NCBI GenBank assembly: GCA_937961665.1
Contig: CALGMO010000082.1
Coordinates: 2,122 to 66,121 of the forward strand
Length of the DNA: 64,000 bases
Origin: an uncultured Fimbriimonadaceae bacterium
GTDB lineage: Bacteria > Armatimonadota > Fimbriimonadia > Fimbriimonadales > Fimbriimonadaceae
Direction of reading: 5' to 3'
The notes beneath the pieces were generated by a model. That model saw only the letters and a list, made by a program, of their open reading frames with translations, was not told the origin of the DNA and did not search any database. Position numbers and translations under genes: made by a program. Of the stretch, positions 1-64,000 are shown piece after piece (within the stretch, counting starts at the first letter, position 1; each line of letters starts with the position of its first letter).

Positions 1-368
1 CCATCCCCGAGCTGTATGTGGACGGCGACCTCGGCGAGGGCGAGGCCGTCCTCCGGTCGCAGGCTTGGATCGAGACCCTGCGGCGCGGCGCGCCCGATCC
101 CGGAACCAGGTGCATCGCGGCCACCGTCGCCGGTGTGGACATCCACCTCCCGATCGCCGGGCTGGTCGACGAGCAGAAGGAGAGGGAGAGGCTCGCCAAG
201 GAGGAGGAGAAGCTGCTCGCCGACCTCGCCCGCTGCGAGGCGCGGCTCGGGAACCCGCAGTTCGTCGAGCGGGCCAAGCCCGAGGTGGTGGAGAAGGAGC
301 GACGCGCCAAGCAGGAGCTGGAAGCCAGCCTCGAGAAGGTCCGCCGACGGAGAGCCCTCTTCGGCTAG
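1..368 (+). CDS. valS: Valyl-tRNA synthetase, C-terminal coiled-coil fragment (5' end lies outside the window)
   Basis: The frame is open from the window edge. The tail ...LPIAGLVDEQKERERLAKEEEKLLADLARCEARLGNPQFVERAKPEVVEKERRAKQELE... is the typical ValS C-terminal coiled coil. TAG stop at 366-368. Confidence 0.85.
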   Translation, partial: IPELYVDGDLGEGEAVLRSQAWIETLRRGAPDPGTRCIAATVAGVDIHLPIAGLVDEQKERERLAKEEEKLLADLARCEARLGNPQFVERAKPEVVEKERRAKQELEASLEKVRRRRALFG

Positions 369-1198
369 TTCGAATCCACCTGGAACCCGGATGGCCCGGC
401 CTCGAACACGGCCGTGCCTTGGCGGTCCGTCCGCCAGACCCGCGCGCCGGACGCCGCCACCCTTCGCAGGGTCTCGGCGGAGGGGTGTCCGTACGGGTTG
501 TTCCTTCCGACGCTGAACACCACCCAGCTCGGGCGCAGCGCCCGGAGAAGGCCCTCCCCCGTCGACGAGCGCGAGCCGTGGTGCCCGGCTTTGAGCACCT
601 GGACCGGCGCCCCTGCGAACCGTCGCAGAGCCGATCCTTCCGCCTCGATCGGAGCGTCGCCCGTGAGCACGGCCGAACTTGGGCCACCCCGGATCCTCAA
701 CATGAGCGAGCCGGCGTTGTCCTCCGGAAGCGTCTCCGCAACCGCAACCTCCAGCCGGAAGCGCCCCAAATCGATCTCGTCGCCGTCGGCCAGCGGGATC
801 AGCCTCCCGGCGCCCACCTCCCTGCTCAGCGTCGCGAGCTCCGGCCTCTCGGCAAAACGCCGCGGGGTGGCGATCGCTCCGATCGGATAGGCCCGCCCGA
901 TGCCTCCCAACCCTCCGATGTGATCCGAGTCGGGGTGGGTGATCAGCACGAGATCCACGCGGTCCACCCCGAGCCTCCTCAGCTCTGGGACGGCCAGCCG
1001 CTCGCCCGCGTCCCAGTCCTCGTTCGCCGGCGCGGCGTCGATCAAAATCGTGGTACCTTCGTTCTGAAACACGGCACAGTCACCCTGACCCACGGCCAGG
1101 AACGCCAAGCGCGTGGGCTTCGGCTCGAGCAGGCCCCAGAGGAACCCGGCGGCGAGCCCCACCAGACCGAGGGCGATCATTCGGGATTCGAATCCCAT
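365..1198 (-). CDS. comEC: ComEC/Rec2 C-terminal part: one TM helix plus a metallo-beta-lactamase domain (separate ORF)
   Basis: Only the last 277 aa of the 707-aa track ORF look real (MGFESRMIALGLVGLAAGFLWGLL...). It has the MBL motif LVLITHPDSDHIGG and a later GHHGS. ATG at 1196-1198 is preceded by GGAGGGAGGA. The upstream 430 aa are Arg/Gly-rich shadow. Confidence 0.8.
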   Translation of the reverse strand: MGFESRMIALGLVGLAAGFLWGLLEPKPTRLAFLAVGQGDCAVFQNEGTTILIDAAPANEDWDAGERLAVPELRRLGVDRVDLVLITHPDSDHIGGLGGIGRAYPIGAIATPRRFAERPELATLSREVGAGRLIPLADGDEIDLGRFRLEVAVAETLPEDNAGSLMLRIRGGPSSAVLTGDAPIEAEGSALRRFAGAPVQVLKAGHHGSRSSTGEGLLRALRPSWVVFSVGRNNPYGHPSAETLRRVAASGARVWRTDRQGTAVFEAGPSGFQVDSN

Positions 1199-2583
1199 GG
1201 CTTCGGATCCTCCCTCCAGAGAGCGAGCATCGAGGCGTACGCCACCAGCAGCCAGCCGGCCCCGAACTCCGGCACGCGCGGAGCCGCAGCCTCCCAAGCG
1301 CCGAGCCAGTCCACGATGCCCACCAGCCACTCGGTCATCGGCGCCACGACCAAACGCATCGCGGCGGCCGCCACCTCGGGGAAGATGCCGGCTACGGAGG
1401 CGGCCGCAAGCGACCCCACCACGACGGGACCGACGCTGAATGCGATCAGGAGGTTCGACGCCACCGACATCAGCGGAACCTGGCCGAAGTGGTACGCGAC
1501 GAGAGGCGCCGATACAGCGCTGGCGACCACCGACGCTCTGCCCAAGGAGACCACCGAGGCCCTCGCGCGCTCCCTCAGCGTGTCGCCGGTAGGCCATCGG
1601 CCGCCGAACATCGCGAGGCCCATCACGGTTGCGAACGACAGCTGAAACCCCAGGTCCCAAGCGAGCCAAGGTTCGGCGATCAGGAACGCCAGAGCCGTGA
1701 GAGAGGTCACGGCCACGGCGTCCGGCTCCCTCCGCCATAGGTAGGCGCTCTGCAGGCCCAGAACCAATGCGACCGATCGGACGATGGGCGCCTGCAGGCC
1801 GGCGGCTAACGCGTAACCGGCCAGAGCAAGGGCGGCCAGCGCGAGCTGCGCGGCACGCGGCACCGGCAGCAGCGCCGTCAGCCCCAGCACGGCGAACGCC
1901 ACCACCGCCGCGTGCAACCCGGAGGCCGACACGATGTGCACGGTGCCTGTCAGCCTCAGGTCCCTCTGAAACTCCTTGGACAGCTCGCCGCGGACGTTGA
2001 ACAGCAGCGCGTCGACCGACTCCGCCAGTCCCAGCCCCAGCGCCCGCGAGGTGAAGTCCAAGAACGCGCGCCGCACCGCGATCGCCGAGCGAACCGCCTC
2101 GCTTCCGGTCCGAATCCACCTCAACGATCCACGGGGCTTCCAGCGACCGACCACGCCCCGCTTGCACCAGGCACCCTGCTCCGCCTCGTTCAACGGCTCG
2201 ACGACCCCGAGGCCCTCCAGCCGATCTCCCGGCGCGACGAGGGACCCCTTCGGCAGCGCCAGAAGCAATCGGCCCCACGAGGCCCGCGCCACCACCCACT
2301 CCCTGCCTGCGGAAGGACGCGACACCGTCTCCACCACGACGCTGCCTTGGAAGAACTCCCTTTCGTTCAGGATCAGGCTTGGAATCTTGAACGCAACCGA
2401 CCAACCCGCCAGAAAGGTCGCCGCCGCCAGCGCGCCGCGCCACCTGCCGAGCCAAGCGGCGAGGGCCAGCGCCGGGACGAAGAGCCACGGCGACTCGATC
2501 GCGAACAGGCCGAGGGCGTAGGCCAGCGTGAGCCAGAGGGACGGCCTAGCTCGGATCGGACCGGCCATGGGAGCGCTTCGCAA
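1177..2583 (-). CDS. comEC: ComEC/Rec2 N-terminal part: DUF4131-like region plus polytopic competence channel domain
   Basis: 468-aa ORF with many TM helices. The segment LRLTGTVHIVSASGLHAAVV is typical of the ComEC competence domain. It ends at a TGA 22 nt inside the next ORF. The start could be the internal Met at 2568. Confidence 0.8.
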   Translation of the reverse strand: MRSAPMAGPIRARPSLWLTLAYALGLFAIESPWLFVPALALAAWLGRWRGALAAATFLAGWSVAFKIPSLILNEREFFQGSVVVETVSRPSAGREWVVARASWGRLLLALPKGSLVAPGDRLEGLGVVEPLNEAEQGAWCKRGVVGRWKPRGSLRWIRTGSEAVRSAIAVRRAFLDFTSRALGLGLAESVDALLFNVRGELSKEFQRDLRLTGTVHIVSASGLHAAVVAFAVLGLTALLPVPRAAQLALAALALAGYALAAGLQAPIVRSVALVLGLQSAYLWRREPDAVAVTSLTALAFLIAEPWLAWDLGFQLSFATVMGLAMFGGRWPTGDTLRERARASVVSLGRASVVASAVSAPLVAYHFGQVPLMSVASNLLIAFSVGPVVVGSLAAASVAGIFPEVAAAAMRLVVAPMTEWLVGIVDWLGAWEAAAPRVPEFGAGWLLVAYASMLALWREDPKPWDSNPE

Positions 2584-2968
2584 GCCGCCTTTCGGCGATC
2601 TCCCGGATGCTCAAGCCCTCGGTGTCCGCGCGGCGTAGGGCGCTCCGCGTCGGCTCCGGCTGGGGCGTGTCCGAAACGACGAAAGGTCTCACCCCGAACC
2701 GAATCTCCTTGAACAGATCGGCCTCGCCGGCGAGTTCGTTGAGCCGAAGCAGAATCTGATCCCTCTGCATGCGCAGCTCTTGGGCCCAGGAGGAGCCGGC
2801 CACCGCCACCCACACGGTGCCCTTATCGTACCGGTCCGGGTGGCTCTTGCGCGCCACCACGGGGCCCACCACCTCCGGCCACCTTCGAAGAACGGACAGC
2901 GCGCGGGCCTTCCGCACCACCTCGGGCCGACCGAGCGCCTCCGCGATCCAGTCCTGAACCCGCTTCAC
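2546..2968 (-). CDS. DUF721 / DciA-like protein
   Basis: The C-terminal 140 aa of the 542-aa track ORF read VKRVQDWIAEALG...LRRWPEVVGPVVARKSHPDRYDKGTVWVAVAGSSWAQELRMQRDQILLRLNE...IRFGVRP, the pattern of DUF721 proteins that usually follow recF. The GTG start overlaps the recF stop (GTGA, 2965-2968). Confidence 0.75.
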   Translation of the reverse strand: MKRVQDWIAEALGRPEVVRKARALSVLRRWPEVVGPVVARKSHPDRYDKGTVWVAVAGSSWAQELRMQRDQILLRLNELAGEADLFKEIRFGVRPFVVSDTPQPEPTRSALRRADTEGLSIREIAERRLAKRSHGRSDPS

Positions 2969-4089
2969 CTCGCCTCCACGCGCCCGGATCGTACCAGAAA
3001 CAGCCTGGCCCGTCGGCGAACCTCCGGCGACACCAGATCCAGGTCGGTGCAGGTCAGCACCGCCTGCCCTGCGCGCTCGAGCACCCACTCGGCCAGCCTC
3101 TCCCGGCGGCTCTCGTCCAGGTCGCTCAGGATGTCGTCGAGCAGCAGCAGCGGAGGCAGGCCCCGCTCCCGGCGCTCCAGCTCCAGGGTTCCGAGCTTGA
3201 TCGCCAGCGCGGCGGTGCGCTGCTGCCCCTGGCTGCCGAAGGCGCGAGCATCCCGACCGCCGACCTCGATCCGGACGTCGTCTCGGTGCGGTCCTGCTGT
3301 GGTGCCGCCTCGGGCGACGTCGACCGCCCTGTTGCGCCGGAAAAGCTCGAGCAGTTCGTCGGGCGTGCGAGCGTCGTCCTTCTGCTGGTACGCGAGCCGC
3401 AGCGACTCTCCGGAACCCATGTGCCGTTGCACCTCGCCGGCGAGCGGCTCCAAATCGGCCCAGAAACGGCCCCGGAAGGCCCGCAGAGGGGCCCCGTGCT
3501 CGGCCATGTGGTGCTCCCAGGGTTCGAACGCCTCCGCCGCCACAAAGCCCTCCTGCGCGCTCCTCAGCAGGGCGTTTCGCTGCTCCAGCGCCCGCTTGTA
3601 CTGCGCGAAGTGGTGCAGGTACAGGCCGGACAGCTGGCTGAGCTCCAGGTCCATGAACGACCGGCGCACGGATGGCTCTCCGGTCAGGATCGGCAGGTCC
3701 AGCAGGCTGGCGCAGACGCTGGGCAACCGCCCGATGATGTCCGCGGCGCGGCGCAGGGGCAGACCGTTGAGCGACACCCGCTTGGCGGCCCCGCGCTCCA
3801 GCTTCACGGCCACCTCGGTTCGGGTGCCCAGCACCTCCGCGGCCACCCAAGCGCCCGCCTCTCCCTCCCGGATCGCTTCGGCGTCCCTCGAGCCGCGCAG
3901 CAGCCGCGTGGTCGACAGCAGGTGGAGCGCCTCGAGAAAGTTCGTCTTGCCCTGCGCGTTGGCCCCGAAGAACACGTTCAGGCCGTCGCCCAGCTCCACC
4001 TCCTCGTCGGCGTAGTTCCGGAAGTTCCTGAGCCGCACGACGCGGGCTCCCGCCACAGGGGCGGGCTTGTCCACGGCTTCCGGAATCAA
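2965..4089 (-). CDS. recF: DNA replication and repair protein RecF
   Basis: Walker A GANAQGKTNFLEAL, signature-like FGSQGQQRTAALAIKL and Walker B LLLLDDILSDLDESRR. Length 374 aa. Confidence 0.92.
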   Translation of the reverse strand: MIPEAVDKPAPVAGARVVRLRNFRNYADEEVELGDGLNVFFGANAQGKTNFLEALHLLSTTRLLRGSRDAEAIREGEAGAWVAAEVLGTRTEVAVKLERGAAKRVSLNGLPLRRAADIIGRLPSVCASLLDLPILTGEPSVRRSFMDLELSQLSGLYLHHFAQYKRALEQRNALLRSAQEGFVAAEAFEPWEHHMAEHGAPLRAFRGRFWADLEPLAGEVQRHMGSGESLRLAYQQKDDARTPDELLELFRRNRAVDVARGGTTAGPHRDDVRIEVGGRDARAFGSQGQQRTAALAIKLGTLELERRERGLPPLLLLDDILSDLDESRRERLAEWVLERAGQAVLTCTDLDLVSPEVRRRARLFLVRSGRVEAR

Positions 4090-4348
4090 GCCATACCTCC
4101 TTCTGAAGATCTTCTCTTTCTATTGGCGCCGCGCCCGGCTGTGGAAAAGTCGCCGCGGCTCGGGGAAAGTACAACTTTGCGGAGCGGTTTCAGGTTCGAC
4201 AGAGAGCCACGGGACGGTTGAGGGGCTGTGGAAAACTCAGTGGACAACGGCGCGATCCGTGCAGGTTCGCAGACGGATGGGCGCACGGTTTTCCCGCACG
4301 GATGGGCGCGCGAACGTTTCAAACGCTTTTCCACCATCGTTGTCCACA
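4067..4348. promoter_or_regulatory. Cluster of six DnaA-box-like 9-mers (candidate oriC or DnaA-binding control region)
   Basis: TTGTCCACG 4067-4075. TGTGGAAAA 4140-4148 and 4227-4235. AGTGGACAA 4239-4247. TTTTCCACC 4327-4335. TTGTCCACA 4340-4348. All read directly from the sequence, and there is a locally AT-rich stretch at 4095-4126. Confidence 0.6.
4273..4309. repeat. 12-bp direct repeat ACGGATGGGCGC x2 (4273-4284 and 4298-4309) between the DnaA-box doublets
   Basis: Exact match read directly from the sequence. Function unknown. Confidence 0.9.
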
Positions 4349-4407
4349 GCTTGGGGACCGGACCTCCGCACGGGCTACGAAGAGCCGGGCGGATAGAATG
4401 GTAGACC

Positions 4408-6105
4408 ATGTCGGTCTTGTCGTTGCCGGGCATGCTCCGGAACTCCTGCGAGCGGTACGGCGAGAAGGCGGCCATGCTCCACCACCAGAGCGGCGCCTTC
4501 CGTCCGATCTCCTACAGCCGACTGTGGGAGGAGGCTGGCCGGTATGCGGCCGCGCTGCGTTCGCTCGGCGTTCAGAGGGGCGATCGGGTCAACATCCAGA
4601 GCGAGAACTGCGTGGAGTGGGCGCTCGCCTTCTGGGGCTGCCAGCGGCTTGGCGCCATCGTGGTGCCGATCTACCCGACGCTGCCGGGGGAGATGAGCCG
4701 GCACATCGTTCGGGACTGCGGAGCGAGGACCGTCTTGTCTGGCACGGCGGAGCAGGCGGCCAAGTTGGAGGGGCTGGACGACGTCCGCGCGGTCCTGCTG
4801 AAGGGCTCCGGGGAGTCCCTCGCGGCGTTGGCCGGGTCGTGGGATGGACCCTTGCCGGAGGAGGACGTCCGCCCGGACGAGATCGCGATGATCATCTACA
4901 CGTCCGGCACCACGGGACTCCCCAAGGGAGCGATGCTGCGGCACGACTCGTTCACGATCCTGTGCCAGTCGATCCGCGAGGCCCTGCCCATCCGCGAGAC
5001 CGACGTGTTCCTGTCGTTCCTTCCGATGTCGCACGTGTACGAGGCCGTCGCGGGCCAGGTTCTGCCGATCTCGGTGGGAGCGACCATCGCCTACGCGCAG
5101 AGCCTCAAGAGCCTCGCGTCGGACATGGTGGAGGTTCGCCCAACGATCATGCTGTGCGTGCCGCGCGTGCTCGAGGCCATGCGCGACCGGATCGTGGAGG
5201 CCGCGTCCAAGGCGCCCCCGCTTCGGCGGAGGCTGTTCCAGATGGCGCTGCGGCAGGGATCGGCGAGGGCGCAGGGCAGGCCGGCGCCGCTGGCGGGGAT
5301 TCTGGATCGGCTGGTGGGAGCCAAGATCCGAGAGCGCACGGGGGGGCGGATCCGGTTCTTCGTTTCCGGCGGGGCGGCGCTTCCGCCCGCGGTTGCCGAG
5401 TTCTACGCGGCCTTCCGCCTGATGGTGCTCCAGGGCTACGGCCTGACCGAGACGACCGCCGTGGTCAGCGTGAACCATCCGGACGACAACCGGCCGCACA
5501 CCGTCGGCCCGCCGATTCCGTGCAACGAGGTGAAGATCGCGGAGGACGGCGAGATCCTGTTCCGCGGTCCGGCGCGCATGGTCGGCTACTACAACATGCC
5601 GGAGGAGACGGCCGCGGCGATCGACGAGGAAGGTTGGTTCCACACGGGCGATCTAGGAAGGTTCGAGGACCGATACTTAGTCATTACGGACCGGAAGAAG
5701 GACCTGATCGTCCTGGGCAACGGGAAGAACGTGGCCCCCCAGCCGATCGAGAACAAGCTGCGCGAGAGCCCGCTGATCGCCGACGCCGTGGTGGTGGGCG
5801 ACGGACGCGACCACATCGCCGCGCTCCTCGTGCCGGACTTCCACGCGCTGCGCCAAAGGGCCGGAGCGGCGGCCGCCAAGCTCTCGGATCAGGAGCTGGC
5901 GGAGAGCGAGGCGGCCCGGACCCTGATCAAGGCCGAGGTCGCCAAGGTGAACCAAGGCCTCGCCGACTACGAGAAGGTCAAGCGGCACACCATTCTGGAT
6001 CACCCGTTCACGATCGAGGGCGGCGAGCTCACCCCCACGATGAAGGTCAAGCGCAACGTCGTGCGGGAGCGCTACGCGAGCCTGATCGACTGGATGTACG
6101 GCTAG
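4408..6105 (+). CDS. AMP-dependent long-chain acyl-CoA synthetase (FadD-like)
   Basis: AMP-binding motif IIYTSGTTGLPKGAML, then GYGLTETT and TGDLG..., with the C-terminal PTMKVKR typical of acyl-CoA ligases. Length 565 aa. Confidence 0.88.
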   Translation: MSVLSLPGMLRNSCERYGEKAAMLHHQSGAFRPISYSRLWEEAGRYAAALRSLGVQRGDRVNIQSENCVEWALAFWGCQRLGAIVVPIYPTLPGEMSRHIVRDCGARTVLSGTAEQAAKLEGLDDVRAVLLKGSGESLAALAGSWDGPLPEEDVRPDEIAMIIYTSGTTGLPKGAMLRHDSFTILCQSIREALPIRETDVFLSFLPMSHVYEAVAGQVLPISVGATIAYAQSLKSLASDMVEVRPTIMLCVPRVLEAMRDRIVEAASKAPPLRRRLFQMALRQGSARAQGRPAPLAGILDRLVGAKIRERTGGRIRFFVSGGAALPPAVAEFYAAFRLMVLQGYGLTETTAVVSVNHPDDNRPHTVGPPIPCNEVKIAEDGEILFRGPARMVGYYNMPEETAAAIDEEGWFHTGDLGRFEDRYLVITDRKKDLIVLGNGKNVAPQPIENKLRESPLIADAVVVGDGRDHIAALLVPDFHALRQRAGAAAAKLSDQELAESEAARTLIKAEVAKVNQGLADYEKVKRHTILDHPFTIEGGELTPTMKVKRNVVRERYASLIDWMYG

Positions 6106-7748
6106 GCGTCGGCGAGCAGCGGCCTCGGAACACGGAACGGACGCTCGATCGGGCCCCCGCGCAGGTCCGCCGCGACCATCTCGATCGGCATCATGCCCGC
6201 GCGCAGGAAGGCCGAGTGGAACCCCTTGGCGCTCCATCCGGACGCCAGCAGCTCGCGCTGGAGCGCGTACACCTGCTTGCCGCCGATCAGGTACGCCGCC
6301 TGGTACAGCGGCTCGTACCCGCCCCGGAAGCTGCGACGCACCTCGCCCTCGGCGTTGGACCGCTCGTGGCCGACGCGCTCCACAAGGAACTCCACGCACT
6401 CCGGCGCCTCCATCTGCCCCATATGGAAGCGCAGCGAGAACACCACCCGCGCGGCGCGGTGCAGCCGCCAGAACAGCATTCCGATCCGGTCCTCCGGTCC
6501 CCTCGGGAAGCCGCGATCCCAAAGGAACAGCTCCCAGTAGAGCGTCCACCCCTCGATCCAGAACGGCGTGCGGAACACCCTCCGGTAGGGCTTGAACCGC
6601 TCTTGGTGGAACCCCTGCAGGTGGTGGCCCGGGATCAGCTCGTGGTGCACGGTGGCCCTGGAGAAGTGCGGGTTGTTGCCCCGCTGGCTCATCAGCTTGA
6701 ACGCGTGGTCCATGGCCTGGGTGGGGTAGGAGACGCTGATGGTCTCTCCGCCGTAGAAGAAGGGCGCGACCTTCTGCTGTTCGGCGGTCATCATGGTCAT
6801 CTGCCACACCTCCGAGGCCAAGGGCGGAACCTCGAAAAGGTCGTTCTCCGCGAGATAGCGCTCGGCCTCCTCCGCCAGCTCCGCGACCGCCTGCGGCTGG
6901 CGGCCGGGGGGCACGGCGGTCTCCTTCACGCGCTCGATCGCCCGCCTCCAGTCGTCTCCGCAGCCCATCTCGCGGGCGGCCTCGCGCAGGCGCTCCTCGC
7001 ACCAAGCCATCTCGCGCTCGCCGATCCCGATCAGGCGCTCCGGGGTCTCCTCCATCCACTCCCGCCGAAGGCCCTCGAGGAGCGCCTCTCGGCCCACCCG
7101 CCTGCCGACGATGGGAGGGTTGTCTCCGGTGTCCCCGGCGGCCTTGGCCAGGGCGCTCTGCAGGCGCTCCCAGCTGCTGGTCAGCCGCTTCCAGGGCTCG
7201 GCGACCCACCAGGTGAACTCCGGGTCGTAGCCGTCGTAGAAGGCGTGCCAATCGTCCAAGTTTTGGCGGAGGCTCTTGAGCACATCGGCCGCCACCGCGG
7301 CCTGCACGGGTTCCACTCCATCCTCGATCCGGCGGGCGGCCTCTTCGGCGTCGTGGGCCAGGCGGTGGATCCGCTCGGCGGCCTCCCGGCCTTGGATCCA
7401 GCGCCGGTCTTTGCGGTCCAGCTCCAGGGCGGAGGCGCTCTCGACCAGACCGAGCAGTCCCTCGGCTTCCCGGGCCAGCCGGGTGTCGGCTTCGTTTCGC
7501 GCCAGCGAACCCGCCAGATGGTTCTCGAACAGCAGGGCGTCGATCCGGCCCTCGCGGCTCAGAGGGTCGAAGTCGATGCCTCGCACGCGCTCCAGCCACA
7601 GCTCGGCCAGCCGCCTCTTGCGCTCCAGTGCGCGCTGCGCCCAGCGGGTGGGATAGCGGCGGTCGAGGGCTGCCCGATCGGCTTCGTACTCCTCGATCCA
7701 CGGCCGCAGCTCGCTGCCCGGTTCCAACGGGGTTAGAGGACGATCCAT
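6102..7748 (-). CDS. DUF885 family protein (metallopeptidase-like)
   Basis: The HELIPGHHLQ motif and overall length of 548 aa are typical of DUF885. Balanced amino-acid composition, unlike the overlapping shadow ORFs. Confidence 0.75.
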   Translation of the reverse strand: MDRPLTPLEPGSELRPWIEEYEADRAALDRRYPTRWAQRALERKRRLAELWLERVRGIDFDPLSREGRIDALLFENHLAGSLARNEADTRLAREAEGLLGLVESASALELDRKDRRWIQGREAAERIHRLAHDAEEAARRIEDGVEPVQAAVAADVLKSLRQNLDDWHAFYDGYDPEFTWWVAEPWKRLTSSWERLQSALAKAAGDTGDNPPIVGRRVGREALLEGLRREWMEETPERLIGIGEREMAWCEERLREAAREMGCGDDWRRAIERVKETAVPPGRQPQAVAELAEEAERYLAENDLFEVPPLASEVWQMTMMTAEQQKVAPFFYGGETISVSYPTQAMDHAFKLMSQRGNNPHFSRATVHHELIPGHHLQGFHQERFKPYRRVFRTPFWIEGWTLYWELFLWDRGFPRGPEDRIGMLFWRLHRAARVVFSLRFHMGQMEAPECVEFLVERVGHERSNAEGEVRRSFRGGYEPLYQAAYLIGGKQVYALQRELLASGWSAKGFHSAFLRAGMMPIEMVAADLRGGPIERPFRVPRPLLADA

Positions 7749-7801
7749 GCGCCTAGGCTAGCACGGGGGCCGGCTTCCCGCCAAGCGGGGCCGTCGGTAA
7801 A

Positions 7802-8527
7802 ATGCCGCGCATGCGCGGCACCCTGTTCAACGCGGCCACGGTCGTGTGCGGCGCGCTCGTGGGCATGGCGGTAGGTCGCTGGCTGCCTCCCGAGACGAAG
7901 GACATCGCCATGGGCGGTCTGGGCCTGCTGAGCGTGGGTCTGGGGGTCCGGATGTTCCTCGGCGGCCGCCGGGTGCTGGGCACGGCGGCCGCGATCGCCG
8001 GCGGCGGCGTGCTGGGCCACGCTCTGGGGATCGGCGCGGGCCTCGAGGCGTTCAGCGAGTTCGCCAGGCGCAACCTCGGAGGAGGCGGGGAGTTCAACAG
8101 CACGGTGGTGACGACCTCGATCCTGTACTGCGTGGGGCCCATGACCCTGCTGGGGTGTCTGCGGGACGGGCTGGAGGGCGATTGGGAGCTGCTGGCGGTG
8201 AAGGGGGTGATGGACGGCATCGGGGCGGTGTTCTTCGCCGCCACGATGGACCCCGTGGGCGTCCTCGTCACCGCCTGCATCCTGCTGGCGTTCCAAGGCT
8301 CGCTGACGCTGCTGGCCAAGCCGCTGCGCAGGTTTCTGGAAGACGAGGAGTACGGCCTGGAGATGGCCGCCGCCGGAGGTCTGATGATGGTTTCCATCGG
8401 TTTGGCGCTGTTGCGCGTCCGGGAGCTGCCGACGGCCGACTACCTGCCGGCCCTCGCCCTGGCGCCTGCGTTCGTGTGGGCCGGCCGTCGCTGGTCCGCG
8501 TTCCGGTCCGGGAGGGTGGCCCGATGA
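7802..8527 (+). CDS. DUF554 family membrane protein
   Basis: MRGTLFNAATVVCGALVG... N-terminus and a Gly-rich polytopic profile typical of DUF554 (YdfK/YqgA-like). The start may be the Met at 7811. Confidence 0.7.
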   Translation: MPRMRGTLFNAATVVCGALVGMAVGRWLPPETKDIAMGGLGLLSVGLGVRMFLGGRRVLGTAAAIAGGGVLGHALGIGAGLEAFSEFARRNLGGGGEFNSTVVTTSILYCVGPMTLLGCLRDGLEGDWELLAVKGVMDGIGAVFFAATMDPVGVLVTACILLAFQGSLTLLAKPLRRFLEDEEYGLEMAAAGGLMMVSIGLALLRVRELPTADYLPALALAPAFVWAGRRWSAFRSGRVAR

Positions 8528-9654
8528 GGCGCCTCGCGTTCGTCCTGGGGATGGCTTGGGTTGCCGCGCCGGGCTGGGCTCAGAGCCTCGCCGAGGCGCT
8601 GAGGGCCAGGGGCGGCGAGCATCGGGTCCTCGGACTGCAGCTGTGGCAGTGGATGGGCCTGGGCATGGCGGCGGTGGCGGCCGTCGCCGCCGGGCTCGCC
8701 GTGTGGCTCGTGGTGTGGGTGGTCCAGCGGGTCCGGTACCGCTTGGCTCCCAGGGACTTGGCCCCCTTGCCTCGGCGCGGGATGCGCCGTGGCGCGGCCA
8801 TCGCGGGCGCCGGTTGGGTTCTGCTGCAGTTCTTGGAGCCCCTCGAGCTGCAGGGCGTTCGCCCGCTGGAGGTGCTCGGCGTCTCTGTGGCCACGGTGGG
8901 CCTCACGTGGTTCGTCGTGAGCTGGTGGGACGCCTTTTGCGAGTCGATCCTGGCGCGGGCGGCAACCTTCGACCGCCGGGCCGAGCGGATTCTGATCCCG
9001 GTGCTGCGGAAGTTCGTCCGCGCGCTGATGATCGGAGGAGGCGTGCTCACGGGACTGTGGTGGCTCGGCGCCAACGTTCCGGGCATCGTCGCTGGCCTCG
9101 GCATCGGCGGCGTGGCCCTGGCGCTGGCGGCCAAGGACAGCGTCGAGAACGTGTTCGGCTCCCTCACGATCGTGTTCGACATGCCGTTCGCGCTGGGCGA
9201 CTGGGTGCGCATCGGCGACGTGTACGGCAAGGTGGAGGAGATCAACCTACGGAGCACTCGGATCCGCACGGCGGCCGGAGCGTTGGTGACGCTGCCCAAC
9301 AGCAACCTGATCCGCGCCTCGGTGGAAAACGTCGGAGACCTCACCCGGCGCCGGGTGGCCCTGACCCTGCCGCTGACGCTCGACTCCGCCCCGGAACGGA
9401 TCCGATCGTTCTGCGCGGCCGCTCGGGATGCGGTGCGGGAGGTGCCGAGGGTCGACCCGGAGACCGTGAGGGTCGCGCCCACCGACGTGCAGTCGTCGGG
9501 GTTGTTGGTGGCCGCGATCTGCTGGCTGGACGCCCCGCTCTGGGAGGAGGAGCTCGAGGCCCGCGAGGAGATCATCGCGCGGCTTCTGAGCCTCGCCAAC
9601 GACAACGGCGTGGTGCTGCAGGGAGTCCCGCGCTGGGGCCCGCCGCCCGCCTGA
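8524..9654 (+). CDS. MscS-family mechanosensitive ion channel
   Basis: The C-terminal 376 aa of the 602-aa track ORF contain the pore helix and beta domain ...GIGGVALALAAKDSVENVFGSLTIVFDMPFALGDWVRIGDVYGKVEEINLRSTRIRT.... The ATG overlaps the preceding stop (ATGA, 8524-8527). Confidence 0.85.
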   Translation: MRRLAFVLGMAWVAAPGWAQSLAEALRARGGEHRVLGLQLWQWMGLGMAAVAAVAAGLAVWLVVWVVQRVRYRLAPRDLAPLPRRGMRRGAAIAGAGWVLLQFLEPLELQGVRPLEVLGVSVATVGLTWFVVSWWDAFCESILARAATFDRRAERILIPVLRKFVRALMIGGGVLTGLWWLGANVPGIVAGLGIGGVALALAAKDSVENVFGSLTIVFDMPFALGDWVRIGDVYGKVEEINLRSTRIRTAAGALVTLPNSNLIRASVENVGDLTRRRVALTLPLTLDSAPERIRSFCAAARDAVREVPRVDPETVRVAPTDVQSSGLLVAAICWLDAPLWEEELEAREEIIARLLSLANDNGVVLQGVPRWGPPPA

Positions 9655-9679
9655 GGGGTCGCGCCCAGAATCCAACCCG

Positions 9680-11824
9680 ATGCTCGCCGCGCTCGCGCTT
9701 CTCGCCGTTTGCCAGCAGTCTCCGCTTGGGTCCAAACTGGACTCCATGGCGAGATCCGATCCTCACGAGCGGGTACGGCGGACTTACAACGGCCTCGTGG
9801 CGCGCAACGACTTCCCTCAAGCAGAGTGGCTGGACGGCGGGCGGCTGAGGTTCCGGCGAGACAACCGATGGCTGACGCTCGATCTCTCGTCGGAGGCCGA
9901 GCCGCAGGTGCGACCCGCGCGCCCGTCGGAGAGGCCGCGCGACGCCAGGCCCCGGCCGGAACGCGGCCGGCAGTACACGCGCGCCGACAGCCCGGACGGC
10001 CGCTGGCAGGCCGTGTACCGCGACGGCAACGTCTGGCTGGTGAACGCGCGGTCGAAACGCGAGACGGCCGTCACGAGGGAGGGCGACCCGGCCAAGCGCA
10101 TCAAGTTCGGCACCGCGAGCTGGGTCTACGGCGAAGAGCTGGGCGTGCGGGAGGCGATGGGCTTCTCGCCGGACTCCAAGAAGCTCTGGTTCTACGGCTT
10201 CGACGAGCGCGAGGTGCTGGACTTCTACCTCACCTTGGACGAGACGAAGGTCCAGAACAGGCTTGATGTCGAGCCGTACCCTAAGGCCGGCGCCCCCAAC
10301 CCCAAGGTCTCGCTGCACGTGTACGACCTTGGCACGAAGCGGACCGTGCGGATCCAGACCTCCACCGACCCCGACCCGATGAAGGATCTGGGGCACTATG
10401 TGTACGCCGTGCGCTGGTCGCCCGACGGTCGCGAGCTGCTCTTCCACCGCACCAACCGCCTCCAGCGCACGATGGAGTTCTGCGCGGCGGATCCCGAAAC
10501 CGGAAAGGTGCGCGTGGTCGTTCGCGAGGCCGTCTCGGACGCCTGGACCGACAACGCCCCGCCGCTGACGTGGCTGAAGGAGGAGCAGGGGCAGAGGCGC
10601 TTCCTGTGGATCCACGAGCGCAACGGCTTCCGGAACATCGCGCTCGGCTCGCTGGAAGGGGGAGACCTGAAACCCGTGACCAACCACGGGTTCGACGTGG
10701 ATCGTGTGGTGCACGCCGATCCGAAGACGGGCTGGGTCTACTACACCTGCCGCAGCGCGCCCAACCCGTACCGGCTGCAGCTCCACCGAGTGCGCCTGGA
10801 CGGCACGGGCGACGAGCGTCTGACCGACCCCGAGTACCACCACAGCGTGACCATGCCCGACGGGGGCGAGCGGATCCTGGACACGTTCGAGAACCTCACG
10901 ACCCCGCCCAGGACCGTCGAGCTGGACCGGGACGGCCGGCTGGTGCGTGTGGTGTCCGAGGCCGACGCCTCGCGCATGGAGGCCGCGAGACTGAGGCCCG
11001 CGGAGAGGCTGCGGTTCCGATCGGCCGACGGGCGGTTCGAGCTCTATGGAACCGTCAGCAAGCCGGTCGGATTCGACCCCTCCAAGCGCTATCCGCTGAT
11101 CGTGATGGTGTACGCGGGTCCGGAATCGGGCTCGGGAGCCGAACGGTTCGCGGGTCCCCACCCGCTGAACCACTATGGCTTCGCCGTCGCCTGGTTCGAT
11201 GGGCGGGGAACGGTGGGCCGGGGCCGCGAGTTCCGAACCTCCGTGTACGGCAAGCTCGGAGTCGCCGAGATCGACGACCAGGCGGAGGGTGTGAAGGCGG
11301 CCCTGCAGGCGTTCTCCTGGCTCGATCCCGGGCGAGTGGGCATCACCGGCACCTCCTACGGCGGCTACACCTCGGTCATGGCCCTGTTGCGCCACCCGGA
11401 CGTGTTCCGCGCCGCCGTGGCGTGCTCGAGCGTGACCGATTGGCGGAACTACGACAGCGTGTACACCGAGCGGTACATGGGCACCCCCGAGACCAATCCG
11501 GAGGGATACCGCCTCGGCTCGGCCATGGAGCATGTCGGCAATCTGCGCGGCAGGCTCCTGCTCTTCTACGGCACGGCCGACAACAACGTGCATCCGACCA
11601 ACACGCACCAGCTGATCGCGGCTCTGGACAAGGCAGGAAAAACGTACGAGCTTCTGGTCGGGCCCGACGTGGGGCACGCCGCGCTGGATTTCCGCCGAAC
11701 GGCCGAGTTCTTCGCCCGAGCGTTCTTGGCGCCGGCCACGCCGGAGCCGCTGGCCAAAGCGCTGCGGGCTGGAAACCGGCTGGCGGCCCAGGCCCGACGC
11801 TCGGCCAGGCTGGAGGCGCGCTGA
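9680..11824 (+). CDS. Dipeptidyl-peptidase IV-like serine peptidase (S9B)
   Basis: DPP-IV N-terminal propeller signature (ASWVYGEELGVREAMGFSPDSKKLWF). Nucleophile motif GTSYGGY. The C-terminal part GTADNNVHPTNTH...GHA is consistent with the Asp/His of the triad. Confidence 0.85.
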   Translation: MLAALALLAVCQQSPLGSKLDSMARSDPHERVRRTYNGLVARNDFPQAEWLDGGRLRFRRDNRWLTLDLSSEAEPQVRPARPSERPRDARPRPERGRQYTRADSPDGRWQAVYRDGNVWLVNARSKRETAVTREGDPAKRIKFGTASWVYGEELGVREAMGFSPDSKKLWFYGFDEREVLDFYLTLDETKVQNRLDVEPYPKAGAPNPKVSLHVYDLGTKRTVRIQTSTDPDPMKDLGHYVYAVRWSPDGRELLFHRTNRLQRTMEFCAADPETGKVRVVVREAVSDAWTDNAPPLTWLKEEQGQRRFLWIHERNGFRNIALGSLEGGDLKPVTNHGFDVDRVVHADPKTGWVYYTCRSAPNPYRLQLHRVRLDGTGDERLTDPEYHHSVTMPDGGERILDTFENLTTPPRTVELDRDGRLVRVVSEADASRMEAARLRPAERLRFRSADGRFELYGTVSKPVGFDPSKRYPLIVMVYAGPESGSGAERFAGPHPLNHYGFAVAWFDGRGTVGRGREFRTSVYGKLGVAEIDDQAEGVKAALQAFSWLDPGRVGITGTSYGGYTSVMALLRHPDVFRAAVACSSVTDWRNYDSVYTERYMGTPETNPEGYRLGSAMEHVGNLRGRLLLFYGTADNNVHPTNTHQLIAALDKAGKTYELLVGPDVGHAALDFRRTAEFFARAFLAPATPEPLAKALRAGNRLAAQARRSARLEAR

Positions 11825-11825
11825 A

Positions 11826-14564
11826 GTGACGGTCCTGGGGCCTCCGTTCGAGTCGAGCCGCTTCTGCTGGGTTCCGGGTCTGGAGCCGGGCCGGAACCAG
11901 TTCGTGTCGTTCGACCGCCTCTTTCGGCTCGATCGGGAGACGAGCGCCGTCCTGCACCTCTTCGCCGACACCCGCTACCGCCTGTGGGTGGACGGTCGCT
12001 TCGTGGCCTACGGACCGGCCAAGTTCGTGACGGAGTCGCCGGAGTACGACACCCACCGCTTCGCCCTGGATTCCGGGGAGCACGTTGTGCGCGTGGAGGT
12101 CAACTTCTACGGGTCGTCGTCCTATCAGACCATGCCGGACGGCCGGCCGGGGTTCCTCGCCGCGGGCGGAACGGACGACGGCTCGGCGTGCTTCGACACT
12201 CCCGGCGAGTGGAGGTCGCGGGTTCATCGATGCTGGGACCCGGAGGCGCCGCTGTTCAGCTTCGCCCAGAACCCGGTGGAGATCTGCGACCTCCGCGTCC
12301 TGCAGAGGGAGCTGGAGGGCGACGCCGGGGGCGCGGTCGAGCCGCTGCCGGCCGACCGATGCCCGTGGCGCGAGCTGAGGCCGCGCTTGGCGCCGTACCC
12401 CGACTACCGCCCGATTCGGCCCGCCCGCGCCTCGGTCGTCGGTACGTTGAGGGCCGCCTTGCGCTGGGGCTTCACGGTGCGGCACCCGAGCTTCCTGCAG
12501 GGGGACAGGCGCTCGCAGCGCCACGACTGCCTGTTCGCCACCCAGATCTGGTCGCCCCGCGATCAGGCGGTCGCCATGGAGTGCTTCTGGAGCGACCTGT
12601 GGCTGAACGGCGAGCCGCTCCACCCGCGCTACGAGGGCCCCCTCGGCAACCACGGATGGGCGGAGGCCCGCCTGCGCCAAGGTTGGAACCGCCTGGTCGG
12701 ACGCTTCGAGGTCCTCACCGAGCACTGGTCCTACCTGTTGGGCTTCCCCGTGGAGAGCGGCGTCGGCCTGCACGCCCGGCCGGACCGATCGGCCGGCGAG
12801 GCGTTTCTTCTCCTCGGCCCGTCGCGACCCGACGAGCTCCCCGATCCGGCGGTCGCCGGCACGGAGGGCTGGCGCCTCGTGGCCGGAAGCGCGAGCGAGG
12901 CCGCCCCGGGCCGGTGGGTGGCTTGGGAGGAGCCCGACGACGGGTCCGCCGCGAGGGACGTGCCGCTGGGCGAGGCTCCGCGCGAGCTGCCGCTGGGAAC
13001 GGGCGCGGTCTGGTGCCTCGACTTCGCCGACGAGTTCTTCGGCCATCCGCTGCTGGAGGTCGAGGCGCCCCGGGGGACGATCCTGGACGTCTCCTACGAC
13101 GACTGGCGTCGCGAGGACGGGTGCGTGCGCCTCTACGGCTCCAACCCGTTCGTGGACGCCACCGACCGCTTCGTGCTGCCGGGGGGAAGAACCAGGGTCC
13201 ACGTTCTGAACCCGCGGGGCGGGATCTTCCTGCAACTCACCTTCCACGCCCCAGCCGGCGCGGAGGATGCCGCCTGCGCGGTGCACGACGTCGCGGTGCT
13301 TCGCCGAACGGTGCTTCCCGAGCCCGAGGGCAGGTTCCACTGCGGAGACGAGACGCTGGACTGGGCATGGCGAGCGTCGCTGCACACGCTGCGGGCCTCG
13401 ACCGACGAGTCGTACTCGGACTGCCCTTGGAGGGAGCGCGGCAGCTACATCGGCGACGATTGGGTCGCCTTGCGGCTGCATCGCCTCTGCACCGCCGACC
13501 TGCGGGTGGCCCTTCGCACCTTCGACCTGTTCGGCCGGGCGCAGCTCGAGGACGGCCAGCTGCCGTGCTGCGCTCCCGCTTGGCTCCGCCAGCCGCACGA
13601 GGACTTCAGCCTGATCTGGCTGCTCGCGGTCCGCGACTTGGCCGACTCGGAGGAGGGTCCGGCGTTTCTGGCTCGGCAGTGGCCGGTGATCGAGCGCCTC
13701 TGGTCCAGCTCGCGCTGGAGGACGGACCCGGAGACCGGCCTTTGGAACGCCGACGGTCTGAGGATGTTCGTGGACTGGGGGGTGGTGCGATCGGAGCGCG
13801 AGGGCCGGGCCAACGCCGCCCTCAACGCCTTCCGCGTCGAGGCCCACCGTGCGACGGCCGACATCGCTGCGGCCTTGGGGATGACGGAGGCCTCCCGGCG
13901 GCACGCGGACGACGCGGAGCGCGTGGCGGAGGCGATGCTCCGGCACCTTTGGCTCGAGCCGGAGGGGCGCTTCGCCGCCAGCCTGGGCGCGGGCACGCCC
14001 GCGCTGCACGCGAACATCCTCGCCCTGGCGTTCCGCATCGGTCCGCGGGACCGCCTGCTGGGCTACCTCGAGCCGTTGCTGGAGCAGAACCTCGAGCGCG
14101 GGCTGGCCGAGGGCCAGGACGCGGGGCACGCGGAGCTGTACTTCCTCTCCTATCTTCTGCCGGCCCTCGCGGAGGTCGGGCGTCCGGACTTGGCCGAGAG
14201 CCTTCTTGCCGGCCACTACGGCTACCTGCGTTCGCTCGGGCTGCCGACCCTGCCGGAGTGCTTCCACCGCGCCGACCGCGGCGGAGGGTCTTGCTGCCAC
14301 AGCTGGAGCGGCGCGGCAGCGATCTACCTGACCGCCTACGTTCTCGGTCTGCGCCGGCCCGACCCCTTCCAGCCGAACCGCTGGGTTCTGCACCCGATCG
14401 CGCACGGCGTCGCGGGCGCGGAGGGCTCGGTGCCGCACCGCCTCGGGCTGATCCAAGCCTCCTGGCGGCGCGTGGCAGACGGCATCGAGGCCAGCGTTGT
14501 TGCGCCGCCCGGCGTCGAGGTCGTTCCCGGGCCCGGCGTTCGGCTGCTGCCGAGGCCATCCTGA
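11826..14564 (+). CDS. GH78-like alpha-L-rhamnosidase family protein
   Basis: N-terminal domain pattern LHLFADTRYRLWVDGRFVAYGP. Six-hairpin region with YSDCPWRERGSYIGD. Length 912 aa. The GTG start lies one nt after the DPP-IV stop. Confidence 0.7.
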   Translation: MTVLGPPFESSRFCWVPGLEPGRNQFVSFDRLFRLDRETSAVLHLFADTRYRLWVDGRFVAYGPAKFVTESPEYDTHRFALDSGEHVVRVEVNFYGSSSYQTMPDGRPGFLAAGGTDDGSACFDTPGEWRSRVHRCWDPEAPLFSFAQNPVEICDLRVLQRELEGDAGGAVEPLPADRCPWRELRPRLAPYPDYRPIRPARASVVGTLRAALRWGFTVRHPSFLQGDRRSQRHDCLFATQIWSPRDQAVAMECFWSDLWLNGEPLHPRYEGPLGNHGWAEARLRQGWNRLVGRFEVLTEHWSYLLGFPVESGVGLHARPDRSAGEAFLLLGPSRPDELPDPAVAGTEGWRLVAGSASEAAPGRWVAWEEPDDGSAARDVPLGEAPRELPLGTGAVWCLDFADEFFGHPLLEVEAPRGTILDVSYDDWRREDGCVRLYGSNPFVDATDRFVLPGGRTRVHVLNPRGGIFLQLTFHAPAGAEDAACAVHDVAVLRRTVLPEPEGRFHCGDETLDWAWRASLHTLRASTDESYSDCPWRERGSYIGDDWVALRLHRLCTADLRVALRTFDLFGRAQLEDGQLPCCAPAWLRQPHEDFSLIWLLAVRDLADSEEGPAFLARQWPVIERLWSSSRWRTDPETGLWNADGLRMFVDWGVVRSEREGRANAALNAFRVEAHRATADIAAALGMTEASRRHADDAERVAEAMLRHLWLEPEGRFAASLGAGTPALHANILALAFRIGPRDRLLGYLEPLLEQNLERGLAEGQDAGHAELYFLSYLLPALAEVGRPDLAESLLAGHYGYLRSLGLPTLPECFHRADRGGGSCCHSWSGAAAIYLTAYVLGLRRPDPFQPNRWVLHPIAHGVAGAEGSVPHRLGLIQASWRRVADGIEASVVAPPGVEVVPGPGVRLLPRPS

Positions 14565-14573
14565 AGGAGGATC

Positions 14574-15059
14574 ATGGGCGGGGGCGAGCGCGATCGGCTG
14601 GTGCGGGAACTGCTGGCGCGATGGGCCTCGAGCCACCCGTTGCGCCGGCCACCCAAGGTTGAGTGGAGCCGGCGCTTGCGGGCCTCGGCCGGCCGGGCCT
14701 ATCCCGCGCAGGCGCGCATCGTGCTCAGCGTCGGTCTGCTCGACTCGCCGGACAAGGTGGAGCAGACGCTGGCCCACGAGTACTCCCATCTGATGGCCTT
14801 CGAGGCGTCCGGCGGCCGCTGCCGCCCCCACGGGAGGGAGTGGAAGGCTGCGATGGCGTCCTTGGGGTACCCGGCCCGGCGGACCCACGACTACGCCCCG
14901 CAGCGCGTCGTTCCCCCAAGGTGGGCCTACCGCTGTCTGGGGTGCGGCGCTCAGATTCTGCGGGCGAGGCGCCTCCCCAAGGGCCGCCGCTACCGGCACG
15001 CTGCCTGCGGAGGGCTGATCGACCCCCGGCCGAGGCCGTGGACGGACGCTAGCGGCTGA
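14574..15059 (+). CDS. SprT-like zinc metalloprotease domain protein
   Basis: HEYSH (HExxH) motif plus C-terminal Cys pairs CLGCG...HAACGG forming a zinc ribbon. GGAGG Shine-Dalgarno 5 nt upstream of the ATG. Confidence 0.75.
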
Positions 15060-16323
15060 GGCGGTCGGTGCCCATCCACGGCCTCAGGAACTCCGGAAGC
15101 GCCACGGACCCGTCGGCCTGCTGGAACGTCTCCAGCAGCGCGGCGTACAGCCTCGGGCAGGCGACGCCGCTCCCGTTGAGGATGTGCACGAACTCCGGCT
15201 TGGCGCCCTGCTCGCGCCGGAAGCGGATGTTGGCGCGCCGCGCTTGGAACGCCTCGAAGTTGCTGCAGCTGGAGATTTCGAGGTACCTGCCCACTCCGGG
15301 CGCCCACACCTCGAGGTCGTACTGCTTGGCGCCCTTGAAGCCCATGTCTCCGGCGCACACCGCCACGACCCGGTAGTGCAGGCCCAGGGCCTGCAGGACC
15401 GCCTCGGCGTCGGCGGTGAGCCTCTCCAGCTCGTCGTAGCTGTCCTCCGGCTTGCAGAACTTCACGAGCTCCACCTTGTCGAACTGGTGCACGCGCAGCA
15501 GGCCGCGGGTGTCCTTTCCCGCCGCGCCCGCCTCGCGACGGAAGCAGCCGGAGAACGCGGCCAGGTTCAGCGTGAGCAGGTCGCCGTCGAGGATCTCGTC
15601 GCGGTACAGGTTGGTCACCGGCACCTCGGCGGTGGGGATGAGCCACAGGTCCTCGTCCGCACGGTACACGTCCTCCTCGAACTTCGGGAAGTTGCCGGTG
15701 CCGATCATGCTGGCTCGGTTCACGAGGTAGGGGGGGTACACCTCGGTGTAGCCGCGCTCTCGCGTCTGGAACTCGATCATCGACTGGAACAGCGCCCGCT
15801 GGAGCCTCGCGCCCATCCCCACGTAGCAGGGGAACCCGCTGCCGGCGACCTTCGCCCCGCGGGGCAGATCCAGCAGGCCCAGCTCGGTGGCCAGATCCCA
15901 GTGCGGCTTCGGCTCGAAGTCGAACGACGGCTTCTCGCCCCACTCGCGCAGCACGACGTTGGCGGTCTCGTCCAGCCCGTCGGGCACGGTGTCGTGCGGC
16001 AGGTTGGGGATCAGCAGCTCGGCCTCGCGCAGCGCCTGCTCGATCTCGCGCAGCCGCTGCTCGCCGGCGGCGATCGCCTCCTTCAGGTCCTTGGTCTGCG
16101 CCTTGGCCGCCTCGGCCTCGTCGCGCCTGCCCTGGGCCATGAGCTGGCCGATGCTCTTGCTGATCCGGTTCATCTCGGCCTGCTGCCTCTCGAGCGTGGC
16201 GAGCGTCTCGCGCCGCTCCCCGTCCAGGCGGATCACCTCGTCCACGGGGGCGTCGATCCCCTTGCGGGCGCACCCTCGTCGGACGAGATCGGGGTTCGTG
16301 CGGAACAGCTGGCGGTCGAGCAT
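15049..16323 (-). CDS. serS: Seryl-tRNA synthetase
   Basis: N-terminal coiled-coil arm plus class II core (…[25 protein letters not shown]…GSGVACPR…). Length 424 aa. Confidence 0.95.
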
Positions 16324-16431
16324 GGGCAGGTTTTACCTTGGGACCCTCGGGGGGCGCGGTGCGTTCCGGGCTTCCCATCCGTCTGGAATCGGTGAGCGGT
16401 CCATTGGGGCCGCAGGGACGGAGTGGACCGA

Positions 16432-17538
16432 ATGAAGCCCAATCTCTTCGAAAACCAAGCGATTCTGAAGGTGATCGGCATCGGCGGGGCGGGCACCAAC
16501 GCGGTGAACCGCATGATCGACGAGGGTCTGACCGGCGTGGAGTTCATCGCAATGAACACCGACGCCCAGGCTCTCGGCATCTCGAAGGCCGAAACGCGCA
16601 TCCAGCTGGGCGAGTCGCTCACGCGGGGACTCGGCGCAGGGGGCAATCCGGAGATCGGCGAGAACGCCGCCCGCGAGAGCGAGAAGGCGATCCTGGAGGT
16701 GCTGGACGGAGCCGACATGGTGTTCATCACCGCCGGCATGGGCGGCGGAACCGGAACCGGCGCGGCCCCGATCGTCGCCGAGATGGCCCGGCGCATGGGC
16801 ATCCTCACGGTCGGCGTGGTCACCAAGCCGTTCCTGTGGGAGGGCCCGCGCCGATGCCGGCTGGCCAAGGAGGGCGCCGAGCGACTGAAGAAGCACGTTG
16901 ACACGCTGATCACGGTGCCGAACGACCGCCTGCTCGGCTTCGTGGAGAAGCGCACCACCATGCAGGAGGCGTTCGCGGCCGCCGACGACGTTCTGCGCCA
17001 GGGCGTGCAGGGCATCAGCGACATCATCCTGCTCCCGGGCGTGATCAACGTGGACTTCGCGGACGTGCGCAGCGTGATGACCGACGCGGGCGTGGCGCTG
17101 ATGGGCCTGGGGAGGGGCGTCGGCGACGGCAGGGCCCGCATGGCCGCGCAGGCAGCCGCGACCAGCCCGCTGCTCGAGACCAACATCGAGGGCGCCAAGC
17201 GGGTGCTGATCAACATCACCGCCGGGCCGGACTTCAGCATCGGCGAGGCCCACGAGGCCATGGAGTACGTGCTGCAGTTCTGCGACCCCGACGACGCCGA
17301 CATCATCATGGGCCACGTGATGAAGGACACCCCGGATGGAGAGGTGTTCATCACGCTGCTGGCCGCGGGCATGACTCCCCGCCCGGAGACCGAGGCGCCC
17401 AAGCCGGCGGCTGTGGCGCAGCCCGCCGCGGCCGAGCGCGCTCCCCGTGCGGACACCCGCCGGCAGGAGCCCGAGAAGGTCATCGAGGAGATCGACTTGG
17501 ACATTCCCGCGTTCCTCCGTCAGAGAGCGAGGGACTGA
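16432..17538 (+). CDS. ftsZ: Cell division protein FtsZ
   Basis: Tubulin signature [21 protein letters not shown], and the C-terminal peptide [11 protein letters not shown] at 16432 has GGAG 8 nt upstream. The track ORF starts at an alternative GTG at 16423. Confidence 0.95.
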
Positions 17539-17587
17539 AGGCTCGGATTTGCCTTCCGCGATTCGGAACACTCTGGTCCAAACACTT

Positions 17588-17616
17588 GGCCCCGCCCTCG
17601 GGCGGGGTCCTTTTTC
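17588..17616 (+). terminator. Rho-independent terminator downstream of ftsZ
   Basis: Stem CCCCGCC (17590-17596), loop CTCG, stem GGCGGGG (17601-17607), followed by TCCTTTTT. Confidence 0.7.
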
Positions 17617-17632
17617 TCCGTCCTGATGGACT

Positions 17633-18454
17633 ATGCTCAAACCCATGCGCTTGGACGCATGGCTCAAGGCGGCCGCGGATCGGCTGGGCAGGGCAGGCGT
17701 GCCCGAGCCGGCGCTGGACGCCCAGCTGATCGCCGCGCGGTGCTTCGGCGCGGACCGGGCCTTCGTGCTGTCGCACCCCGAGCGGGAGGTGCCGCCGGAG
17801 GCCGAGGAGATGCTGCGCCGGCGAGAGGCGCGGGAGCCCCTGGCCTACATCCTGGGGCGGAGGGAGTTCTACGGCCGAACGTTCCAAGTGAGCCCCGCCG
17901 TCTTGATCCCCCGCCAGGAGACGGAGTGCGTGGTGGAGGCCTGTCTGAGGCTGCCCTTGCCGGACGATGCGACCGTCGCGGACGTGGGCACGGGGTCCGG
18001 CTGCATCGCGGTGACCCTGGCCCTGGAGCGGCCGTTGTGGAGGGTGCTCGCCACGGACCGCTCGATGGCCGCGCTCGGGGTGGCCAGCGCGAACGCCGCC
18101 CGGCTCGGCGCCCGGGTGTCGTTCCGGGCCGGCGATCTCTTGGAGCCGCTGCAGAGCCAGCGGTTCCATCTGATCGTCAGCAACCCGCCCTATGTCCGCG
18201 AGGGAGAGCCGCTGCAGGAGGAGGTGGGTCGCTTCGAGCCGCCCGAGGCCCTGTACGCCGGGCCGACGGGGCTGGAGTTCTACGAGCGTCTGGCGCAGGG
18301 CGCGCCCGAGGCCCTCGAGCCAGGAGGTTGGCTCGTGGCGGAGCTGGGAGACGCCGAGGGCGCCCGCCGGGCTTTCGAGAGCCGCGGCTGGGGCGTGGAG
18401 ATCCGCCCCGACCTCGCCGGGCTGCCCCGGGTTCTGCTCGCTCGGCTTGCCTAG
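17633..18454 (+). CDS. prmC: Release-factor glutamine N5-methyltransferase PrmC (HemK)
   Basis: SAM-binding DVGTGSGCIA and catalytic IVSNPPYV (NPPY) motif. Length 273 aa. Confidence 0.88.
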   Translation: MLKPMRLDAWLKAAADRLGRAGVPEPALDAQLIAARCFGADRAFVLSHPEREVPPEAEEMLRRREAREPLAYILGRREFYGRTFQVSPAVLIPRQETECVVEACLRLPLPDDATVADVGTGSGCIAVTLALERPLWRVLATDRSMAALGVASANAARLGARVSFRAGDLLEPLQSQRFHLIVSNPPYVREGEPLQEEVGRFEPPEALYAGPTGLEFYERLAQGAPEALEPGGWLVAELGDAEGARRAFESRGWGVEIRPDLAGLPRVLLARLA

Positions 18455-18482
18455 CTCCGCGCGAAGCGATAGATTGGCGGGT

Positions 18483-20558
18483 ATGGAACGCATCCGCGCG
18501 GTGGGGACGTCCTGCCTTCTTCTGATCCTCGGGTCGCTCGCCGCGGCCGACACGCTCGAGCTGGCCGACGGGACCAAGGTGTACAACTGCTACGTCCGGG
18601 ACGAAGGGGTTCGCATCCAGTTCTGGCGCAGGCTCCAAGACGTCGGCAAGCCGCCCGAGACGCTGCCGCGCAGCGCCATCCGGGGCTACAAGATCGAGCG
18701 CGGTCCGGCGTGGGACGCCAAGCCGAAGCTGCCCGACCTCAGCGTGCTTTTCCTCGAGATGAACCCTAAGCTGGCGGGCCTCCATGGCCGCGTGCAGTAC
18801 GACGTGTTCGGCAGGCCGTCGATCGAGGGCGCCAAGGCCCTGACCACGCCCGAAGGCGAGCGAAGGTACACGCACCCCGAGGAGGCCGTGCGCAACCTCA
18901 AGCTGGACTACGTGCCGGGAGAGCCGATCACGCTGACCGCGAACGTCCGCAACCTCGGGTTCGCCGACGCCAAGCCGTTCGAGTACGTGTGGCGCATCGA
19001 CGGCAAGGAGGTGGCGCGAGGGAGGCACGCCCGGACCCTCGGGGAGGGGGAGTACGCCCGCTTCACCCTTCGTTGGCACTGGCAGGAGGGGATGCACACC
19101 GCCTCCTTCGAGATCGTCACCGACCAGCCCCAGATCGCCACGATCAACGACCGCATCGACGACCCGCTGTGGGGCTGGAGCCTGGAGTTCGTGGTCAACC
19201 GAGGCAGGGTCGAGGCGTGGCGCCAGGCCCGCACGGCCTACGGGACCTTCTCCTTCGAGGACTTCTACCGCTGGCACGTCGACATCATGAACCTGCTGTT
19301 CGAGGCGGCCCGGTATCCGTCGGTTCCCAACGGCTGCCGGGCGCGCGTGCGCCTCGACCGGATCGTGGTCACGCCCGACGTCGACGAGCCACAGAAGGAG
19401 GCGGAGAAGCTGTTCCGCGAGGACGGGATCCGCTACAACCAAGGGATGTGGATCTGGCAGGACGACCAGGATAGGAAGAAGGCTTGGGAGCCGGCCAGCC
19501 ACGAATGGCGCAACCAGACCGAGTGGTCCCTTCCGCACGAGCTGGGCCACCAGCTCGGCCTGATCGACTGGTACAACACCGACTACCCCGGCGACGAGCG
19601 GTTCGTGTGGTCCGACACCGGCGAGAAGGTCGGGCATTTCATGACCTTCCCCAACCAGATGATGCACTGGCACGGCCCGCACGTGTGGGGCGAGGTCGAC
19701 GCCGCGAACTTGGATCGGGCGTACCGGTCGCCCCGCGGCTTCTTCGGCGACTACGTGTTCCCGATGCCGGCCGAGTGCTTCGTGCGCTTCACCGACGTCA
19801 ACGGCCTGCCGCTCGTCGGCGCGGAGGTCGAGGTGTTCCAGCGCGGCGCGCAGGTCGACCCCAACGGCCAGCCGGGCGAGGACCGCGGCACGAAGTGGTG
19901 GCCGGTGGTCGAGGACGGGAACTTCTTCACGGGAAGGCTCTCGGAGCGGCCGGTGATGGCGGGCCGCACCGACTCGGAGGGCCGCTTCCGCCTGGCCAAC
20001 CGGCCGGCGAAGAACGTCAAGAGCCTCGCGGGCTACGAGCGCAAGGACAACCCGTTCGGCAACATGGACGTGGTCGGTCCTCGGCAGCTGATGCTGATGA
20101 AGGTGACCAAGGACGGTCGCACCGAGTGGTTCTACATCGAGGCCTACCAGTTCAACGTGCTGTGGTATCGGGGCCAGAGGGAGCGGGGCGAGGTCGCGTA
20201 CCGCACCCCGTTCGGCTCGCCGGACTCGCCGCTCCGGCCGGCTTCCGTCTCGGCGGTCCGGACGCAGAGCGGTCGGATCGAGGTCCGCTGGCAGCCGGCG
20301 CCCACGGTCCGCGAGCAGAACCCGCTCGACTGGGTGGTCGGCTACCGGGTGTACCTCCGCAGGACCAGCGACGGCTTGGACAACCGCCCCTGGATGCCTG
20401 TGGCGACGCTGGGGCCGGAGGCCCGCAGCGCGCTGATCGACCCGAAGTCCATCCCGGCCGACAACTGGTGGAACAGCGACACGCTGCGGGTGGCGGTCGC
20501 GGCCATCGGCTTCAACGGACGCGAGAGCGAGCTGGTCTCGGCGGTCGTTCCGAAGTAG
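18483..20558 (+). CDS. Secreted HExxH protein with CarboxypepD_reg-like and FN3-like C-terminal domains (family unassigned)
   Basis: The real start is the internal Met (MERIRAVGTSCLLLILGSLAAADT, a signal peptide). It carries the motif PHELGHQLGLIDWYN and a beta-sandwich segment VNGLPLVGAEVEVFQRG...GRTDSEGRFRLAN. The FN3-like tail reads PASVSAVRTQSGRIEVRWQPAP...GYRVYL. Confidence 0.65.
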   Translation: MERIRAVGTSCLLLILGSLAAADTLELADGTKVYNCYVRDEGVRIQFWRRLQDVGKPPETLPRSAIRGYKIERGPAWDAKPKLPDLSVLFLEMNPKLAGLHGRVQYDVFGRPSIEGAKALTTPEGERRYTHPEEAVRNLKLDYVPGEPITLTANVRNLGFADAKPFEYVWRIDGKEVARGRHARTLGEGEYARFTLRWHWQEGMHTASFEIVTDQPQIATINDRIDDPLWGWSLEFVVNRGRVEAWRQARTAYGTFSFEDFYRWHVDIMNLLFEAARYPSVPNGCRARVRLDRIVVTPDVDEPQKEAEKLFREDGIRYNQGMWIWQDDQDRKKAWEPASHEWRNQTEWSLPHELGHQLGLIDWYNTDYPGDERFVWSDTGEKVGHFMTFPNQMMHWHGPHVWGEVDAANLDRAYRSPRGFFGDYVFPMPAECFVRFTDVNGLPLVGAEVEVFQRGAQVDPNGQPGEDRGTKWWPVVEDGNFFTGRLSERPVMAGRTDSEGRFRLANRPAKNVKSLAGYERKDNPFGNMDVVGPRQLMLMKVTKDGRTEWFYIEAYQFNVLWYRGQRERGEVAYRTPFGSPDSPLRPASVSAVRTQSGRIEVRWQPAPTVREQNPLDWVVGYRVYLRRTSDGLDNRPWMPVATLGPEARSALIDPKSIPADNWWNSDTLRVAVAAIGFNGRESELVSAVVPK

Positions 20559-20577
20559 CCCCTGGGGTCCCCGGCGG

Positions 20578-22665
20578 TCACTCGCCGGGGACCCGCACCT
20601 CCGCGACCGACGCCTCCGTGGCGGAGTCCGGCCCGGCGGCCAGACGCACCGCGCCCGCCTCCACGACCCACCTCCGCTCGGCCTCGCTCCAGTACGCCAA
20701 GTCCGCCAGCGGGATGGTCAGCCGCACGGTGGCGGCCTCTCCGGCGCGGATCGCGACCCTTCGGAACCCGACCAGCTGGCGCAGGGGCCGGTCCACGCGG
20801 CTGGACGGGAACGATGCATAGAGCTGCGCCACTTCCTCGCCGTCCCGGTCCCCGACGTTTCGGACCTCCACCTCGGCCTCGATCGAACCCTCTCGGATCC
20901 GCGCACGGAGCGGGCCGTACTCGAACCGCGTGTAGCTGAGGCCGAAGCCGAACGGGTACAGCGGCTTGCCGCGGAAGTACCGATAGGTGCGGCCGTGTCG
21001 GATGTCGTAGTCCATCATCGGCGGCAGGTCGGCGTCCGACCGCACCCAGGTCTGCGTGAGTCGCCCGGCCGGGTTGTCGTCGCCGAACAGCGCGCGGGCC
21101 AAGGCCGTGCCCTCCTCCTGGCCGTTGTGAGCAAGGTGCAGAATCGCGGGGGCGTGCTCTTGGGTCCAGACGATCGCGTACGGGAAGCTGCTCCTCAGCA
21201 CCACCACCGTGCGCGGATTGGCCTCGAGGAGCCTCCGCAGAAACTCCTCTTCCTCGAGGGCCAGGGTGCGCCGGTCGATCCCCTCCTTTCCCTCGCTCGG
21301 ACGCTCCACCTTGGCCCAGCCCGCCTTGCCGACCGGATCGTTGCCGACGATGGCGACGACGACGTCCGCCTCTCGGGCCGCCCGAAGAGCGTCCTCGCCC
21401 CCCTCGGCGTGCAGCACGCGGCGGCCCTCGCCGAGCCGCTCGCGGATGCCGCGCAGGGGCGATACCCTGTAGGGCGGCAGCCCGCTGTACCAATCCAGCA
21501 GAACCTCGTCCGAGTGCCGACCGACCACCGCCACCGTCCGAAGGCCCTTCGGATCCAGCGGCAGGAGGCCGTCGTTCTTGAGCAGGACGATCGACTTGCG
21601 GCTGGCCTCCAGCGCCAGGGATCGGTGCTCCGCCGTGGTCCAAGGCTCCGGCCCCCGACCGATCTCCTCGTAGGGCCCGCTGCCCGGCGGATCGAGCAGC
21701 CCGAGCCGGCACTGGACCCGCAGGAACGGCCGGAGCCCCTCGTCCAGGTCCGCCTCGGTCAGCAGCCCCTTCGCGAGCGCTCCGCGCAGAGGAGCCTCGA
21801 AGTTGTCCAGGAAGCGGCTGATGCCCGCTTTCACGATCGCGGCGGCGGCCTCCTCTAGGGACCCCACGGCCTTGTGGGCCTCGAGGAGCAGCCGCATCCC
21901 GCCGCCGTCCGTGCACACGAACCCGTCGAACGCCCAGTCCGTGCGGACCGTCTCGCGGTGCATCGGGTGGATGTGGCAGGGCACGCCGTTCCACGCGTTG
22001 TAGGCGGCCATGTAGGCCTGCGCGCCCCCCTCGGTGGCGCCCTTCCAGAAGGCGTAGGCGTAGTACTCGCGCCAGAGACGCTCGTCGAAATCGGAGGACG
22101 AGCTCTCCCGCCCGTCCTCGTTGCTGTTTGCCAGGAAGTGTTTCATCAGTGAGGCGGCCAAGAGCCTTTTCGGGTCGTCGCCCTGCAGGCCCCTCACCAT
22201 CGCCACCGTGAGCCGCGCGGCCAGGAAGGGGTCTTCGCCGTAGCACTCCTCGGTGCGGCCCCAGCGGGGATCCCGGCCGAGGTCGGCGTTCGGGGTCAGG
22301 AGGATGAGCGCGCCCTGGCGGTACTCGGGACTCTGGAAGATGTACCTCGCCTCGGTTCCCTCGGCCCTACCTACCCTGCGCAGCAGGTCCTCGTCCCACG
22401 TTTCGCCCAGGCCGTAGCCCTGGGGGAAGATCGTCGTCGGCACCTGTCTCTTCGGCACCCAGTTCGCCGGGCCGCCCTGGCTGAGGCCGTGGATGCCCTC
22501 GCAGTGGCCGGTCAGGCGCAGGCCAAGTCGGGACAGGTCCGGCTGGCGGCCGAACAGCCGGATCTTCTCGTCGAGCGTCAGCCGATCGAGGAGGTCGTCC
22601 ACCCTCCTCTCGACGGGCAGCTCAGGGTTTCGGAACGGATCGGAGGGCGGCGCGATGGGGTTCAT
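20578..22665 (-). CDS. Glycoside hydrolase family 3 (beta-glucosidase/beta-xylosidase-like)
   Basis: GH3 N-terminal pattern RRVDDLLDRLTLDEKI...NADLGRDPRWGRTEECYGEDP.... Nucleophile region GFVCTDGGG. C-terminal FN3-like domain. Length 695 aa. Confidence 0.88.
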   Translation of the reverse strand: MNPIAPPSDPFRNPELPVERRVDDLLDRLTLDEKIRLFGRQPDLSRLGLRLTGHCEGIHGLSQGGPANWVPKRQVPTTIFPQGYGLGETWDEDLLRRVGRAEGTEARYIFQSPEYRQGALILLTPNADLGRDPRWGRTEECYGEDPFLAARLTVAMVRGLQGDDPKRLLAASLMKHFLANSNEDGRESSSSDFDERLWREYYAYAFWKGATEGGAQAYMAAYNAWNGVPCHIHPMHRETVRTDWAFDGFVCTDGGGMRLLLEAHKAVGSLEEAAAAIVKAGISRFLDNFEAPLRGALAKGLLTEADLDEGLRPFLRVQCRLGLLDPPGSGPYEEIGRGPEPWTTAEHRSLALEASRKSIVLLKNDGLLPLDPKGLRTVAVVGRHSDEVLLDWYSGLPPYRVSPLRGIRERLGEGRRVLHAEGGEDALRAAREADVVVAIVGNDPVGKAGWAKVERPSEGKEGIDRRTLALEEEEFLRRLLEANPRTVVVLRSSFPYAIVWTQEHAPAILHLAHNGQEEGTALARALFGDDNPAGRLTQTWVRSDADLPPMMDYDIRHGRTYRYFRGKPLYPFGFGLSYTRFEYGPLRARIREGSIEAEVEVRNVGDRDGEEVAQLYASFPSSRVDRPLRQLVGFRRVAIRAGEAATVRLTIPLADLAYWSEAERRWVVEAGAVRLAAGPDSATEASVAEVRVPGE

Positions 22666-22746
22666 GTCTCATCCTCGAGGGCCTCGGCAGGCCGACGATG
22701 CGAAGGATACATCGTTGAATCACCGATCCGCCACGAGAGCCGCCGC

Positions 22747-23748
22747 TCAGACGCCGGCGTCCTGCCAGCACTCGTCCGGAACGGTGAGCAGGGTGGGGGT
22801 GCCGCCGGTGTGCCAGAACAGAACCCTCTGGGGCAGCTCGCGGGCCTCGGCCAGCGCAAGCAGGCCGGCGAAAGCCTTGCCGCTGTACACCGGATCCAGG
22901 AAGATCCCCTCGTGGCGGGCCATCAGCAGGATCGCCTCGAGCGCGGGCCGCTCGGCGACCCCGTACCCCGAACCGACCGCCTCGAACCGCAGCTCGAAGT
23001 CCGACCGGCGCAGCCCGACCGAGGCGCCCAGCAGGGCGTCCTGCCCGCCGCACAGCTCCTCGAGGGTGTCGTACAGGTCCGGCTCGGGGTCGCAGGAGAT
23101 GCCGATCACCCGGGTCGGGCTGCCGGCATACGCGTGCGCCAAGCCCGCGTGCGTGCTTCCGCTGCTGCTGGCGAACACCACCGCCTGGAACCCATCGTCC
23201 TGCCGGCGCGCCTCCAAGCCCGCCTCGCGGAAGGCCAGCGCGCCCAACGGGCTGGAGCCGCCGACGGGAATCCGGTACACGCGCCTTCCCTCGGCCTCCA
23301 GCTCGCCCGCCACCCGCTGGGCGGCGGCGAACAGCTCCTCCCACGGCCCGTCCGGAAGGATCCTCAGGTCCACGCCGAGCAGGCGATCGAGCAGAACGTT
23401 TCCGCCGGCCTCCGACAGCCTGCCCGCCTGCGGCTGTCCGTAGTCGGGCTCGAAGGGGAGGTGCATCGCGACGGCCACGCACCGCAGCCCGTGGATCGAG
23501 CACGCGGCCCCGAGCTGCCGCAGGAAGTTCGACTGCGCCGCGCCGCAGCTCACCACCGTGTCGGCGCCCTGCGCCAAAGCCTCGGCGATCAGGTACTCCA
23601 GCTTGCGCCCCTTGTTGCCTCCGAACGCGAACCCCGTCAGGTCGTCGCGCTTGATCCACAGGTCCAGCCCCAGCATCCGCGACAGGCGCGGCAGAGGGTG
23701 CAGGGGCGTCGGCTTGCAGACCAGCGGCACGGGTTCCGGAATCGGCAT
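22747..23748 (-). CDS. PLP-dependent ACC deaminase / D-cysteine desulfhydrase family protein
   Basis: LWIKRDDLTGFAFGGNKGRKLEYL (PLP lysine context) and the C-terminal LDPVYSGKAF...FWHTGG are typical of this family. Confidence 0.82.
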   Translation of the reverse strand: MPIPEPVPLVCKPTPLHPLPRLSRMLGLDLWIKRDDLTGFAFGGNKGRKLEYLIAEALAQGADTVVSCGAAQSNFLRQLGAACSIHGLRCVAVAMHLPFEPDYGQPQAGRLSEAGGNVLLDRLLGVDLRILPDGPWEELFAAAQRVAGELEAEGRRVYRIPVGGSSPLGALAFREAGLEARRQDDGFQAVVFASSSGSTHAGLAHAYAGSPTRVIGISCDPEPDLYDTLEELCGGQDALLGASVGLRRSDFELRFEAVGSGYGVAERPALEAILLMARHEGIFLDPVYSGKAFAGLLALAEARELPQRVLFWHTGGTPTLLTVPDECWQDAGV

Positions 23749-23789
23749 GGAGGGAGTGTACTGGATGGCTCGCGGTCCATAATTCGGCC

Positions 23790-24320
23790 ATGGGTGAGCG
23801 TCCGAAGCGCAGGGGCTGCCGGGGTTGTCTGCTGCTCGGCCTGCTCGCGGCCGTGGCCGTCGTGGCGTTCTACGGACCCGTCGTCAAGGACTTCTGGGAT
23901 CGCGGCATCCTGCAGACCTACCTGTTCCCCCAGCGGAAGCGCGAGTACTCCGGCGACAGCATCGCCAACCTGAAGGCCCAGCACACGGCCATGATGCTGT
24001 ACCACGAGTCCGAGGGCCAGTTCCCCGAGGCCTCCGGCTGGATGGACGCGATCTCGAACTACCTTCGCACCGCGGACATGGACAAGGAGCAGTCTCTGAA
24101 GAAGCTCCGCAGACCGGACCTGGCGGGCCGGCAGGACGCCTACGGATACGCCATGAACGACGCGGCCGGCGCGCAGTACAAGGACGACATCCCGGATCCG
24201 GCCAAGACGCCCCTCACCTTCGAGAGCGCCGACACGGCATGGAACGCGCACGGCGACCCGGAGGCCGCGCCCAAGGGCAGTCAGGCGATCTCGGTCGAGG
24301 GCGGCATCCTTCGGCTCTGA
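23790..24320 (+). CDS. Membrane-anchored hypothetical protein with a pseudopilin-like core motif but no class-III signal
   Basis: N-terminal TM anchor CLLLGLLAAVAVVAFY. The motif ANLKAQHTAMMLYHESEGQFPE resembles the xLKQxGxAxxxYxxDxxGxFP motif of the two prepilin-type proteins in this window. Composition is balanced. Confidence 0.55.
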   Translation: MGERPKRRGCRGCLLLGLLAAVAVVAFYGPVVKDFWDRGILQTYLFPQRKREYSGDSIANLKAQHTAMMLYHESEGQFPEASGWMDAISNYLRTADMDKEQSLKKLRRPDLAGRQDAYGYAMNDAAGAQYKDDIPDPAKTPLTFESADTAWNAHGDPEAAPKGSQAISVEGGILRL

Positions 24321-24338
24321 CGCCGCCCCCGAACGGCC

Positions 24339-25082
24339 TCAGAGGCCCATCCGCTTGAGGTTCTGGAAGCTCTCCCGCACGGAGTCGATCGGATCCTGCG
24401 GGCAGACGTCCAGCTCGATCGTGCCGTACTCGGCGCCGACCTCCGCGCAGGCCTGCAGCACGGCGGGCAGGTTCACGTCGCCCTTTCCGGCCTCCAGGAA
24501 CTCCGGCTTGCCGGTGCCCAAGCGGCCGTCCTTGAGATGGACCAGCGGCACCCGCCCCTTCAGCCGGCGGATGAGGTCCGCGGGATCGTATCCCGCATAG
24601 GCCACCCAGTACACGTCGATCTGCGCGAGCACGAGTCCGGGGTCGGCCGTCTCGTAGAACACCTCGAGGCCGGGCTTGCCGTTCTGCGGCTCGAACTCGA
24701 AGTTGTGGTTGTGGTAGGCGAAGCGGATTCCGCGCTCCTGCAGCGCCTGGGCGATGGGCTCCAGCTCCTTGGCGAAGCGGTCCCACCCCTGCTCGTAGCT
24801 GTCCTTGCCCACCCAGGGCAGGATCACGTAGGGGAAGCCGATCGTCTGCTGATCGCGGACCACCCCGTCGAAGTCGTCGCGCAGCTGTCCGAGGCCGATG
24901 TGCGCTCCGATCGCCTTCAGGCCGAGCTGGTCGAGCTTCTCGCGCCACTCCTCGGCGGAGCGGCCGTACAGCCCGGCGATCTCCACGTTGGTCAGGCCGA
25001 TGTCGCGGATCTTTTCGAGCGTGCCCCACGGATCCTTCTCCATGGGCTCGCGGACGGTGTAGAGCTGGAGGGCGATTTCCAT
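24339..25082 (-). CDS. Sugar phosphate isomerase/epimerase (xylose-isomerase-like TIM barrel)
   Basis: MEIALQLYTVRE... start, YHNHNFEF and VHLKD motifs characteristic of the AP-endonuclease-2/xylose-isomerase-like TIM family. Confidence 0.8.
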   Translation of the reverse strand: MEIALQLYTVREPMEKDPWGTLEKIRDIGLTNVEIAGLYGRSAEEWREKLDQLGLKAIGAHIGLGQLRDDFDGVVRDQQTIGFPYVILPWVGKDSYEQGWDRFAKELEPIAQALQERGIRFAYHNHNFEFEPQNGKPGLEVFYETADPGLVLAQIDVYWVAYAGYDPADLIRRLKGRVPLVHLKDGRLGTGKPEFLEAGKGDVNLPAVLQACAEVGAEYGTIELDVCPQDPIDSVRESFQNLKRMGL

Positions 25083-25089
25083 GCCCGCA

Positions 25090-26190
25090 TTATGCCCCGT
25101 CGCCGGTTGGCGCCGGCTGTTGCTCGCCCGAGGCCGGAGCGTTCTCGCGGTCGGCGGGCCACACGTTGGCGAGCACCTGCTCGGGCCACCCGTGGGGCAG
25201 CTCGCCGACGTCGTGGAAGCGCTCGGCCACGTCTCGGTCGACGTCCGCCACCAGCGCCAGCCGTTCGCCCTGCCGAACTCGAACGGTGAGGGGCGCGCCG
25301 GGACTCAGCAGCGACACGGCCTCCACCGCCGCCTGGGCGGCCACGGTGCGGGCGTCCTCTCCGGGAGACGCCTCCAGCGTGAGCAGAACGCGCCCGTCGC
25401 GCGGGTCGATCGCGGCCCCGACCAGACGCCTCGCCAGCTCCGGGGACTTCGCCAGCCGATCCATGGCCTGCTGGTCCTCCGCCAGCGGGGGGCGAGGCGC
25501 GGGCACCGCGGGCTGCGCGCTCGGCTCGGGCGCGGGCGGCAGGGAGCCGCTCTCCGGGTTCTCGATCACGATCGGCTTCTCAACGATCCCGGTGGCCGGC
25601 CCCTGGAGCGTGCGCCGGGAACCGAGCAGGTAGCTGACCGAGCCGACGACGAGCACCAGCGCCAGCAGCCCCAGGCCGACCAGCGTCATGTTGCCTTTTC
25701 GCCCCACGCCCAGCAGCTGGGCGCTCGCCGCCGCCTCTCGGTCCGCGATCCTCTGTCGGATCGTCTCCAGCTTCTGCCGCACGGGCTGGGCGTCCGGCGA
25801 GATGTCCAGCGCCAGCTCGTACCACTGGATGGCCTGCTCCTCCTCGCCCATTTCGGCGGAGATGTCTCCCAGGAGCGCGTTGGCCGTCGCGTTGTTGGGG
25901 AAGCGGCGCAACAGCGCGAGGCACACGTCCTTGGCTTGGTCGTACTGGCCCCGCATCCGCAGGAGGTTGGCCCGTGCGAGCTCCGGGTAGATCTCGGCGT
26001 CGCTCCCCTCGGTGTAGCCGCCCGTGGGCATGGGGGCGCCGCACTCCGGGCAGTACTCCTTGCCGCGGGGGACGATCGAGAAGCACCTCTCGCAGTATCG
26101 GGGCTTTTCAGATTCCTGTGCTGCCAAAACCGCCTCCTCCTCGGGCCGTGGGCTCCAGCGACTCGACGGGCGTGAACACCGCTCGGGCAA
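25090..26190 (-). CDS. Zinc-ribbon / TPR / single-TM protein with Pro-rich linker and uncharacterised extracytoplasmic domain
   Basis: Zinc ribbon CERC...CPEC, TPR-like helices ([34 protein letters not shown]) and [22 protein letters not shown]. The start is uncertain: ATG 26190 overlaps dut by 83 nt, and TTG 26127 would overlap by 20 nt. Confidence 0.6.
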
Positions 26191-26542
26191 CCGGCGCGAA
26201 GACCATCTGGGCGATCCGCTCGCCCGCGCTCAGCCGGATCTCGTCGCTTCCCAGGTTCACCAGGATCACGCCGATCTCGCCGCGGTAGTCGCTGTCGATC
26301 GTCCCGGGGGAGTTCACCATGCTCAGGCCGAGCCGCAGCGCCAGTCCCGACCGGGGGCGGATCTGTCCCTCGTAGCCGGGCGGGATCTCGACGCGCAGGC
26401 CGGTCCGGACCAGCTTCCGCTCGAGCGGTCGGAGAGTCACGTCCTCGGCGGCCCTCAGGTCCACGCCGGACGAGCCCTCGGTTGCGTAGGTCGGGATTCC
26501 GACCCCGCTCTCCGCCACGATCCTCACCGGGATGCGCTCCAT
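26108..26542 (-). CDS. dut: dUTP diphosphatase
   Basis: The last 144 aa of the 310-aa track ORF carry the motifs [25 protein letters not shown] and the C-terminal GGFGSTG. Confidence 0.92.
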
Positions 26543-26615
26543 TCGACGAACACCATTATGCGACAGCCGAGCGCGATCTCCGGGATGGTAAAACGCCCGC
26601 GGAGGCGACGCCGCC

Positions 26616-28433
26616 ATGATTCTGCCGATCGTTCTCTCGACCCTCGCGACGGTCTTCGCCGGCCAAGACGGCCTGCCGGAGGGCAGGCCTGTTCTGCCGC
26701 CGGAGGCGCACCTGACCACGCCCGTCGGGGGCCTGGAGCGAACACGGTCGCAGGCCTCGGTGGTTCCGGTTACCGGCCAGCCGTTTTTCAGGGCCCTGAG
26801 GGTCGTCGTGGGAGCCGCGGCCGAGGAGACCAACGCCACCCAGCTCACGATCCCCAACTCGGCGCCCGTGGCCAGGGGCGACGTGCTGATGGCAGAGCTG
26901 TGGATCCGCGGAACGCGTCCCGACGGCAAGCCGGCCCGTGCGGAGTTCCTGTTCGAACGCAGCCAGAGCCCGTGGACCAAGTCCGTGGTCTTTCCGGTGT
27001 CCGCGCCGGCCGCGGCGGGCAAATGGCGCCTGTGGCGCATCCCCTTCGAGGCCGCCGAGGACTACGCGTCCGGAGAGGCGATGGCCTCGGTGCGCCTGGC
27101 CTTCGGGCCGCAGACGGTGTTCCTAGCCGGCCTCCGGGTCCTGAGCTACGGCAGGTCCGTCCGCCTCGACAGACTGATGGACGAGGCGGCCGCCGCCCAG
27201 CCTCTGGGCACCGTGGAGGCGTCCTTCGACCTGCGCTCCACGCGGCAGACGATGCTGGGCCTCGGCGGCAACTTCTGCCAGCCGCGCTATGGCTCGTCCG
27301 AGCCGATGGACGCCGTGGGGAGGTACTGCCTCGAGAACCTGAACGTGGCGCACGCGCGCATCGGCCTGCCGCTCGACCACTGGGCGCCGGAGAGGGGCCG
27401 CTACGCGACCGACGGACCGGCCCTGGCGGCCATGGCGGCCATGGGCGAGATGGCCCGGCGGAAGATCCCGATGGTCGTCTCGGTCTGGGAAGGCCCGCAG
27501 TGGATGCTGCCCGGCCGGCGCGAGAGCGGGCGGGTGCTCCCGCGCGAGAACTACGACGAGTGCATCGAGGCGATCGTCCGGTTCCTCACCGAGGCCAAGC
27601 GCCGGCACGGAGCCGAGGCGGATTACTTCTCGTTCAACGAGCCGGACTACGGCGTGAACTTCCGCTTCAGCCCGCGGGAGATGGCCGACTTCATCCGGAT
27701 CGCGGGCCCGAAGTTCCGCGCCGCGGGCCTCAAGACGCGCTTCGTGGTGGCGGACACCGCCAACGGAACGAATCTGTACAACTATGCCCGCTCTTTGCTG
27801 CAGGATGCGTCGATCGCGGCGTACCTCGGGCCGATCGCGTTCCACAGCTGGGACGCCCTGGGTGCGACGGACGAGGCCTACGCCCGCATCGCCGAGCTCG
27901 GCCGGCAGTACCGGAAGCCGGTCTGGTGCCTCGAGGCCGGGCACGACGCCCAGCTGTGGCAGGCCCGCGACCCTTGGGGAACCTGGGAGAACGCCCTGCG
28001 CACCGCTCTGGCCTACGAGCGGACGCTCCGGCTCACCGGGGCGGAGCTGATGGACTACTGGACCTACCAGGACAACTACCCCCTGGTGGACGGCAAGACC
28101 TCGAGGCCGTACCCGGTGTTCCACGTGATGCGCTCGATGGAGCGGGTGTTCGCGAGGGGCTCCAAAGTGGTCGTTCCGCGCCTAACCTCCGAGGAGCTGC
28201 GGGCGATCGGCACGGTCGGGCCGGGCGCGGGGAGGTTCGCCGCGCTGTTGGTGAACCCGATCGGGCCGGGCCGGGCGGTGCTGAAGGGCCTTCCCCCCGG
28301 GGCCCGCGTGACGATCGAGACGCACGCCGCCCGCGAGCAGAACAGCCGGAGAGAGGCCGCGGTGGGACGGGACGGGACGCTCGAGGTCCCGCTGGGGTCC
28401 CGGTCCGTGGCCTGCGTGCTCCCAGCCCGCTGA
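26616..28433 (+). CDS. CBM-like N-terminal domain plus clan GH-A glycoside hydrolase (GH30/GH5-like)
   Basis: Signal-like N-terminus. FSFNEPDYG is a candidate NEP acid/base motif, and WCLEAGHD is a candidate nucleophile Glu. C-terminal beta-sandwich. Family assignment is tentative. Confidence 0.65.
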
Positions 28434-28561
28434 AGCCGTTCCGTCGCCGCTCAGCCGCCCGATGTTAACGGGACGTTTGCGAATCGTTAAGCGTTGGTTG
28501 CGTCGCCGGCGGGCGGTGGGGCGGACCTTGGAGACTATCGGCTGGAGGGACTCCTTCAGCC

Positions 28562-29458
28562 ATGAAAAGAGCATTCACCTTGATCGAGCTTCTGGTCGTG
28601 ATCGCCATCATCGCGATCCTCGCCGCCATCCTCTTCCCGGTCTTCGCGCAGGCCAAGGCCGCCGCGAAGAAGTCCAACGCACTCAGCCAGGTCAAGCAGC
28701 TCGGCACGGCGTGGCAGATGTACGCGGCCGACTGGGACGACCGGGCGGTGCACGTCAGCTCCGGCGGACCGCAGGGCGTCAACCGCAGCGACTACTGGGT
28801 CTTCATGCTGCCGTACTACAAGACCGTCGACCTGCTGTTCAGCAGCGAGCGGACCGAGACCGGCTGCTACTACCACAACGCCAACGACCGCATCAATACG
28901 CCCTGGGGGTACGCGATCTACAAGCTGAACCCCACCGGCCGCTGCCTCGGCTACGGCTACAACTGGGGACCCCAGATCTACGCCGGCGGGGGAGTCCTGG
29001 ATCAGGTCCAGTACATCAACGGCGACCCCGCGCAGGGAACCGTGCAGGCCGGCCGGGCGCTGACCTCGTTCGTGGAGCCGGCGAACCTGTTCGTCTTCGG
29101 CGACACCTACGACACGCCCCGGCCTACGATCGGCATGTACCCGAACAGCGCGGGCGGCAAGGCTTGGATCCTCGACACGTTCCCCGTCACCGCGAGCACC
29201 CGTCAGAGCCAGTTCCGCTGGGGCGGCAAGTTCAACATGGCGTATGCGGACGGGCACGCCGGCAGCGTGCAGTTCAAGGGTGGCCTGACGGAGGGCGTGG
29301 GCTACGTGTACGTCCCCGCGGCCGAGAAGAACCGCCTGGCCTACTGCGCCAACCCGGACGAGCAGCTCGACGGCAGCCGCTTCAGCCTGGGCATGATCGC
29401 CTGCCGCGAATTCGTCAACATCCCGTACACCAGGAACACGCAGTGGTCGCCCGAGTGA
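28562..29458 (+). CDS. Prepilin-type N-terminal cleavage/methylation domain protein (pseudopilin-like, DUF1559/H-X9-DG type)
   Basis: MKRAFTLIELLVVIAIIAILAAILFPVFAQAK class-III signal and the C-terminal NMAYADGHAGSV motif. Confidence 0.85.
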   Translation: MKRAFTLIELLVVIAIIAILAAILFPVFAQAKAAAKKSNALSQVKQLGTAWQMYAADWDDRAVHVSSGGPQGVNRSDYWVFMLPYYKTVDLLFSSERTETGCYYHNANDRINTPWGYAIYKLNPTGRCLGYGYNWGPQIYAGGGVLDQVQYINGDPAQGTVQAGRALTSFVEPANLFVFGDTYDTPRPTIGMYPNSAGGKAWILDTFPVTASTRQSQFRWGGKFNMAYADGHAGSVQFKGGLTEGVGYVYVPAAEKNRLAYCANPDEQLDGSRFSLGMIACREFVNIPYTRNTQWSPE

Positions 29459-29643
29459 TCGTCCTGCTGTCGGCCGTCCTCTGGATCTCCGGGTGCGGGC
29501 AACCCGCCCGGAATCTGGAGGCGGAGCAGACCCAGCCTCCGGCCGACCTCGAGGCCGGCAAGAGCGCCAAGACCATCGAGGAGTGGGCCCGGGCCAACCC
29601 CAACAACGGCTTGCCGGGCAGCGGCGAGGACGGGGGCAAGTAG
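29455..29643 (+). CDS. Small lipoprotein (62 aa), hypothetical
   Basis: The GTG start overlaps the preceding stop (GTGA 29455-29458). Lipobox LWISGC, followed by a hydrophilic tail. Confidence 0.5.
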   Translation: MIVLLSAVLWISGCGQPARNLEAEQTQPPADLEAGKSAKTIEEWARANPNNGLPGSGEDGGK

Positions 29644-29663
29644 GTCCCCGTCGCATGGAACGC

Positions 29664-29685
29664 GGGCGCGCCGCAAGGCGCGCCC
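29664..29685. terminator. Perfect 9-bp GC hairpin with GCAA tetraloop between convergent genes (candidate bidirectional terminator)
   Basis: GGGCGCGCC (29664-29672), GCAA, GGCGCGCCC (29677-29685). Only a weak T tract follows (CCTTCCGTTT). Confidence 0.5.
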
Positions 29686-29710
29686 CCTTCCGTTTGCCGC
29701 CGACGGGGAA

Positions 29711-30829
29711 TCAGTAGACGCACTCGCGGGCGGCGTCGGCCATCGCCCGAAGGTTCTCCACGGGCGCGTCGAAGAAGTGGTCCGACGCGCAGCAGATGTA
29801 GCCCCCGTCCGGTCCGAAGCCCTCGAACAGCCGGCGAACCTCCCTTCGAACGTCCTCGGGCGTGCCGGCCGTGAGAACGTTGTACTGGTCCAGACCGCCG
29901 ATCATCGCGATCTTCCCCCCGAACACGCGCCGCACGGCGGCCGGATCCCCGATGTTTCCACCCACCCCGGGCGGGGAGAGCGTCTCGCTCGCGTCGCAGC
30001 CGTTCTCCAGGATCTGGTCCAGGATGTTCATCATCCCGCCGCAGGTGTGGTAGGTCGACTTGTGACCCACGGCGCGGAGCGCCTCGTGGATCTTGCGGTC
30101 GTACGGCAGGCAGAACTCGCGGTGCAGCGCCGGGCCGATCACGGTGTCGCTGCTGGCTCCCCCGCCGGTCTCGATCAGGTCGTATCTCGCGCCGGCGAGC
30201 GACTCCTCGATGAACCGAAGCTTCTTCTCCAGCAGGATCCGCAGGAGCTCGTGGACCCAGTCCGGGTTGTCCAGGCACTCCAGCACCAGCTCGGCGGTGT
30301 CCTTCATGGTGCAGGCGTGCTGCCAGCAGCCGGCTTGGTCGCCCCACACGGCGCCCCGCAGGATGCCGTCGTCGCCGATCCGATCGTACTCGCGGCGGAT
30401 CCGGTCCTTGTCGAGCCTGCCCACCGGCATGTACTTCTCGATCAGCCGGATGTCCTCGTGGTGCTTGATCAGGTACTCGGTGACCCAGATCGTCTTGCCG
30501 TCGCCCTCCGTCTGGTAGGTGAGGGTTCCCTCCGGCGTCTCGATGGTGTGCCGCACCACGGGGTGCGTGGGCGAGTCGTCCAGGATGGTCGCGGTGTCCC
30601 GCCACTCGGGGGTGCTGAGCCCGCCGGTCACCGGGTCCGCGTAGTACTGGCCCATCGCCTGGAAGTCTTGGATGGCCGCGTCGAGCCCCACCGCGCGGAA
30701 CGCGTCCAGGGCGTCCATGCCCCCCATGTAGGTCTTCAGGTGGTAGTCCTGCCACTGGTGCAGGGTGGCCGCGAGCCGGTCCGGCTTGCCGAGGTTCAGC
30801 GCGGTGAGGAGGCGTTCCTTGGGCGTCAT
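29711..30829 (-). CDS. Uroporphyrinogen decarboxylase (URO-D) family protein of unknown substrate
   Basis: 372 aa. TIM-barrel pattern with ...HTCGG...NILD..., and a C-terminal part typical of URO-D/MtaA-like proteins. It lies 15 nt downstream of rhaM. Confidence 0.7.
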   Translation of the reverse strand: MTPKERLLTALNLGKPDRLAATLHQWQDYHLKTYMGGMDALDAFRAVGLDAAIQDFQAMGQYYADPVTGGLSTPEWRDTATILDDSPTHPVVRHTIETPEGTLTYQTEGDGKTIWVTEYLIKHHEDIRLIEKYMPVGRLDKDRIRREYDRIGDDGILRGAVWGDQAGCWQHACTMKDTAELVLECLDNPDWVHELLRILLEKKLRFIEESLAGARYDLIETGGGASSDTVIGPALHREFCLPYDRKIHEALRAVGHKSTYHTCGGMMNILDQILENGCDASETLSPPGVGGNIGDPAAVRRVFGGKIAMIGGLDQYNVLTAGTPEDVRREVRRLFEGFGPDGGYICCASDHFFDAPVENLRAMADAARECVY

Positions 30830-30844
30830 CGTGATCCTCCCGAA

Positions 30845-31183
30845 TCAGTCGGTGTGGAAGACCTCCTCGCACTCGGCCCACCACTCGCCGGGTGCGCGGT
30901 TCTCCAGGCCGAACTGCATCGGGTCGGTGATCTTCCACCACTCTTGAGTCTTGGGGCAGCGGGCCATCTTGGCCATGTCGGCCTCGTGGTCGTCGCCGAC
31001 GTACTCGTAGTAGCTGAACAGGTACCAGCGCCCGTCCGGCATCCGTCGCAGGAAGATCGAGTAGTTGCGGATGTTGCAGTCCCGGATGGTCTGCAGCACC
31101 TCGGGCCAGACCTCGCGGTGGATCCGCTTGTACTCCTCGATCTGGTCCTCGCGCAATCCGACGACTTTCGCGTATCGCCTCAT
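30845..31183 (-). CDS. rhaM: L-rhamnose mutarotase
   Basis: MRRYAKVVGLREDQIEEYKRIHREVWPEVLQTIRDCNIRNYSIF...YYEYVGDD... matches the RhaM/DUF718 pattern. Length 112 aa. Confidence 0.85.
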   Translation of the reverse strand: MRRYAKVVGLREDQIEEYKRIHREVWPEVLQTIRDCNIRNYSIFLRRMPDGRWYLFSYYEYVGDDHEADMAKMARCPKTQEWWKITDPMQFGLENRAPGEWWAECEEVFHTD

Positions 31184-31280
31184 GCTGGGCCTCCTGAAGC
31201 CATTGTAGCGGGATCGGCCCGGCCCGTCCAGCGGTGGAGTATCCTATGCGGGCCGGTCCGGGAACCGGCGACCCAGCGCC

Positions 31281-32468
31281 ATGAGGCTTCTCAGGACGAC
31301 CGTTCCGACGCTGATCCTCGCCGCCACGGCTCTCGCCGGGGCCGTGGAGGTCGGCGCCAAGAGCGCCGCCGTCTTCGACGCCGCCACCGGCAGGATGCTG
31401 TGGGGCAAGGATCCCGACACCCCGCGGTACCCCGCCAGCACCACCAAGATCCTCACCGGCCTGCTGGTCGCGGAGCGGTGCCAGCCCGACGAGGTGATCG
31501 TCGCCCCGCCCGACACCGAGACCGTGACGGGCAGCAGCATGCACCTGCGTCCCGGCGAGAGGGTCACGGCGCGGCACCTTCTCGCGGCGATCCTCCTGCG
31601 CAGCGCGAACGACGGCTGCCACGCCGCCGCCGTGCACCTGGCCGGATCCGACGCCGCCTTCGCCCAAGTGATGAACGAGCGCGCGCGGCAGATCGGCTGC
31701 ACCGGCTCGCACTTCAACAACCCGCACGGCCTGAACGACAAGAACCACACCTCGACCGCGCGGGACCTCGGCCGAATCGCCTGCGAGGCGATGCGCAACG
31801 AGTGGTTCGCCGAGACCGTGCGCCAGCGCAAGTGGCTGCTCGAGCGTTCGGCCAATCAAGAGGACCTGTGGCTGTTCAACAAGAACAAGCTGCTCGCGGC
31901 CGACCCGACCGTGGACGGCGTGAAGACCGGCTACACGACCGAGGCCGGGCACTGCTTCGTGGGCAGCGCCACGCGCGGAGGCGTGCGGGTCGTGACCGTC
32001 GTGCTCGACAGCCCGGACTGGAAGAAGGACACCCGCAATCTGCTGGAGTGGGCCTTCCGCACGCACGGCCAACGGACGGTGGTGCGCAAGGGCGCCCCCG
32101 CGCCACCCGCCCCGGTCCAAGGCGGCGCCGAGCGCGCCGTGGCGACCGTCGTCGCGGAGTCGCTGCGCCTGCTGGTGCCGCTCGGCTCCCGGCCGGAGCT
32201 TCGTGCGACGATGGTGCCGACCGCGCTGCGGGCGCCGATCCGAAGAGGGCAGGTCGTCGCCACCGTCCGCTTCGAGGACGGACGGGGTTGGAGCGGGGAA
32301 GTCCCGCTCGTCGCCGCCGCCGACGTGCCCGAGGCGACGCTGGCCCAGCGGGTCGCGCGCAGGCCGCTTGTGCTCGCCGCCGCTTGCGGCGTGCCGCTCG
32401 CTTGGGTCTACGTGCGGCGCAAGGCTTCGAGATCCCGCAGGAGGAGCTATGGCCGAAGGCGATGGTGA
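31281..32468 (+). CDS. D-alanyl-D-alanine carboxypeptidase (S11, PBP5-like)
   Basis: Signal peptide, active-site SxxK (PASTTKIL), SxN (RSANDG) and KTG (VKTGYT). Confidence 0.88.
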   Translation: MRLLRTTVPTLILAATALAGAVEVGAKSAAVFDAATGRMLWGKDPDTPRYPASTTKILTGLLVAERCQPDEVIVAPPDTETVTGSSMHLRPGERVTARHLLAAILLRSANDGCHAAAVHLAGSDAAFAQVMNERARQIGCTGSHFNNPHGLNDKNHTSTARDLGRIACEAMRNEWFAETVRQRKWLLERSANQEDLWLFNKNKLLAADPTVDGVKTGYTTEAGHCFVGSATRGGVRVVTVVLDSPDWKKDTRNLLEWAFRTHGQRTVVRKGAPAPPAPVQGGAERAVATVVAESLRLLVPLGSRPELRATMVPTALRAPIRRGQVVATVRFEDGRGWSGEVPLVAAADVPEATLAQRVARRPLVLAAACGVPLAWVYVRRKASRSRRRSYGRRRW

Positions 32469-33264
32469 GGCGGAAAGGCTTCACAAGAGGATCGCGGCGA
32501 GCGGCCTCTGCAGCCGGCGCGCGGCCGAGGAGCTGATCCGGCAGGGCCGGGTCTCCGTGAACGGCCGGATCGTCACCGAGCTCGGCACCAAGGTCGGCCC
32601 GGACGACCGGGTGGAGGTGGACGGCCAGCCGATCGCCCGGCCGCGGAAGGTCGCGCTGGTGATGAACAAGCCCGAGGGGGTGCTCACGACCCTCAGCGAC
32701 CCCCGAGGCCGACGGACGGTGGCGCATCTCCTTCCGCGCCTGGATGTGACGGTCAAGCCGGTGGGCAGGCTGGACATGGACACGTCGGGTGTGCTGCTGT
32801 TCACCAACGACGGGGAGCTCGCCGCCCGGCTGACCCATCCGCGCTACGGCGTGGTCAAGGAGTACCGCGCCGAGGTGCGGGGCGTCCCCGACGAGAAGGA
32901 TCTGGAGCGGCTGCGCAAGGGCGTGCACATCGAGGGCGGGAAGACGGCTCCGGCGGAGGTGCGGCTGATCGGCACGCGCCAGGGCGGCGATTCCGCCGTG
33001 GTGGTGCTGCGCATCCACGAGGGGAGGAACCGCCAGGTCCGGCGGATGATGGAGGCGGTCGGCCATCCGGTCCTCAAGCTGCGGCGCACGCGCTTCGGCC
33101 CGATCTCCGCGTCGAGGATGGCGCCGGGCGAGTGCCGGATGCTCGGCAGGGAGGAGCTCGATCGGCTCCGCGTGCTGGTCGGCCTGCCGCCGGAGGAGCG
33201 GTCCCGTGAGGGTCGCCGCCCAGGGGGCCGGCCCCGGAAGGGCGACCCTCGCGGCGACGGCTAG
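32449..33264 (+). CDS. rluB: Pseudouridine synthase, RluB/RsuA family (S4 domain plus catalytic domain)
   Basis: The internal Met start gives the S4 domain ERLHKRIAASGLCSRRAAEELIRQGRVSVNG and the catalytic GRLDMDTSGVLLFTNDG. Arg/Gly-rich tail. It overlaps the dac gene by 20 nt. Confidence 0.8.
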   Translation: MAEGDGEAERLHKRIAASGLCSRRAAEELIRQGRVSVNGRIVTELGTKVGPDDRVEVDGQPIARPRKVALVMNKPEGVLTTLSDPRGRRTVAHLLPRLDVTVKPVGRLDMDTSGVLLFTNDGELAARLTHPRYGVVKEYRAEVRGVPDEKDLERLRKGVHIEGGKTAPAEVRLIGTRQGGDSAVVVLRIHEGRNRQVRRMMEAVGHPVLKLRRTRFGPISASRMAPGECRMLGREELDRLRVLVGLPPEERSREGRRPGGRPRKGDPRGDG

Positions 33265-34289
33265 AACTGGAACTGGTCGATGTTGTCCTTGGTGAACACC
33301 AGGATGTCGCCGAGAAGGACGTTGTCGCCCTCGACCCTCTTCTCTCCCAGCCGACCGGCCTTGACCGTCGGGTCCGTGCCCTTGAACGTCCCGCGCACCA
33401 GCTGGGCGGCCACCTGCACGGTCAGGTAGCCCAGGTCCTTCGTGTTCCAGAGGATCACGGACTTCACCGTGCCGTCCTTGACGTACGCGCGCATGTCGTT
33501 GGGCGTGCTGAGGCCCGTCACCTGGACCTGTCCCGCCTTCCCGGCCTGCTTGATCCCCTCCGCGGCTCCTGGGAACGCCGTCGAGCTGATGGCCAGGATT
33601 CCCTTCAGGTCGGGGCTGGCCTTGATCAGGTCCTGGGCCGCCTGGAACGCGAGCTTCTGGTCCTCGTTCGAGGGCACCACCGATCCCAGGCGCAGGTTCG
33701 GATACGCCTTCAGCCTCTCCTTGATATGGACGATCCACTCGTTCTGGTTGGCCGCCGTGGCGGTGGCGGTGATGATCGCCACCTCGCCCTTCACGTCCTT
33801 GCCGCCCATGTCCTTGACGAGCGTGTCGACCAGCGCGGTGCCGATCTGCTCGGCGGTGGCCTGGTTCACGAACACCTCCCGCGCGTCGGACGGAGCGTCG
33901 GCGTCCCAGGTGATCACCTTGACGCCCTTCTGCCGGGCGGCCTTCATCGCGGGCGCCAGCACGTTCGGATCGTTCGGCGACACGCAGATCGCGTCGACGC
34001 CCTGCAGGGCCCACTTCTCGACCATCGCGGCCGCCTTCTCCGGCGAGCCGTCCGTCGGGCCGTCGTAGATCAGCTCCACGTCCAGCTCCTTGGCGGCCTC
34101 CTGCGCGCCCTCCGCGCACGACGTGAAGTAGGGGATGCCTTTCTGCTTGGGCAGCAGGCAGATCGTGATCCGCCCCTTTTCGCCCTGCGTCGGCCCGTTG
34201 GGCGAGCCCTCCTGCCCCTGCGGACCGCCGCAGCCGCCGATCAGCAACATTGCGGCCGTCGCGGCCGCCAGCAGCGTCTTCGCACGCAT
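33261..34289 (-). CDS. Sugar ABC transporter substrate-binding lipoprotein, RhaS-like (CUT2)
   Basis: Lipobox LLIGGC. Periplasmic-binding-protein type I pattern (…GIPYFTSCAEGAQEAAKELDVELIYDGPTDGS…VDAICVSPNDP…VITWDAD…) resembles rhamnose/AI-2-type binding proteins. Confidence 0.8.
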   Translation of the reverse strand: MRAKTLLAAATAAMLLIGGCGGPQGQEGSPNGPTQGEKGRITICLLPKQKGIPYFTSCAEGAQEAAKELDVELIYDGPTDGSPEKAAAMVEKWALQGVDAICVSPNDPNVLAPAMKAARQKGVKVITWDADAPSDAREVFVNQATAEQIGTALVDTLVKDMGGKDVKGEVAIITATATAANQNEWIVHIKERLKAYPNLRLGSVVPSNEDQKLAFQAAQDLIKASPDLKGILAISSTAFPGAAEGIKQAGKAGQVQVTGLSTPNDMRAYVKDGTVKSVILWNTKDLGYLTVQVAAQLVRGTFKGTDPTVKAGRLGEKRVEGDNVLLGDILVFTKDNIDQFQF

Positions 34290-34293
34290 GGTC

Positions 34294-35232
34294 TCAACCT
34301 CCTTCGACAGACCCGGCTGGGCGACGGGAGATTACCCCGTTGAGGGTCACCGCTCCGATCAGCAGCGCTCCGACCACCACCAGGTTCAACACGTCGTTGC
34401 TCCACCGCCAGCCGACGAACTGCCTCACCTCGTGCAGCACCGCCAGCCCGAGCGCCGTGCCGACCAGCGTGCCCCTGCCGCCGAAGATGCTCGTTCCACC
34501 GAGCACCACCGCCGTGACGACCTCCAGCTCGATGCCCGCGCCGACGTCGGCCTTGGCGGTGTTGCGCCTGGCCGTGAACAGCACGCCGGCAACCCCGGCC
34601 ATCAGCCCCGAGAACGCGTACAGCGAAGCCTTCAGACGGTCCACGTTCCACCCGCTCGCGCGCGCCGCGGACTCGCCCAGGCCGATGCCGTAGATCCGGC
34701 GTCCCAGAACGTGGCGGGCCAGCACGGCCGTTCCCGCGAGGGTGAGGGCCGCGAACAGGCCGACGGCCGTCCAGCCCTGGCCGATCCGAAGGAACGTGTC
34801 GGGAAACCCGCTGACCGGCCGGGCGGCGCTGACGCCCTCCGCCAGACCCCGGAACGCGGACATCGTGCCCAGGGTGACGATCAGCGGGTGCACCCGGAAC
34901 CGCGTGACGAACCACCCGTTGAGCGCCCCGCACAGCAGCCCCGCCGCCAGCGCGGCCGCGGCGCACGCCTCCACGGGCCACCCAGACCGGAAGCCCAGCC
35001 CGAACAGCACCGACGCCAGCGCCATGACGGAGCCGACGGAGAGATCGATGCCGCCGGTGATCACGATCAGGGTCATCGGCACCGCGAGCAGCGCGGTCTC
35101 GCCGATCTGGGGAAGCAGGCCCGACTGCACCCGCCAAGAGACGAAGGCCGGGTCGGTCCGCCAAGCCGCCACGAGCAGCGCCGCCAGAAGGGCGGCGAGA
35201 CCGGCCTCGTGCGTCGCGATGAGCCGCCTCAC
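34294..35232 (-). CDS. Sugar ABC transporter permease (RhaQ-like)
   Basis: 312 aa, polytopic, with ITGGIDLSVGSV and LGGTSIFGGRGT motifs of CUT2 permeases. The GTG start overlaps the upstream stop (GTGA 35229-35232). Confidence 0.85.
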   Translation of the reverse strand: MRRLIATHEAGLAALLAALLVAAWRTDPAFVSWRVQSGLLPQIGETALLAVPMTLIVITGGIDLSVGSVMALASVLFGLGFRSGWPVEACAAAALAAGLLCGALNGWFVTRFRVHPLIVTLGTMSAFRGLAEGVSAARPVSGFPDTFLRIGQGWTAVGLFAALTLAGTAVLARHVLGRRIYGIGLGESAARASGWNVDRLKASLYAFSGLMAGVAGVLFTARRNTAKADVGAGIELEVVTAVVLGGTSIFGGRGTLVGTALGLAVLHEVRQFVGWRWSNDVLNLVVVGALLIGAVTLNGVISRRPAGSVEGG

Positions 35233-36179
35233 GCCCGGGCCTCCCTGCGCCGTCCGGCGGCGTCCCCCATCACCGCGGCCAGAATCAGCGCGCCTTGGAT
35301 CGCCCGCTCCCAGTACAGGCTGCTCTCGCCCAGCTGAAGGAAGATCAGCACGGTCCGCACGGAGCTGAGCAGCAGCACGCCGAGCACGACCCCGAGGATC
35401 GTTCCCGTGCCGCCGCGGATCGACACTCCGCCCACCACCACGCACGTGACCACCAGGAGCTCGAAGCCCACGCCCACGCCGCTGTCGACCAGTGAGAGCC
35501 GGGGCACGCTCACCAGGGTGGCCAACGCCACCAGCAGGCCGGCCAGGCCGAACGCCGCCAGCTTCGTGCGCCCGACCGGAATGCCCGCCAGGCGCGCCGA
35601 GTCGGCGTTCGAGCCGACCGCGAACACCCGCCGTCCCCAGGCGGTGCGGTTCGCCAGAAGCCACGTGAGGGCCACCACGGCGGCGCACGCCGCGATCGGC
35701 ACCGGCACCCCGAGCACCGAGCCCGTTCCCCAGGCGCGCAGACCGTCCGGAAGGCGGGTGATCCACTTGCCGCCCATCAGAAGCTCGTTGGCGCCCTTCA
35801 GCACCGAAAGCATCCCCAGGGTGACGATGATGCTGGGCACCCTCACCAGCGACACCAGGACGCCGTTGAGCAGCCCCACCCCCAGCCCCAGGGCGAGCGT
35901 GGCCGCCACGGCCAGCGAGGGCGGAAGCCCGAGGCGGTCGGGCGACGAGAGCGTGCCCGCGACCGCGGCGCACAGACCCAGGAGCGAGCCGATCGAGATG
36001 TCGATCTCGCCGGACGCCACGACCAGCATCAGTCCACAGGCCGCGATCAAGGTCGGCGCGGCCGCCAGCATCAGGTCGGTCAGGTTGCGGGGGCTCAGAA
36101 AGGCGGGGTTGATCGCCGTGGCCAAGGCGCAAAGCAGCGCCAGAACGAGCGCGGGGCCGGGAACGCCGCGGAGCCTCAC
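35229..36179 (-). CDS. Sugar ABC transporter permease (RhaP-like)
   Basis: 316 aa, with SGEIDISIGSLL and VGGVSIRGGTGT motifs. The GTG start overlaps the ATPase stop (GTGA 36176-36179). Confidence 0.85.
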   Translation of the reverse strand: MRLRGVPGPALVLALLCALATAINPAFLSPRNLTDLMLAAAPTLIAACGLMLVVASGEIDISIGSLLGLCAAVAGTLSSPDRLGLPPSLAVAATLALGLGVGLLNGVLVSLVRVPSIIVTLGMLSVLKGANELLMGGKWITRLPDGLRAWGTGSVLGVPVPIAACAAVVALTWLLANRTAWGRRVFAVGSNADSARLAGIPVGRTKLAAFGLAGLLVALATLVSVPRLSLVDSGVGVGFELLVVTCVVVGGVSIRGGTGTILGVVLGVLLLSSVRTVLIFLQLGESSLYWERAIQGALILAAVMGDAAGRRREARA

Positions 36180-37666
36180 GCCGCTCCCTCCTCCGGGAGG
36201 ATCAGCGACAGCAGCGCCGGCTCCGAGAACTCGCTCCGGCGGAGCTCTCCGCTGATCCTGCCGCCCCGCAGCGCCACGATCCGGTCGCACAGGGCCAGCA
36301 GCTCCGGCATGTCGGAAGACGCCGCCAGCACCGCGGCACCCTCGGCGGCCAGTCGGCGGACCAGCTGGTGCACCTCGTGCTTCGCGCCGACGTCCACCCC
36401 GCGCGTCGGCTCGTCCAGCAGCAGCAGGCGCGGACCCAGGAACAGGCCCTTGGCCAGAACCACCTTCTGCTGGTTGCCTCCGCTCAGCGACGAGGCCGGG
36501 GCGCGCACGCCGGCGCACTTGATCTGCAGCAGCCGAGCCATGGCCTCCGCCCGCGCCCGCTCGGCGCCGGGCGAGATCCAGCCGAGCCGGGAGACCGCGC
36601 CGAGCGACGCCATCGACACGTTCCAGGAGACGGGCCAGGAAGGAATCAGGCCCTGGCGGTGCCGGTCCTCGGGCACCAGGGCCACGCCCGCGGCGAGGGA
36701 CGAGGGGACGCTGCCGGGCCGCAGCGCGCGGCCGCCGACCGTCGCTTTGCCCTCGCGGAAGCGCCGGAGGCCGTAGATCGCCTCCAGGAGCTCGGTGCGT
36801 CCGGCCCCGACCAACCCCGCCAAGCCGACGACCTCTCCCGAGCGCACCTCCAGACTCACGCCCTCGAACGCGCCGGGCAGGCTCAGCCCCTCGACCCGGA
36901 GCACCGGGCCGCCGGCGGCCGCGGTCTCGGTGGACGGAGCCTCGGGCACCTCCCGCCCGACCATCCTCCGGATCAGGCCGTCACGGTCCGTCTCCCGCGC
37001 GGGCAGGGTGTCCACCTTACGTCCGTCGCGCAGCACGGTGATGCGGTCGGCCAGCGCGAACACCTCGTCCAGCCGGTGGCTGACGTACAGCACCGACACG
37101 CCCCGCTCCCGCATCCGGCGGACCACGGCGAACAGCGCGTCGGTCTCGCGGGCCGAGAGCGCGGCCGTCGGCTCGTCCAGGATCAGCAGCCTGCACTCGC
37201 GCACCAGCGCGCGCGCCAAAGCCACCATCTGCCGCTGGGCCATCGGAAGCTCGCCGACCGGCCTCGCCAGCGGCAGATCCTCGCCCAGCTCCCGCAGCGC
37301 CTCCCGGGTGCGGCGCACCATCGCCCGGCGGTCGAGGAGCGGGCCGCGCCGAGGCTCCCACCCTAGGAACACGTTGTCGACGGCATCCAGGTCGGGGAAC
37401 GAAACCGGCTCCTGGTGGATGGCCGCGATGCCGGCGGCCTCGCACCGGTGCACTCCCTCGGGCAGGGGCGCTCCCAGCCAGAGGACTCGCCCCGCGCTGG
37501 GCCTTAGAGCTCCGCAGAGGATGCGGATCAGCGTGGACTTGCCCGCTCCGTTCTCTCCGCAGAGCGCGTGCACCTCTCCCTCGGCGATGTCGAGGTTGAC
37601 CCCGTCGAGCGCCCGCACGCCGCCGAAGCTCCGTCCCAAACCCTCGGTGCGAAGCAGCTCCGCCAT
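36176..37666 (-). CDS. Sugar ABC transporter ATP-binding protein with two nucleotide-binding domains (RhaT-like)
   Basis: Walker A GENGAGKST, a second NBD with GLVGAGRTE, LSGGNQQK signature and Walker B LLLLDEPTRGVD. Confidence 0.9.
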   Translation of the reverse strand: MAELLRTEGLGRSFGGVRALDGVNLDIAEGEVHALCGENGAGKSTLIRILCGALRPSAGRVLWLGAPLPEGVHRCEAAGIAAIHQEPVSFPDLDAVDNVFLGWEPRRGPLLDRRAMVRRTREALRELGEDLPLARPVGELPMAQRQMVALARALVRECRLLILDEPTAALSARETDALFAVVRRMRERGVSVLYVSHRLDEVFALADRITVLRDGRKVDTLPARETDRDGLIRRMVGREVPEAPSTETAAAGGPVLRVEGLSLPGAFEGVSLEVRSGEVVGLAGLVGAGRTELLEAIYGLRRFREGKATVGGRALRPGSVPSSLAAGVALVPEDRHRQGLIPSWPVSWNVSMASLGAVSRLGWISPGAERARAEAMARLLQIKCAGVRAPASSLSGGNQQKVVLAKGLFLGPRLLLLDEPTRGVDVGAKHEVHQLVRRLAAEGAAVLAASSDMPELLALCDRIVALRGGRISGELRRSEFSEPALLSLILPEEGAA

Positions 37667-37674
37667 CCCTCGGC

Positions 37675-37695
37675 AGGGCAGGTTACCCCTGCCCT
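37675..37695. promoter_or_regulatory. 8-bp inverted repeat AGGGCAGG/CCTGCCCT in the divergent region between the two sugar ABC operons
   Basis: Read directly: 37675-37682 and 37688-37695 with a 5-nt spacer. It could be an operator or a 5' leader hairpin. A CATAAT -10-like hexamer lies at 37745-37750. Confidence 0.3.
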
Positions 37696-37758
37696 CTTCC
37701 GGCTGGGAACCCGGTTAACGGGTGAACTCGGAACCCCGGTGTTGCATAATGGGCTTGT

Positions 37759-40161
37759 ATGCTCCGATTCCGCTCCGTCGCGGTGCTTGCAGCGTTGCCC
37801 CTGTGCGCCCTCGCGTTGGCCAAGGAGCCGGTCACCCTCCGCTTCACGGTGTGGGACGGCGACGAGTCGCTGAGGGTGATCAAGCGCATCCTGGCGCAGT
37901 TCGAGAGGGAGAACCCGGACATCCGCGTGAAGCTCGAGCCGATCACGGACTACGTCTCCTACCACCAGAAGATGATCACCATGTACGCGGCCGGCGTCGC
38001 CCCGGACGTGTGCATGATGGACATGCCGAACTTCCAGGCTCTGGCCAAGCGCGGCGCACTGGTGCCTCTGAACGACCTGATGGCCAAGACGCCCGGCTTC
38101 GACATCAAGGAGTACTACGAGCCGATCGTTCGGGCGCACAGCTACCAGGGCAAGCTATACGTCCTGCCGAGGGACATCGCCCCGATGGGCCTCGTCTACT
38201 ACAACAAGCGCCTGTTCGACGAGGCCGGCATCCCGTATCCCGACGGCACTTGGACGTGGGACTTCCAACCTCGGCCCGAGCTCCGCGAGAAGTGCTTCAC
38301 CTGGGTGATGCAGCAACTCACCAAGGTGGACAAGAACGGCAAGAAGATCCAGTGGGGGTTCGCGCCGGGATGGCCCGAGCTGTTCGCCACCACGCTCACC
38401 TACTCCTACGGCGGCCGGTACACCGACAACCCCGAGGCGCCCACCAAGGTGCTCATCAACGAGCCCAAAACGGTTAAGGCCTACCAGTTCGCCGCGGACT
38501 GCATGAACAAGTACGGCTGGATCCCCAACCAGAACGACCTGCTGGGCCAGCTGCAGTCCACGACCCAGATGCTGTTCGTGAACCAGAAGATCGCGATGTT
38601 CCAGAACGGCATCTGGGAGGTCCCGAACATGAGGAAGTACCTCAAGCCGGGCGAGAAGGGGTTCTTCGAGTGGGACATCACGCTGTTCCCGGCGTACAAG
38701 GACGGCCGGCGCGCGGCGCCAACCGGCGGATCGGGCTACGCGATCTTCACGTCGACCAAGCACCTGGACGAGGCCTGGCGCCTCACCCGCTACATGTCCG
38801 GCCCCGTGGCGATGACGTACATGGCCCAAGCCGGGATCGCCCAGCCCGCGATCCGCAAGCTGGCCCTCACCCCGGACGTGTGGCTTCCCGGACCCAACAC
38901 CCCCAAGGAGCAGCTGTACCCCTACAGCCGCATCTGGACCGACCGCGCGGTGCCCTACGTCGTGTTCAGCGAGAACGCCGACTACTGGCCCGAGGTGGGC
39001 GGACGGATGCGCGCGGGCATGGACCTGCTCTGGAACGGCCAGAAGGACGCCAAGGAGACCCTGGACCGCGGCGCGAGGGAGGCCCAGCAGCGCCTCGACG
39101 CGATCCTCAAGGAGCAGCGCAACCCGCCGTACAACTGGGTCGCGGGGGGCGTCGTCGGGCTGCTCATCGCGGCGGCCATCGCGCTGTGGGTGTTCTGGCC
39201 GGAGCGGAAGATCCGCTACACGCACCGGGAGAAGCTCGAGAGCAGGTCGGCGTTCCTGTTCGCCAGCCCTTGGATCGTCGGCATGATCGTGTTCACGCTG
39301 GGGCCGATGATCCTCTCGCTGCTGATGGGCTTCGCCGACTGGGACATCATCCGGCAGGCCAAGTGGCGCGGCCTGGGCAACTTCCACGAGGCGTTCTTCG
39401 TGGATCCGGTCTTCTGGAAGTCGCTCCGCGTGACGTTCGTGTACACGTTCGTGGCGGTGCCGCTGGGCCTGATCGGCTCCCTGGCGCTCGCGCTGCTGAT
39501 GAACCAGAAGGTGCGGGGCATCCCGCTGTTCCGGACTTTCTACTACATCCCCTCGCTCGCTTCGCTGGTGGCCGCCTCGCTGATCTGGCGCCGCGTGTTC
39601 CAGCCGGAGGGCGGCCTGCTGAACACCCTGCTCTACAGCCCGGTGGGCGAGTGGCTGGGCATCCCGAAGCTGCTCGCCGAGTGGGCCCAGGTGCCGGCCG
39701 GCCAGCAGATCAACTGGCTGGGAACGGAGCAGACGGCTCTGCCGGCTCTGATCATCATGTCCCTGTGGGGCATCGGCGGAGGGATGGTGATCCTTCTGGC
39801 GGGCCTGCAGGGGATTCCGCAGTTCTACTACGAGGCCGCGACGCTCGACGGGGCAGGCATCTGGGACCGCTTCAAGGCCGTCACCCTGCCGCTGCTCAGC
39901 CCGTCGCTGTTCTTCTCGCTGGTCACCGGTTTCATCGGCTCGTTCCAGGTGTTCACCCAGGCGTTCGTGATGACCGGAGGCGGGCCGAACGACGCCACGA
40001 GGTTCTTCATGTTCCACCTGTATTCCCAGGCTTTCCAGAACCTGAGGATGGGATACGCCAGCGCCCTGGCCTGGATCCTGTTCTTCATCATCCTGATCTT
40101 CACGCTCATCCAGTTCAAGATGAGCAAGTGGGTGTACTACGAGGCTGAGGTGAAGAAGTGA
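37759..40161 (+). CDS. Fusion protein: CUT1-type extracellular solute-binding protein + linker TM helix + MalF/UgpA-type ABC permease
   Basis: Single 800-aa ORF. Signal peptide MLRFRSVAVLAALPLCALALAKE. SBP family-1-like body to about aa 455. TM helix WVAGGVVGLLIAAAIALWVFW (aa 460-480, nt 39136-39198). The permease has the EAA-loop region YEAATLDGAGIWDRFKAVTLPLL. Confidence 0.8.
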   Translation: MLRFRSVAVLAALPLCALALAKEPVTLRFTVWDGDESLRVIKRILAQFERENPDIRVKLEPITDYVSYHQKMITMYAAGVAPDVCMMDMPNFQALAKRGALVPLNDLMAKTPGFDIKEYYEPIVRAHSYQGKLYVLPRDIAPMGLVYYNKRLFDEAGIPYPDGTWTWDFQPRPELREKCFTWVMQQLTKVDKNGKKIQWGFAPGWPELFATTLTYSYGGRYTDNPEAPTKVLINEPKTVKAYQFAADCMNKYGWIPNQNDLLGQLQSTTQMLFVNQKIAMFQNGIWEVPNMRKYLKPGEKGFFEWDITLFPAYKDGRRAAPTGGSGYAIFTSTKHLDEAWRLTRYMSGPVAMTYMAQAGIAQPAIRKLALTPDVWLPGPNTPKEQLYPYSRIWTDRAVPYVVFSENADYWPEVGGRMRAGMDLLWNGQKDAKETLDRGAREAQQRLDAILKEQRNPPYNWVAGGVVGLLIAAAIALWVFWPERKIRYTHREKLESRSAFLFASPWIVGMIVFTLGPMILSLLMGFADWDIIRQAKWRGLGNFHEAFFVDPVFWKSLRVTFVYTFVAVPLGLIGSLALALLMNQKVRGIPLFRTFYYIPSLASLVAASLIWRRVFQPEGGLLNTLLYSPVGEWLGIPKLLAEWAQVPAGQQINWLGTEQTALPALIIMSLWGIGGGMVILLAGLQGIPQFYYEAATLDGAGIWDRFKAVTLPLLSPSLFFSLVTGFIGSFQVFTQAFVMTGGGPNDATRFFMFHLYSQAFQNLRMGYASALAWILFFIILIFTLIQFKMSKWVYYEAEVKK

Positions 40162-41072
40162 GCGCCGTCCAAGAGACCGTGCCCGCGAAGTTCGACGCCG
40201 AGGCGGCCGAGCGGTTCCGGCGGGCCGCCAAGCGCGCGGAGACGATCGACCGGATTCTGAAGGTGCTGCTGTGGGTGGTGCTGTTCTCCGGCGTGATCCT
40301 GGCGATGCTGCCGCTGTGGATCATGCTGATGATGTCGCTGAAGACGCCCAACGAGATCGCCAACAGCGCCGCGTGGGCGTGGCCCAGGGACCTCACCTGG
40401 GACAACTTCCGCGAGGTCCTCACCAACCCCAACGCGCCGTTTCTGCTGTTCTTCCGGAACTCGGTGATCATCAGCACCCTGACCACCGCGGGCGTGGTGC
40501 TGACCTCGGCGATGGTCGCCTATCCGTTCGCCCGGCTGAAGTTCCGGGGCAGGGACCGCCTGTTCATCCTTCTGCTCAGCACGATGATGCTGCCGGGCGT
40601 GGTCACGATGATCCCGACCTACGTGATGTACGCCCAGATCAAGTGGGTCAACACGTTCTATCCGCTGATCGTGCCGGCCTGGTTCGGGGGCGGTGCGTTC
40701 AACATCTTCCTGCTCCGGCAGTTCTTCATGGGCATCCCTCGCGACCTGGACGAGGCCGCGATCCTCGACGGCGCCAACCACGCGACGATCTTCTGGCGCG
40801 TGATTCTGCCGAACGCGGGAGCGGCGCTGGCCACGGTGGGGGTGTTCTGCTTCATCTACAACTGGCGCGACTTCATGGGGCCGCTCATCTACCTGAACAG
40901 CCCCGACATGCAGACGCTGGAGGTCGGTCTGCGCACCTACCAGAGCCTGCAGTCCGAGCAGTGGCACCTGCTGATGGCCGGCTCCGTGCTGGTCATGCTG
41001 CCTCTGTTCGTGATCTTCCTGATCGGGCAGAAGTACTTCGTGAAGGGCATCGTGATGAGCGGCATCAAGTGA
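40158..41072 (+). CDS. CUT1 sugar ABC transporter permease (MalG/UgpE-like)
   Basis: EAA loop DEAAILDGANHATIFWRVILPN, six predicted TM segments. The GTG start overlaps the upstream stop (GTGA 40158-40161). Confidence 0.88.
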   Translation: MSAVQETVPAKFDAEAAERFRRAAKRAETIDRILKVLLWVVLFSGVILAMLPLWIMLMMSLKTPNEIANSAAWAWPRDLTWDNFREVLTNPNAPFLLFFRNSVIISTLTTAGVVLTSAMVAYPFARLKFRGRDRLFILLLSTMMLPGVVTMIPTYVMYAQIKWVNTFYPLIVPAWFGGGAFNIFLLRQFFMGIPRDLDEAAILDGANHATIFWRVILPNAGAALATVGVFCFIYNWRDFMGPLIYLNSPDMQTLEVGLRTYQSLQSEQWHLLMAGSVLVMLPLFVIFLIGQKYFVKGIVMSGIK

Positions 41073-41079
41073 GCCGGTT

Positions 41080-43206
41080 CTACCGCTCGGCTCTCGCCAG
41101 CTCGACCAGAGCCAGCGAGTGGGCGGGAACCAGCAGGCTTAGGCGGTCGCCGGCCGTCCTCGTCCGCCGCTCCTCCAGCCACACCTCGTCCGGTCCGCCC
41201 CGGCTCGCCCGTCGGTGGACCGGATCCTCGGCCATTCTGGCCCACTCGATGCCGGGCACCTGCTGCGGCGCGGTTCCTGTGTGGGCGTCCACGCCGGTCC
41301 CTGTGAGGAGCGTCACCCTCGCCTCGCCGCTCGCTCGGAAGCCCTCCAGGCGGAGGGACGCCTTGGCGTTCCGCTCGAAGTGGTGGTTGATCACCACCAC
41401 CGTGAGCCGCCGTCCGTCCCCGCTCTTGGCGGCGTAGGCACGGACCCACGGCACTCCCCGGACGGCCGGCACCCAACCCACCGCCGGCGAGTCGAAGGTC
41501 GCCGTCTCGCAGGCGGTCGCCACCACCTGCTCGGCAAGCCGCCTCGAAAGGAGCTGGAAGGCCAGATAGCCGGCGGTGGGCGCGTACCGGTCTCCGCGCT
41601 GGCCCAGGAGGCCGATGAACAACGGGTCGATCAGGCCGAAGAAACACGCGGCCTGGACCCTCGGCCGTTCCAGCAGCACGCCGAAGACGGCCGCTGTGTA
41701 CAGGGCCGAGCCGAGCGTCTTGCAATGATCGGTGAAGCGCCCGTTCGGGGAGACTTGGAACAGCGGGCCCCACTCGGTCACCGCGATGCCGATCCGGTCG
41801 CGGTGCGGCGCGGGCAGCTCGGCGATCCGGCGGGCCAGGCCGTCCAGGCTCGCACGAACCAGCTCGGTCGCTCCGTACATCGCCGCGTACACCTCCCGGA
41901 GCGTGTGCCCCGAGTCGATCGGCAGCACGGGGGCGTAGGCATTGTGGACGGCGACGAAGTCCACGTGCGGCGCCACGGCGGGCAGCACCACGTCGGTCCA
42001 GTCCCTGTGCGGTTTGCCGGGGTAGAAGCTCTCGTCCAAGATCGCCCCGATGCGCACCGATGGGTCGGCGGCCCGGATGGCCTTCGCGAACTCCGTGGCG
42101 ATCTGGGCGTACTGCCGCGGCGTCTTCGCGACCGAGGCCGTGCCCTCGGAGCCGTCGTTCAGGTACAGCTCGTTGCCGATCTCCCACCAGCCGACCCTCG
42201 GTCCCCGGGACGGATGGTTGGTGAAGCGGACCCAGTCGGCGGCCTCCGCGGCGGTGCCGCTCCCGGCGTTCGCGGTGAACAGAAGGCCCGAGCCGACGGC
42301 CTTCGCGAACGACTGGATCTCCACCGTTCCGACGTTGTGCGCGAGCAGGTCGCCGGTGGCCGTCGCGGGGGTGCGGGGCCTCAGCGCCCGGGGGCCGACT
42401 TTGTCGCGCCAGTGATAGAAGTCGCTGAACGTGCCGCCGGGGAAGCGGATCAGGCCGACCCCGAGCTCGCGCGCGGCCTCCACGACCTCTGGCCGGAACC
42501 TCTCCCGCTCGGCGTCCCACAGGCCCTTGCCGTCCCAGATCCACTCAGTGTTCACCCCGAACAGCTCCCTCGGCGCCTTGCGGAGGACTCGGCCTGCGTC
42601 CACCCGGATGCTCGCCGCGACGGGGGTCGGGGGGAAGCTCCAGGCGGCCTCCAGTCGCTCCGGCACGCGGGTGCCCAGCGCGAGGTCGTCGAACAGCGCC
42701 TCCCCCGAGGTGCCCTCGGCCAGGCAAGCCACGACGGCCTTGGCCGTCTCATGCGGCAGCTCCACGATCCTCTCCCGGACCGCCGGCTCCGGACCCTCCG
42801 GGCCGTCGAGGAAGGCCAGCGCCAGCACGCCTCCCCGGGCGTCCATCGCCAAGACGGCCACCCGCGGCCGGGCGCCGAATTGGCCGCCCATCCGTGCCGA
42901 GAGATGCAGCCGCGCGGCCTTCAGCCACTCCCCCTGCAGCACCTGGCCTGCTCCGAGGAGCTTCTGGGGATCGGTGTTGCCGGCCGCGGGCAGGAGCGCG
43001 AGCACGTGGTTCCCGGGTCGCGCCGGATCCACCTTGCGCACGACCCGTCCCTTCCCGGGGGATTGCTCCGGGGCCCAGCCGCTCGGCAGCTCGGCCCCCT
43101 GCTCGAAGCCGGGGTTGGAGAGGGCGTTGCCGGCGGGGTCCGGGGACTTAGCGGCGCACCCCGCCGCGGCGAGCAGCGCGAGGAGGAGCAGATCGCGCGG
43201 GGCCAT
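41080..43206 (-). CDS. Lipoprotein glycoside hydrolase, clan GH-A (GH51 alpha-L-arabinofuranosidase-like) with N-terminal CBM4/9-like domain
   Basis: The internal Met start gives the lipobox LLAAAGC. CBM-like NPGFEQG...SGW. WWEIGNELY is a candidate acid/base motif, and IAVTEWGP is a candidate nucleophile. The first 79 codons of the track ORF are rejected. Confidence 0.7.
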   Translation of the reverse strand: MAPRDLLLLALLAAAGCAAKSPDPAGNALSNPGFEQGAELPSGWAPEQSPGKGRVVRKVDPARPGNHVLALLPAAGNTDPQKLLGAGQVLQGEWLKAARLHLSARMGGQFGARPRVAVLAMDARGGVLALAFLDGPEGPEPAVRERIVELPHETAKAVVACLAEGTSGEALFDDLALGTRVPERLEAAWSFPPTPVAASIRVDAGRVLRKAPRELFGVNTEWIWDGKGLWDAERERFRPEVVEAARELGVGLIRFPGGTFSDFYHWRDKVGPRALRPRTPATATGDLLAHNVGTVEIQSFAKAVGSGLLFTANAGSGTAAEAADWVRFTNHPSRGPRVGWWEIGNELYLNDGSEGTASVAKTPRQYAQIATEFAKAIRAADPSVRIGAILDESFYPGKPHRDWTDVVLPAVAPHVDFVAVHNAYAPVLPIDSGHTLREVYAAMYGATELVRASLDGLARRIAELPAPHRDRIGIAVTEWGPLFQVSPNGRFTDHCKTLGSALYTAAVFGVLLERPRVQAACFFGLIDPLFIGLLGQRGDRYAPTAGYLAFQLLSRRLAEQVVATACETATFDSPAVGWVPAVRGVPWVRAYAAKSGDGRRLTVVVINHHFERNAKASLRLEGFRASGEARVTLLTGTGVDAHTGTAPQQVPGIEWARMAEDPVHRRASRGGPDEVWLEERRTRTAGDRLSLLVPAHSLALVELARAER

Positions 43207-43288
43207 GCGGCAGTATGGGTCCGGGACCGGCGGAGTCCCGGTGACCGTGCGCGCAACGCCGGGGAGGCGCGGCCCGTACCCCCTGACG

Positions 43289-43603
43289 ATGTCGCGAACG
43301 ATGAGGCTGGGTGTCGCGCTCCTTGCGGCGACGGTGGTGCTGCTGTCGGTCGGTTGCGCGCCGGGCGCGAACCCGCTGGCGAACCAGCCCGGACCGAGCG
43401 GAGAGACGGCCGGCTTCCTGCTCGGGCTCTGGCACGGCGCCATCGTCTGGATCTCGTTCGTTTGGTCGCTGTTCAGCCCGGGCGTGTCCGTCTACGAGGT
43501 GCACAACAACGGCTGGCCCTACAACCTCGGCTTCCTGCTGGGGGCCGGAGGAGTCTTGGGCGGCGGGGTGAAGGTGGTGCTGAGAGGCGACCGCCGGCGT
43601 TGA
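43289..43603 (+). CDS. Small membrane lipoprotein, hypothetical
   Basis: Lipobox LLSVGC followed by two hydrophobic segments (GFLLGLWHGAIVWISFVW, LGFLLGAGGVLGGG). No family recognised. Confidence 0.5.
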   Translation: MSRTMRLGVALLAATVVLLSVGCAPGANPLANQPGPSGETAGFLLGLWHGAIVWISFVWSLFSPGVSVYEVHNNGWPYNLGFLLGAGGVLGGGVKVVLRGDRRR

Positions 43604-43619
43604 GCGGGCCGGGGACCCC

Positions 43620-44192
43620 TCACCCGCACTCGGCGTGGCGGAAGCAGGTCGTCAGGTGGTCGTTGACCATCCCTGCGGCCTGCATGTAGGCGTAGCAGAT
43701 CGTCGGCCCGACGAAGCAGAAGCCTCGCGCGGAGAGCTCCCGGCTCATCGAGCGGGCCTCCGGGCTTGTGGTTGGAACGTCGCGCGGGTCGGCCCATCGG
43801 TTGCGGATCGTCCGGCCGTCGGTGAAGCGCCACACGAACGCGTCGAACGAGCCGAACTGCTCCTGCACCGGCAGGAAGGCGCGGGCGTTGCGGACCGCGC
43901 CCTCGATCTTCCGTCGGTTGCGGATGATGCCCTCGTCCCGCATCAGCCGCTGGAGGTCCGCCTCGGTGAAGCCGGCGACCCGCACCGGGTCGAAGCCCGC
44001 GAAGGCTCGGCGGTAGCCCTCGCGGCGCTTCAGGATGGTCAGCCAGCTCAGGCCGGCCTGGGCGCCGTCCAGCACGAGGAACTCGAAGTGCCTGCGGTCG
44101 TCGTGAACCGGCACGCCCCACTCCTCGTCGTGGTACGCGATCTCCAGCGGGTGTTTGGCCCAGGGGCACCGGACTCGGGTGTCGGCGTCCAT
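43620..44192 (-). CDS. tag: DNA-3-methyladenine glycosylase I
   Basis: From the internal Met: RCPWAKHPLEIAYHDEEWGVPVHDDRRHFEFLVLDGAQAGLSWLTILKRR...IIRNRRKI..., which is typical Tag. The upstream 75 codons of the track ORF are rejected. Confidence 0.9.
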   Translation of the reverse strand: MDADTRVRCPWAKHPLEIAYHDEEWGVPVHDDRRHFEFLVLDGAQAGLSWLTILKRREGYRRAFAGFDPVRVAGFTEADLQRLMRDEGIIRNRRKIEGAVRNARAFLPVQEQFGSFDAFVWRFTDGRTIRNRWADPRDVPTTSPEARSMSRELSARGFCFVGPTICYAYMQAAGMVNDHLTTCFRHAECG

Positions 44193-44283
44193 TCCTGGGG
44201 GCCATCTTGGCCCGCGTGCGGGGCCGCCTGCTGGGCCGCGGTCGCGGGACCGGACGATTTCGGGAGGTAGCCTGACGGCAGCC

Positions 44284-44739
44284 ATGGGCGCAACGATGAG
44301 GTTCGACGGCAGGATCGAGCGCGTCGGCGCGAGAGCCCTGATCGCGCTGCCCGAAGAACCGCGCGAGGTCTGGGGCGACCGTCCGAGGTACGACGTCGCG
44401 GGATCGGTCGGCGGCAAGCCTTACCGCGGAAGGGTGGTCTTTCTGGACGGGCGCGCGTGGCTGCCGACCGGACCCGCCTTCCTCCGAGACGCCGGCCTCG
44501 CCCTCGGGCAGACGGTGAGCGTGGAGGTTGGTCTGGAGTGGCCCAGCCTCGAGGACCTCGAGCCTGACTTCCGGGCGGCGATCGAGGCCAGCCCCGCCGC
44601 GCGCGCCGCCTTCGAGGGGATGAACACCTTCTGCCGCAGGAACTGGGTTCGGTACGTGGCGGAGGCCAAGCGGCCGGAGACGCGCGCCCGGAGGATCGCC
44701 GAGGCGGTCCAGCGCCTCGAGGAAGGAGACGCCGGCTAG
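44284..44739 (+). CDS. DUF1905 / YdeI (OmpD-associated) family protein
   Basis: The N-terminal beta-barrel-like part MRFDGRIERVG...KPYRGRVVFLDGRAWLP and the C-terminal FCRRNWVRYVAEAKRPETRARRIAEAV are typical of YdeI-like proteins. Confidence 0.7.
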   Translation: MGATMRFDGRIERVGARALIALPEEPREVWGDRPRYDVAGSVGGKPYRGRVVFLDGRAWLPTGPAFLRDAGLALGQTVSVEVGLEWPSLEDLEPDFRAAIEASPAARAAFEGMNTFCRRNWVRYVAEAKRPETRARRIAEAVQRLEEGDAG

Positions 44740-46109
44740 CCCGAGGGCTTCTTGCCCTGGTCCAGGTGCACGACGGTGCCCATGAGCGTCTTCTCGGCCT
44801 CTCCGGTCTGGCCGCTCTGCAGGGCCCGAAGCGCCTGGGTCACCTCCTGCGCCTCCGCGACTCGGCCTTCGGCCAGAAGCAGGGCCTGCGTCTTCTGGAG
44901 CTCGGCCACCGCGGCCTGGGGGCTCAGCGCCTGCGTCTTCATGCCCAGGATGGTGCGCTCGACGGCGCGCGACGCCGCGGCGACCTGCGCGGCGGAGGCC
45001 ACGCGCGGGTCGGGCGGCACCGAGTAGCGCGCCGGATCGGCGGTGAACTCCATCACGAAGTCCAGATCCACCGTCGCGTTGCCGCTGTTCAGGCAGTCCT
45101 CGTACTCCAGAGTGCCGGAGGCCACCCGGTACCAGCCCAGCGGGTGGTTGGGAAACTCGAGGTCGAGCACGTGCTCGATCGCGCTGCCGCGCTCGAGATC
45201 GGCAAGGGGAACGTCGAACTCGCGCTGGCCCGGCGAGGGGGTCTGGCCGGCGACGCTGCGCGCCTCCACCCAGCGCGCCAGTTTCAACCGCAGCCGAAGG
45301 TTGCGGGCCACGACGGTCATGAGCCGCTCGATCTCCGCGCGGAAGATCTCGGGGATCAGCTCCGGGCGCGACACGTAGTAGTGGTTGCCGCCGGCGCGCT
45401 TGGCCATGGCGGCGAGAAGCTCCTCGTTGTAGTCGGGCCCAAAGCCGAGCAGGGTGAGCGTCGTGCCGCGCTCGCGCACCGCCGCCGCGGCGTTCACCAG
45501 GCTCGGGAAGTCGCGCACCCCAACGGTCGGCTCTCCGTCGGTCAGGAGCAGCATGCGCGAGGCCCGGCCGGTCTCCTGCGCCTGCACGATCTGCTGCAAG
45601 CCCAGGTTCACTCCGTCGTAAAGATTGGTCGTGTTGCCGATGGTCAGGCGGGCGATGCCGTCCAGGATCGGCTGCTTCTGGGTCACCCTCTGGGGCGGCA
45701 TCAGCACCTGGGCCGTCTCGTCGAACGCCACGATGCTCAGCACGTCGTTCGGCGTGAGCAGGTCCACCACGTAGCGGCAGGCCTGCTTCACGTATTCGAG
45801 CGGCGGGCCCTCCATCGACCCGGACCGGTCGATGACCAGACACAGGTTCATGGGCGTCCTCGCCGCCGGCCCGAGGAGCGTGTCCCCTTGGGCCGCGGTC
45901 AGGGCCAGCAGGAACTGCTCGCGAGCCGGACCGTTGGCCATCGTGGCCTCGCGGCTCGGCACGACCTCGGCCCTCAGCGCCTGCAGAGGGGCCATGGCCG
46001 TGGTGCGCATCCCCGCGCCGAGCCCGGAGGCCATCGCCTGCGTCCTGGCGGGATCGGCTCCGGGAGGGGGCGCGGCCTGCGTCTTGTTGGGGTCGAAGTT
46101 GGGGTTCAT
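44736..46109 (-). CDS. von Willebrand factor A (vWA) domain protein with complete MIDAS motif
   Basis: Starts at MNPNFDPNK. MIDAS LVIDRSGSMEG, then ...NTTNLYDG... and LLLTDGEPT. An uncharacterised C-terminal half of about 200 aa follows. The ATG overlaps the upstream stop (ATGA 46106-46109). Confidence 0.85.
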   Translation of the reverse strand: MNPNFDPNKTQAAPPPGADPARTQAMASGLGAGMRTTAMAPLQALRAEVVPSREATMANGPAREQFLLALTAAQGDTLLGPAARTPMNLCLVIDRSGSMEGPPLEYVKQACRYVVDLLTPNDVLSIVAFDETAQVLMPPQRVTQKQPILDGIARLTIGNTTNLYDGVNLGLQQIVQAQETGRASRMLLLTDGEPTVGVRDFPSLVNAAAAVRERGTTLTLLGFGPDYNEELLAAMAKRAGGNHYYVSRPELIPEIFRAEIERLMTVVARNLRLRLKLARWVEARSVAGQTPSPGQREFDVPLADLERGSAIEHVLDLEFPNHPLGWYRVASGTLEYEDCLNSGNATVDLDFVMEFTADPARYSVPPDPRVASAAQVAAASRAVERTILGMKTQALSPQAAVAELQKTQALLLAEGRVAEAQEVTQALRALQSGQTGEAEKTLMGTVVHLDQGKKPSG

Positions 46110-47491
46110 GCTTGCTCCACGCGGAAATCGGTGCCTCCGAGGCGCAGCACGTCGCCGGCCTTGGCGACGGCGTGGCTCACACGCTGGCCGTTCAGAAACG
46201 TGCCGTTGGTGCTCCCGAGGTCGAGCACGGAGAGACCTCCCGGCGCGGGCTCGAGGACCGCGTGCCGACGGCTGGCCATCGGGTCGGCGACCAGTGGCGA
46301 GCCCGGCACGTCCCGGCCCAGCTCCATGCGGGAGGCGACCGGGATCCTCTGCCCCGCCAGCGGCCCGCCCAGCGGCACCAGCGATAGGCCGGCGGACGCC
46401 GCCGCTGGCGACACCGCGATCGTGGGCTGGCCCCCGCCCGAGGGCACGACGACCGTGGGCTGACCGGCCAAAGGCGGGCCGCCCGCGGTGGCCATCGCCA
46501 CGGGCTGGGCGCCGCTGGGGGCCTGCACCTGGGTCTGCCACTGCTGCCGGAGGGCCTCCGCCGCCCGCGCGGGCGCCGAGCCCTCGCGCATCACGAACTC
46601 CAGCCGAGTCGAGCCCACTTGGATCAGCGCCCCGGAGAACAGCGGCACCTGGCGGATCGGCGTGCCGTTCACGAACGTCCCGCCCGGCGCGCCGCAGTCG
46701 GCCAGGTAGTAGGTTCCGCCGTGCAGCTGGATCACCGCGTGCTGGGGAGCCACGGCGGGGTCGTCCAGGATCGGGATGTGCGCCAGCTCGCTCCGGCCGA
46801 TCGTGGTCTCGGCCGCGTCCACGATCCACTCGCGGTACTCGTTGCGCCCGTAGATGCGCCGGACCCAGGCGGTTCGGGTCGCCCGGATGATCAGGCTGGT
46901 GAACAGGCCCACGCCCCCGCCCGTCGCCACCGCCAGGATCGCCCGTCCCGTGGTTCCCACCTCGTCGCCGCCCCGCACCGTCTGCACCAGGGGCGAGAGC
47001 GCCAGGCTGGCGAAGTCGAACGTCAGGCCTCCCAGGCCCGCGCCCAGGGCGCCGCCGACCAGCGCGTAGCGGGCCCTCCGCCAGCTCCTCGAGGGGATCG
47101 CCGCGGCCAGGCCGATCGTCGCCCCGATGGGAACGAACGCCACGAACCGGGCGGGGAGCGTCGTGGCGTGGATCCCCGGCCGGGTCAGCACGTCCCCGAA
47201 GAACAGGCTCGAGAGCGCTCCGCCGAGGCCCGCGCCCACCGTGCCGCCCACCGCCCCCAAGACGAGGCCCGCGCCCAAGCCCCGCCAGACGTGCGCGGGG
47301 CTTCCTTGGGCCCGGCCCTGCACCGCACCCAGCGTGGAGCCCACCAGCGCCCCCAGCAGGGCCATGAAGGTCGCGCCCCACGAGTCCCACCGCGGGTCGA
47401 AGAACATCGTGGGCGCGAAGGGCTCCATCAGCGCGAACGCCGTGAGTCCGGCCACGGCCCCGGCCAGCGCGGTGAACAGCACGAAGCCCAT
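46106..47491 (-). CDS. Polytopic Gly-rich membrane protein with two cytoplasmic FHA domains (first one degenerate)
   Basis: The N-terminal ~200 aa hold GxxxG-rich TM segments. FHA1 reads IGRSE...VAPQHAV...DCGAPGGTFVNG. FHA2 reads LGRD...ASRRHAV...DLGSTNGTFLNG. Confidence 0.8.
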   Translation of the reverse strand: MGFVLFTALAGAVAGLTAFALMEPFAPTMFFDPRWDSWGATFMALLGALVGSTLGAVQGRAQGSPAHVWRGLGAGLVLGAVGGTVGAGLGGALSSLFFGDVLTRPGIHATTLPARFVAFVPIGATIGLAAAIPSRSWRRARYALVGGALGAGLGGLTFDFASLALSPLVQTVRGGDEVGTTGRAILAVATGGGVGLFTSLIIRATRTAWVRRIYGRNEYREWIVDAAETTIGRSELAHIPILDDPAVAPQHAVIQLHGGTYYLADCGAPGGTFVNGTPIRQVPLFSGALIQVGSTRLEFVMREGSAPARAAEALRQQWQTQVQAPSGAQPVAMATAGGPPLAGQPTVVVPSGGGQPTIAVSPAAASAGLSLVPLGGPLAGQRIPVASRMELGRDVPGSPLVADPMASRRHAVLEPAPGGLSVLDLGSTNGTFLNGQRVSHAVAKAGDVLRLGGTDFRVEQA

Positions 47492-47492
47492 G

Positions 47493-48752
47493 TCAACCTT
47501 CGAATCGGTAGCGCGCGGCGCCGAACTGGACGGTGTCGCCCGGCCTCAGCTCCGCTTCCCCTGTGATCTTGACGCCGTTCACGGTCGTTCCGTTCGTGCT
47601 TCCCAGGTCGCGGACCACCACCCTCGGCCCGGAGCGCTCGATCTGGGCGTGCCGGCGGGAGACGGTCGGCTCGTCGGGGATCGCCAGGCCCGCGACCTCC
47701 CGTCCCACCTCGGTGACGCCCTCCGGCAGGTCGAACAGCTCGCCGTGGGCGGACACCAGCCGCGGCCTAGGTGCTGGGGCGGCCCCGGGGGTTGGGTCCG
47801 CGCCCTCGAGGCGGATCGTCGGAGGCGGCTCGGCGGCCTTCGGCTGGGGCGGGGCGGCGCTGGGCGGCTGGGGAGCCTGCCCCTCCGGCACCTGAACCCC
47901 CATCTGCTCCAGCCTCTGCCGAACCCAATCCTTCCGTTGCGCAAGGAGGCGGAACCCGAACCAGACCGCCGCCGCGCCGATCACCAGGCCCACCAGCGCC
48001 CCCCACAGGCCTCCCCCGGGGCGCTCCGCAGGGGCCTCGGTCGCCGGGGGCGCCGCGGGCTCCGACTTCGTCTCGGTCTTGTCCTCGGATTCGGTCTCCC
48101 GCTGAAGGTCCTTGTCGGAGGAGGGTTCCGCCGAGAGGTCCACGTCCACGGGCAGCGCGACGGCCAACAGGCTGGCCCCCTCGGTCTGGGCGGGGGCCGG
48201 GGAGTCGAGCACGAACTTCTTCGGCGCGAACTCGTAGGTCTTGCCGTTCGAGCTGACCATGCCGGACACGGTCACCTCGCCCTTGCGCACCAGGCTGAAG
48301 CGGGCCTCGCCGTTGCCCGCCGGGGAGAGCAGCGCCTCCTGCTGGCGCTGGCGGTCCTTCAGCCGAACCAGTCCGGAGGCCGGCGGGCCGTTGCGCCCCT
48401 GCACCCGCACCGTGACGCCGTCGTAGAACAGGAAGTCCTCCTCCAGAACCTTCGGCGACGCCTTGAGGGCGGCCAGAGGCACGACGGCCACGACCCCCTT
48501 GGCCGGGTCCCACACGGCCAGCGAGTCGGCGCCCTTCTCCGGCGGCTGGAGCTTGTAGCGGGAGGTCGCCCACACCGCGGACCCGGGCTTGGGGGCGGCC
48601 GGGTCGGGCTTCTCGGGCAGAGAGACGGGCAAACCCTCGCAGAGCCACACAACCTTCGGCAGGTCGTCGGGGAGAGCGACGTCGATGGTCTCCTGGGCCA
48701 GCGCGCCCGCCGACAGGAGCACGGTCGCTAGGATGAGGGTTCCAAACCGCAC
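47493..48752 (-). CDS. Single-pass membrane protein: signal peptide, extracytoplasmic Ig/CarboxypepD_reg-like domain, TM helix, Pro-rich linker, C-terminal FHA domain
   Basis: GTG start gives VRFGTLILATVLLSAGALAQ. TM LWGALVGLVIGAAAVWFGF. FHA VGRE...VSRRHAQI...DLGSTNGTTVNG. The stop lies 1 nt before the next start. Confidence 0.75.
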   Translation of the reverse strand: MRFGTLILATVLLSAGALAQETIDVALPDDLPKVVWLCEGLPVSLPEKPDPAAPKPGSAVWATSRYKLQPPEKGADSLAVWDPAKGVVAVVPLAALKASPKVLEEDFLFYDGVTVRVQGRNGPPASGLVRLKDRQRQQEALLSPAGNGEARFSLVRKGEVTVSGMVSSNGKTYEFAPKKFVLDSPAPAQTEGASLLAVALPVDVDLSAEPSSDKDLQRETESEDKTETKSEPAAPPATEAPAERPGGGLWGALVGLVIGAAAVWFGFRLLAQRKDWVRQRLEQMGVQVPEGQAPQPPSAAPPQPKAAEPPPTIRLEGADPTPGAAPAPRPRLVSAHGELFDLPEGVTEVGREVAGLAIPDEPTVSRRHAQIERSGPRVVVRDLGSTNGTTVNGVKITGEAELRPGDTVQFGAARYRFEG

Positions 48753-50281
48753 CTTGAAAGAATTGTAGCCCGCGCCAAGGGCAGGGCATCGGCCAGCTCC
48801 GAAGCGAGGAACCCGAACGATCCCAGGCGCTCCAGAAGCAGATCGCCGGCCAGGCCGTGCCAGTAGGCGCCGCAAGCCGCCGCCGAAAGCTCCGGCATCT
48901 GCTGCGCCAGCATCGCGCCGATCACCCCGCTGAGCACGTCGCCCATGCCCGCGCAGGCCATGCCGGGGTTGCCCGTGGGGTTCACCAGCAGCGGCTCGCC
49001 CTCCTCGGCGGCCACGGTGTAGGCGCCCTTGAGCACGACGGTCTTGCCGAACCGCCGGGCCGCCTCCCGGGCGTATTGGAAACGCCCGTTCTGGACCTCG
49101 GCCGTGCTGGCTCCCATCAGCCGGGCCATCTCGCCCGGATGCGGGGTCAGCACGCAGGGGCCCGAGGGAGGGGCGGCCTGCCCCTGGGCGATGAGGTTCA
49201 GAGCGTCCGCGTCCAGCACCGACGGCCCCTGCCACAGAAGCCACAGCTTGGAGAGCAGCCGGGCCACGGCCGGAGACTGCGTCAGCCCGGGGCCGAACAC
49301 CGCCGCGTCGAACCGGCCGTGCGCCACGATCCGCTCGGCGGCCTCCTCGGCGATCGCGCCGTCGGCCTCCGGCAGGGGCAGCACGCACGCCTCGGGCAGC
49401 TGCGCCGCTACCGCCGCGCACACGGAAGGAACGGAGGCCACGGTGACCAGGCCCGCGCCGGCCCTGAGCGCGCCCCGGGCGGCGAGCGCCGCGGCGCCGG
49501 GATAGTGCGCGCTGCCGGCCACGATCAGCAACCGGCCGCTGTCGCCCTTGTGGCTCGAGCGCATCCGATCGGGCAGCTGCGCGCCCACCCAGGCGTCGTC
49601 CAGCAGAAAGGCGTCGGTGTGCTGCTCCAGGAGCGGTCGGGGGAAGCCGATCGGGTCGACCGACCACTTGCCCGAGTGCTCCATGCCGATCCCCTGGAAG
49701 AGGAACGGCTTGGGCAGGCCGAAGGTGACGGTGCGGCACGCCCAGACGCTCTCGCCCAGCTCCTCGCCGGTGTCGCAGTGGATGCCGCTCGGCAGATCCA
49801 CAGCGATCACGGGGGCGCCGCTGGCGTTGATGGCCTCGATGGCCTCGCGGATCGGTCCCTGAACCTCACCCCTCGCCCCGGTCCCCAGCAGGGCGTCGAC
49901 GATCAGGTCGCGGCACCCGACGCACTCCAGCTTCTCCTGATACTGGTCGTCGCCCACGAACAGCGGTTCGACTCCGGCGGCTTCCGCTTCGGCCAGCCGC
50001 GCGGCGCAGTCGGGAGACAGCTCCTCCCGTCGGGCGGCGATCAGGCAGTCCACGTGGTATCCGTGCCGGTGCGCCAGCCGCGCCACCACCAGGCCGTCGC
50101 CGCCGTTGTTGCCCTTGCCGCACACCACCGTCACGCGCCCGCCGTCCGGCAGCATCTCCTGGACCGCCCGGAACACGGCGTTGCCGGCGTGCTCCATCAG
50201 CTGCGCCGTGGTCATGCCGAAGGCCTCGATGGCCTGGCGGTCGAGCTGTCGGCAGCGCTGCGAGTCGGCGATCCAGTTCAC
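48728..50281 (-). CDS. nnr: Bifunctional NAD(P)H-hydrate repair enzyme Nnr (YjeF_N epimerase plus YjeF_C dehydratase)
   Basis: VVCGKGNNGGDGLV in the N-domain. The C-domain has HKGDSGRLLIVAGS..., VLTPHPGE and GNPGMACAGMGDVLSG. The GTG start overlaps the upstream stop (GTGA 50278-50281). Confidence 0.88.
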   Translation of the reverse strand: MNWIADSQRCRQLDRQAIEAFGMTTAQLMEHAGNAVFRAVQEMLPDGGRVTVVCGKGNNGGDGLVVARLAHRHGYHVDCLIAARREELSPDCAARLAEAEAAGVEPLFVGDDQYQEKLECVGCRDLIVDALLGTGARGEVQGPIREAIEAINASGAPVIAVDLPSGIHCDTGEELGESVWACRTVTFGLPKPFLFQGIGMEHSGKWSVDPIGFPRPLLEQHTDAFLLDDAWVGAQLPDRMRSSHKGDSGRLLIVAGSAHYPGAAALAARGALRAGAGLVTVASVPSVCAAVAAQLPEACVLPLPEADGAIAEEAAERIVAHGRFDAAVFGPGLTQSPAVARLLSKLWLLWQGPSVLDADALNLIAQGQAAPPSGPCVLTPHPGEMARLMGASTAEVQNGRFQYAREAARRFGKTVVLKGAYTVAAEEGEPLLVNPTGNPGMACAGMGDVLSGVIGAMLAQQMPELSAAACGAYWHGLAGDLLLERLGSFGFLASELADALPLARATILSRCGLEPSS

Positions 50282-50904
50282 AGCTCCCACCACCTCAGCT
50301 GGATCGGCGAGCCCGTCCTGCGGGCCGGCATCCACCTCGAGTGGCCGTCTGCGGCGACGCGGTTCAAGCCGCCCCGGAACGACCCCCTGCCCTGCATGAA
50401 GTGATTCTGCCACAGGGCGGTGCGAGGCGGGCTAGCGATGTCGGACTCGGACACGGGGCCGGCGTGCGGCCGGTCCGGAGAGGGGATCGAGTTGACGAAC
50501 ACGAACGCGTTGGCCTGGTAGTTCGTCGACGGCCCGTTCTCCGGCACCGTGCGCTCCTGCAGCGGCGAGAACCAGATCTCGCGGCTGCCGGCGAACGGGG
50601 CCACGGCCACGGCGACGGGGTGGCCGTCGAACCGGTTGGAGCGGTCGCTCGGGTCGTCGCGGGCGAGGGTGTCGCTGAAGGTGCCCGGCACGTGGCGGGG
50701 TCCGAGATCGTGGGGGAACACGCCGTCGTAGGCCTCGGTGTACAGGAGCGTGGCCATCCCGATCTGCCGAAGGTGGGTGAGGCAGGCAGCCTGCTTGGCG
50801 CTCGACTTGGCCGAAGCCAGCACGGGCAGCAGGATGGCCGAGAGGATGGCGACGACGGCCATGACCACCAGCAGCTCGATCAGCGTGAACGCGCTCTTGC
50901 GCAC
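50278..50904 (-). CDS. Prepilin-type N-terminal cleavage/methylation domain protein (pseudopilin-like, H-X9-DG type)
   Basis: MRKSAFTLIELLVVMAVVAILSAILLPVLASAK, then CLTHLRQIGMATLLYTEAYDGVFP and the C-terminal NRVAADGHSRW. Confidence 0.85.
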   Translation of the reverse strand: MRKSAFTLIELLVVMAVVAILSAILLPVLASAKSSAKQAACLTHLRQIGMATLLYTEAYDGVFPHDLGPRHVPGTFSDTLARDDPSDRSNRFDGHPVAVAVAPFAGSREIWFSPLQERTVPENGPSTNYQANAFVFVNSIPSPDRPHAGPVSESDIASPPRTALWQNHFMQGRGSFRGGLNRVAADGHSRWMPARRTGSPIQLRWWEL

Positions 50905-50953
50905 AAACCGTTCTTACGCCGGCTGTCCGCGATGGTTCCCCCGCGGTCCCGCC

Positions 50954-52342
50954 TCAGGGCCGGCCCCGCTCCAGGCCGATGGCGAACAGCTCGGCCTCGC
51001 GGAGGCGGAACAGGAGCCGCCGCGGACGGGGCGCCGATCCGAGGCCGCCGCCTCGCCACCGAACGGCGCGGGAGAGCTCGTCGCCGAACAGCTCCGGGCA
51101 GTCGTCGAAGCCGAATCCGGGGTACGGCCTCGCGGAGGCGTCCGCCACGGCCACCCGCACCTCTCCGGCGGCCGAGGTGGCGTAGTTCAGGCGGAGTTCG
51201 CCGGCATCCTCCGTCAGAGCACGCGTAAGGAACTTGGCCTCGATGCCCGCAGCCAGCGACGCGAACCCGTGAGGGCGAACCGAGCCGCCCATGATCCTCG
51301 GCGTCGCGCCGTAGTGGTCCATCCAGTACGCCAGCCAGCGGTCGGGCCGCCGGATCCAGCCGACCACGGGCGTGTTGTTGCCGTGGGCGTTTCCCCAGTT
51401 CAGGGGGTCGGTGCCGCCCGCGATCCATGCCTGGCCGAAGTGCGTCTCGAAGCGCAGCCCGCCCCGGCCGAACAGCAGCAGCCCGTCGGACACGCCGTCC
51501 ACGTCGCGCGGAGGGTCGCCGATCGCCCTGCGGGAGGGCACGAAGCGCATCGGCATCGCGACGTACAGCCCGGGCGCGCCGGGATACGGCTGGATGCCGT
51601 TGGTGTACAGGTGTTGGCCGCTCAGGGACGGGAACGCGACCCAGTCGCCGGCGGACCACGACGAGAAGTCGGCGGACGTCGCGCGCTTGACCCAGCGCAC
51701 GCCATCCCTGGAGTCGCGGAAGTAGCAGACGTACCGCCCCAGGGCCGGATCGAAGAACGCCGTGTTGAGCGAGTCGAACCGGCCGCCCCGGATGGCGCCA
51801 CGGTTCGAGACGCGCCTCCAACGGAACCCGTCCTGCGAGACCAGCGTGCAGAGGGTCCGCTCCTCGCCGTCCGTACGGTCGATCCAGAACCCCACGGCCT
51901 TGAACCTCGCGTCGGGACGGCACCGGGGATTGGAATCCAGGAACGGGAAGAGGTTGTGCGACTCGCCGTAGCTCGGCCTGTCGGCGGTCCACACCACGTT
52001 CGAGCCGACCGGGGCGGAGGCCTCGAGCCCTCGGGCCGGGCCGCTCCAGCGGCTCCACCGGACGCCGTCGTCGCTCAGCGCCACGCAGGTGAACTCCCGG
52101 GTCCTCTCGCCGCCCGCACGGTAGTACAGCCGGTAGCCGTCCGGAGCCTCCAGAACCGTCGCGTAGCCCGATTCCGGCCCCTCCCACGGCTTGTCCAGGG
52201 TGAGCGCGACGAACGGCGACTCCGGCCGGTGGAGCCGGAACGCGACGGCCGGGGCCGATGGGAAGAGGCCGGGATCGGCCGCCGGGAGCCACAGGGCTTC
52301 GGACGGCGCCACCAGGGTCGTCGCCAGGCAAGCCGCGAGCAT
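50954..52342 (-). CDS. Exported BNR/Asp-box repeat beta-propeller protein (sialidase/glycosidase-like; family unassigned)
   Basis: Three Asp-box-like motifs (SDDGVRWSR, SQDGFRWRR, SRDGVRWVK). Balanced, aromatic-rich composition, unlike the overlapping Arg/Gly shadow ORFs. Confidence 0.6.
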   Translation of the reverse strand: MLAACLATTLVAPSEALWLPAADPGLFPSAPAVAFRLHRPESPFVALTLDKPWEGPESGYATVLEAPDGYRLYYRAGGERTREFTCVALSDDGVRWSRWSGPARGLEASAPVGSNVVWTADRPSYGESHNLFPFLDSNPRCRPDARFKAVGFWIDRTDGEERTLCTLVSQDGFRWRRVSNRGAIRGGRFDSLNTAFFDPALGRYVCYFRDSRDGVRWVKRATSADFSSWSAGDWVAFPSLSGQHLYTNGIQPYPGAPGLYVAMPMRFVPSRRAIGDPPRDVDGVSDGLLLFGRGGLRFETHFGQAWIAGGTDPLNWGNAHGNNTPVVGWIRRPDRWLAYWMDHYGATPRIMGGSVRPHGFASLAAGIEAKFLTRALTEDAGELRLNYATSAAGEVRVAVADASARPYPGFGFDDCPELFGDELSRAVRWRGGGLGSAPRPRRLLFRLREAELFAIGLERGRP

Positions 52343-52386
52343 GCCGCGCAGACTACCGCAGTCGCGGGCGCAGGTAACCTCGCTCC

Positions 52387-53265
52387 ATGCTGGGATGGGC
52401 CATGGCCATCGCGGAGTGGGACCGGACGCTGGGGGTACCCCCGATCCTCTCGAGGCGGGCGGTCGCGGAGGCGCCGGGCGGATGGCCGGGCGACTCGGTG
52501 GAGATCCGGGACGGCGAGCGGAGGCTGCGGCTGTACGTCCCCTCGGCCTGGAGGCCGGGGCGCGACGTGGAGCTGACCATCAACTTCCACTCCGCGGGCT
52601 GGCACGCGGCCCAGGAGCACGCCGCGCGGGGCATTCGAGGGCCGTTGCTGCAGGTCTCGGCGGGGGTGGGGTCGCGGGCCTACGAGGCGCTGTTCGCCGA
52701 CGGACGGACCGCCGACCGCTGGTTCGAGCCGGTCCTCCGAGAGCTACGGAAGCGCGGCGCTCCGGCCGACGCGCGGATCGTCGCTCTGGACGTGAGCAGC
52801 TTCAGCGCGGGCTATGGCGCGGTGCGGCTGATGGTCCGGGATCCCGGCGTGTTCCCGCTTCTGCGCAGGGTGGTGCTCGCCGATTCGCTGTACGGCGACC
52901 TCGACCCGAGCAAGCCGGGGCGCGTGCCGGCGGCGGAGGACGTCGAGGTCTGGCTGCCCCTCGCCCAGGCTGCGATGCGCCGGGAGAAAACGTTCCTGAT
53001 CACCGTGAGCGAGGTTCCGACCGATTACGCCAGCAGCTGGGAGTGCGCGGCGGCCATCGCCAGGGCCGTCGGGGGTGAGCTGCGGCCTGTGGAGCCCGGA
53101 AGCTGCTCGGCCACGCTGGACCGCGAGCACCCCCTCAAGGCCAGATTCGACTCGGGGTTCCTCCACATCTGGGGCTACGGCGGCGCGGACGGCCCTGCGC
53201 ACATGAGCCACGTCCACCACCTGGCCGACCTCTGGATGGCCCTGGACCGCTCCAAGCGGGCCTAA
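52387..53265 (+). CDS. Hypothetical protein, esterase/alpha-beta-hydrolase-like
   Basis: RLRLYVPSAWRPGRDVELTINFHS resembles esterase N-termini. The possible nucleophile elbow VSSFSAGYG is not a canonical GxSxG. The start may be an internal Met. Confidence 0.5.
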   Translation: MLGWAMAIAEWDRTLGVPPILSRRAVAEAPGGWPGDSVEIRDGERRLRLYVPSAWRPGRDVELTINFHSAGWHAAQEHAARGIRGPLLQVSAGVGSRAYEALFADGRTADRWFEPVLRELRKRGAPADARIVALDVSSFSAGYGAVRLMVRDPGVFPLLRRVVLADSLYGDLDPSKPGRVPAAEDVEVWLPLAQAAMRREKTFLITVSEVPTDYASSWECAAAIARAVGGELRPVEPGSCSATLDREHPLKARFDSGFLHIWGYGGADGPAHMSHVHHLADLWMALDRSKRA

Positions 53266-53290
53266 AGGCCCAGGCGGTAAGCTCTCCTCC

Positions 53291-53935
53291 ATGCGCATCG
53301 TGCTGGTTGGACCTCCCGGCGTGGGCAAGGGAACCCAGGCCGCCCTGTTGCAGCAGCGCCACGGCGCCCTGCACATCTCCTCCGGCGACATCTTCCGCGC
53401 CGAGCTGAAGGCCGAGACCGAGCTGGGCAAGCTCGCCAAGAGCTACATGGAGCGCGGCGAGCTGGTGCCGGACGACGTGACGATCCGGATGATGGCCACC
53501 CGCCTCGATTCGCCCGAGGTGAGGGAGAAGGGCTTTCTGCTCGACGGCTTCCCGCGCACCGTCGCCCAGGCCGAGGCGCTGGACGAGTGGTTCCGGCAGA
53601 ACGGCATCCAGCTGGACGCCGTGATCGCGCTGGAGGTGGAGGACGACGAGGTGGTGCGCAGGCTGTCCGGCCGTCTGACGTGCAAGCAGTGCGGCGCGAT
53701 CTACCACCGCGAGAACCATCCGCCGAGGGTCGAGGGCGTGTGCGACGCGTGCGGCGGCGAGCTGATCGTTCGGAAGGACGACCAGGAGGAGACGATCCGC
53801 GAGCGGCTGCGGGTGTACCACGAGACGACCAAGCCCGTGGTGGACTACTACGAGCGCCAAGGCCTGGTGCGACGCATCGAGGCCCGCGAGGTCGAGAGCA
53901 CCTACGCCAAAATCAAGGCCGCTCTAGCCTTGTGA
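53291..53935 (+). CDS. adk: Adenylate kinase (long form with Cys4 zinc lid)
   Basis: P-loop GPPGVGKGTQA. LID with CKQCG...CDACGG. Length 214 aa. Confidence 0.95.
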   Translation: MRIVLVGPPGVGKGTQAALLQQRHGALHISSGDIFRAELKAETELGKLAKSYMERGELVPDDVTIRMMATRLDSPEVREKGFLLDGFPRTVAQAEALDEWFRQNGIQLDAVIALEVEDDEVVRRLSGRLTCKQCGAIYHRENHPPRVEGVCDACGGELIVRKDDQEETIRERLRVYHETTKPVVDYYERQGLVRRIEAREVESTYAKIKAALAL

Positions 53936-54684
53936 TCACCCTCAAGTCCCCCGAACAGATCGAGAAGATGCGGGCCGCCGGCCGTCTGCTGGCCAAGGCC
54001 CTGCGTGCGATGGGCGACGCGATCGTCCCCGGGCGCACCACGACCGCCGACCTCGACGCCCTCGCCGAGGAGATCGTTCGGGCCGAAGGCGGCGTGCCGG
54101 CGTTCAAGGGTTATCGCGGCTTCCCGGCCAGCGTCTGCGCGTCCGTCAACGAGGAGGTGGTCCACGGGATTCCCTCGCCGGAGCGGGTGCTGCAGCCAGG
54201 GGACATCGTGGGCCTCGACCTCGGCGTGACGCTCGACGGATGGAACGCCGACGCCGCCTGGACGTTCCCCGTGGGCGAGGTGGACCCCGCCGTCCAGCGC
54301 CTGCTCAACGTCACCCGGGAGAGCCTGTTCCAGGGAATCGCCAAGGCCCGCGTCGGCAATCGGATCGGCGACGTGGCCTCGGCCATCCAGCGGTACGTCG
54401 AGAAGAACGGCTATTCGGTCGTGCGGGACCTCGTCGGGCACGGCATCGGCCGGTCGATCCACGAGGAGCCCAGCGTGCCGAACTTCGGCAGGCCGGGGCA
54501 GGGGCCGGTGCTCCGGGAGGGCATGACGATCTGCATCGAGCCGATGGTGAACATGGGCACGTGGAAGGTCCGCACCCTGCAGGACCAGTGGACCATGGTC
54601 GCGGCGGACGGAAAGCCGTCGGCGCACTTCGAGCACACGGTCGCGATCACCAAGGACGGGCCGCTCATTCTCACGCTTCCCTAG
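53932..54684 (+). CDS. map: Type I methionine aminopeptidase
   Basis: The GTG start overlaps the adk stop (GTGA 53932-53935). Motifs VCASVNEEVVHGIP, DLGVTLDGWNAD, GHGIGRSIHEEP and EPMV..., FEHT. Confidence 0.92.
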   Translation: MITLKSPEQIEKMRAAGRLLAKALRAMGDAIVPGRTTTADLDALAEEIVRAEGGVPAFKGYRGFPASVCASVNEEVVHGIPSPERVLQPGDIVGLDLGVTLDGWNADAAWTFPVGEVDPAVQRLLNVTRESLFQGIAKARVGNRIGDVASAIQRYVEKNGYSVVRDLVGHGIGRSIHEEPSVPNFGRPGQGPVLREGMTICIEPMVNMGTWKVRTLQDQWTMVAADGKPSAHFEHTVAITKDGPLILTLP

Positions 54685-54730
54685 CCTCGTCGGCCCGCAT
54701 CGGCTACAATAGGCGAGATCCAGGGGGAAT

Positions 54731-54985
54731 ATGCGCAGAGGCCGACCGCACAAGCCGCAGCAGGACAAAGAGAAGGGAATCGAGGTCGAGGGGACCGTCG
54801 TGGAGAACGTGGGCAACGCCCAGTTCAAGATCCGCTTGGACGAGGGGGACGGCGTGGAGGTGCTCGGGCACGTGAGCGGCAAGATGAGGATGCACTGGAT
54901 CCGCATCCTGCCGGGCGACCGCGTGCGCGTCGAGCTGTCTCCGTACGACCTCACGCGCGGACGCATCGTCTACCGATACCGCTGA
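54731..54985 (+). CDS. infA: Translation initiation factor IF-1 (with a ~12-aa basic N-terminal extension)
   Basis: The S1-like core [68 protein letters not shown] is unmistakable IF-1. Confidence 0.93.
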
Positions 54986-55031
54986 GCGCCCTTTTCGGCT
55001 CCGTCTCGTGCCAGACTTGGCCGAGGCGAAC

Positions 55032-55901
55032 ATGGATACCTTTCCCCGCACCGTCGTCGGCGGCGTGTCGATGCCGCGGCTGATCATCGGCACCAACTGG
55101 TTCCGCGGCTACTCCCACACCAGCCTGGCCAAGGACCGGTTCATCGTCGAGTACCAGGACGCCAAGCGCGTGGCGGCGGTCGTGTCGGTGTTCCTGGAGG
55201 CGGGCATCGACGCCGTGATGGGCGGCGACATGAGGGGCCCCATGAAGGACGCCCTGGCCGAGGCCGAGCAGAAGGCCGGCCGCGCCGTGATCCGCATCGT
55301 CACCCCGCACTTCAACATCAAGCCGGGCGGCCCGCCGGAGATGGAGCCGGAGCGCGTGTTCGACGACGTGAAGGCCCAGGGAGCGACGTTCTGCATGCCG
55401 CACCAGGCGGTCACCGACGCGCTGATCGACCGTCGGGACGGCGTCATCCGCGACATCGGCGTCTACACGAGGATGATCCGCGAGCGGGGCATGATCCCGG
55501 GCCTCTCCACGCACATGCCCGAGGCGATCCCCTACACCGACAACAACGGCTACGACATCGAGACCTACATCCAGATCTACAACGCGGCCGGCTTCCTGAT
55601 GCAGGTCGAGGCGGACTGGGTGATGCGCGTGATCCGGAACGCCGCCAAGCCCGTGATGACCATCAAGCCGCTGGCCGCAGGCCGCCTCCTGCCGCCCGTC
55701 GGTCTGGCGTTCGTCTGGAACACCATCCGGGACCAGGACATGGTCACCATCGGCTGCACCACGCCGGACGAGGCTAGGGAGGTCATCGAGCTCTCGCTCG
55801 ACTTTCTGGAGAGGCGCCTGCCCGCCAACGAGCTGCAGCGCACGCGCAGCAAGAAGAGCTTGGAGAGCTCGTTCGTGTACCGCGCGCCCGGCGAGGCCTG
55901 A
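55032..55901 (+). CDS. Conserved-looking hypothetical protein (no family recognised)
   Basis: Balanced composition (MDTFPRTVVGGVSMPRLIIGTNWFRGYSHTS...). ATG at 55032 has GAGG upstream, and the track ORF begins at GTG 55008. It starts only 22-46 nt after infA. Confidence 0.6.
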   Translation: MDTFPRTVVGGVSMPRLIIGTNWFRGYSHTSLAKDRFIVEYQDAKRVAAVVSVFLEAGIDAVMGGDMRGPMKDALAEAEQKAGRAVIRIVTPHFNIKPGGPPEMEPERVFDDVKAQGATFCMPHQAVTDALIDRRDGVIRDIGVYTRMIRERGMIPGLSTHMPEAIPYTDNNGYDIETYIQIYNAAGFLMQVEADWVMRVIRNAAKPVMTIKPLAAGRLLPPVGLAFVWNTIRDQDMVTIGCTTPDEAREVIELSLDFLERRLPANELQRTRSKKSLESSFVYRAPGEA

Positions 55902-55928
55902 ACCAGAGCCAGCGGACATACTGGCGGC

Positions 55929-57143
55929 ATGCTCTGCGCCCTCGCCCTGCTCGCCGCCGGCAACCTCTCGGTGCCGTCCTTCACGGCCTATGCGCGGCCC
56001 GATCCCGAGTCGCTCCGCTTTGGGCGCGAGGGCGTTTCGGGCTGGACGAACCCGTCGGCCCGCTTGGTCTGGCACGGCTGGTTTCCGGGCGGCGGGTCGG
56101 TGCGGGCGGCGGTGCGCCTGGATCTGCCACCTGGCTCGGCGGCCCGGCTCGAGCTATCCGTCGGACGGCGGTCGGCGCGCGCCGAGGCGTCCGGCAGGGA
56201 GGGCGAGGAGACCGTGGACTTCGGCGACTTTCCCCTGCCGGGCCGGGAGGGATGGGTCGCATTCGAGCTGTCCTGCCGCGGCCCCCTTGCCGCCGACGCC
56301 CGGGTGCTGTCCCTCGAGCTTTCGGGCGACAAGGCCGGCCAGGCTCGGTTCAATCTGACCGAGCGTCGCAACGCAGCGTCGGTGCACATCGGCTACCCGC
56401 TTCCGGACGGCGCGCGGGCGGCGTGGTTCTACAACGAGGTTGAGGCCGTCACCGACCCCCTGCACACCTTCTACATGGCGTGCGGCTTTCGGCGCGGCTA
56501 CTTCGGCATGCAGGTGAACAGCCTGACGGAGCGGCGCGTGATCTTCTCCGTATGGGACAGCGGGGACGAGGCGGTCGACCGGTCCCGGGTGCCGGAGGAG
56601 AACCGCGTGCGCCTGCTCCGCAAGGGGCCCGGCGTGTTCGCGGGCGACTTCGGCAACGAGGGCACGGGCGGGCACTCGCACGCCAAGGTCCCCTGGGTCG
56701 CCGGCAGACGCTACGCGTTCCTGCTGAACGCGCGGCCGGTCGGCGACAAGACCGTCTACACGGCTTGGTACCGCCCGGTGGGCGAGCCCCGATGGACGCT
56801 GGTGGCGTCGTTCCTCGCGCCCAAGGACGGCCGCTTCCTCGAGGGCCTGCACAGCTTCAACGAGAACTTCTGGGGCACGAACGGCGACCTTCTGCGCCGC
56901 GCGCTGTTCGGCCCGGCGTGGATCCGCACGCCGGAGGGAACGTGGCTGGAGCTGACCGAGGCCCGCTTCACCCACGATGGCCACGGCCGGGAGAACCGCT
57001 TGGACTACTCTCTGCGCGTCGTGGACGGCCGCTTCGAGCTCTCGAACGGCGGGTTCGTCGGCGGCGGGGTGCGGTACGGCGACCGTCTGCGGAGGCCCGC
57101 GGCCGGGCGGCCACCGGTCTTGGGGTCCTTGTTCAGGGAGTAG
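55929..57143 (+). CDS. DUF5077 + DUF3472 domain protein (secreted, glycan-associated family of unknown function)
   Basis: The C-terminal half reads ...HTFYMACGFRRGYFGMQVNS...RVIFSVWDSGDEA...GGHSH...YTAWYR...WTLVASF, which I recognise as the DUF3472 pattern. N-terminal signal-like segment. Confidence 0.65.
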   Translation: MLCALALLAAGNLSVPSFTAYARPDPESLRFGREGVSGWTNPSARLVWHGWFPGGGSVRAAVRLDLPPGSAARLELSVGRRSARAEASGREGEETVDFGDFPLPGREGWVAFELSCRGPLAADARVLSLELSGDKAGQARFNLTERRNAASVHIGYPLPDGARAAWFYNEVEAVTDPLHTFYMACGFRRGYFGMQVNSLTERRVIFSVWDSGDEAVDRSRVPEENRVRLLRKGPGVFAGDFGNEGTGGHSHAKVPWVAGRRYAFLLNARPVGDKTVYTAWYRPVGEPRWTLVASFLAPKDGRFLEGLHSFNENFWGTNGDLLRRALFGPAWIRTPEGTWLELTEARFTHDGHGRENRLDYSLRVVDGRFELSNGGFVGGGVRYGDRLRRPAAGRPPVLGSLFRE

Positions 57144-57153
57144 ACTCCCGCCC

Positions 57154-58227
57154 ATGGCAGTCTGGGATTCGGGCGACGCGCCTCGCGGCTTGGAGCTGCA
57201 CGGGCCGCCGAGCCGCACGGAGGGCCGGGTGGAGCGGCGGGACGGCGCCTTGGCGCTCCACTACGGGATGTGCGGCGCCCGGTTCCGCTTCGAGGGGCCG
57301 CTGTTGGCGCTCGTGCTCCAGGACGACGAGTACGGCGGACCCAACACCGTGGGGGTGAGGATCGACGGCGGGCCGGAGCTGGTGCTGCCCTGCCAACCCG
57401 ACGGGAGGGCGAGGCTGCACCTCGCCGCAGCCGACTTGGAGCCGGGCTGGCACGAGGCGCACGTGTACCGTCGCTCGGCCGCCTGGCGGGGAACGCTGCT
57501 GTGGCGCGGGATCGCGTTGGCCAGGGGCCGCGCGGTTGCAGAGGCGCCCGCGGCGGAGGAGGGCCCGGCGCTCGAGATGTACGGCGACTCGGTGCTCGCG
57601 GGCGAGGCGGTGGAGCACGTCGGCTTCGAGGAGCGGGAGGACTCGGTGGCTCTGGAGCACAGCTACGCGGGGCCGGAGGATCGCGCGACCAACGCCTGGT
57701 GGGGCTATGGGGCGATCGTGGCGCGGAGGCTGGGGTGCCGGGCCAGCATCCAAGGGATCGGGGGCCTGAGCCTTCTCGACGGCACCGGGTGGTACTGCCA
57801 TCCCGAGGCGGTGGGCCTGGAGTCCACGTTCGACAAGGCCTGTCCGATCCCTGGACGGATGACGCCCTGGGACTTCTCCCTCTTCCGGGCGGACTGGGTG
57901 CTGATCGGGATCGGTCAGAACGATGCGAACGGCGGCCGCCCGCGCGATCCTGACTTCCGCGACCGCTGGAAGGAGACCTACCTGCGGGTGATCGGGCGCC
58001 TGCGAGAGGAGCACGGCGGCCCGCGGTTTCTGCTGTTCACCACCATCCTGATGCACGACCCCGTATGGGACGAGCTGCTGGACGAGGTGGCGGCGGAGGC
58101 CGGCCAAGGGGTGTTGCGCCACCGCTTCCGGCGCAACGGATCGGCGACGCCGGGCCACCCGCGGATCGCGGAGCAGATCGAGATGGCGGAGGAGCTCGCC
58201 GGAGCGATCCGAAGCGAACTCCAATGA
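57154..58227 (+). CDS. SGNH/GDSL-type hydrolase with N-terminal beta-sandwich (carbohydrate-esterase-like)
   Basis: The internal Met start (MAVWDSG) is used. Block I is EMYGDSVLAG, block III is IGIGQNDAN, and the C-terminal PGHP is a candidate catalytic His. Confidence 0.65.
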   Translation: MAVWDSGDAPRGLELHGPPSRTEGRVERRDGALALHYGMCGARFRFEGPLLALVLQDDEYGGPNTVGVRIDGGPELVLPCQPDGRARLHLAAADLEPGWHEAHVYRRSAAWRGTLLWRGIALARGRAVAEAPAAEEGPALEMYGDSVLAGEAVEHVGFEEREDSVALEHSYAGPEDRATNAWWGYGAIVARRLGCRASIQGIGGLSLLDGTGWYCHPEAVGLESTFDKACPIPGRMTPWDFSLFRADWVLIGIGQNDANGGRPRDPDFRDRWKETYLRVIGRLREEHGGPRFLLFTTILMHDPVWDELLDEVAAEAGQGVLRHRFRRNGSATPGHPRIAEQIEMAEELAGAIRSELQ

Positions 58228-58287
58228 CCGCCCCCAGGACGGGCTCGGAGAGGCATCCTTGCGGGCGGTCATCGGGCAAAATGGGCC

Positions 58288-59130
58288 ATGGAAGGCGGCT
58301 TCCTGCGCCAACTGGCCGTCGTGGCGGCCGCCCTGGCGGCGGCGTGCCCCTGCGCCAAGACGCTCGTCACGGAGGCGAAGATTCTGAAGGTCACGGAGCG
58401 CGGGTACGTGCTGTCGGTGGGGACCCAGCCGCTCGCCGTCGAGGACACGCCCGCCACCAAGCGGTGGGCCGCCCGGAAGCCCGCGGAGCGGGGAGCGTTC
58501 GGCGAGGGGTCGCTGGTGGTGGTGCGCCTGAACGTGGACACCGACCCTCCCACCCTCCGCGAGATCGCCGACCGGGAGACGCAGACCTGGCTGGACGGCA
58601 TCCGGAAGAACTTCGTGAAGGGCAAGATCGAGAGCCGCGACCCCAAGTACCTGGTGCTGCGGCTGGACGACGGCTCGGCGTTCGCCTACCGGGCCACGGA
58701 CAAGTCCAAGCTGGAGCTGCAGGGCAAGCCCGTGGCCACGCTGGCGGACCTCGAGCCGGGCATGACGGTTTGGGCCAAGGGCCGGCTGCTGCCCACGCTG
58801 GACACCTGGCTGGCGGAGCTTCGGGACACCCCGCCGGCCGTCCAACCGAAGGCGCCGAAGGCTCCGGAGCGGCCCAAGCTCCAGCCGCTCCCCCAGGCGG
58901 GCACTCTGCAGGGCACGGTCCGAAGCGCCTCGCCGTCGCTCCGCCTGCTCGAGGTGGAGGCGCAGGGACGAACGCTCCATTTCGTGTGCCCGCAGGGCTG
59001 CGAGTTTCGAGGCCCGGGCGGAAGGATCGCCCTCGAAGGGCTGAAGGCGGGCGCCACGGTCAAGGTCGCCTACCGGCGCGACTCCCAAGGCCGGTTGCTG
59101 GCGTCGTCCGTCGAGGTCGGGGGCCCGTAG
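58288..59130 (+). CDS. Exported hypothetical protein with repeated small beta-barrel (DUF5666-like) segments
   Basis: Signal/lipobox-like LAVVAAALAAACPC. Repeated G..V.V.....G.L.A segments (GMTVWAKGRLLP, GATVKVAYRRDSQGRLLASSVEV). The assignment is weak. Confidence 0.5.
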   Translation: MEGGFLRQLAVVAAALAAACPCAKTLVTEAKILKVTERGYVLSVGTQPLAVEDTPATKRWAARKPAERGAFGEGSLVVVRLNVDTDPPTLREIADRETQTWLDGIRKNFVKGKIESRDPKYLVLRLDDGSAFAYRATDKSKLELQGKPVATLADLEPGMTVWAKGRLLPTLDTWLAELRDTPPAVQPKAPKAPERPKLQPLPQAGTLQGTVRSASPSLRLLEVEAQGRTLHFVCPQGCEFRGPGGRIALEGLKAGATVKVAYRRDSQGRLLASSVEVGGP

Positions 59131-59289
59131 GCGTCTCGAACCTTTTGCAACTCGGATCGTCCAACCCGTGTAGGGTATAGTGCGACACTTCAACGGATTG
59201 GCACGGGCCGTGCAGGGAAGCTGTTCATCGGCGGAACGTGCCGCGCCGAAGCTGGAACGAGCGGCGCGGGCGGGCCGGCACAGCAGCGG

Positions 59290-60147
59290 ATGGCGCATTT
59301 GATGCAGTTCGAAGATCACGACGACGGTGTGCCCAGCTACCTCAACCGGCTGACGCAGGCCCCCCTGCTGTCGCCAGCTGAGGAACAGGAGCTCGCACGC
59401 GCCGCCCGGGCCGGCGACCGCGCCGCGCGGCAGCGCCTCATCGAGTCGAACATGCGTCTGGTGATCAACATCGCCAAGACGTACAAGGTCCGCTCCATCT
59501 CGCTGGAGGATCTGATCCAAGAGGGCGCGATCGGGCTGATGCAGGCCGCGGACCGCTTCGATCCCGAAAAGGGCTTCCGTTTCTCCACTTACGCCACCCA
59601 CTGGATCCGGCAGGCCATCGGGCGGGCGATCGACAACAAGGCCAAGGCGATCCGTCTGCCTGCGCACGTCAGCCAGTCCCTGCGGCGCATCGAGAAGGAG
59701 CGCCTGCGCCTGATGCGCGAGCTGGGCAGGGAGCCGAGCACCGAGCAGCTGTCGCAGGCCTTGGGCTGCACCACCAAGAAGCTGCTCGCCATCCTCCAGT
59801 GCTCCCAGGAGCTGTTGAGCCTGGACATGGGAACCTCGGACGGCTCGGGATCCACGCTCGGCGCGCTCATCAGCGACCCGGACTACGTCGACCCCGAGCA
59901 GCAGGTCTGCTACCGCGAGCTGATCGGCGAGCTGGTGAAGCTGCTGTCGGAGCTGACCGACCGGGAGAGGGACATCATCCTTCGCCGCTACCACCTGGTG
60001 GAGGGTTCCGAGAACCTGCAGCAGGAGGACGTCGCCCGCGAGTTCCAGCTCTCCCGCGAGCGCATCCGCCAGATCGAGAACCAGGCGATGAAGAAGCTCC
60101 GCACGATCGCCCAGCGGAGGCGCCTCCGGGAGATGCTCAACGGATAG
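59290..60147 (+). CDS. Sigma-70 family RNA polymerase sigma factor (regions 1.2-4, no region 1.1; group 2/3-like)
   Basis: Region 2 reads RLIESNMRLVINIAKTY...LIQEGAIGLMQAADRFDPEKGFRFSTYATHWIRQAI. Region 4 reads DVAREFQLSRERIRQIENQAMKKLR. Confidence 0.9.
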   Translation: MAHLMQFEDHDDGVPSYLNRLTQAPLLSPAEEQELARAARAGDRAARQRLIESNMRLVINIAKTYKVRSISLEDLIQEGAIGLMQAADRFDPEKGFRFSTYATHWIRQAIGRAIDNKAKAIRLPAHVSQSLRRIEKERLRLMRELGREPSTEQLSQALGCTTKKLLAILQCSQELLSLDMGTSDGSGSTLGALISDPDYVDPEQQVCYRELIGELVKLLSELTDRERDIILRRYHLVEGSENLQQEDVAREFQLSRERIRQIENQAMKKLRTIAQRRRLREMLNG

Positions 60148-60207
60148 CCTCCGTCCTGAATCCGCGCCGCGACTTCTGCCATCCTTAGGGTTCGACCGAG
60201 TTCCACG

Positions 60208-60882
60208 ATGGACTTCCCCGCGCAGGCCCTCGACTTCTTCATCCACCTGGACAAGCACCTGGGCGAGGTGCTCAAGCAGTACAGCACCGGCACCTATCTG
60301 ATCCTGTTCGCCATCGTGTTCTGCGAGACGGGCCTGGTGGTGACGCCGTTCCTGCCCGGAGACTCGCTGCTGTTCGGCGCCGGCGTTCTCGCCTCTCGCA
60401 CGGGCGAGCTGAACCCTTGGCTGCTGGCTCTGGTGTTCGTGACGGCGGCCCTGGCCGGGGACAACGCGAACTACTTCATCGGCAAGGCGCTGGGGCCGAG
60501 GCTCTTCCGCAACGAGAACTCCAAGCTCTTCCAGCGCAAGCACCTGGACCGCACGCACGCCTTCTTCGAACGGTACGGGTCGAAGACCATCGTGATCGCC
60601 CGCTTCGTGCCGATCGTGCGCACCTTCGCGCCGTTCGTGGCCGGCATGGGGCGCATGACGTACCGGAGGTTCCTGGCCTACAGCGTCCTGGGGGCCTGCC
60701 TCTGGGTCGGGATCTTCGTGTTCGGCGGGTTCTTCTTCGGGCGGTCCCGCGTGGTCGAGGAGAACTTCACCGTCGCGATCCTGGCGGTCATCGCGATCTC
60801 GCTTCTGCCGGCCGCCTGGGAGGTGCTGCAACACTACCGAAGGAGGAGAGCCGCGGCGGCCGGTTCCGGAGCGGTGCGGTAA
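60208..60882 (+). CDS. DedA family membrane protein
   Basis: ETGLVVTPFLPGDSLLF, NANYFIGKALG and ARFVPIVRTFAPFVAG are hallmark DedA/SNARE-associated motifs. Confidence 0.88.
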   Translation: MDFPAQALDFFIHLDKHLGEVLKQYSTGTYLILFAIVFCETGLVVTPFLPGDSLLFGAGVLASRTGELNPWLLALVFVTAALAGDNANYFIGKALGPRLFRNENSKLFQRKHLDRTHAFFERYGSKTIVIARFVPIVRTFAPFVAGMGRMTYRRFLAYSVLGACLWVGIFVFGGFFFGRSRVVEENFTVAILAVIAISLLPAAWEVLQHYRRRRAAAAGSGAVR

Positions 60883-60894
60883 CATTTCCGAGCG

Positions 60895-61635
60895 TTGAGT
60901 CCCAGCCATTTGTCGGTGATCGTTCCGGCCTACAACGAGGAGGAGCGCCTCGGCCGTACCCTCGACCGGCTGAGGGAGTACTTCGAGGCCCAGCCCTATC
61001 GCTGGACCGTGACGGTGGTGAGCGACGGGAGCACCGACCGAACGGCGGACATCGTCGAGGAGTTCCGAGCCAAGGACCCTCGGTTCCAGCTGAAGGCCTA
61101 CGAGCCGAACCGGGGAAAGGGCTACGCCGTCCGGACCGGCATGCTCGAGGCCGAGGGCGACCTGCTCCTGTTCAGCGACGCCGACCTCGCCACCCCGATC
61201 GAGGAGCTGGAGAAGCTTCTGCCCGCCATCGAGGCCGGGGCGGACATCGCCATCGGCAGCCGCCCGCTGCGCGAGAGCAGGCTGGAGGTCAGGCAGCCCC
61301 TCTACCGCGAGCTGCTCGGAAGGCTGTTCAACAAGGCGGTGCAGCTCCTGGCGGTCCGAGGCATCCAGGACACCCAGTGCGGCTTCAAGCTGTTCACCCG
61401 GCGAGCGGCCCACGAGGTGTTCTCGCGGTGCAGGCTGGACGGCTTCAGCTTCGACTTCGAGGCGCTGCTGATCGCCCGCGACCTGGGCCTCAAGGTGGCG
61501 GAGGTTCCGATCCGCTGGCGGCACCAGGAAGGATCGAAGGTGGTCCTCCTGCGGGACGGCCCCCGGATGCTGCGCGATCTGGTGTGGCTGAGGTTGCGGG
61601 GCCGGCGCAAGCGGTTGGAAGCGCGTGCACGCTGA
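60895..61635 (+). CDS. GT2 polyprenyl/dolichyl-phosphate glycosyltransferase-like protein
   Basis: LSVIVPAYNEE, VVSDGSTD, the DxD region FSDADL and QCGFKLF. TTG start in the track. Confidence 0.82.
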   Translation: MSPSHLSVIVPAYNEEERLGRTLDRLREYFEAQPYRWTVTVVSDGSTDRTADIVEEFRAKDPRFQLKAYEPNRGKGYAVRTGMLEAEGDLLLFSDADLATPIEELEKLLPAIEAGADIAIGSRPLRESRLEVRQPLYRELLGRLFNKAVQLLAVRGIQDTQCGFKLFTRRAAHEVFSRCRLDGFSFDFEALLIARDLGLKVAEVPIRWRHQEGSKVVLLRDGPRMLRDLVWLRLRGRRKRLEARAR

Positions 61636-62362
61636 CGAGTACGCCCGGATGTTCGAGCTGGAGGACCGCTACTGGTGGTTCGTCGCGCGACGCCGCCTGG
61701 CCCTCGCCCTCCTGCGCGACGCCCTCGGCGCCGAGAGGCCGCGCGTGCTCGACCTGGGGTGCGGCACGGGGGTCGTGCTGGGCGAGCTGGAGGGCTGGGC
61801 CGAGCCGGTCGGGTTGGACTTCAGCCCGCTGGCCCTCGGCTTCTGCCGCCGCAGGGGGCTGCGCCGGCTGGTCGCGGCCCGGGGCGAGAGCCTTCCTCTG
61901 CGCACGTCGTCGTTCGACGCCGTGCTGGCGCTGGACATCCTGGAGCACATCCCCGACGACGAGGCCGCGTTCCGCGAGGCGTACCGGGTGCTGCGTCCCG
62001 GTGGCGCGCTGGTGCTCAGCGTCCCCGCCTTCCGTGTTCTATGGGGCCCGCACGACGTGGCGCTCATGCACCAGCGGCGCTATCGGCTTCCGGAGATCGC
62101 GCAGAGGCTCGAGCAAGCCGGGTTCCGGGTGCGGCGGATCTCGTATTCGATCTTCCTGCTCTTTCCGATCGTTCTGCTGATCCGGTTGGCGGAGAAGCTC
62201 AAGCGGGGCGAGGCCAAGGCGTCGCTGCCGCGCGTTCCGGGCTGGCTGAACCGCCTTCTGGTAGGCTTGCAGGCTGTCGAGACGGGCTGGATCCGCCGTC
62301 GTCGCCTGCCTTGGGGGAGCAGCGTCGTGGCGGTGGCGGTCAAGCCCCTGCAGGAGCCATGA
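61625..62362 (+). CDS. Class I SAM-dependent methyltransferase with C-terminal hydrophobic segment
   Basis: VLDLGCGTG motif I, LRPGGALVLSVP, and a late TM-like YSIFLLFPIVLLIRL. The GTG start overlaps the GT2 gene by 11 nt. Confidence 0.78.
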   Translation: MHADEYARMFELEDRYWWFVARRRLALALLRDALGAERPRVLDLGCGTGVVLGELEGWAEPVGLDFSPLALGFCRRRGLRRLVAARGESLPLRTSSFDAVLALDILEHIPDDEAAFREAYRVLRPGGALVLSVPAFRVLWGPHDVALMHQRRYRLPEIAQRLEQAGFRVRRISYSIFLLFPIVLLIRLAEKLKRGEAKASLPRVPGWLNRLLVGLQAVETGWIRRRRLPWGSSVVAVAVKPLQEP

Positions 62363-63183
62363 GCCACGTCCTCGGAAGCATTCCGTTCGTGAACGGCGCG
62401 CCCCTCGTCCATCCGTTCCGCCGGCTCGGCGACAGGTCGCCCGTGAGCGTGGTGGAGGCGGTGCCCTCCCAGCTGCCGGAGCTGCTGGAGTCGGGCCAGG
62501 CCGAGGCCATCCTGGTGTCCAGCATCGACGCGCTCCGCACGCCGGGGCGGACGGTTTGCGGGGGGGTCTGCATCGGCACGCGGGGCATGGTCGAGAGCGT
62601 GCGGCTGTTCAGCAAGGTCCCTTTCGACCGGATCTCCACGCTGGCCGAGGACGCCAGCTCGATGACCTCGAACGCGCTCGCCAAGGTGATCCTGGCGGAG
62701 TCGTACGGCGTGCGCCCGGCCACCACGACGTTCCCCCCGAGCCTGTACACGATGCTGGAGGCGTGCGACGCCTGCGTGCTGATCGGCGACGTCGGTATGG
62801 CCGCCGACGGCAGCGGGCTGTACGTGCTGGACCTGGGCCAGGCCTGGGTCGCGCTCACCGGGCTGCCGTTCGTGTGGGCGCTTTGCGTGGGCGACGAGCG
62901 GCTGACGCCGGAGATGGCGGGCTGGATGAACTGGGCGCGCGTACAGTCGGGCTGCGGCGCGGACGCGGAGCGGCCGCCCGACGAGGAGCTGATCCGGAGC
63001 GCGGCCGAGCGCGCGGGCATGGACTTCGACCGGGTGCGCCGCTACCTCACGGTCACGATGTCCTACCGCTTGGACGAGTCCTTCTGGGAGGGGCTCGAGA
63101 CCTTCGGCCGGCTCCTGGAGCGTCGGGGCATCGTGCCGCGCTACAGGATTCCGAAGGTCGTCGAGCCCGTCGCCGTCGGCTAG
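62359..63183 (+). CDS. mqnA: Chorismate dehydratase MqnA (futalosine pathway of menaquinone synthesis)
   Basis: The internal Met start overlaps the upstream stop (ATGA 62359-62362). LGSIPFVNGAPL..., the periplasmic-binding-protein-like fold pattern and PFVWALCV are typical of MqnA/DUF178. Confidence 0.72.
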   Translation: MSHVLGSIPFVNGAPLVHPFRRLGDRSPVSVVEAVPSQLPELLESGQAEAILVSSIDALRTPGRTVCGGVCIGTRGMVESVRLFSKVPFDRISTLAEDASSMTSNALAKVILAESYGVRPATTTFPPSLYTMLEACDACVLIGDVGMAADGSGLYVLDLGQAWVALTGLPFVWALCVGDERLTPEMAGWMNWARVQSGCGADAERPPDEELIRSAAERAGMDFDRVRRYLTVTMSYRLDESFWEGLETFGRLLERRGIVPRYRIPKVVEPVAVG

Positions 63184-64000
63184 CCCCGCGGCTTGTACAC
63201 CCGCACGTACTCGATCTCGTAGCGGTGGGGGAACAGGGACTCGTCGATCCCCTGGGCCCCGCCCCAAGCGCCGCCGATCGCCAGGTTCAGGATCAGGTAC
63301 TGAGGCTTGTCGAACGGCCAGGCGGCGTCTCCGGTCCCCTCGTTGCGATACACGAAGTAGCGGGTGTCGTCGAAGAAGAACTCGAGCCGGTCCGGGTACC
63401 ACTCCACGGCGTACACGTGGAACCGCTCCCACGGCTTGTCCGCCAGGATGCTGTTCCCCTTCCCGTTGCGCTTCATGTGGTTGTACGCCTCGGTGTGGAT
63501 GTTGGCGTGGATGCGGTTCGGGTCGAAGCCGACGTTCTCCAGGATGTCGATCTCCCCGCACTTGGGCCACCCGACCGTGCGCCGGTTCTCGCCCAGCGTC
63601 CAGATGGCGGGCCAGGTGCCGCGCCCCGTGGGGATCTTCGCCTTGACCTCGATCCTTCCGTACAGGATCGGCTTCTTGCCCGACGTGTGGAGGCTGGCCG
63701 AGGTGATCCGGTGGCCGTTCCAGTTGTCCAGACGCGCCTCGATCACAAGCCTGCCGTTCTCAACCCTCGCGTTCTCGCGTCGGTCGACGGTGTAGTACTG
63801 GGCCTCGCCGTTGCGGACGTAGCCCTCCTCGTAGCTCCAGATCGCGGGGTTGGGCCGGGGTCCCTTGTCGAACTCGTCGGCCCAGTCCAGCTTCCAGCGC
63901 TTGGGATCGAAGCGCACGACCGTGGGTTTGGTGTCCGAGCTGCCGGCGAGCCCGTCCTGCTGCGGCATCGTCGCCGCGAATCCGAAGAGAAAGAGGCTCA
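63180..64000 (-). CDS. Glycoside hydrolase family 16 (beta-glucanase/laminarinase-like); 5' end probably outside the window
   Basis: Catalytic GEIDILE (ExDxxE), WPAIWTLG and YAVEW. The frame stays open upstream of the track Met (…SLFLFGFAAT-MPQQ…, signal-peptide-like) to the window edge. Confidence 0.88.
   Translation of the reverse strand, partial: SLFLFGFAATMPQQDGLAGSSDTKPTVVRFDPKRWKLDWADEFDKGPRPNPAIWSYEEGYVRNGEAQYYTVDRRENARVENGRLVIEARLDNWNGHRITSASLHTSGKKPILYGRIEVKAKIPTGRGTWPAIWTLGENRRTVGWPKCGEIDILENVGFDPNRIHANIHTEAYNHMKRNGKGNSILADKPWERFHVYAVEWYPDRLEFFFDDTRYFVYRNEGTGDAAWPFDKPQYLILNLAIGGAWGGAQGIDESLFPHRYEIEYVRVYKPRG

Follow-up and report, generated by a model that had tools for sequence, protein, structure and literature searches.

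A DnaA-box cluster upstream of recF in the Fimbriimonadales most likely serves in control of the recF operon rather than as a replication start

DnaA acts in bacteria both as the replication initiator and as a transcription factor, and to our knowledge its regulon has been described for only a few model species. RecF takes part in replication-gap repair, and DciA is the helicase operator of most bacteria. In the 64-kb stretch of Fimbriimonadales (Armatimonadota) DNA analyzed here in its entirety (the window), a dense group of DnaA boxes precedes recF, which is followed by a dciA gene. This arrangement raises the question of whether the boxes mark the place where the chromosome begins to replicate or a site at which DnaA governs its neighbors. 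Our analysis indicates that the cluster most likely controls the recF operon.

The box cluster and its gene neighborhood

Six DnaA-box 9-mers had been listed in the initial annotation, and re-reading of the sequence placed each of them exactly where it had been reported: TGTGGAAAA at 4140-4148 and 4227-4235, AGTGGACAA at 4239-4247, TTTTCCACC at 4327-4335, TTGTCCACA at 4340-4348, and TTGTCCACG at 4067-4075. The 12-bp direct repeat ACGGATGGGCGC was likewise present at 4273-4284 and 4298-4309. The boxes are clustered far above chance level. The sequence TTNTCCACA matched three times in 64 kb, always within the gap, against an expectation of 0.31 (0 of 100 shuffles with three), and TTNTCCAC matched 13 times against 2.9 expected, with six of these matches falling within 4067-4348. 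Moreover, a 300-bp span contained six boxes with at most one mismatch, the maximum in Markov-1 simulations (n = 100) being two. Two details of the earlier description need revision. The doublets, said to face each other, diverge when read in the 5'-TTATCCACA-3' direction, and the gap cannot strictly be called the only sizeable non-coding one, given that 29459-29710 (252 bp) also lacks a high-GC3 ORF and three more stretches are ambiguous.

Pfam matches bore out the assignments of recF, the DciA-like gene, and the acyl-CoA synthetase gene. On the minus strand, recF (2965-4089; SMC_N, AAA_23, and related families) begins with a TTG at 4089 and carries a 12-residue N-terminal extension; its homologues come from Fimbriimonadales, and the start codon and Shine-Dalgarno sequence are kept in close relatives. 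The start of dciA (2546-2968, minus strand; PF05258, E = 1.7e-18) overlaps the recF stop codon, an overlap shared with lineages L001, L082, and L083. The end of dciA is in turn overlapped by comEC (1177-2583, minus strand; Competence domain, PF03772), after which comes an ORF with a metallo-beta-lactamase domain. The AMP-binding acyl-CoA synthetase is encoded on the plus strand, opposite to these three genes. Synteny of recF, dciA, and comEC is retained in most lineages. In L086, dciA does not follow recF and the module is still present; therefore, the link to dciA is not universal. The reported absence of dnaA and dnaN near the cluster was confirmed across the window, and neither the window nor approximately 60 family loci contained a DnaA or DnaN homologue within 10 kb. 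Searches against Rfam returned no family in the gap, even at a permissive threshold, or in the window as a whole, from which tRNAs are absent.

Architecture and conservation of the module

The boxes belong to a module of about 310 bp with about six to eight boxes. Read from the end far from recF, it opens with one, two, or three distal boxes that point outward, followed by a tandem doublet (9 + 3 + 9 bp) and a central 13-mer at a fixed position. The proximal box comes 87-88 bp past the doublet; a spacer of 12-15 bp then leads to an AT-rich tract of TAA repeats, and a reverse box lies about 72 bp downstream, at the recF 5' end. In the window, the outermost distal box, TTGTCCACA (4340-4348, plus strand), points away from recF and is kept in L082 and degenerate in L083; 4 bp from it lies TTTTCCACC (4327-4335, plus strand), which is invariant in four close relatives. 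The equivalent far end of other lineages bears one to three reverse boxes. Between the copies of the clade-specific 12-bp repeat lies a weak box-like site, TTTTCCCGC (4289-4297, plus strand), whose recF-strand GGGAAAA is invariant in close relatives, whereas the flanking repeat is variable; in 10 of 31 lineages, the family position-weight matrix has a reverse match at -131 to -140 relative to the proximal box. The repeat itself was considered as a functional iteron and rejected because it is not conserved past the nearest relative, being already missing at 87% RecF identity.

The doublet points toward recF. Of 31 lineages, 28 have its box 1, TTGTCCACT (4239-4247, minus strand), at this position, and all have box 2, TTTTCCACA (4227-4235, minus strand), which follows after a 3-bp gap. 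The central 13-mer, TTTCAGGTTCGAC on the plus strand (also written TTTGAACCTGAAA; 4188-4200), has the recF-strand core GAACCT. Counted from where box 2 starts, this core, its variant GAATCT, or the reverse complement is found at exactly +38 bp in 21 of 29 lineages, and one further lineage has it at +39 (22/29); both orientations occur. Its resemblance to a tRNA T-loop (GGTTCGA) or to a GTTC/GAAC SOS-box half-site is a likeness only, with neither identity supported. Another motif, AAAGTTGTACTTTCCCC on the recF strand (4162-4179), is invariant in close relatives, and in other lineages AAACTT[AG]TAC is a recurring motif about 20-25 bp ahead of forward boxes.

The proximal box, TTTTCCACA (4140-4148, minus strand), is oriented into the AT-rich tract, its start 87 bp past that of box 2; in every lineage it reads TTTTCCACA or TTTTCCCCA and lies 86-90 bp past box 2, mostly at 87-88 bp. 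It is separated from the tract by a 15-bp GC-rich spacer, GCCGGGCGCGGCGCC on the recF strand (4125-4139), which measures 12-15 bp in all lineages. Within the tract (4090-4124, minus strand; AATAGAAAGAGAAGATCTTCAGAAGGAGG... on the recF strand) are five consecutive NAN triplets, an AGATCT (4107-4112), and the Shine-Dalgarno sequence AGGAGG (4096-4101). GATC and AGATCT are over-represented in it, and every lineage has a TAA-repeat tract at this place. Of all 30-mers in the 64 kb, the one with the lowest stability falls here, at 4093-4123 (dG -36.0; mean -49.5, sd 2.9), 15 bp from the proximal box. The AT-rich element reported next to the cluster is as real as the cluster itself. Across the tract, the downstream reverse box TTGTCCACG (4067-4075, plus strand), in recF codons 5-8, converges on the proximal box. 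In 19 of 31 lineages, a reverse box stands 70-79 bp past the proximal box, irrespective of where the recF start codon lies, and other downstream positions have none; by this comparison of sequences, the intragenic box is a fixed-distance part of the module and not a stray match.

The conservation of the module is strong. In relatives at 87-89% RecF identity, the flanks have diverged and the boxes are retained. The same layout, with spacing kept to the base pair, recurs in Fimbriimonas ginsengisoli and in over 30 lineages with RecF-fragment identities of 46-86%; the cluster is conserved across the whole bacterial order. The module adjoins the 5' end of recF in all lineages, whereas the upstream gene varies, encoding an acyl-CoA synthetase, an RDD protein, or an ABC transporter. 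Constant linkage to recF with a changing upstream gene is the pattern expected of a recF cis-regulatory element. Across 0.5 Mb of family DNA, the recF module was the sole box cluster. The clustering, the orientation pattern, and the conservation over more than 30 lineages exclude chance, and the consensus of the family position-weight matrix, T-T-[T/A]-T-C-C-A-C-A, is the canonical DnaA box. It is therefore barely conceivable that the 9-mers are a compositional feature or the target of some other regulator with no involvement of DnaA, and the lack of any Rfam match also argues against such an account.

GC skew and the origin question

In its sequence, the module looks like an origin. As at the left end of E. 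coli oriC, a 5'-TTATCCACA-type box is followed by a GC-rich spacer of 13-15 bp and a same-strand A-rich tract (CAATAGAA..AGATCT in both), the distance from R1 to the first 13-mer being 13 bp in E. coli and the module's spacer being 12-15 bp. In both, more boxes lie past a fixed intervening element (in E. coli, the IHF site between R1 and R5M), and the boxes form two opposed arrays. In contrast to E. coli oriC, the module has no skew switch, contains fewer boxes, overlaps a gene start with its tract, and carries a convergent box beyond the tract. The R1-DUE-like layout, the easiest-melting tract, and the few lineages with a skew change were also counted against a promoter reading.

The module could accordingly be imagined as the lineage's chromosomal oriC, detached from dnaA and dnaN, with DnaA assembling on the box arrays, the proximal and convergent boxes then guiding duplex opening in the AT-rich tract where recF starts, and the DciA encoded next door loading the helicase. 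Such a role would be in keeping with a box cluster adjoining the least stable 30-mer of the window, with two arrays of opposite orientation, with polarity and spacing as from E. coli R1 to the 13-mers, with the GATC and AGATCT enrichment of the tract, and with the status of recF and dciA as ancestral origin-proximal genes. Furthermore, the authors of the sole complete genome of the class did not find an oriC (PMC4072686), because their search was limited to perfect TTATCCACA. A minus-to-plus skew change is also seen at the module in L109 and, weakly, in the clade of the window. Nevertheless, we regard this role as very improbable.

A skew extremum at the module had been named as a check for an origin; the cumulative-skew minimum of the window is located instead at 49-51 kb, and the 60 kb on the acyl-CoA synthetase side show a skew of about zero without any replication-type signal. 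In the complete F. ginsengisoli genome, the module lies at about 1.93 Mb and both GC3 and raw skew are negative on either side of it. That genome has dnaA at position 1, dnaN at 5.018 Mb, and recF at 1.929 Mb, and its skew-derived origin was placed at 5.13 Mb, between dnaN and dnaA, in a class whose skew was characterized as "jagged" (PMC4072686). The published skew origin is about 2 Mb away from the recF module. Lineage L098, with the strongest skew of the set, carries a full module amid uniformly positive skew, and skew in L093 and L110 is negative on either side except for a blip limited to the recF operon. On the left flank, replication skew averages about zero instead of being negative, and the flanking genes of L086, L087, and L088 are mostly co-oriented on both sides. 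A systematic minus-to-plus shift suggested by raw left/right skew was abandoned when per-gene and sliding profiles resolved it mostly into a positive blip within the recF operon. The same skew test flipped at 51 of 53 dnaA-linked origins of Firmicutes, loci taken from a contig search with full-length RecF alignment, among the matches listed; these loci also supplied the reference for the basal unwinding system.

The unwinding geometry likewise diverges from the Bacillus scheme. A basal unwinding system has been defined as a box at most 16 bp from at least three DnaA-trios in Bacillus polarity (PMC8287927), and a search of every box in both directions found none in the canonical polarity. The five NAN triplets are on the 5'-TTTTCCACA-3' strand, opposite to the Paenibacillus reference (TTATCCACA..CTATTACTA) as well as to the published definition, and with an E. 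coli-like polarity. The number of boxes, just six to eight, is a further point against oriC. In sum, of the features of an origin, the locus has the box cluster and has neither a skew switch, nor adjacent dnaA or dnaN, nor a Bacillus-type unwinding arrangement. Of the roles suggested in the initial annotation, the origin fails the skew check proposed along with it, and the fallback, a DnaA-regulated recF promoter, provides the best fit. A slim prospect is that the module functions as an origin-type unwinding site, either as the real oriC of the window clade or, in all Fimbriimonadales, as an oriCII-type origin that is auxiliary or a relic. If so, the unwinding element would overlap the recF start directly before the helicase-operator gene dciA, the class Fimbriimonadia would gain an origin architecture, which has so far not been located, and an E. 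coli-like box-to-DUE polarity would exist in a deep Terrabacteria lineage.

DnaA control of the recF operon

A strict scan of the gap for sigma-70 promoters and terminators found nothing. In most lineages, the proximal box lies about 34 bp from the ATG with no Shine-Dalgarno sequence, and a -10-like NNTAAG or TATAAA is found 5-7 nt ahead of the ATG. From this box-ATG distance, the missing Shine-Dalgarno sequence, and the position of the -10-like element, we infer that the promoter overlaps the boxes. In the window, TCCACA, the 3' half of the proximal box, is 17 bp upstream of the -10-like TAGAAA, a spacing that would set the proximal box at the -35 position of the promoter. We propose that the AT-rich tract comprises the putative -10 region of the recF promoter and the 5' UTR; it could also act as an unwinding element. 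With at least three boxes in a predicted promoter region and a conserved gene linkage, the locus has the makeup of a DnaA-box cluster outside the origin.

Taken together, the gap would be a DnaA-controlled promoter and DnaA-box cluster of the recF-dciA-comEC operon and not a chromosomal origin, a reading to which we assign a probability of about 0.6. In this mechanism, DnaA would bind the canonical boxes (family consensus TTTTCCACA), and the recF promoter would lie within the AT-rich TAA-repeat tract, its -35 position covered by the proximal box (box center at about -39 from the ATG in leaderless lineages), with the second, convergent box about 72 bp downstream in the first recF codons. DnaA at these two boxes may be stabilized cooperatively by the doublet 87-88 bp upstream and by the outward distal boxes, and a factor or bend at the central 13-mer could help to stabilize the bound DnaA. 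The combined assembly would occlude or block RNA polymerase, so that transcription of recF and dciA would track the level of active DnaA. The sequence leads us to infer DnaA binding and promoter position, as well as an expected regulatory sign of repression at high DnaA-ATP, with class-II-type activation at low occupancy as an alternative. About seven or eight DnaA molecules would be held by the module as a by-product. Simple repression would call for less than a fixed central element and seven or eight boxes in 310 bp.

Under DnaA control of recF, the module would be an order-wide and precisely built DnaA control region with dciA behind it in most lineages, suggesting a direct feedback between the initiator on one side and helicase loading and fork repair on the other. 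The box consensus of the lineage (TTTTCCACA or TTTTCCCCA), together with the recF module, provides a concrete oriC candidate that can probably be excluded, and the family position-weight matrix may be usable for locating the true Fimbriimonadia origin.

Known DnaA-box clusters that regulate their neighbors, namely the DBCs of B. subtilis and oriCII of P. aeruginosa, offer precedents for recF control. Outside oriC, B. subtilis has DBCs at yydA-yycS, ywlC-ywlB, yqeG-sda, and other sites, where DnaA represses ywlC and yydA and activates sda, and the clusters also restrain initiation (PMC3245932). Like the recF module, they place several boxes between genes, in a promoter region (a predicted one for recF) that is separate from the unwinding origin. 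The recF module differs in its target, recF-dciA, in its phylum, and in its rigid order-wide layout (doublet, 87-88 bp, proximal box, about 72 bp, convergent intragenic box); moreover, most DBCs are origin-proximal, whereas the module is apparently distant (about 2 Mb in F. ginsengisoli). Upstream of gidA, P. aeruginosa oriCII supports plasmid replication and does not serve as a chromosomal origin, and DnaA there regulates the operon (PMC13438810). It shares with the recF module an origin-like box cluster at the 5' end of a conserved "origin-neighborhood" gene throughout the family. However, the oriCII boxes exert a positive effect from at least 130 bp upstream of the -35 element, whereas those of the recF module would cover the putative -35 and the early transcribed region. 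For oriCII, ARS activity has been demonstrated (PMC13438810). In DnaA-regulated promoters such as those of E. coli dnaA (autoregulation) and nrdAB, boxes lie at or near core elements and DnaA-ATP sets the transcription of genes for replication or repair (PMC13438810), as it would at recF. Compared with these promoters, the recF-dciA-comEC target and the multi-box, long-range layout are not known to have been described before.

A role chiefly outside transcription, as an origin-like site of DnaA assembly, whether a titration or nucleotide-state locus akin to datA, DARS, or a DBC or a relic or auxiliary origin like oriCII, appears unlikely, although it overlaps with DnaA control of recF because oriCII and several DBCs regulate a neighbor too. 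The box number and rigid long-range spacing exceed the needs of a simple operator, the module is origin-like and yet lacks a skew switch, oriCII, too, extends over a gene's 5' end and shows family-wide conservation, and restraint of initiation by the DBCs of B. subtilis would suit such a function. Pure titration or rejuvenation, however, would not need attachment to the recF 5' end through every rearrangement, nor boxes over the promoter and first codons. The central element bears on this as well: datA and DARS2 use IHF. An IHF bending site is essential in datA/DARS, and the module carries its fixed 13-mer in either orientation in 22 of 29 lineages, as would be expected of a site for a bending protein.

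A conserved box cluster adjoining the start of recF

The initial annotation had read the gap at 4090-4407 as a candidate replication origin or a DnaA-titrating or regulatory site, and all the elements it listed were recovered from the sequence at their positions. Three matches to TTNTCCACA occurred in 64 kb (0.31 expected), all of them within the gap, and 6 of the 13 matches to TTNTCCAC in the window (2.9 expected) fell in 4067-4348. A single 300-bp interval held six boxes that deviate at no more than one position, against two in the best interval of 100 Markov simulations; the clustering is not due to chance. The AT-rich stretch regarded as a possible unwinding element corresponds to the 30-mer of lowest thermodynamic stability anywhere in the window (4093-4123; dG -36.0 vs a window mean of -49.5, sd 2.9). 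The two doublets described as facing each other are in fact oriented outward, away from each other. The 12-bp direct repeat (4273-4284 and 4298-4309), which flanks a weak box, TTTTCCCGC, is present but clade-specific. In the related locus L083, a different short direct repeat (CCGCTCC) surrounds the same conserved GGGAAAA, so the flanking-repeat arrangement, rather than its sequence, may be kept.

The gap is flanked by recF (4089-2965), a DciA gene (Pfam DciA) and comEC on the minus strand and by an AMP-binding acyl-CoA synthetase gene on the plus strand. The reported absence of dnaA and dnaN holds: the whole window contains neither a DnaA signature nor a homologue of DnaA or DnaN, and neither gene lay within 10 kb of the cluster in any of ~60 family loci. 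Homologues of its RecF assign the window to the Fimbriimonadales, phylum Armatimonadota. Three close relatives (RecF identity 87-89%) shared the synteny, and their gaps aligned with a mean identity of 83%. Four boxes, the GGGAAAA core of the weak fifth, the motif AAACTTGTACTTTCCCC, the sequence TGAACCTG, and the Shine-Dalgarno sequence and TTG start of recF were invariant, while the sequence between these elements had diverged. Distant relatives (46-60% identity) were obtained through exact-protein look-ups and by scanning metagenomes for a lineage-specific fragment of RecF; the scan yielded 56 loci. A second protein search returned the RecF protein of Fimbriimonas ginsengisoli Gsoil 348, the type strain, and hence the locus in its complete genome (CP007139.1).

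Gapless anchoring on the box nearest recF (position 0, TTTTCCACA or TTTTCCCCA) revealed one architecture common to about 31 distinct lineages, a module that spans ~310 bp in the window. Forward boxes at -100 (28/31) and -88 (31/31) form a tandem doublet (9+3+9), and upstream reverse boxes span -131 to -230. The proximal box is followed by a spacer of 12-15 bp and then by an AT-rich tract composed of TAA repeats of 6-bp periodicity, in which GATC (16 observed vs 5.7 expected) and AGATCT (5 vs 0.5) were enriched. A reverse box at +70 to +79 was present in 19 of the 31 lineages, and no reverse box was found elsewhere downstream of the proximal box. The family consensus, T-T-[T/A]-T-C-C-A-C-A, is by its sequence the canonical DnaA box. 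Exactly 38 bp past the start of the second doublet box (39 bp in one lineage), 22 of 29 lineages carried a central 13-mer (window 4188-4200), which reads either TTTGAACCTGAAA or precisely the reverse complement of this sequence. A DNA-bending protein might bind this element, which occurs in either orientation; the GGTTCGA core resembles a tRNA T-loop.

The module adjoined recF in all lineages and stayed fused to its 5' end through all rearrangements. The gene on the other side varied: in the window it encodes the acyl-CoA synthetase, whereas L086, L087, L098 and F. ginsengisoli have a gene for an RDD protein there and L088 has one for an ABC transporter. It was the only box cluster in 0.5 Mb of family DNA.

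Origin-like features and strand skew

Two box arrays of opposite orientation, with one box directed at an easily melted tract, give the module the look of an origin. Its polarity and spacing match those of the left end of E. coli oriC, as checked in MG1655, where TTATCCACA and a 13-bp GC-rich spacer precede CTAATAAGAGATC ACAATAGAACAGATC; the window counterpart is TTTTCCACA, a 15-bp spacer and then CAATAGAAAGAGAAGATC. A basal unwinding system of the Bacillus type, as defined in PMC8287927 and seen in a Paenibacillus dnaA-dnaN spacer, was absent from the module, where the triplets run along the opposite strand.

Strand compositional skew was the decisive test available for the origin reading. 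The positive control comprised 53 Firmicutes loci whose origin is linked to dnaA, and in 51 of them raw skew within ~10 kb was negative to the left and positive to the right. No such switch accompanied the module in F. ginsengisoli, where per-gene GC3 skew and raw skew were both negative on either side, in L093 and L110, likewise negative on either side, or in L098, a 1.4-Mb contig with the strongest skew of the set, which was positive throughout (raw skew +0.145 to the left and +0.159 to the right). Skew was near zero on either side in L134, changed sign in a sustained manner at the module in L109, and stepped from about 0 to about +0.12 in the window clade. What seemed a general upshift at the module proved to be a positive blip restricted to the recF operon. 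The replication component of the left-flank skew averaged -0.005, and orientation-corrected GC3 skew over the 60 kb on the synthetase side of the window was about -0.007. The initial annotation had proposed looking for a skew extremum at ~4.1-4.4 kb; the cumulative-skew minimum of the window lies at 49-51 kb instead. In the F. ginsengisoli genome paper, dnaA is located at position 1, dnaN at 5.018 Mb, recF at 1.929 Mb and the skew-derived origin at 5.13 Mb; the skew is described as jagged, and no recognisable oriC is reported (PMC4072686). The module is therefore some 2 Mb away from the sole origin estimate published for the class. The module is thus very probably not the chromosomal origin. 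A slim chance, about one in ten, is kept for that reading because the skew of Fimbriimonadia genomes is weak and jagged.

The local blip covers the recF-dciA-comEC operon (window 365-4089), with a sense-strand GC3 skew of +0.1 to +0.5. It appeared in nearly every lineage regardless of flank skew, at about 9.8-13.7 kb in L093, L110, L134 and L146.

Predicted control of the recF operon

In most lineages, the proximal box lies about 34 bp from the ATG of recF, with no Shine-Dalgarno sequence between them, and a -10-like hexamer (TATAAA, CATAAG or GGTAAG) stands 5-7 nt ahead of that ATG. In the window, a -10-like TAGAAA occurs 17 bp past the TCCACA half of the box, followed by a 5' UTR with AGGAGG. 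Given the short distance and these hexamers, the predicted recF promoter must lie within the tract, with one of two convergent DnaA boxes on either side of it, an arrangement that on this prediction is the geometry of an operator. DnaA bound at the proximal and downstream boxes would control how recF is transcribed, together with the genes that follow it (in most lineages dciA and comEC), most likely by repression when DnaA-ATP is high. The doublet, the distal boxes and a binder of the central 13-mer would stabilize DnaA at the two convergent sites.

The box noted inside recF (4067-4075) is the downstream reverse box seen across lineages. Its distance is fixed to the proximal box and not to the start codon, which varies from +42 to +117. 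Some lineages have a GTG start inside this box; in others its translation, DGE, is all that is conserved in an otherwise variable N-terminal extension. This extension comprises 12-25 residues ahead of the FRNY motif in Fimbriimonadales RecF (window 4040-4089, codons 1-17). Because it is variable except for the codons spelling the reverse box, such as DGE from GATGGGGAAA, the constraint appears to lie on the DNA rather than on the protein.

DnaA-box clusters outside origins are already known as a kind, and some of them are precedents for the proposed role. Those of B. subtilis control the genes next to them and also hold back initiation (PMC3245932), and oriCII of P. aeruginosa is an origin-like cluster over the start of gidA that is not the chromosomal origin and where DnaA regulates the operon (PMC13438810). 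Alternatively, the module may mainly titrate or recharge DnaA, or be an auxiliary or relic origin; we consider this fairly unlikely, and sequence alone cannot separate it from control of recF. To our knowledge, a recF-linked, order-wide and rigidly spaced cluster with a box in the first codons and an orientation-free central element is undescribed, and no description of a recF-linked DnaA-box module was found in the literature searched. The module offers a concrete way toward resolving the unlocated origin of the Fimbriimonadia.

Other features of the window

On the opposite side of the gap, a conserved TAGAAT (4394-4399) lies 8 nt before the acyl-CoA synthetase ATG (4408), with no Shine-Dalgarno sequence in 4390-4410, which suggests a leaderless or near-leaderless transcript. 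The gap at 4090-4407 is not strictly the only sizeable non-coding one, as first claimed, since 29459-29710 (about 250 bp) also lacks a high-GC3 ORF. Third-position GC content gave no clean gene call at 34332-36175, 44421-46105 and 53936-54887, and none of these four stretches contained a box cluster, RNA family or tRNA. Between 37000 and 41000, G+C falls to 0.65-0.67, compared with about 0.70-0.72 elsewhere in the window, and the genes at 37750-41072 combine an unusually low first-position GC (0.57-0.58) with a GC3 of 0.95.

Follow-up and report, generated by a model that had tools for sequence, protein, structure and literature searches.

Two overlapping genes in a 64,000-nucleotide stretch of DNA (here called the window) most likely code for the membrane components of a type I CUT1 oligosaccharide importer, in which the receptor would be permanently built into the MalF/UgpA-like subunit. 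This reading is based on the sequence, the domain content, conservation, synteny and a confidently predicted fold. The first gene encodes a predicted 88-kDa chain, which is 100% identical to a database protein (P0001) named at NCBI 'extracellular solute-binding protein [Fimbriimonadaceae bacterium]'. Judged from sequence comparison, the fusion of a substrate-binding domain (SBD) with a permease is a real and large variant of the CUT1 systems (TC 3.A.1.1) that is present in at least five phyla and is apparently uncharacterised so far. It combines a family-1 receptor with two distinct permeases of the MalF/UgpA and MalG/UgpE types, both with EAA loops.

The sequence-only reading had proposed that ORF 37759-40161 is read through as one polypeptide, comprising a cleavable signal peptide, a family-1 binding-protein body, an extra transmembrane (TM) helix with a positively charged loop and a complete MalF/UgpA-like permease with an EAA loop, followed by a MalG-like partner with a GTGA overlap. 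All of these parts were found again in the present analysis, signal-peptide cleavage as a prediction. Their positions are listed in Table 1.

Table 1. Positions in the window and assignment of the features at the fusion locus.
Feature	Position	Strand	Description and basis
Divergent intergenic spacer, presumed promoter region	37667..37758	.	92 bp, separating the minus-strand CUT2 ATPase gene from the fusion gene; ORF coordinates and sequence
Fusion gene, SBD-TM-permease	37759..40161	+	800 aa, stop codon included in the coordinates, no internal stop
Signal peptide	37759..37821	+	aa 1-21, MLRFRSVAVLAALPLCALALA then KEP; type I cleavage predicted
Extracytoplasmic substrate-binding domain	37822..39114	+	aa 22-452, MalE/AbnE-type, family 1; Pfam, PDB sequence match, Foldseek
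Seven-residue connector	39115..39135	+	aa 453-459, QRNPPYN, then invariant W460; consensus LPxFNW; AF2 and alignment
Extra linker TM helix, outside to cytoplasm	39136..39210	+	aa 460-484; AF2 helix, hydropathy
Basic cytoplasmic loop with conserved WPER motif	39199..39234	+	PERKIRYTHREK, aa 481-492
UgpA/MalF-type permease core, six TM helices	39223..40158	+	aa 489-800; NCBIfam, Pfam, PDB matches, AF2
EAA loop/coupling-helix region, ATPase docking site	39832..39891	+	EAATLDGAGIWDRFKAVTLP, aa 692-711; direct sequence reading
UgpE/MalG-type second permease subunit	40158..41072	+	304 aa; NCBIfam UgpE 4.7e-37, MalG 3.5e-35; Pfam BPD_transp_1
GH51-like gene	41080..43443	-	NCBIfam GH51/ArfA 1.4e-30, far under cut-off; Pfam Alpha-L-AF_C under cut-off

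The chain begins with a hydrophobic stretch (aa 2-25 by hydropathy) that ends in ALA↓KE, and aa 2-19 form a helix in the AF2 model. If this segment were not cleaved and served as a signal anchor, the membrane would hold the binding domain from two sides, N- and C-terminally. Such a double anchorage is unlikely for the window protein, although distant members (P0130, P0153) have long, very hydrophobic N-termini without a clear AxA site and another (P0313) has a zinc-ribbon domain (PF12773) somewhere in the protein. However, the hydrophobic region of the window protein and of the other clade members ends in small residues at -3 and -1 (ALA↓KE, AFA↓KE, ASA↓KD), 2-3 residues ahead of the first conserved beta-strand, as is typical of type I cleavage, and AxA-type motifs are kept directly ahead of (E/K)(P/D)VTLRFxVW, the conserved start of the mature protein.

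The mature N-terminal half was assigned by Pfam to SBP_bac_8 (aa 45-374, 1.6e-32) and SBP_bac_1 (2.5e-31), both exceeding the gathering scores; these were the only families found in this half with E-values up to 0.01, and SBP_bac_3 and OpuAC were not among them. We take the domain to belong to cluster D-I in the scheme of Berntsson 2010. Its closest solved relative by sequence is AbnE (6rjy), which aligns with aa 34-454 (E 3e-26, approximately 24% identity) and which binds arabino-oligosaccharides as part of the AbnEFJ system of Geobacillus stearothermophilus. The matches of the SBD in the PDB by sequence are sugar-binding proteins. With Foldseek, oligosaccharide-binding proteins were matched at a TMt of 0.73-0.88, the highest values (0.85-0.88) being obtained for Lmo0181 and AbnE, the latter second by fold with 0.85. 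From these sequence and fold relationships we infer that the substrate is an oligosaccharide; the nearest solved relative takes arabino-oligosaccharides, and because it is only about 24% identical, its substrate identity cannot be transferred to the fused SBD.

The C-terminal half matches the UgpA-like model of NCBIfam (aa 499-788, 2e-23) as well as its MalF model, and BPD_transp_1 of Pfam (aa 579-785), which exceeds the cut-off both here and in the MalG-like subunit. By sequence it also matches SugA (8ja7, 5.8e-23), 7cad, 2r6g_F and 3fh6_F in the PDB. In the AF2 model, the six permease helices comprise aa 489-523, 550-581, 588-613, 657-684, 701-738 and 764-791. The EAA motif reads YYEAATLDGAG (aa 690-700), and E692, D697, T709 and P711 of this region are invariant in 93 fused proteins. 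According to hydropathy, the periplasmic TM1-TM2 loop contains five K/R and so departs slightly from the positive-inside rule.

At the junction, the alignment with AbnE stops 5 residues short of the AbnE C-terminus, and the final helix of the SBD (aa 431-452 in the AF2 secondary structure) is followed by the short connector and a strongly hydrophobic segment (Kyte-Doolittle value of 2.47 for aa 461-479). The loop behind it (aa 480-505) contains six K/R, those of the basic stretch in Table 1 included. The alignment of this region is free of gaps; the flanks are conserved to about 70% and the TM helix to 44%, yet it is always hydrophobic. A hydrophobic segment at the linker position was present in all of the approximately 190 proteins of at least 700 aa examined and in 110 of the 119 matches of a later single-sequence homologue search. 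The 15 residues after the helix contain on average 4.8 K+R as opposed to 2.2 before it (n=323, p ~8e-51). Since the EAA loop must be cytoplasmic, the extra helix is forced to run from outside to inside. The sequence data thus support a topology in which the extra helix joins an outside binding domain to the cytoplasmic start of the permease, which is the coherent arrangement that had been read from the sequence.

The AF2 model of the whole 800-aa chain has a mean pLDDT of 92.1 and a pTM of 0.86. As the SBD accounts for 54% of the residues, this pTM is not attainable by one domain, so that the position of the SBD relative to the permease is confidently predicted; judging from the pTM alone, the SBD would be docked on the permease. 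These data also bear on whether the single chain is a precursor that is cut near the linker to give a conventional system, in which the permease is separate and the binding protein is either free or anchored by a lipid. Close to their N-terminus, 36 of 345 fusions have a lipobox-like motif, by which a domain could be retained after its release. However, processing of this kind appears improbable: the C-terminal end of the linker helix, which is directed inwards, lies in the cytoplasm beyond the reach of signal peptidase, and the connector of about seven residues is conserved as LPxFNW without a recognisable protease site. The predicted model places both halves confidently in one arrangement and, by analogy, the SBD of OpuA remains covalently linked to its transmembrane domain (TMD) (PMC11065425).

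The distribution of the fusion was analysed in 80 loci from species-representative genomes of the Fimbriimonadia, including the cultured Fimbriimonas ginsengisoli. The fused frame was recovered as a single tblastn HSP in 80/80 loci, covering approximately query aa 23-799 where the contig holds the whole gene. F. ginsengisoli Gsoil 348, a cultured isolate with a finished chromosome, contains the same two-gene unit (CP007139, about 2,509,438-2,512,823). Without exception, the best 120 homologue clusters (90% identity level) are fused (763-838 aa, 56-76% identical to the window protein), as are half of the best 150 representatives at 50% identity, and fused proteins make up hundreds of independent clusters. 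Among the carriers named in the homologue searches are Armatimonadota, Planctomycetota, Ca. Poribacteria, Gemmatimonadota and Latescibacterota. The assumption that the fusion is uncommon must therefore be given up in favour of a large family spanning at least five phyla. Whether the fusion arose once or repeatedly was addressed with a neighbour-joining tree of the permease domains of 84 fused, 42 stand-alone and 19 ambiguous proteins; the classes are intermixed, with distances saturated at about 1.0 in every class, so that the tree favours neither origin.

The usual order of genes in a CUT1 operon is that of a binding-protein gene followed by a MalF-type gene, so that one missed stop or frameshift could yield an apparent read-through, and the window sequence appears to be derived from a metagenome-assembled genome (MAG). 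The chance that an assembly or sequencing error joined the two genes is nevertheless negligible, because the frame is unbroken in 80 species genomes, in the finished isolate chromosome and in hundreds of independent clusters, and because plain read-through would not give a hydrophobic helix and a basic loop conserved across phyla. The concern about a frameshift or missed stop in the sequence-only reading is dispelled by the continuous frame and the gapless junction.

Databases label the fusions simply as "extracellular solute-binding protein" or "permease". Full-text literature searches with varied wording returned no description of a CUT1 fusion of this kind, and the PDB search returned no chain spanning the binding-domain and permease halves. 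This agrees with the statement that tethering is not known as a described feature of CUT1 importers. The architecture is common, as half of the best 150 representatives show, and no description was found that would make it a characterised one.

The second gene starts with a GTG that shares four nucleotides with the TGA stop of the fusion gene, and F. ginsengisoli and a Planctomycetota MAG show the same 4-nt overlap. The MalG-like gene lies directly downstream in every one of the 80 loci with enough sequence, and the partner that adjoins the fusion in the window, these loci, F. ginsengisoli and a Planctomycetota locus (L082) is always without a binding domain. In the proposed importer, the signal peptide would export the binding domain, and the chain would return to the cytoplasm through the extra helix (aa 460-484), aided by the basic loop beginning with WPERK. 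The six-helix permease core, with both ends in the cytoplasm, could then insert normally. The fusion would pair with the separate MalG-like subunit, its synthesis being putatively coupled through the overlap, and this pairing implies exactly one tethered receptor per transporter. With only about seven residues between the last SBD helix and the membrane helix, the receptor would be expected to remain above the translocation pore, opening and closing in place instead of diffusing off between cycles.

For ATP hydrolysis, the importer would depend on a MalK/MsiK-type ATPase, in CUT1 systems a protein with a single NBD and a C-terminal TOBE/OB regulatory domain, whose gene would lie at another site in the genome. 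A gene for a MalK-type ATPase was found neither in the window nor up to 6 kb from the fusion gene in any of the 80 Fimbriimonadia loci, and CUT1 systems can share ATPases encoded elsewhere (MsiK, MsmX). The earlier remark that no ATPase is encoded locally thus holds for the MalK type throughout the window but not literally, since the gene directly upstream (36176-37666, minus strand), part of a divergent CUT2 operon, encodes an ABC ATPase with two NBDs, the only one in the window. Homologous loci of other phyla do have this ATPase beside the fusion. In L082, the order is fusion, MalG-like gene and a MalK-type ATPase gene (ABC_tran, OB_MalK and TOBE_2), next to alpha-amylases, a GH77 and a phosphorylase. 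A separate binding protein is absent there over 10 kb on the upstream side and 6.6 kb downstream, so that the fusion supplies the receptor at this locus.

The same loci bear on whether the fused domain acts as a sensor or regulator that gates the permease or signals the substrate, with a free binding protein delivering the sugar. Free binding proteins are available in principle, as 28 substrate-binding proteins are reported for F. ginsengisoli (PMC4072686). However, such a role is very improbable, given that no free family-1 binding protein is encoded beside the fusion in the window, in F. ginsengisoli or in the complete Planctomycetota operon, and no other SBP_bac_1 gene was found in the window. 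Moreover, the domain has a canonical full-length MalE-type fold and is sited where a receptor must dock.

Clustering of the flanking ORFs in the 80 loci revealed no universal neighbour of the fusion. Recurrent neighbours, with the number of loci, were N_methyl pseudopilin-like (16), LacI (10), GH1 (6), PF10091 (5) and GH5-like genes (4), of which the LacI, GH1, PF10091 and GH5-like genes give the fusion a carbohydrate-related context. The GH51-like gene was considered as a clue to the substrate and rejected: it is convergent to the transporter genes and, among the 80 loci, is kept only in a 95%-identical relative (L001), which is why it was dropped as a basis for substrate assignment. The suggestion that the cell degrades polymers at its surface with the help of this neighbour is correspondingly weak. 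Furthermore, the binding domain is probably periplasmic rather than exposed on the cell surface, because F. ginsengisoli is reported to be Gram-negative and to have LPS genes (PMC4072686).

Compared with known systems, the fusion resembles MalEFGK2 of E. coli (TC 3.A.1.1.1) in its family-1 receptor of the MalE fold, the MalF/MalG heterodimer, the EAA loops and the docking of one receptor per transporter. MalE, however, is free in the periplasm, while the receptor of the fusion is covalently joined. MalF has eight TM helices and a large P2 loop; the permease of the fusion differs in consisting of a minimal 6-TM core with one new helix, and there is no adjacent malK. The closest permeases by sequence, those of UgpBAEC (E. 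coli) and LpqY-SugABC (mycobacteria; 7cad, 8ja7), have six TM helices like the permease core of the fusion, but the receptors of these systems, UgpB and the lipoprotein LpqY, are made as chains of their own, and AbnE is likewise a stand-alone protein.

In combining receptor and permease in one polypeptide, the fusion resembles OpuA and GlnPQ; it has neither a cluster F domain nor a homodimeric fused subunit. In OpuA of Lactococcus lactis, a short linker and an anchoring TM tie the SBD covalently to the TMD (PMC11065425). This glycine-betaine importer of the OTCN family thereby uses the same topological trick of an extra anchoring helix. Unlike in the fusion, its domain is C-terminal to the permease with an 11-residue linker as opposed to about seven residues here, and its homodimeric TMD results in two receptors per complex. 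The receptor fold of OpuA (cluster F, OpuAC) is also different from that of the fused SBD. GlnPQ of L. lactis (PAO family) shares the N-terminal position of the binding domain(s) on the permease; reportedly, in work from the Poolman laboratory, a signal peptide precedes them. It differs in its two tandem cluster-F domains per chain, which give four receptors in the homodimer, and in its amino-acid substrates, and it can do without an extra TM, as the N-terminus of its permease lies on the outer side.

As far as could be found, the study of covalent fusions of receptor and translocator has been confined to amino-acid and osmolyte importers (GlnPQ, OpuA) with two or four receptors. Here the same tethering principle would occur in the maltose-type carbohydrate family, the textbook model of ABC import, in a 1:1 ratio and with almost no linker. 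The odds slightly favour a multi-phylum class of CUT1 importers with a single resident tethered receptor that never leaves the translocator; in this interpretation the class was overlooked and long undescribed because it is found almost only in poorly cultured phyla. If this is true, nature has already carried out the 'tethered MalE' experiment, providing a 1:1 test of whether the type I cycle requires receptor release. Experiments could then address the old questions of whether every cycle requires the receptor to come off and how the rate of uptake is set by local concentration and the length of the tether. For cryo-EM and single-molecule studies, a single-chain system found in nature is attractive, and the orthologue of the cultured F. 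ginsengisoli Gsoil 348 offers a culturable starting point for the study of fusion importers. The labelling of these genes as binding protein or permease alone also leads to miscounts of components in transporter inventories of these phyla.

The host Armatimonadota bacterium is of the soil type. The spacer upstream of the fusion gene is only a presumed promoter region, because a scan for the sigma-70 consensus gave no match in it; the promoter and terminator scan at the fusion locus was likewise without matches on the plus strand. The GC content over 37.5-41 kb is 0.62-0.68 compared with 0.70-0.77 in the flanks. Horizontal transfer of this segment was considered and rejected: the dip is no sign of transfer, since GC3 is 0.95 as in the adjacent genes, and we infer that it is due to the amino-acid composition of the encoded proteins.

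The fusion of a solute-binding domain with a MalF/UgpA-type permease in one polypeptide was confirmed, and its interpretation in a sequence-only reading as a sugar importer with a covalently tethered receptor was supported. All the elements listed in that reading, from the signal peptide, binding domain, additional transmembrane helix and charged loop to the permease and its MalG-like partner, were found where it had placed them by ORF, Pfam, NCBIfam and hydropathy analysis. In the fused protein, SBP_bac_8 and SBP_bac_1 matched aa 41-374 (E 1.6e-32 and 2.5e-31, respectively), and BPD_transp_1 matched aa 579-785 with a score above the gathering score. The NCBIfam model UgpA covered aa 499-788, MalF and GlcT giving weaker matches, while the partner matched UgpE and MalG. 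The hydropathy scan gave a signal-like N-terminal segment (aa 2-25, …ALA|KE), a single very hydrophobic segment between binding domain and permease (aa 461-479) and six K/R in the following loop (aa 480-505), after which the permease helices begin.

Features of the transporter locus and its neighbours in the window
Feature	Position	Strand	Remarks
CUT2 Peripla_BP_4 binding protein	33261-34289	-	
CUT2 permease ORFs, two	34294-36132 and 35229-36518	-	
CUT2 ATPase, two-NBD	36176-37666	-	
Fusion ORF	37759-40161	+	800 aa, uninterrupted
Partner ORF (MalG-like)	40158-41072	+	304 aa; GTG start overlaps the TGA stop of the fusion
GH51-like ORF	41080-43443	-	787 aa; convergent with the MalG-like gene; 7 bp between stop codons

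A missed stop codon or frameshift could produce such a fusion artificially. However, a search of 5.8 billion proteins gave 419 hits at E ≤ 1e-10, and the best 120 clusters (each 763-838 aa, with both Pfam domains and 56-76% identity to the window protein) contained a Fimbriimonadaceae MAG protein matching at 100% as well as the protein of the cultured Fimbriimonas ginsengisoli (lineage Armatimonadota; Fimbriimonadia). In addition, 185,579 species-representative genomes were scanned with a junction-centred alignment, which confirmed 107 stretches, of which 80 loci, nearly all labelled Armatimonadota or Fimbriimonadales, were retained. The junction was covered in 80/80 of these (query residues 1 to 265-269), and the fused frame formed one continuous tblastn HSP, spanning approximately query aa 23-799 where the whole gene lay on the contig. 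The read-through without a stop noticed earlier is therefore not an artefact, as the frame is unbroken in 80 species-representative loci. The MalG-like gene directly follows the fusion wherever the contig is long enough, and in F. ginsengisoli (CP007139, about 2,509,438-2,512,823) the two genes form a unit on their own with unrelated neighbours. The junction alignment of 12 fused proteins was gapless; the linker helix, bracketed by the motifs LPxFNW and WPER(K/G)x(K/R)Y, is 44% conserved yet always hydrophobic, whereas its flanks are about 70% conserved.

The EAA loop must face the cytoplasm for contact with the ATPase, and its residues E692, D697, T709 and P711 were invariant across 93 sequences. 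With the EAA loop in the cytoplasm, the 6-TM core has its N-terminus on the inner side, so that the linker helix runs from outside to inside. This is consistent with a binding domain predicted to lie outside, with which the signal peptide agrees. Among 323 fused proteins, K+R averaged 2.2 in front of the linker helix but 4.8 in the 15 residues that follow (Wilcoxon p about 8e-51). The signal peptides of the Fimbriimonadia clade have small residues at -3 and -1 and stop 2-3 residues ahead of the first conserved strand, a pattern typical of predicted type I cleavage; in some distant members the N-terminal segment looks like a signal anchor.

The AlphaFold2 model built from a 93-sequence alignment had a mean pLDDT of 92.1 and a pTM of 0.86. 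As the binding domain accounts for only 54% of the residues, this pTM suggests that the mutual arrangement of the two halves is confidently predicted. In the model, the final binding-domain helix covers aa 431-452 and the linker helix aa 460-484, and the first permease helix begins at aa 489. The sequence alignment with AbnE (6rjy), the nearest solved binding-protein relative, stops 5 residues short of the AbnE C-terminus, which together with the helix limits indicates a tether of about 7 residues. Foldseek matches in the PDB, including Lmo0181, AbnE, UspC and trehalose/maltose- and cellodextrin-binding proteins, were binding proteins only and covered the N-terminal half of the query (TMq ≤ 0.46, TMt 0.73-0.88), and a PDB sequence search with the fused protein returned binding proteins or permeases and no chain with both.

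When 1.84 billion representatives at 50% identity were searched exhaustively with HMMER, 50,107 hits were obtained, mostly ordinary permeases or binding proteins. Among the best 150, 74 are ≥700 aa, most of them aligning over the full query length with 29-47% identity. About 190 proteins ≥700 aa all showed a hydrophobic helix at the equivalent position, then a basic stretch and then the permease, and 226 proteins ≥700 aa, all taken as fused, formed about 20 clusters at 40% identity. Going by source names, members occur in Armatimonadota, Phycisphaeraceae, Pirellulales and other Planctomycetota. A second subfamily is represented in Ca. Poribacteria, Gemmatimonadota, Latescibacterota, Armatimonadota and Planctomycetota; its search gave 893 clusters at E ≤ 1e-50, the best 120 of which were all fused. 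With so many homologues in several phyla, the rarity that the earlier reading had implicitly assumed was wrong. In many Fimbriimonadia genomes, this one subfamily alone contributes at least two paralogous fused genes (locus pairs L007+L070, L010+L056, L012+L032, L069+L073, L047+L068, L005+L076 and L011+L058), and the fused design may be a standard CUT1 format in this class. The permease-domain tree did not distinguish between one and several origins of the fusion.

Longer fused variants also occur: P0156 (941 aa), P0164 (920 aa), P0202 (959 aa), P0203 (934 aa), P0168 (884 aa) and P0313 (886 aa), the last of which carries a zinc-ribbon domain (PF12773). The additional residues of these six are located ahead of the linker helix, which is shifted by about 70-170 residues towards the C-terminus relative to its position in the window protein; these variants may be further elaborations such as additional carbohydrate-binding or regulatory modules. 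Archangium gephyra, Synechococcus sp. and 'uncultured archaeon' appear as labels of some MAG records with the fusion gene (among L046, L050 and L080), and L045 ('Chthonomonas calidirosea') agrees exactly with L044 (Fimbriimonadaceae MsE-15) in its tblastn coordinates and identities. Mislabelling or contamination of the bins is the probable explanation, and organism names in this family therefore need caution.

The fused protein shares the covalent receptor with OpuA and GlnPQ, and the extra anchoring helix with OpuA, whose linker comprises 11 residues (PMC11065425) and is thus longer than the tether found here. However, the receptors of OpuA and GlnPQ are of the amino-acid/osmolyte type and their fused subunit forms a homodimer, whereas the receptor described here belongs to family 1 and the partner of the fused subunit is a different protein lacking a receptor. 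Judged by sequence, the transporter is assigned to CUT1, its MalK-type ATPase being the only component that is assumed. The reviews consulted treat such fusions in general terms only or for osmolyte systems (PMC3971661; PMC8144104), and the F. ginsengisoli genome paper lists 68 permeases and 28 binding proteins without mentioning fusions (PMC4072686). The claim that this is not a described CUT1 feature held in full-text literature searches, in which no description of a CUT1 binding protein-permease fusion was found; earlier cataloguing in TCDB or InterPro is possible. Of a common and characterised architecture, which would have spoken against novelty, only the first half appears to apply: the fusion is real and widespread, a variant of a well-known transporter family that has apparently escaped characterisation. 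The mechanism of ABC import would not be overturned by this variant, which would, however, represent a natural 1:1 tethered-receptor form of the maltose-type importer. The fused proteins are named only "extracellular solute-binding protein" by NCBI and labelled "multiple sugar transport system permease protein" or with a double COG label by JGI, and the family thus brings to light a systematic mis-annotation in several understudied phyla.

The statement that no ATPase is encoded locally was correct for the MalK type near the pair, but a two-NBD CUT2 ATPase lies nearby. It is part of a complete CUT2-type (ribose-like) ABC operon (33261-37666, -), divergent from the fusion gene; this operon is a system in its own right and does not energise the CUT1 pair. 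Since the CUT2 ATPase is the sole one nearby, the CUT1 pair is assumed to be served by an ATPase in trans, in the manner of the MsiK and MsmX systems. In a Planctomycetota MAG locus (L082), the fusion is followed by the MalG-like subunit and an ATPase (ABC_tran + OB_MalK + TOBE_2), adjoining two alpha-amylases, a GH77 and a glucan phosphorylase. No separate binding-protein gene was found there in the 10 kb upstream of the fused gene or the 6.6 kb downstream of it; by gene content, the locus is a complete CUT1 system with the fused domain as its sole receptor.

The fused domain is a predicted oligosaccharide-type receptor to which no finer specificity is assignable. The GH51-like gene, cited earlier as a sign of polymer degradation at the cell surface, is indeed adjacent, but its GH51/ArfA match is weak (NCBIfam 1.4e-30, with 107 bits where the cut-off is 625), Pfam Alpha-L-AF_C falls below the cut-off, and the gene is kept beside the transporter only in L001, a 95%-identical relative. 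Translation of this ORF likely starts at an internal Met (43206), after which comes a lipobox-like LAAAGC. Orthologous loci elsewhere adjoin LacI regulators, GH1, PF10091 or GH5-like genes, and different members of the family probably import different glycans. Beside the fusion gene, the commonest neighbours are proteins that carry a prepilin-type N-terminal methylation motif (Pfam N_methyl; 16/80 loci, mostly just upstream, e.g. L060:3724-4812); this may be meaningful or may reflect only how common such genes are in these genomes.

The GC content falls to 0.62-0.68 across both transporter genes (37500-41000) as opposed to 0.70-0.77 in the flanks. Since their GC3 of about 0.95 equals that of the neighbouring genes, the drop probably reflects the amino-acid composition of membrane proteins rather than foreign DNA. 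Further downstream, all on the minus strand and read by eye, are a Tag-like DNA-3-methyladenine glycosylase motif (43620-44417, …HDEEWGVPVHDD…), a von Willebrand A-type motif (VIDRSGSM) in the C-terminal part of 44736-47390, and a membrane protein with two FHA-like segments (46106-47491).

Follow-up and report, generated by a model that had tools for sequence, protein, structure and literature searches.

An FHA-FHA-vWA gene triad in a Fimbriimonadales genome is part of an Armatimonadota signalling cluster, probably an ArnA/ArnB-like phosphothreonine switch

Introduction

Three consecutive genes on the minus strand of a Fimbriimonadales (Armatimonadota) MAG raise the question of how proteins equipped to read phosphothreonine could act where nothing nearby writes or erases the mark. 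They lie in a 64,000-nucleotide stretch of DNA (the window, meaning the whole stretch analysed) on the 70.6-kb contig C82; two of them, g1 and g2, encode membrane proteins with FHA domains, and the third, g3, encodes a soluble vWA protein. The first-pass annotation, made from the window's sequence, described them as an orphan, self-contained transmembrane signalling or assembly module with neither kinase nor phosphatase. Are the missing components encoded elsewhere, and do the three proteins belong to a known kind of system?

Results

Gene layout

A GC3 frame plot supports all three minus-strand genes over the extents given in Table 1, and their tight coupling stands: the g1/g2 junction is TGAcATG, with a 1-nt spacer, and an ATGA overlap joins g2 to g3. 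g1 starts with GTG, 25 nt within the end of nnr, and is probably co-transcribed with it. The upstream position of nnr is kept phylum-wide (48 of 52 Fimbriimonadales-like loci and 11 of 12 other loci having g1-g2 upstream). Prepilin-like N_methyl genes also occur close to the triad; since such genes take varied positions and orientations in the loci and are found elsewhere in the genome as well, this proximity is probably due to chance.

Table 1. Features of the locus, in window coordinates
Feature	Position	Strand	Basis
nnr (YjeF_N + Carb_kinase), upstream of g1, 25-nt overlap	48728..50413	-	Pfam
g1, type-I membrane FHA protein, 419 aa	47493..48752	-	Pfam FHA, AF2 model, hydropathy
g1 cytoplasmic FHA with canonical pThr-binding residues (GR, SRRH, STNG)	47499..47762	-	sequence and orthologues
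g2, membrane protein, polytopic and rich in Gly zippers, with two cytoplasmic FHA domains	46106..47491	-	Pfam, hydropathy
g2 FHA1, non-canonical, conserved	46592..46852	-	alignment of 71 orthologues
g2 inter-FHA linker, two QPT-x-x-V motifs (T346, T357)	46409..46468	-	sequence
g2 FHA2, canonical pThr-binding (GRD...SRRHA...GSTNGT)	46112..46354	-	orthologue consensus
g3, soluble ArnB-architecture vWA hub protein, 457 aa	44736..46109	-	AF2 (pLDDT 85.7), Foldseek
g3 disordered N-terminal tail, three Thr motifs	45981..46109	-	pLDDT below 50, residues 1-41
g3 beta-sandwich, other two strands, residues 45-72	45894-45977	-	DSSP of model
g3 vWA domain, MIDAS intact (D94-x-S96-x-S98, T160/T161, D191)	45321..45851	-	Pfam VWA
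g3 beta-sandwich, C-terminal six strands	45042..45314	-	DSSP of model
g3 C-terminal four-helix bundle, residues 368-451	44757..45008	-	model helices, invariant columns

The membrane FHA proteins

The layout of g1 is a signal peptide, a beta-sandwich ectodomain, a TM helix, a Pro-rich linker and a canonical FHA domain (residues 331-418). By hydropathy, its N-terminus is signal-peptide-like and its single TM helix lies at about 249-267; the AF2 model has a pLDDT of 83 overall and of about 90 over the beta-rich region at residues 23-199 of the ectodomain (about residues 21-200). The single TM helix, the FHA domain and the ectodomain had all been recognised in the first-pass annotation, and only the likeness of the ectodomain to CarboxypepD_reg is not borne out in the window's own g1, where the Pfam match is below significance, while 21 of 51 orthologues do match (best E 2.4e-7). 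The FHA domain (Pfam match residues 348-411, E 2e-17) superposes on the FHA domains of Mtb FhaA and GarA with an rmsd of 1.2-1.4 Å, and its residues R351, S365, R366, H368, S385 and N387 are invariant among the 51 orthologues.

The reading of g2 as a polytopic, Gly-rich protein with two FHA domains likewise survives: hydropathy gives four strong and two weaker Gly-rich hydrophobic segments (about six TM helices in residues 1-205), and the FHA pair is matched by Pfam at E 1e-29. The TM-domain family is small, with 162 clusters among 1.84 billion representatives, mostly of 420-500 aa. The two FHA domains differ. FHA2 (consensus GRE..aSRrHA..DlGSTNGTfVNG in 71 orthologues) retains every pThr-binding residue, as does the FHA domain of g1 across its 51 orthologues. 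FHA1 (consensus GR...aP.HA...G-sp.Gt.NG in the 71) retains the Arg and has the phosphate-binding Ser and Asn substituted (VAPQH; GAPGG); since both are missing from FHA1 in all orthologues examined, at least one FHA domain is probably phospho-independent. Between the two domains, a PT[QV]x[MFV] motif is present in the linker of about two thirds of the 40 orthologues listed.

The vWA protein

The C-terminal half of g3, which had been called uncharacterised, turns out to consist of the beta-sandwich and four-helix bundle of ArnB. The best PDB match of the AF2 model in Foldseek is the ArnAB structure 8S05 (E 6e-24, TM 0.76), and the further top matches are 4FX5 (E 4e-23, TM 0.66/0.70) and 5A8J (E 5e-21). 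DSSP of the model assigns strands 45-72 and 266-356 to an eight-stranded sandwich, residues 87-263 to the vWA domain and 368-451 to helices; because sandwich strands lie on both sides of the vWA domain, this domain interrupts the sandwich as an insertion, an arrangement shared with ArnB, for which the ArnB/vWA2 topology has been described (PMC6509490; architecture also in PMC12852372). The likeness is at the level of fold only, with 17% identity in the structural alignment and phmmer matches (5A8J, E 8e-8; 8S05, 1.4e-7) confined to the vWA domain, so common descent of the whole module is not proven. The vWA domain itself (Pfam match residues 88-256, E 1e-20) has the intact MIDAS first noticed in the sequence, its residues being invariant in 19 orthologues.

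Two regions of g3 contain conserved threonines. In the helix bundle, T386, T392, T407 and T441 (motifs RTxxG, KTQ, KTQ and EKTL) are invariant in 19 orthologues, and in ArnB the C-terminal bundle bears the phosphosites that ArnA reads (PMC6509490, PMC12852372). In the tail, the motifs DPNKT10Q, DPART23QAM and MRT36TAM are candidate kinase and FHA-docking sites; the first of them, DPNKTQAA, has Ala and no large hydrophobic residue at +3. Across 106 vWA orthologues the tail motif D-P-N-[RK]-T-Q-[AM]-[MIVFL] occurs in a mean of 2.3 copies, with 530 T vs 198 S; a conserved motif so rich in Thr argues for phosphorylation. The g2 linker motifs and the vWA tail motif are of a common type, P-T-Q/V-x-hydrophobic.

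Gene order across Armatimonadota

In other Armatimonadota the gene order is nnr, g1, g2, vWA, a Zn-ribbon protein with two FHA domains (Zn-ribbon-FHA2), PP2C and a transmembrane Hanks kinase; one full cluster (locus L032) was annotated with Pfam. Among 111 non-redundant loci collected with tblastn, the vWA gene is followed by Zn-ribbon-FHA2 in 23 of 29 from outside Fimbriimonadales, joined by PP2C in 21 of these 23 and by the kinase in 16, and the whole six-gene array is present in 7 of 26 loci with both flanks. The Fimbriimonadales-like loci are arranged differently: none of the three partners is downstream in 57 of 60, and in Fimbriimonadales these last three genes have moved elsewhere in the genome. 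The triad itself is conserved, with g1-g2 directly upstream of vWA in 52 of 66 Fimbriimonadales-like loci and detached from it in the other 14 and in 17 of 29 other loci; in all 16 genomes in which the g1-g2 pair does not adjoin the vWA gene, it is found elsewhere.

The vWA gene has orthologues in 104 of 151 Armatimonadota genomes; g3 is near single-copy, and most orthologues across the phylum are 42-66% identical. In the same 151 genomes, vWA and g2 are both present in 91, both absent from 41, and found alone in 13 (vWA) and 6 (g2), an odds ratio of 48 with kinship ignored. The minority of genomes in which vWA and g1-g2 are unlinked or alone suggests that the two sub-modules may be separable.

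Partner genes elsewhere in the genome

The absence of a kinase and a phosphatase is correct for the window, since a profile search of the genome's contigs found no Pkinase or PP2C_2 match on C82, but not for the system. The whole genome has four Hanks kinases and a PP2C, all outside C82, and Pfam confirms partners on two other contigs: a Zn-ribbon-2xFHA gene (C119:18870-19748; CPVC-x10-CVDC, then two FHA domains) and PP2C on C119, and a kinase on C95. All three are reciprocal best orthologues of the genes linked to the cluster in relatives, where they sit directly downstream of vWA, which removes the grounds for calling the triad orphan or self-contained. The cluster kinase matches the C95 kinase at 336 bits and the next of the genome's own kinases at 92. 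The C95 protein is a single-pass receptor Hanks kinase with one TM helix, an extracytoplasmic TPR-like domain and retained HRD, DFG and SPE motifs. [quoted passage not shown]

Discussion

A probable Armatimonadota phosphothreonine switch and its alternatives

The triad is the membrane-reader and hub half of an Armatimonadota signalling cluster, not an orphan module. We consider it probable that this cluster is a phylum-wide, ArnA/ArnB-like phosphothreonine switch whose kinase, PP2C and soluble reader are encoded elsewhere in this genome. In such a switch, g3 would be the ArnB-type hub, g1 and g2 membrane-anchored readers with their FHA domains facing the cytoplasm, the Zn-ribbon (CxxC-x10-CxxC) protein an ArnA-like soluble reader, and PP2C the eraser. 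The kinase would phosphorylate the tail threonines of g3, perhaps also those of the helix bundle. The three readers g1, g2 and the soluble protein would then compete for the hub, each binding the resulting pThr-x-x-hydrophobic sites with its canonical FHA domains (FHA2 in the case of g2). Binding may set the location of the hub, either membrane-bound through g1/g2 or cytoplasmic and paired with the ArnA-like protein; the MIDAS face of g3 might engage a client, and PP2C would reset the state. Conservation throughout the phylum at close to one copy per genome suggests that the function is a core one, in the envelope or in cell biology, and not accessory. The original proposal, that the triad is a module for transmembrane signalling or assembly, holds up, and the possibility raised alongside it, that the genes are the tail of a known system with parts outside the region, is largely what we find, the system being ArnA/ArnB-like and not T6SS, T7SS or TerY.

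Two alternatives keep the same proteins but divide or isolate them. The g1-g2 pair could be a membrane FHA scaffold, for example for the envelope or division (cf. FhaA/FipA), that is independent of and merely syntenic with a vWA hub whose sole partners are the soluble Zn-ribbon-FHA2, PP2C and kinase. That g1 and g2 are always paired, yet often detached from vWA and sometimes far off (in genome G039, g1-g2 is at 1.40 Mb and vWA at 2.73 Mb), would fit such a division, as would the genomes having only vWA or only g2 and the sub-threshold FhaB/FipA matches of both proteins. We nevertheless find it unlikely, given the ATGA overlap of g2 and g3, the co-occurrence of vWA and g2, the PTQxM-type motif common to the g2 linker and the vWA tail, FhaB/FipA scores well short of the cut-off (see below), and the lack of any other recurring neighbour in the tblastn locus census, in which RodA, PBP and PASTA were not specifically sought. 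Still less likely is a self-contained module with FHA domains that act without phosphorylation, as first envisaged from the locus. The whole 70.6-kb contig is indeed free of kinase and PP2C, and g2 FHA1 has lost its phosphate-binding Ser and Asn, but g1 FHA and g2 FHA2 are intact, the tail motif is conserved and rich in Thr, and this genome encodes orthologues of kinase, PP2C and Zn-ribbon-FHA2, which in sister lineages are neighbours of the triad.

Two further alternatives assign the genes to other known machineries, and we regard both as very improbable. The set of vWA, PP2C and Hanks kinase in relatives fits the TerY-P triad, reportedly described by Anantharaman et al. in 2012 as vWA plus PP2C plus Ser/Thr kinase, and the locus could be such a triad, serving anti-phage defence or stress and enlarged by FHA proteins. 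However, vWA, PP2C and kinase are clustered only in other Armatimonadota, with the Zn-ribbon-FHA gene always intervening, and are not adjacent in the window or in those 57 of 60 Fimbriimonadales-like loci; g3 is a 457-aa tripartite protein of the ArnB type and not a short TerY; the vWA protein (E <= 1e-3), g1, g2 and Zn-ribbon-FHA2 have no PADLOC match, and those of the kinase are generic kinase models; and the copy number and identity of g3 follow the usual pattern of core genes, unlike defence islands, which are patchy. A role as the cytoplasmic and inner-membrane base of some secretion or motility apparatus (T3SS YscD-like, T6SS TagH/Fha, Glt gliding) is brought to mind by Pfam Yop-YscD_cpl matches on all FHA domains, by partial NCBIfam matches to GltG and TagH, and by the nearby N_methyl genes. 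Yet these matches all overlap the generic FHA domain and fall far below cut-off (GltG, NF033760, 84 vs 650 bits; TagH, TIGR03354, 57.8 vs 120), no secretion or motility gene recurs beside the cluster in the 111 loci, and the N_methyl proximity is attributed to chance above.

Comparison with known systems

The closest system to the proposed switch is ArnA/ArnB of Sulfolobus acidocaldarius, with kinases ArnC/ArnD and PP2A (PDB 8S05, 5A8J, 5A8I; PMC6509490, PMC12852372). ArnB resembles g3 in its split beta-sandwich, inserted vWA domain, intact MIDAS and C-terminal four-helix bundle, the last with several conserved Thr in both; ArnA resembles the Zn-ribbon-2xFHA protein in having a Zn ribbon of identical CxxC-x10-CxxC spacing at the N-terminus, ahead of FHA; and in both systems the writer and eraser are a Hanks-type kinase and a Ser/Thr phosphatase. 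However, ArnB lacks the 40-aa N-terminal DPN[RK]TQxM repeat tail of g3 and has its known phosphosites in the C-terminal bundle, ArnA has one FHA domain where the Armatimonadota soluble reader has two, and the phosphatase is PP2A in Sulfolobus and PP2C here. The kinase here, unlike those of the archaeal system, is a transmembrane receptor with a TPR-like ectodomain; g1 and g2, the two extra membrane-embedded FHA proteins, have no archaeal counterpart; and the genes are spread over three loci in an organism with no archaellum.

Among bacteria, the vWA protein Caci_2163 of Catenulispora acidiphila (PDB 4FX5, from structural genomics) shares the tripartite ArnB-like fold of g3 at 18% identity and has been called a bacterial structural orthologue of ArnB (PMC6509490). 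The Deinococcus radiodurans DRA0331-DRA0334 operon encodes a vWA protein, a transmembrane STPK, an FHA-PP2C and a free-standing FHA protein, there named as a FraH orthologue (bioRxiv 10.64898/2026.01.23.701218). Compared by description only, it matches the Armatimonadota cluster in vWA, membrane Hanks kinase, FHA and PP2C, but counterparts of the membrane FHA proteins g1 and g2 are missing from it, and its phosphatase bears its own FHA domain. The actinobacterial FhaA/FhaB(FipA)-PstP-PknA/PknB cluster also combines FHA readers, one of them membrane-anchored, with PP2C and a receptor Hanks kinase, and the g1 FHA domain superposes best on that of Mtb FhaA. That cluster, however, has no vWA hub, its kinase sensor is PASTA rather than TPR-like, its rodA and pbpA neighbours were not noticed here (RodA, PBP and PASTA were not specifically sought), and g1 and g2 score 44.7 and 81.4 bits against the NCBIfam FhaB/FipA model (NF049868, FhaB_Rv0019c), below its equivalog cut-off of 125.

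A more distant likeness is to the Sec23/Sec24 core of the COPII inner coat, which has the same arrangement as g3 of a vWA domain (the trunk), a beta-sandwich and a helical domain (Foldseek E about 1e-12 to 1e-13); g3 lacks both the gelsolin domain and the in-chain zinc finger, and TM is only 0.45-0.5. This invites a speculative reading, to which we give little credence at present, in which the cluster is a device that moves a Sec23/24-like protein and is gated by graded, multi-site tail phosphorylation. The receptor kinase would shift the hub between the soluble Zn-ribbon/FHA adaptor and the two membrane-embedded FHA adaptors; the g1 beta-sandwich ectodomain would sense the outside, g2 would hold on to the hub by its two FHA domains, one dependent on phosphorylation and the other independent of it, and the MIDAS face of the hub, once at the membrane, might capture an envelope or membrane-remodelling client. 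If true, this would be a bacterial, kinase-driven analogue of the way in which the COPII inner-coat core is recruited to membranes, and Armatimonadota would have in it a core regulator of cell biology specific to the phylum.

Triad genes and their neighbours

The three consecutive minus-strand genes g1, g2, and g3 lie exactly where the first-pass annotation placed them, a placement backed by the GC3 frame plot; the window has a G+C content of 70%, so lists of open reading frames are crowded with spurious frames. The junctions hold as well: g1 and g2 are separated by a 1-nt spacer (GGT TGA c ATG), and g2 and g3 share a 4-nt overlap (GCA TGA, with the ATG overlapping). Pfam agrees with the domain calls, assigning a single FHA domain to g1, two to g2, and a vWA domain to g3, whose MIDAS residues are present, as described, and invariant among orthologues. 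Hydropathy likewise bears out a single-pass g1, with a signal-peptide-like N-terminus and one transmembrane helix, and a polytopic g2, whose Gly-rich hydrophobic segments number six, four strong and two weaker.

Immediately upstream on the same strand is nnr, which functions in NAD(P)HX repair and whose 3' end overlaps the first 25 nt of g1, GTG start codon included; the other upstream neighbours are a prepilin-like N_methyl gene and an uncharacterised 462-aa gene. On the other side, the end of the YdeI/OmdA gene overlaps the stop end of g3 by 4 nt, leaving these convergent genes without an intergenic terminator. A scan of 43.5-52.6 kb returned no promoters and one terminator-like site outside the operon, and was uninformative. 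Elsewhere in the window, an 800-aa protein combines an extracellular solute-binding domain and an ABC permease domain in one chain.

Locations of the triad, its neighbours, and related genes in the same genome
Feature	Sequence	Position	Strand	Description
g1	window	47493-48752	-	single-pass, one FHA
g2	window	46106-47491	-	polytopic, two FHA
g3	window	44736-46109	-	vWA protein, 457 aa
nnr	window	48728-50413	-	YjeF_N + Carb_kinase
YdeI/OmdA gene	window	44155-44739	+	DUF1905 + OmdA, convergent to g3
Solute-binding/permease fusion	window	37759-40161	+	SBP_bac_8/SBP_bac_1 + BPD_transp_1
PP2C	contig C119	19748-20575 (L131:7749-8573)		adjoins Zn-ribbon-FHA2 gene
Kinase	contig C95	1642-3345 (L132)		567 aa, orthologue of cluster kinase
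Second vWA paralogue	contig C120	14709-15272		528-aa open frame

An ArnB-type vWA protein with a threonine-rich tail

The AlphaFold2 model of g3 (built from 19 orthologues; mean pLDDT 85.7) consists of a disordered tail (residues 1-43), a beta-sandwich formed by two N-terminal and six later strands, a vWA domain inserted between these two sets of strands, and a C-terminal four-helix bundle. This tripartite topology is that described for ArnB/vWA2 (PMC6509490). The best Foldseek match in the PDB is the ArnA-ArnB complex (8S05; E 6e-24; TM 0.76 on target), followed by a vWA protein of Catenulispora acidiphila (4FX5; E 4e-23; TM 0.66/0.70) and the ArnB paralogue vWA2 (5A8J; E 5e-21; TM 0.73 on target), with the inter-alpha-inhibitor heavy chain and Sec23/24 ranking after these three. 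The C-terminal half, previously called uncharacterised, is thus explained as an ArnB-type beta-sandwich and four-helix bundle. ArnB is phosphorylated in its helix bundle, and the same region of g3 carries four threonines that are invariant in the orthologue alignment (T386, T392, T407, and T441). The closest homologues of g3 carry the names Fimbriimonadales or Fimbriimonadaceae (phylum Armatimonadota).

Across 106 orthologues, the vWA tail of about 45 aa contains on average 2.3 copies of the motif D-P-N-[RK]-T-Q-[AM]-[MIVFL], at least one copy being present in 96 of the 106, and threonine far outnumbers serine (530 vs 198). The g3 tail itself reads DPNKT10QAA, DPART23QAM, and MRT36TAM. Many bacterial FHA domains prefer a hydrophobic residue at pT+3, and the upstream acidic residue and hydrophobic +3 position of the tail motif resemble mycobacterial Hanks-kinase substrate motifs.

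Remoter vWA relatives also occur. The second paralogue in this genome matches at about 37% identity in the vWA domain only, and many related genomes have weaker vWA-domain matches comparable to it. Three loci (L047, L048, and L049, from genomes G129, G146, and G048) represent a remoter subfamily with 31-34% identity that lacks the DPNxTQ tail at the N-terminus; an FHA gene still follows the vWA gene in L047 and L049, where no PP2C or kinase was detectable in the downstream flank of about 8 kb.

Membrane FHA readers

The FHA domain of g1 and the second FHA domain of g2 retain the canonical Arg, Ser, His, and Asn, and the g1 domain superposes on M. tuberculosis FhaA and GarA with an rmsd of 1.2-1.4 A. 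In every orthologue examined, the first FHA domain of g2 no longer has the Ser and Asn that bind phosphate, and it is probably a phospho-independent interaction domain. Between the two, the g2 linker repeats the type of motif found in the vWA tail (QPTVVV and QPTIAV in the window, and PTQAMP in many of 40 listed orthologues). An exhaustive HMMER search placed the transmembrane domain of g2 in a small family, which among 1.84 billion representatives amounts to 162 clusters (50% identity), with most members of 420-500 aa; the matches themselves carry no taxonomy, and the few clusters with names are all Armatimonadota. A fold search of the whole g1 model gave no solved-structure match for the ectodomain because the FHA domain dominated the search, and the sole pointer to the ectodomain fold is a set of CarboxypepD_reg profile matches in g1 orthologues. 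In some large Armatimonadota genomes, the g2-type gene is duplicated in tandem (G045:C105:14251-16931; G087:C10:227264-230051).

Gene neighbourhoods across Armatimonadota

The 80 best loci of a search with the vWA alignment are all Armatimonadota and bear on spread within this phylum only. In all, 111 non-redundant loci around vWA orthologues were scored with the window proteins and the dispersed partners. Among Fimbriimonadales-like loci (vWA at least 51% identical), g1-g2 lies directly upstream of the vWA gene in 52 of 66, and the downstream side lacks all three of Zn-ribbon-FHA2 (a soluble ArnA-like reader), PP2C, and kinase in 57 of 60. Among other Armatimonadota, g1-g2 is directly upstream in 12 of 29 loci and Zn-ribbon-FHA2 is downstream in 23 of 29; 21 of these 23 also have PP2C, and 16 have the kinase in addition. 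The whole array, (nnr)-g1-g2-vWA-ZnR-2xFHA-PP2C-kinase, was found in seven of the 26 other-Armatimonadota loci with both flanks, and in one of them (L032) Pfam confirmed each part, including a Pkinase+TPR protein. Two Fimbriimonadales loci (family f2) still keep vWA-ZnR-FHA2-PP2C, which suggests stepwise dispersal of the cluster.

Within loci L013-L130, nnr is directly upstream of g1, on the same strand, in 48 of the 52 Fimbriimonadales-like loci and 11 of the 12 others having g1-g2 upstream of vWA, and no other recurring neighbour emerged from the 111-locus census; the linkage may reflect functional coupling or mere conserved synteny. Conservation is higher for the vWA protein than for nnr (48% vs 39% identity in L031; 64% vs 53% in L013), a difference in sequence identity that fits a core function.

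Partners encoded elsewhere in the genome

The first-pass annotation regarded the triad as an orphan module with no kinase or phosphatase. Neither is present on the window's contig, but the 2.88-Mb assembly (95% complete) has four Hanks kinase genes and a PP2C gene on other contigs, and the orphan label falls away: reciprocal best hits pair the genes on C119 and C95 with ones that are cluster-linked in other Armatimonadota. C119 carries a gene for a Zn-ribbon (CPVC-x10-CVDC) joined to two FHA domains, immediately followed by the PP2C gene. The Zn-ribbon-FHA2 protein, which begins with a motif of the vWA-tail type (MVDPHKTQSLPTDPNKTIAT), scores 167 bits against its cluster-linked counterpart vs 65 for the next, and the PP2C is the only match in the genome to the cluster-linked PP2C. 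The C95 kinase scores 336 bits against the cluster-linked kinase, the next kinase of the genome 92. The C95 protein has an intact catalytic core and the layout of a single-pass receptor kinase: a kinase domain (1-270) is followed by a Pro-rich linker, a transmembrane helix (350-368), and, outside the cytoplasm, a helical, TPR-like domain of about 200 aa. Cluster-linked PP2C proteins share a conserved N-terminal E-I-T-A-[KE]-[LIY] (MDEITAEY on C119, MAETNEITAKL in L032, ...REITAKI in L031), again a Thr followed at +3 by a hydrophobic or aromatic residue, which could itself serve as an FHA docking site.

Discussion

We consider it likely that the triad supplies the membrane readers and the hub of a phosphothreonine switch resembling ArnA/ArnB, with the genes for writer, eraser, and soluble reader located in trans in this lineage. 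In such a switch, the kinase would phosphorylate the tail of the hub, FHA domains would dock on it, and the hub would partition between membrane and cytosol. The chief alternative still standing is a g1-g2 pair that forms a separable system and only travels with the hub, an account supported by cases of g1-g2 detached from the vWA gene and by genomes with vWA alone or g2 alone. Across 151 Armatimonadota genomes, 91 have both genes, 13 only vWA, six only g2, and 41 neither, an odds ratio of 48 (uncorrected for phylogeny), so that co-occurrence argues against separability, as do the translational coupling of g1-g2 with the hub and the motif common to the g2 linker and the vWA tail. Where vWA lacks g1/g2 neighbours, a full-length g2 orthologue was present elsewhere in all 16 genomes examined, with a g1-type FHA match directly upstream of the detached g2 in at least ten.

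Other known systems fit poorly. A TerY-P-type defence triad was rejected because a PADLOC scan gave no match for g1, g2, g3, or Zn-ribbon-FHA2 (kinase matches were generic), g3 has an ArnB-like architecture, and the vWA gene is phylum-wide and near single copy. Matches to secretion or gliding base proteins (YscD, TagH, GltG) were FHA-only and far under curated cut-offs, as were those for FhaB/FipA membership, and the neighbourhoods also speak against both readings, which were rejected.

The arrangement in Fimbriimonadales is a natural experiment in which writer, eraser, and one reader have moved off while the reader-hub triad is still translationally coupled; this split implies that, for "orphan" FHA/vWA operons elsewhere, kinases encoded in trans should be taken into account. 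In most Armatimonadota the hub gene is near-universal and well conserved, and its sharply defined, repeated Thr motif allows predictions about kinase and FHA domains that can be tested directly. Cultured members are available (Fimbriimonas ginsengisoli and Chthonomonas calidirosea), so the output of the module is open to experiment.

Experimental work on FHA-vWA phospho-switches comes from Sulfolobus and, only lately, from Deinococcus. A literature search combining vWA, FHA, and PP2C with TerY found no paper. ArnB-like bacterial structures had already been noted (PMC6509490, PMC12852372), and Deinococcus DRA0331-0334 is a recorded bacterial operon of vWA, FHA, PP2C, and kinase (bioRxiv 10.64898/2026.01.23.701218). 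New here are the split state of the cluster, the phylum-wide census numbers, the quantified tail motif, and the membrane domain of g2 as a small family in which every named member is from Armatimonadota. [quoted passage not shown]
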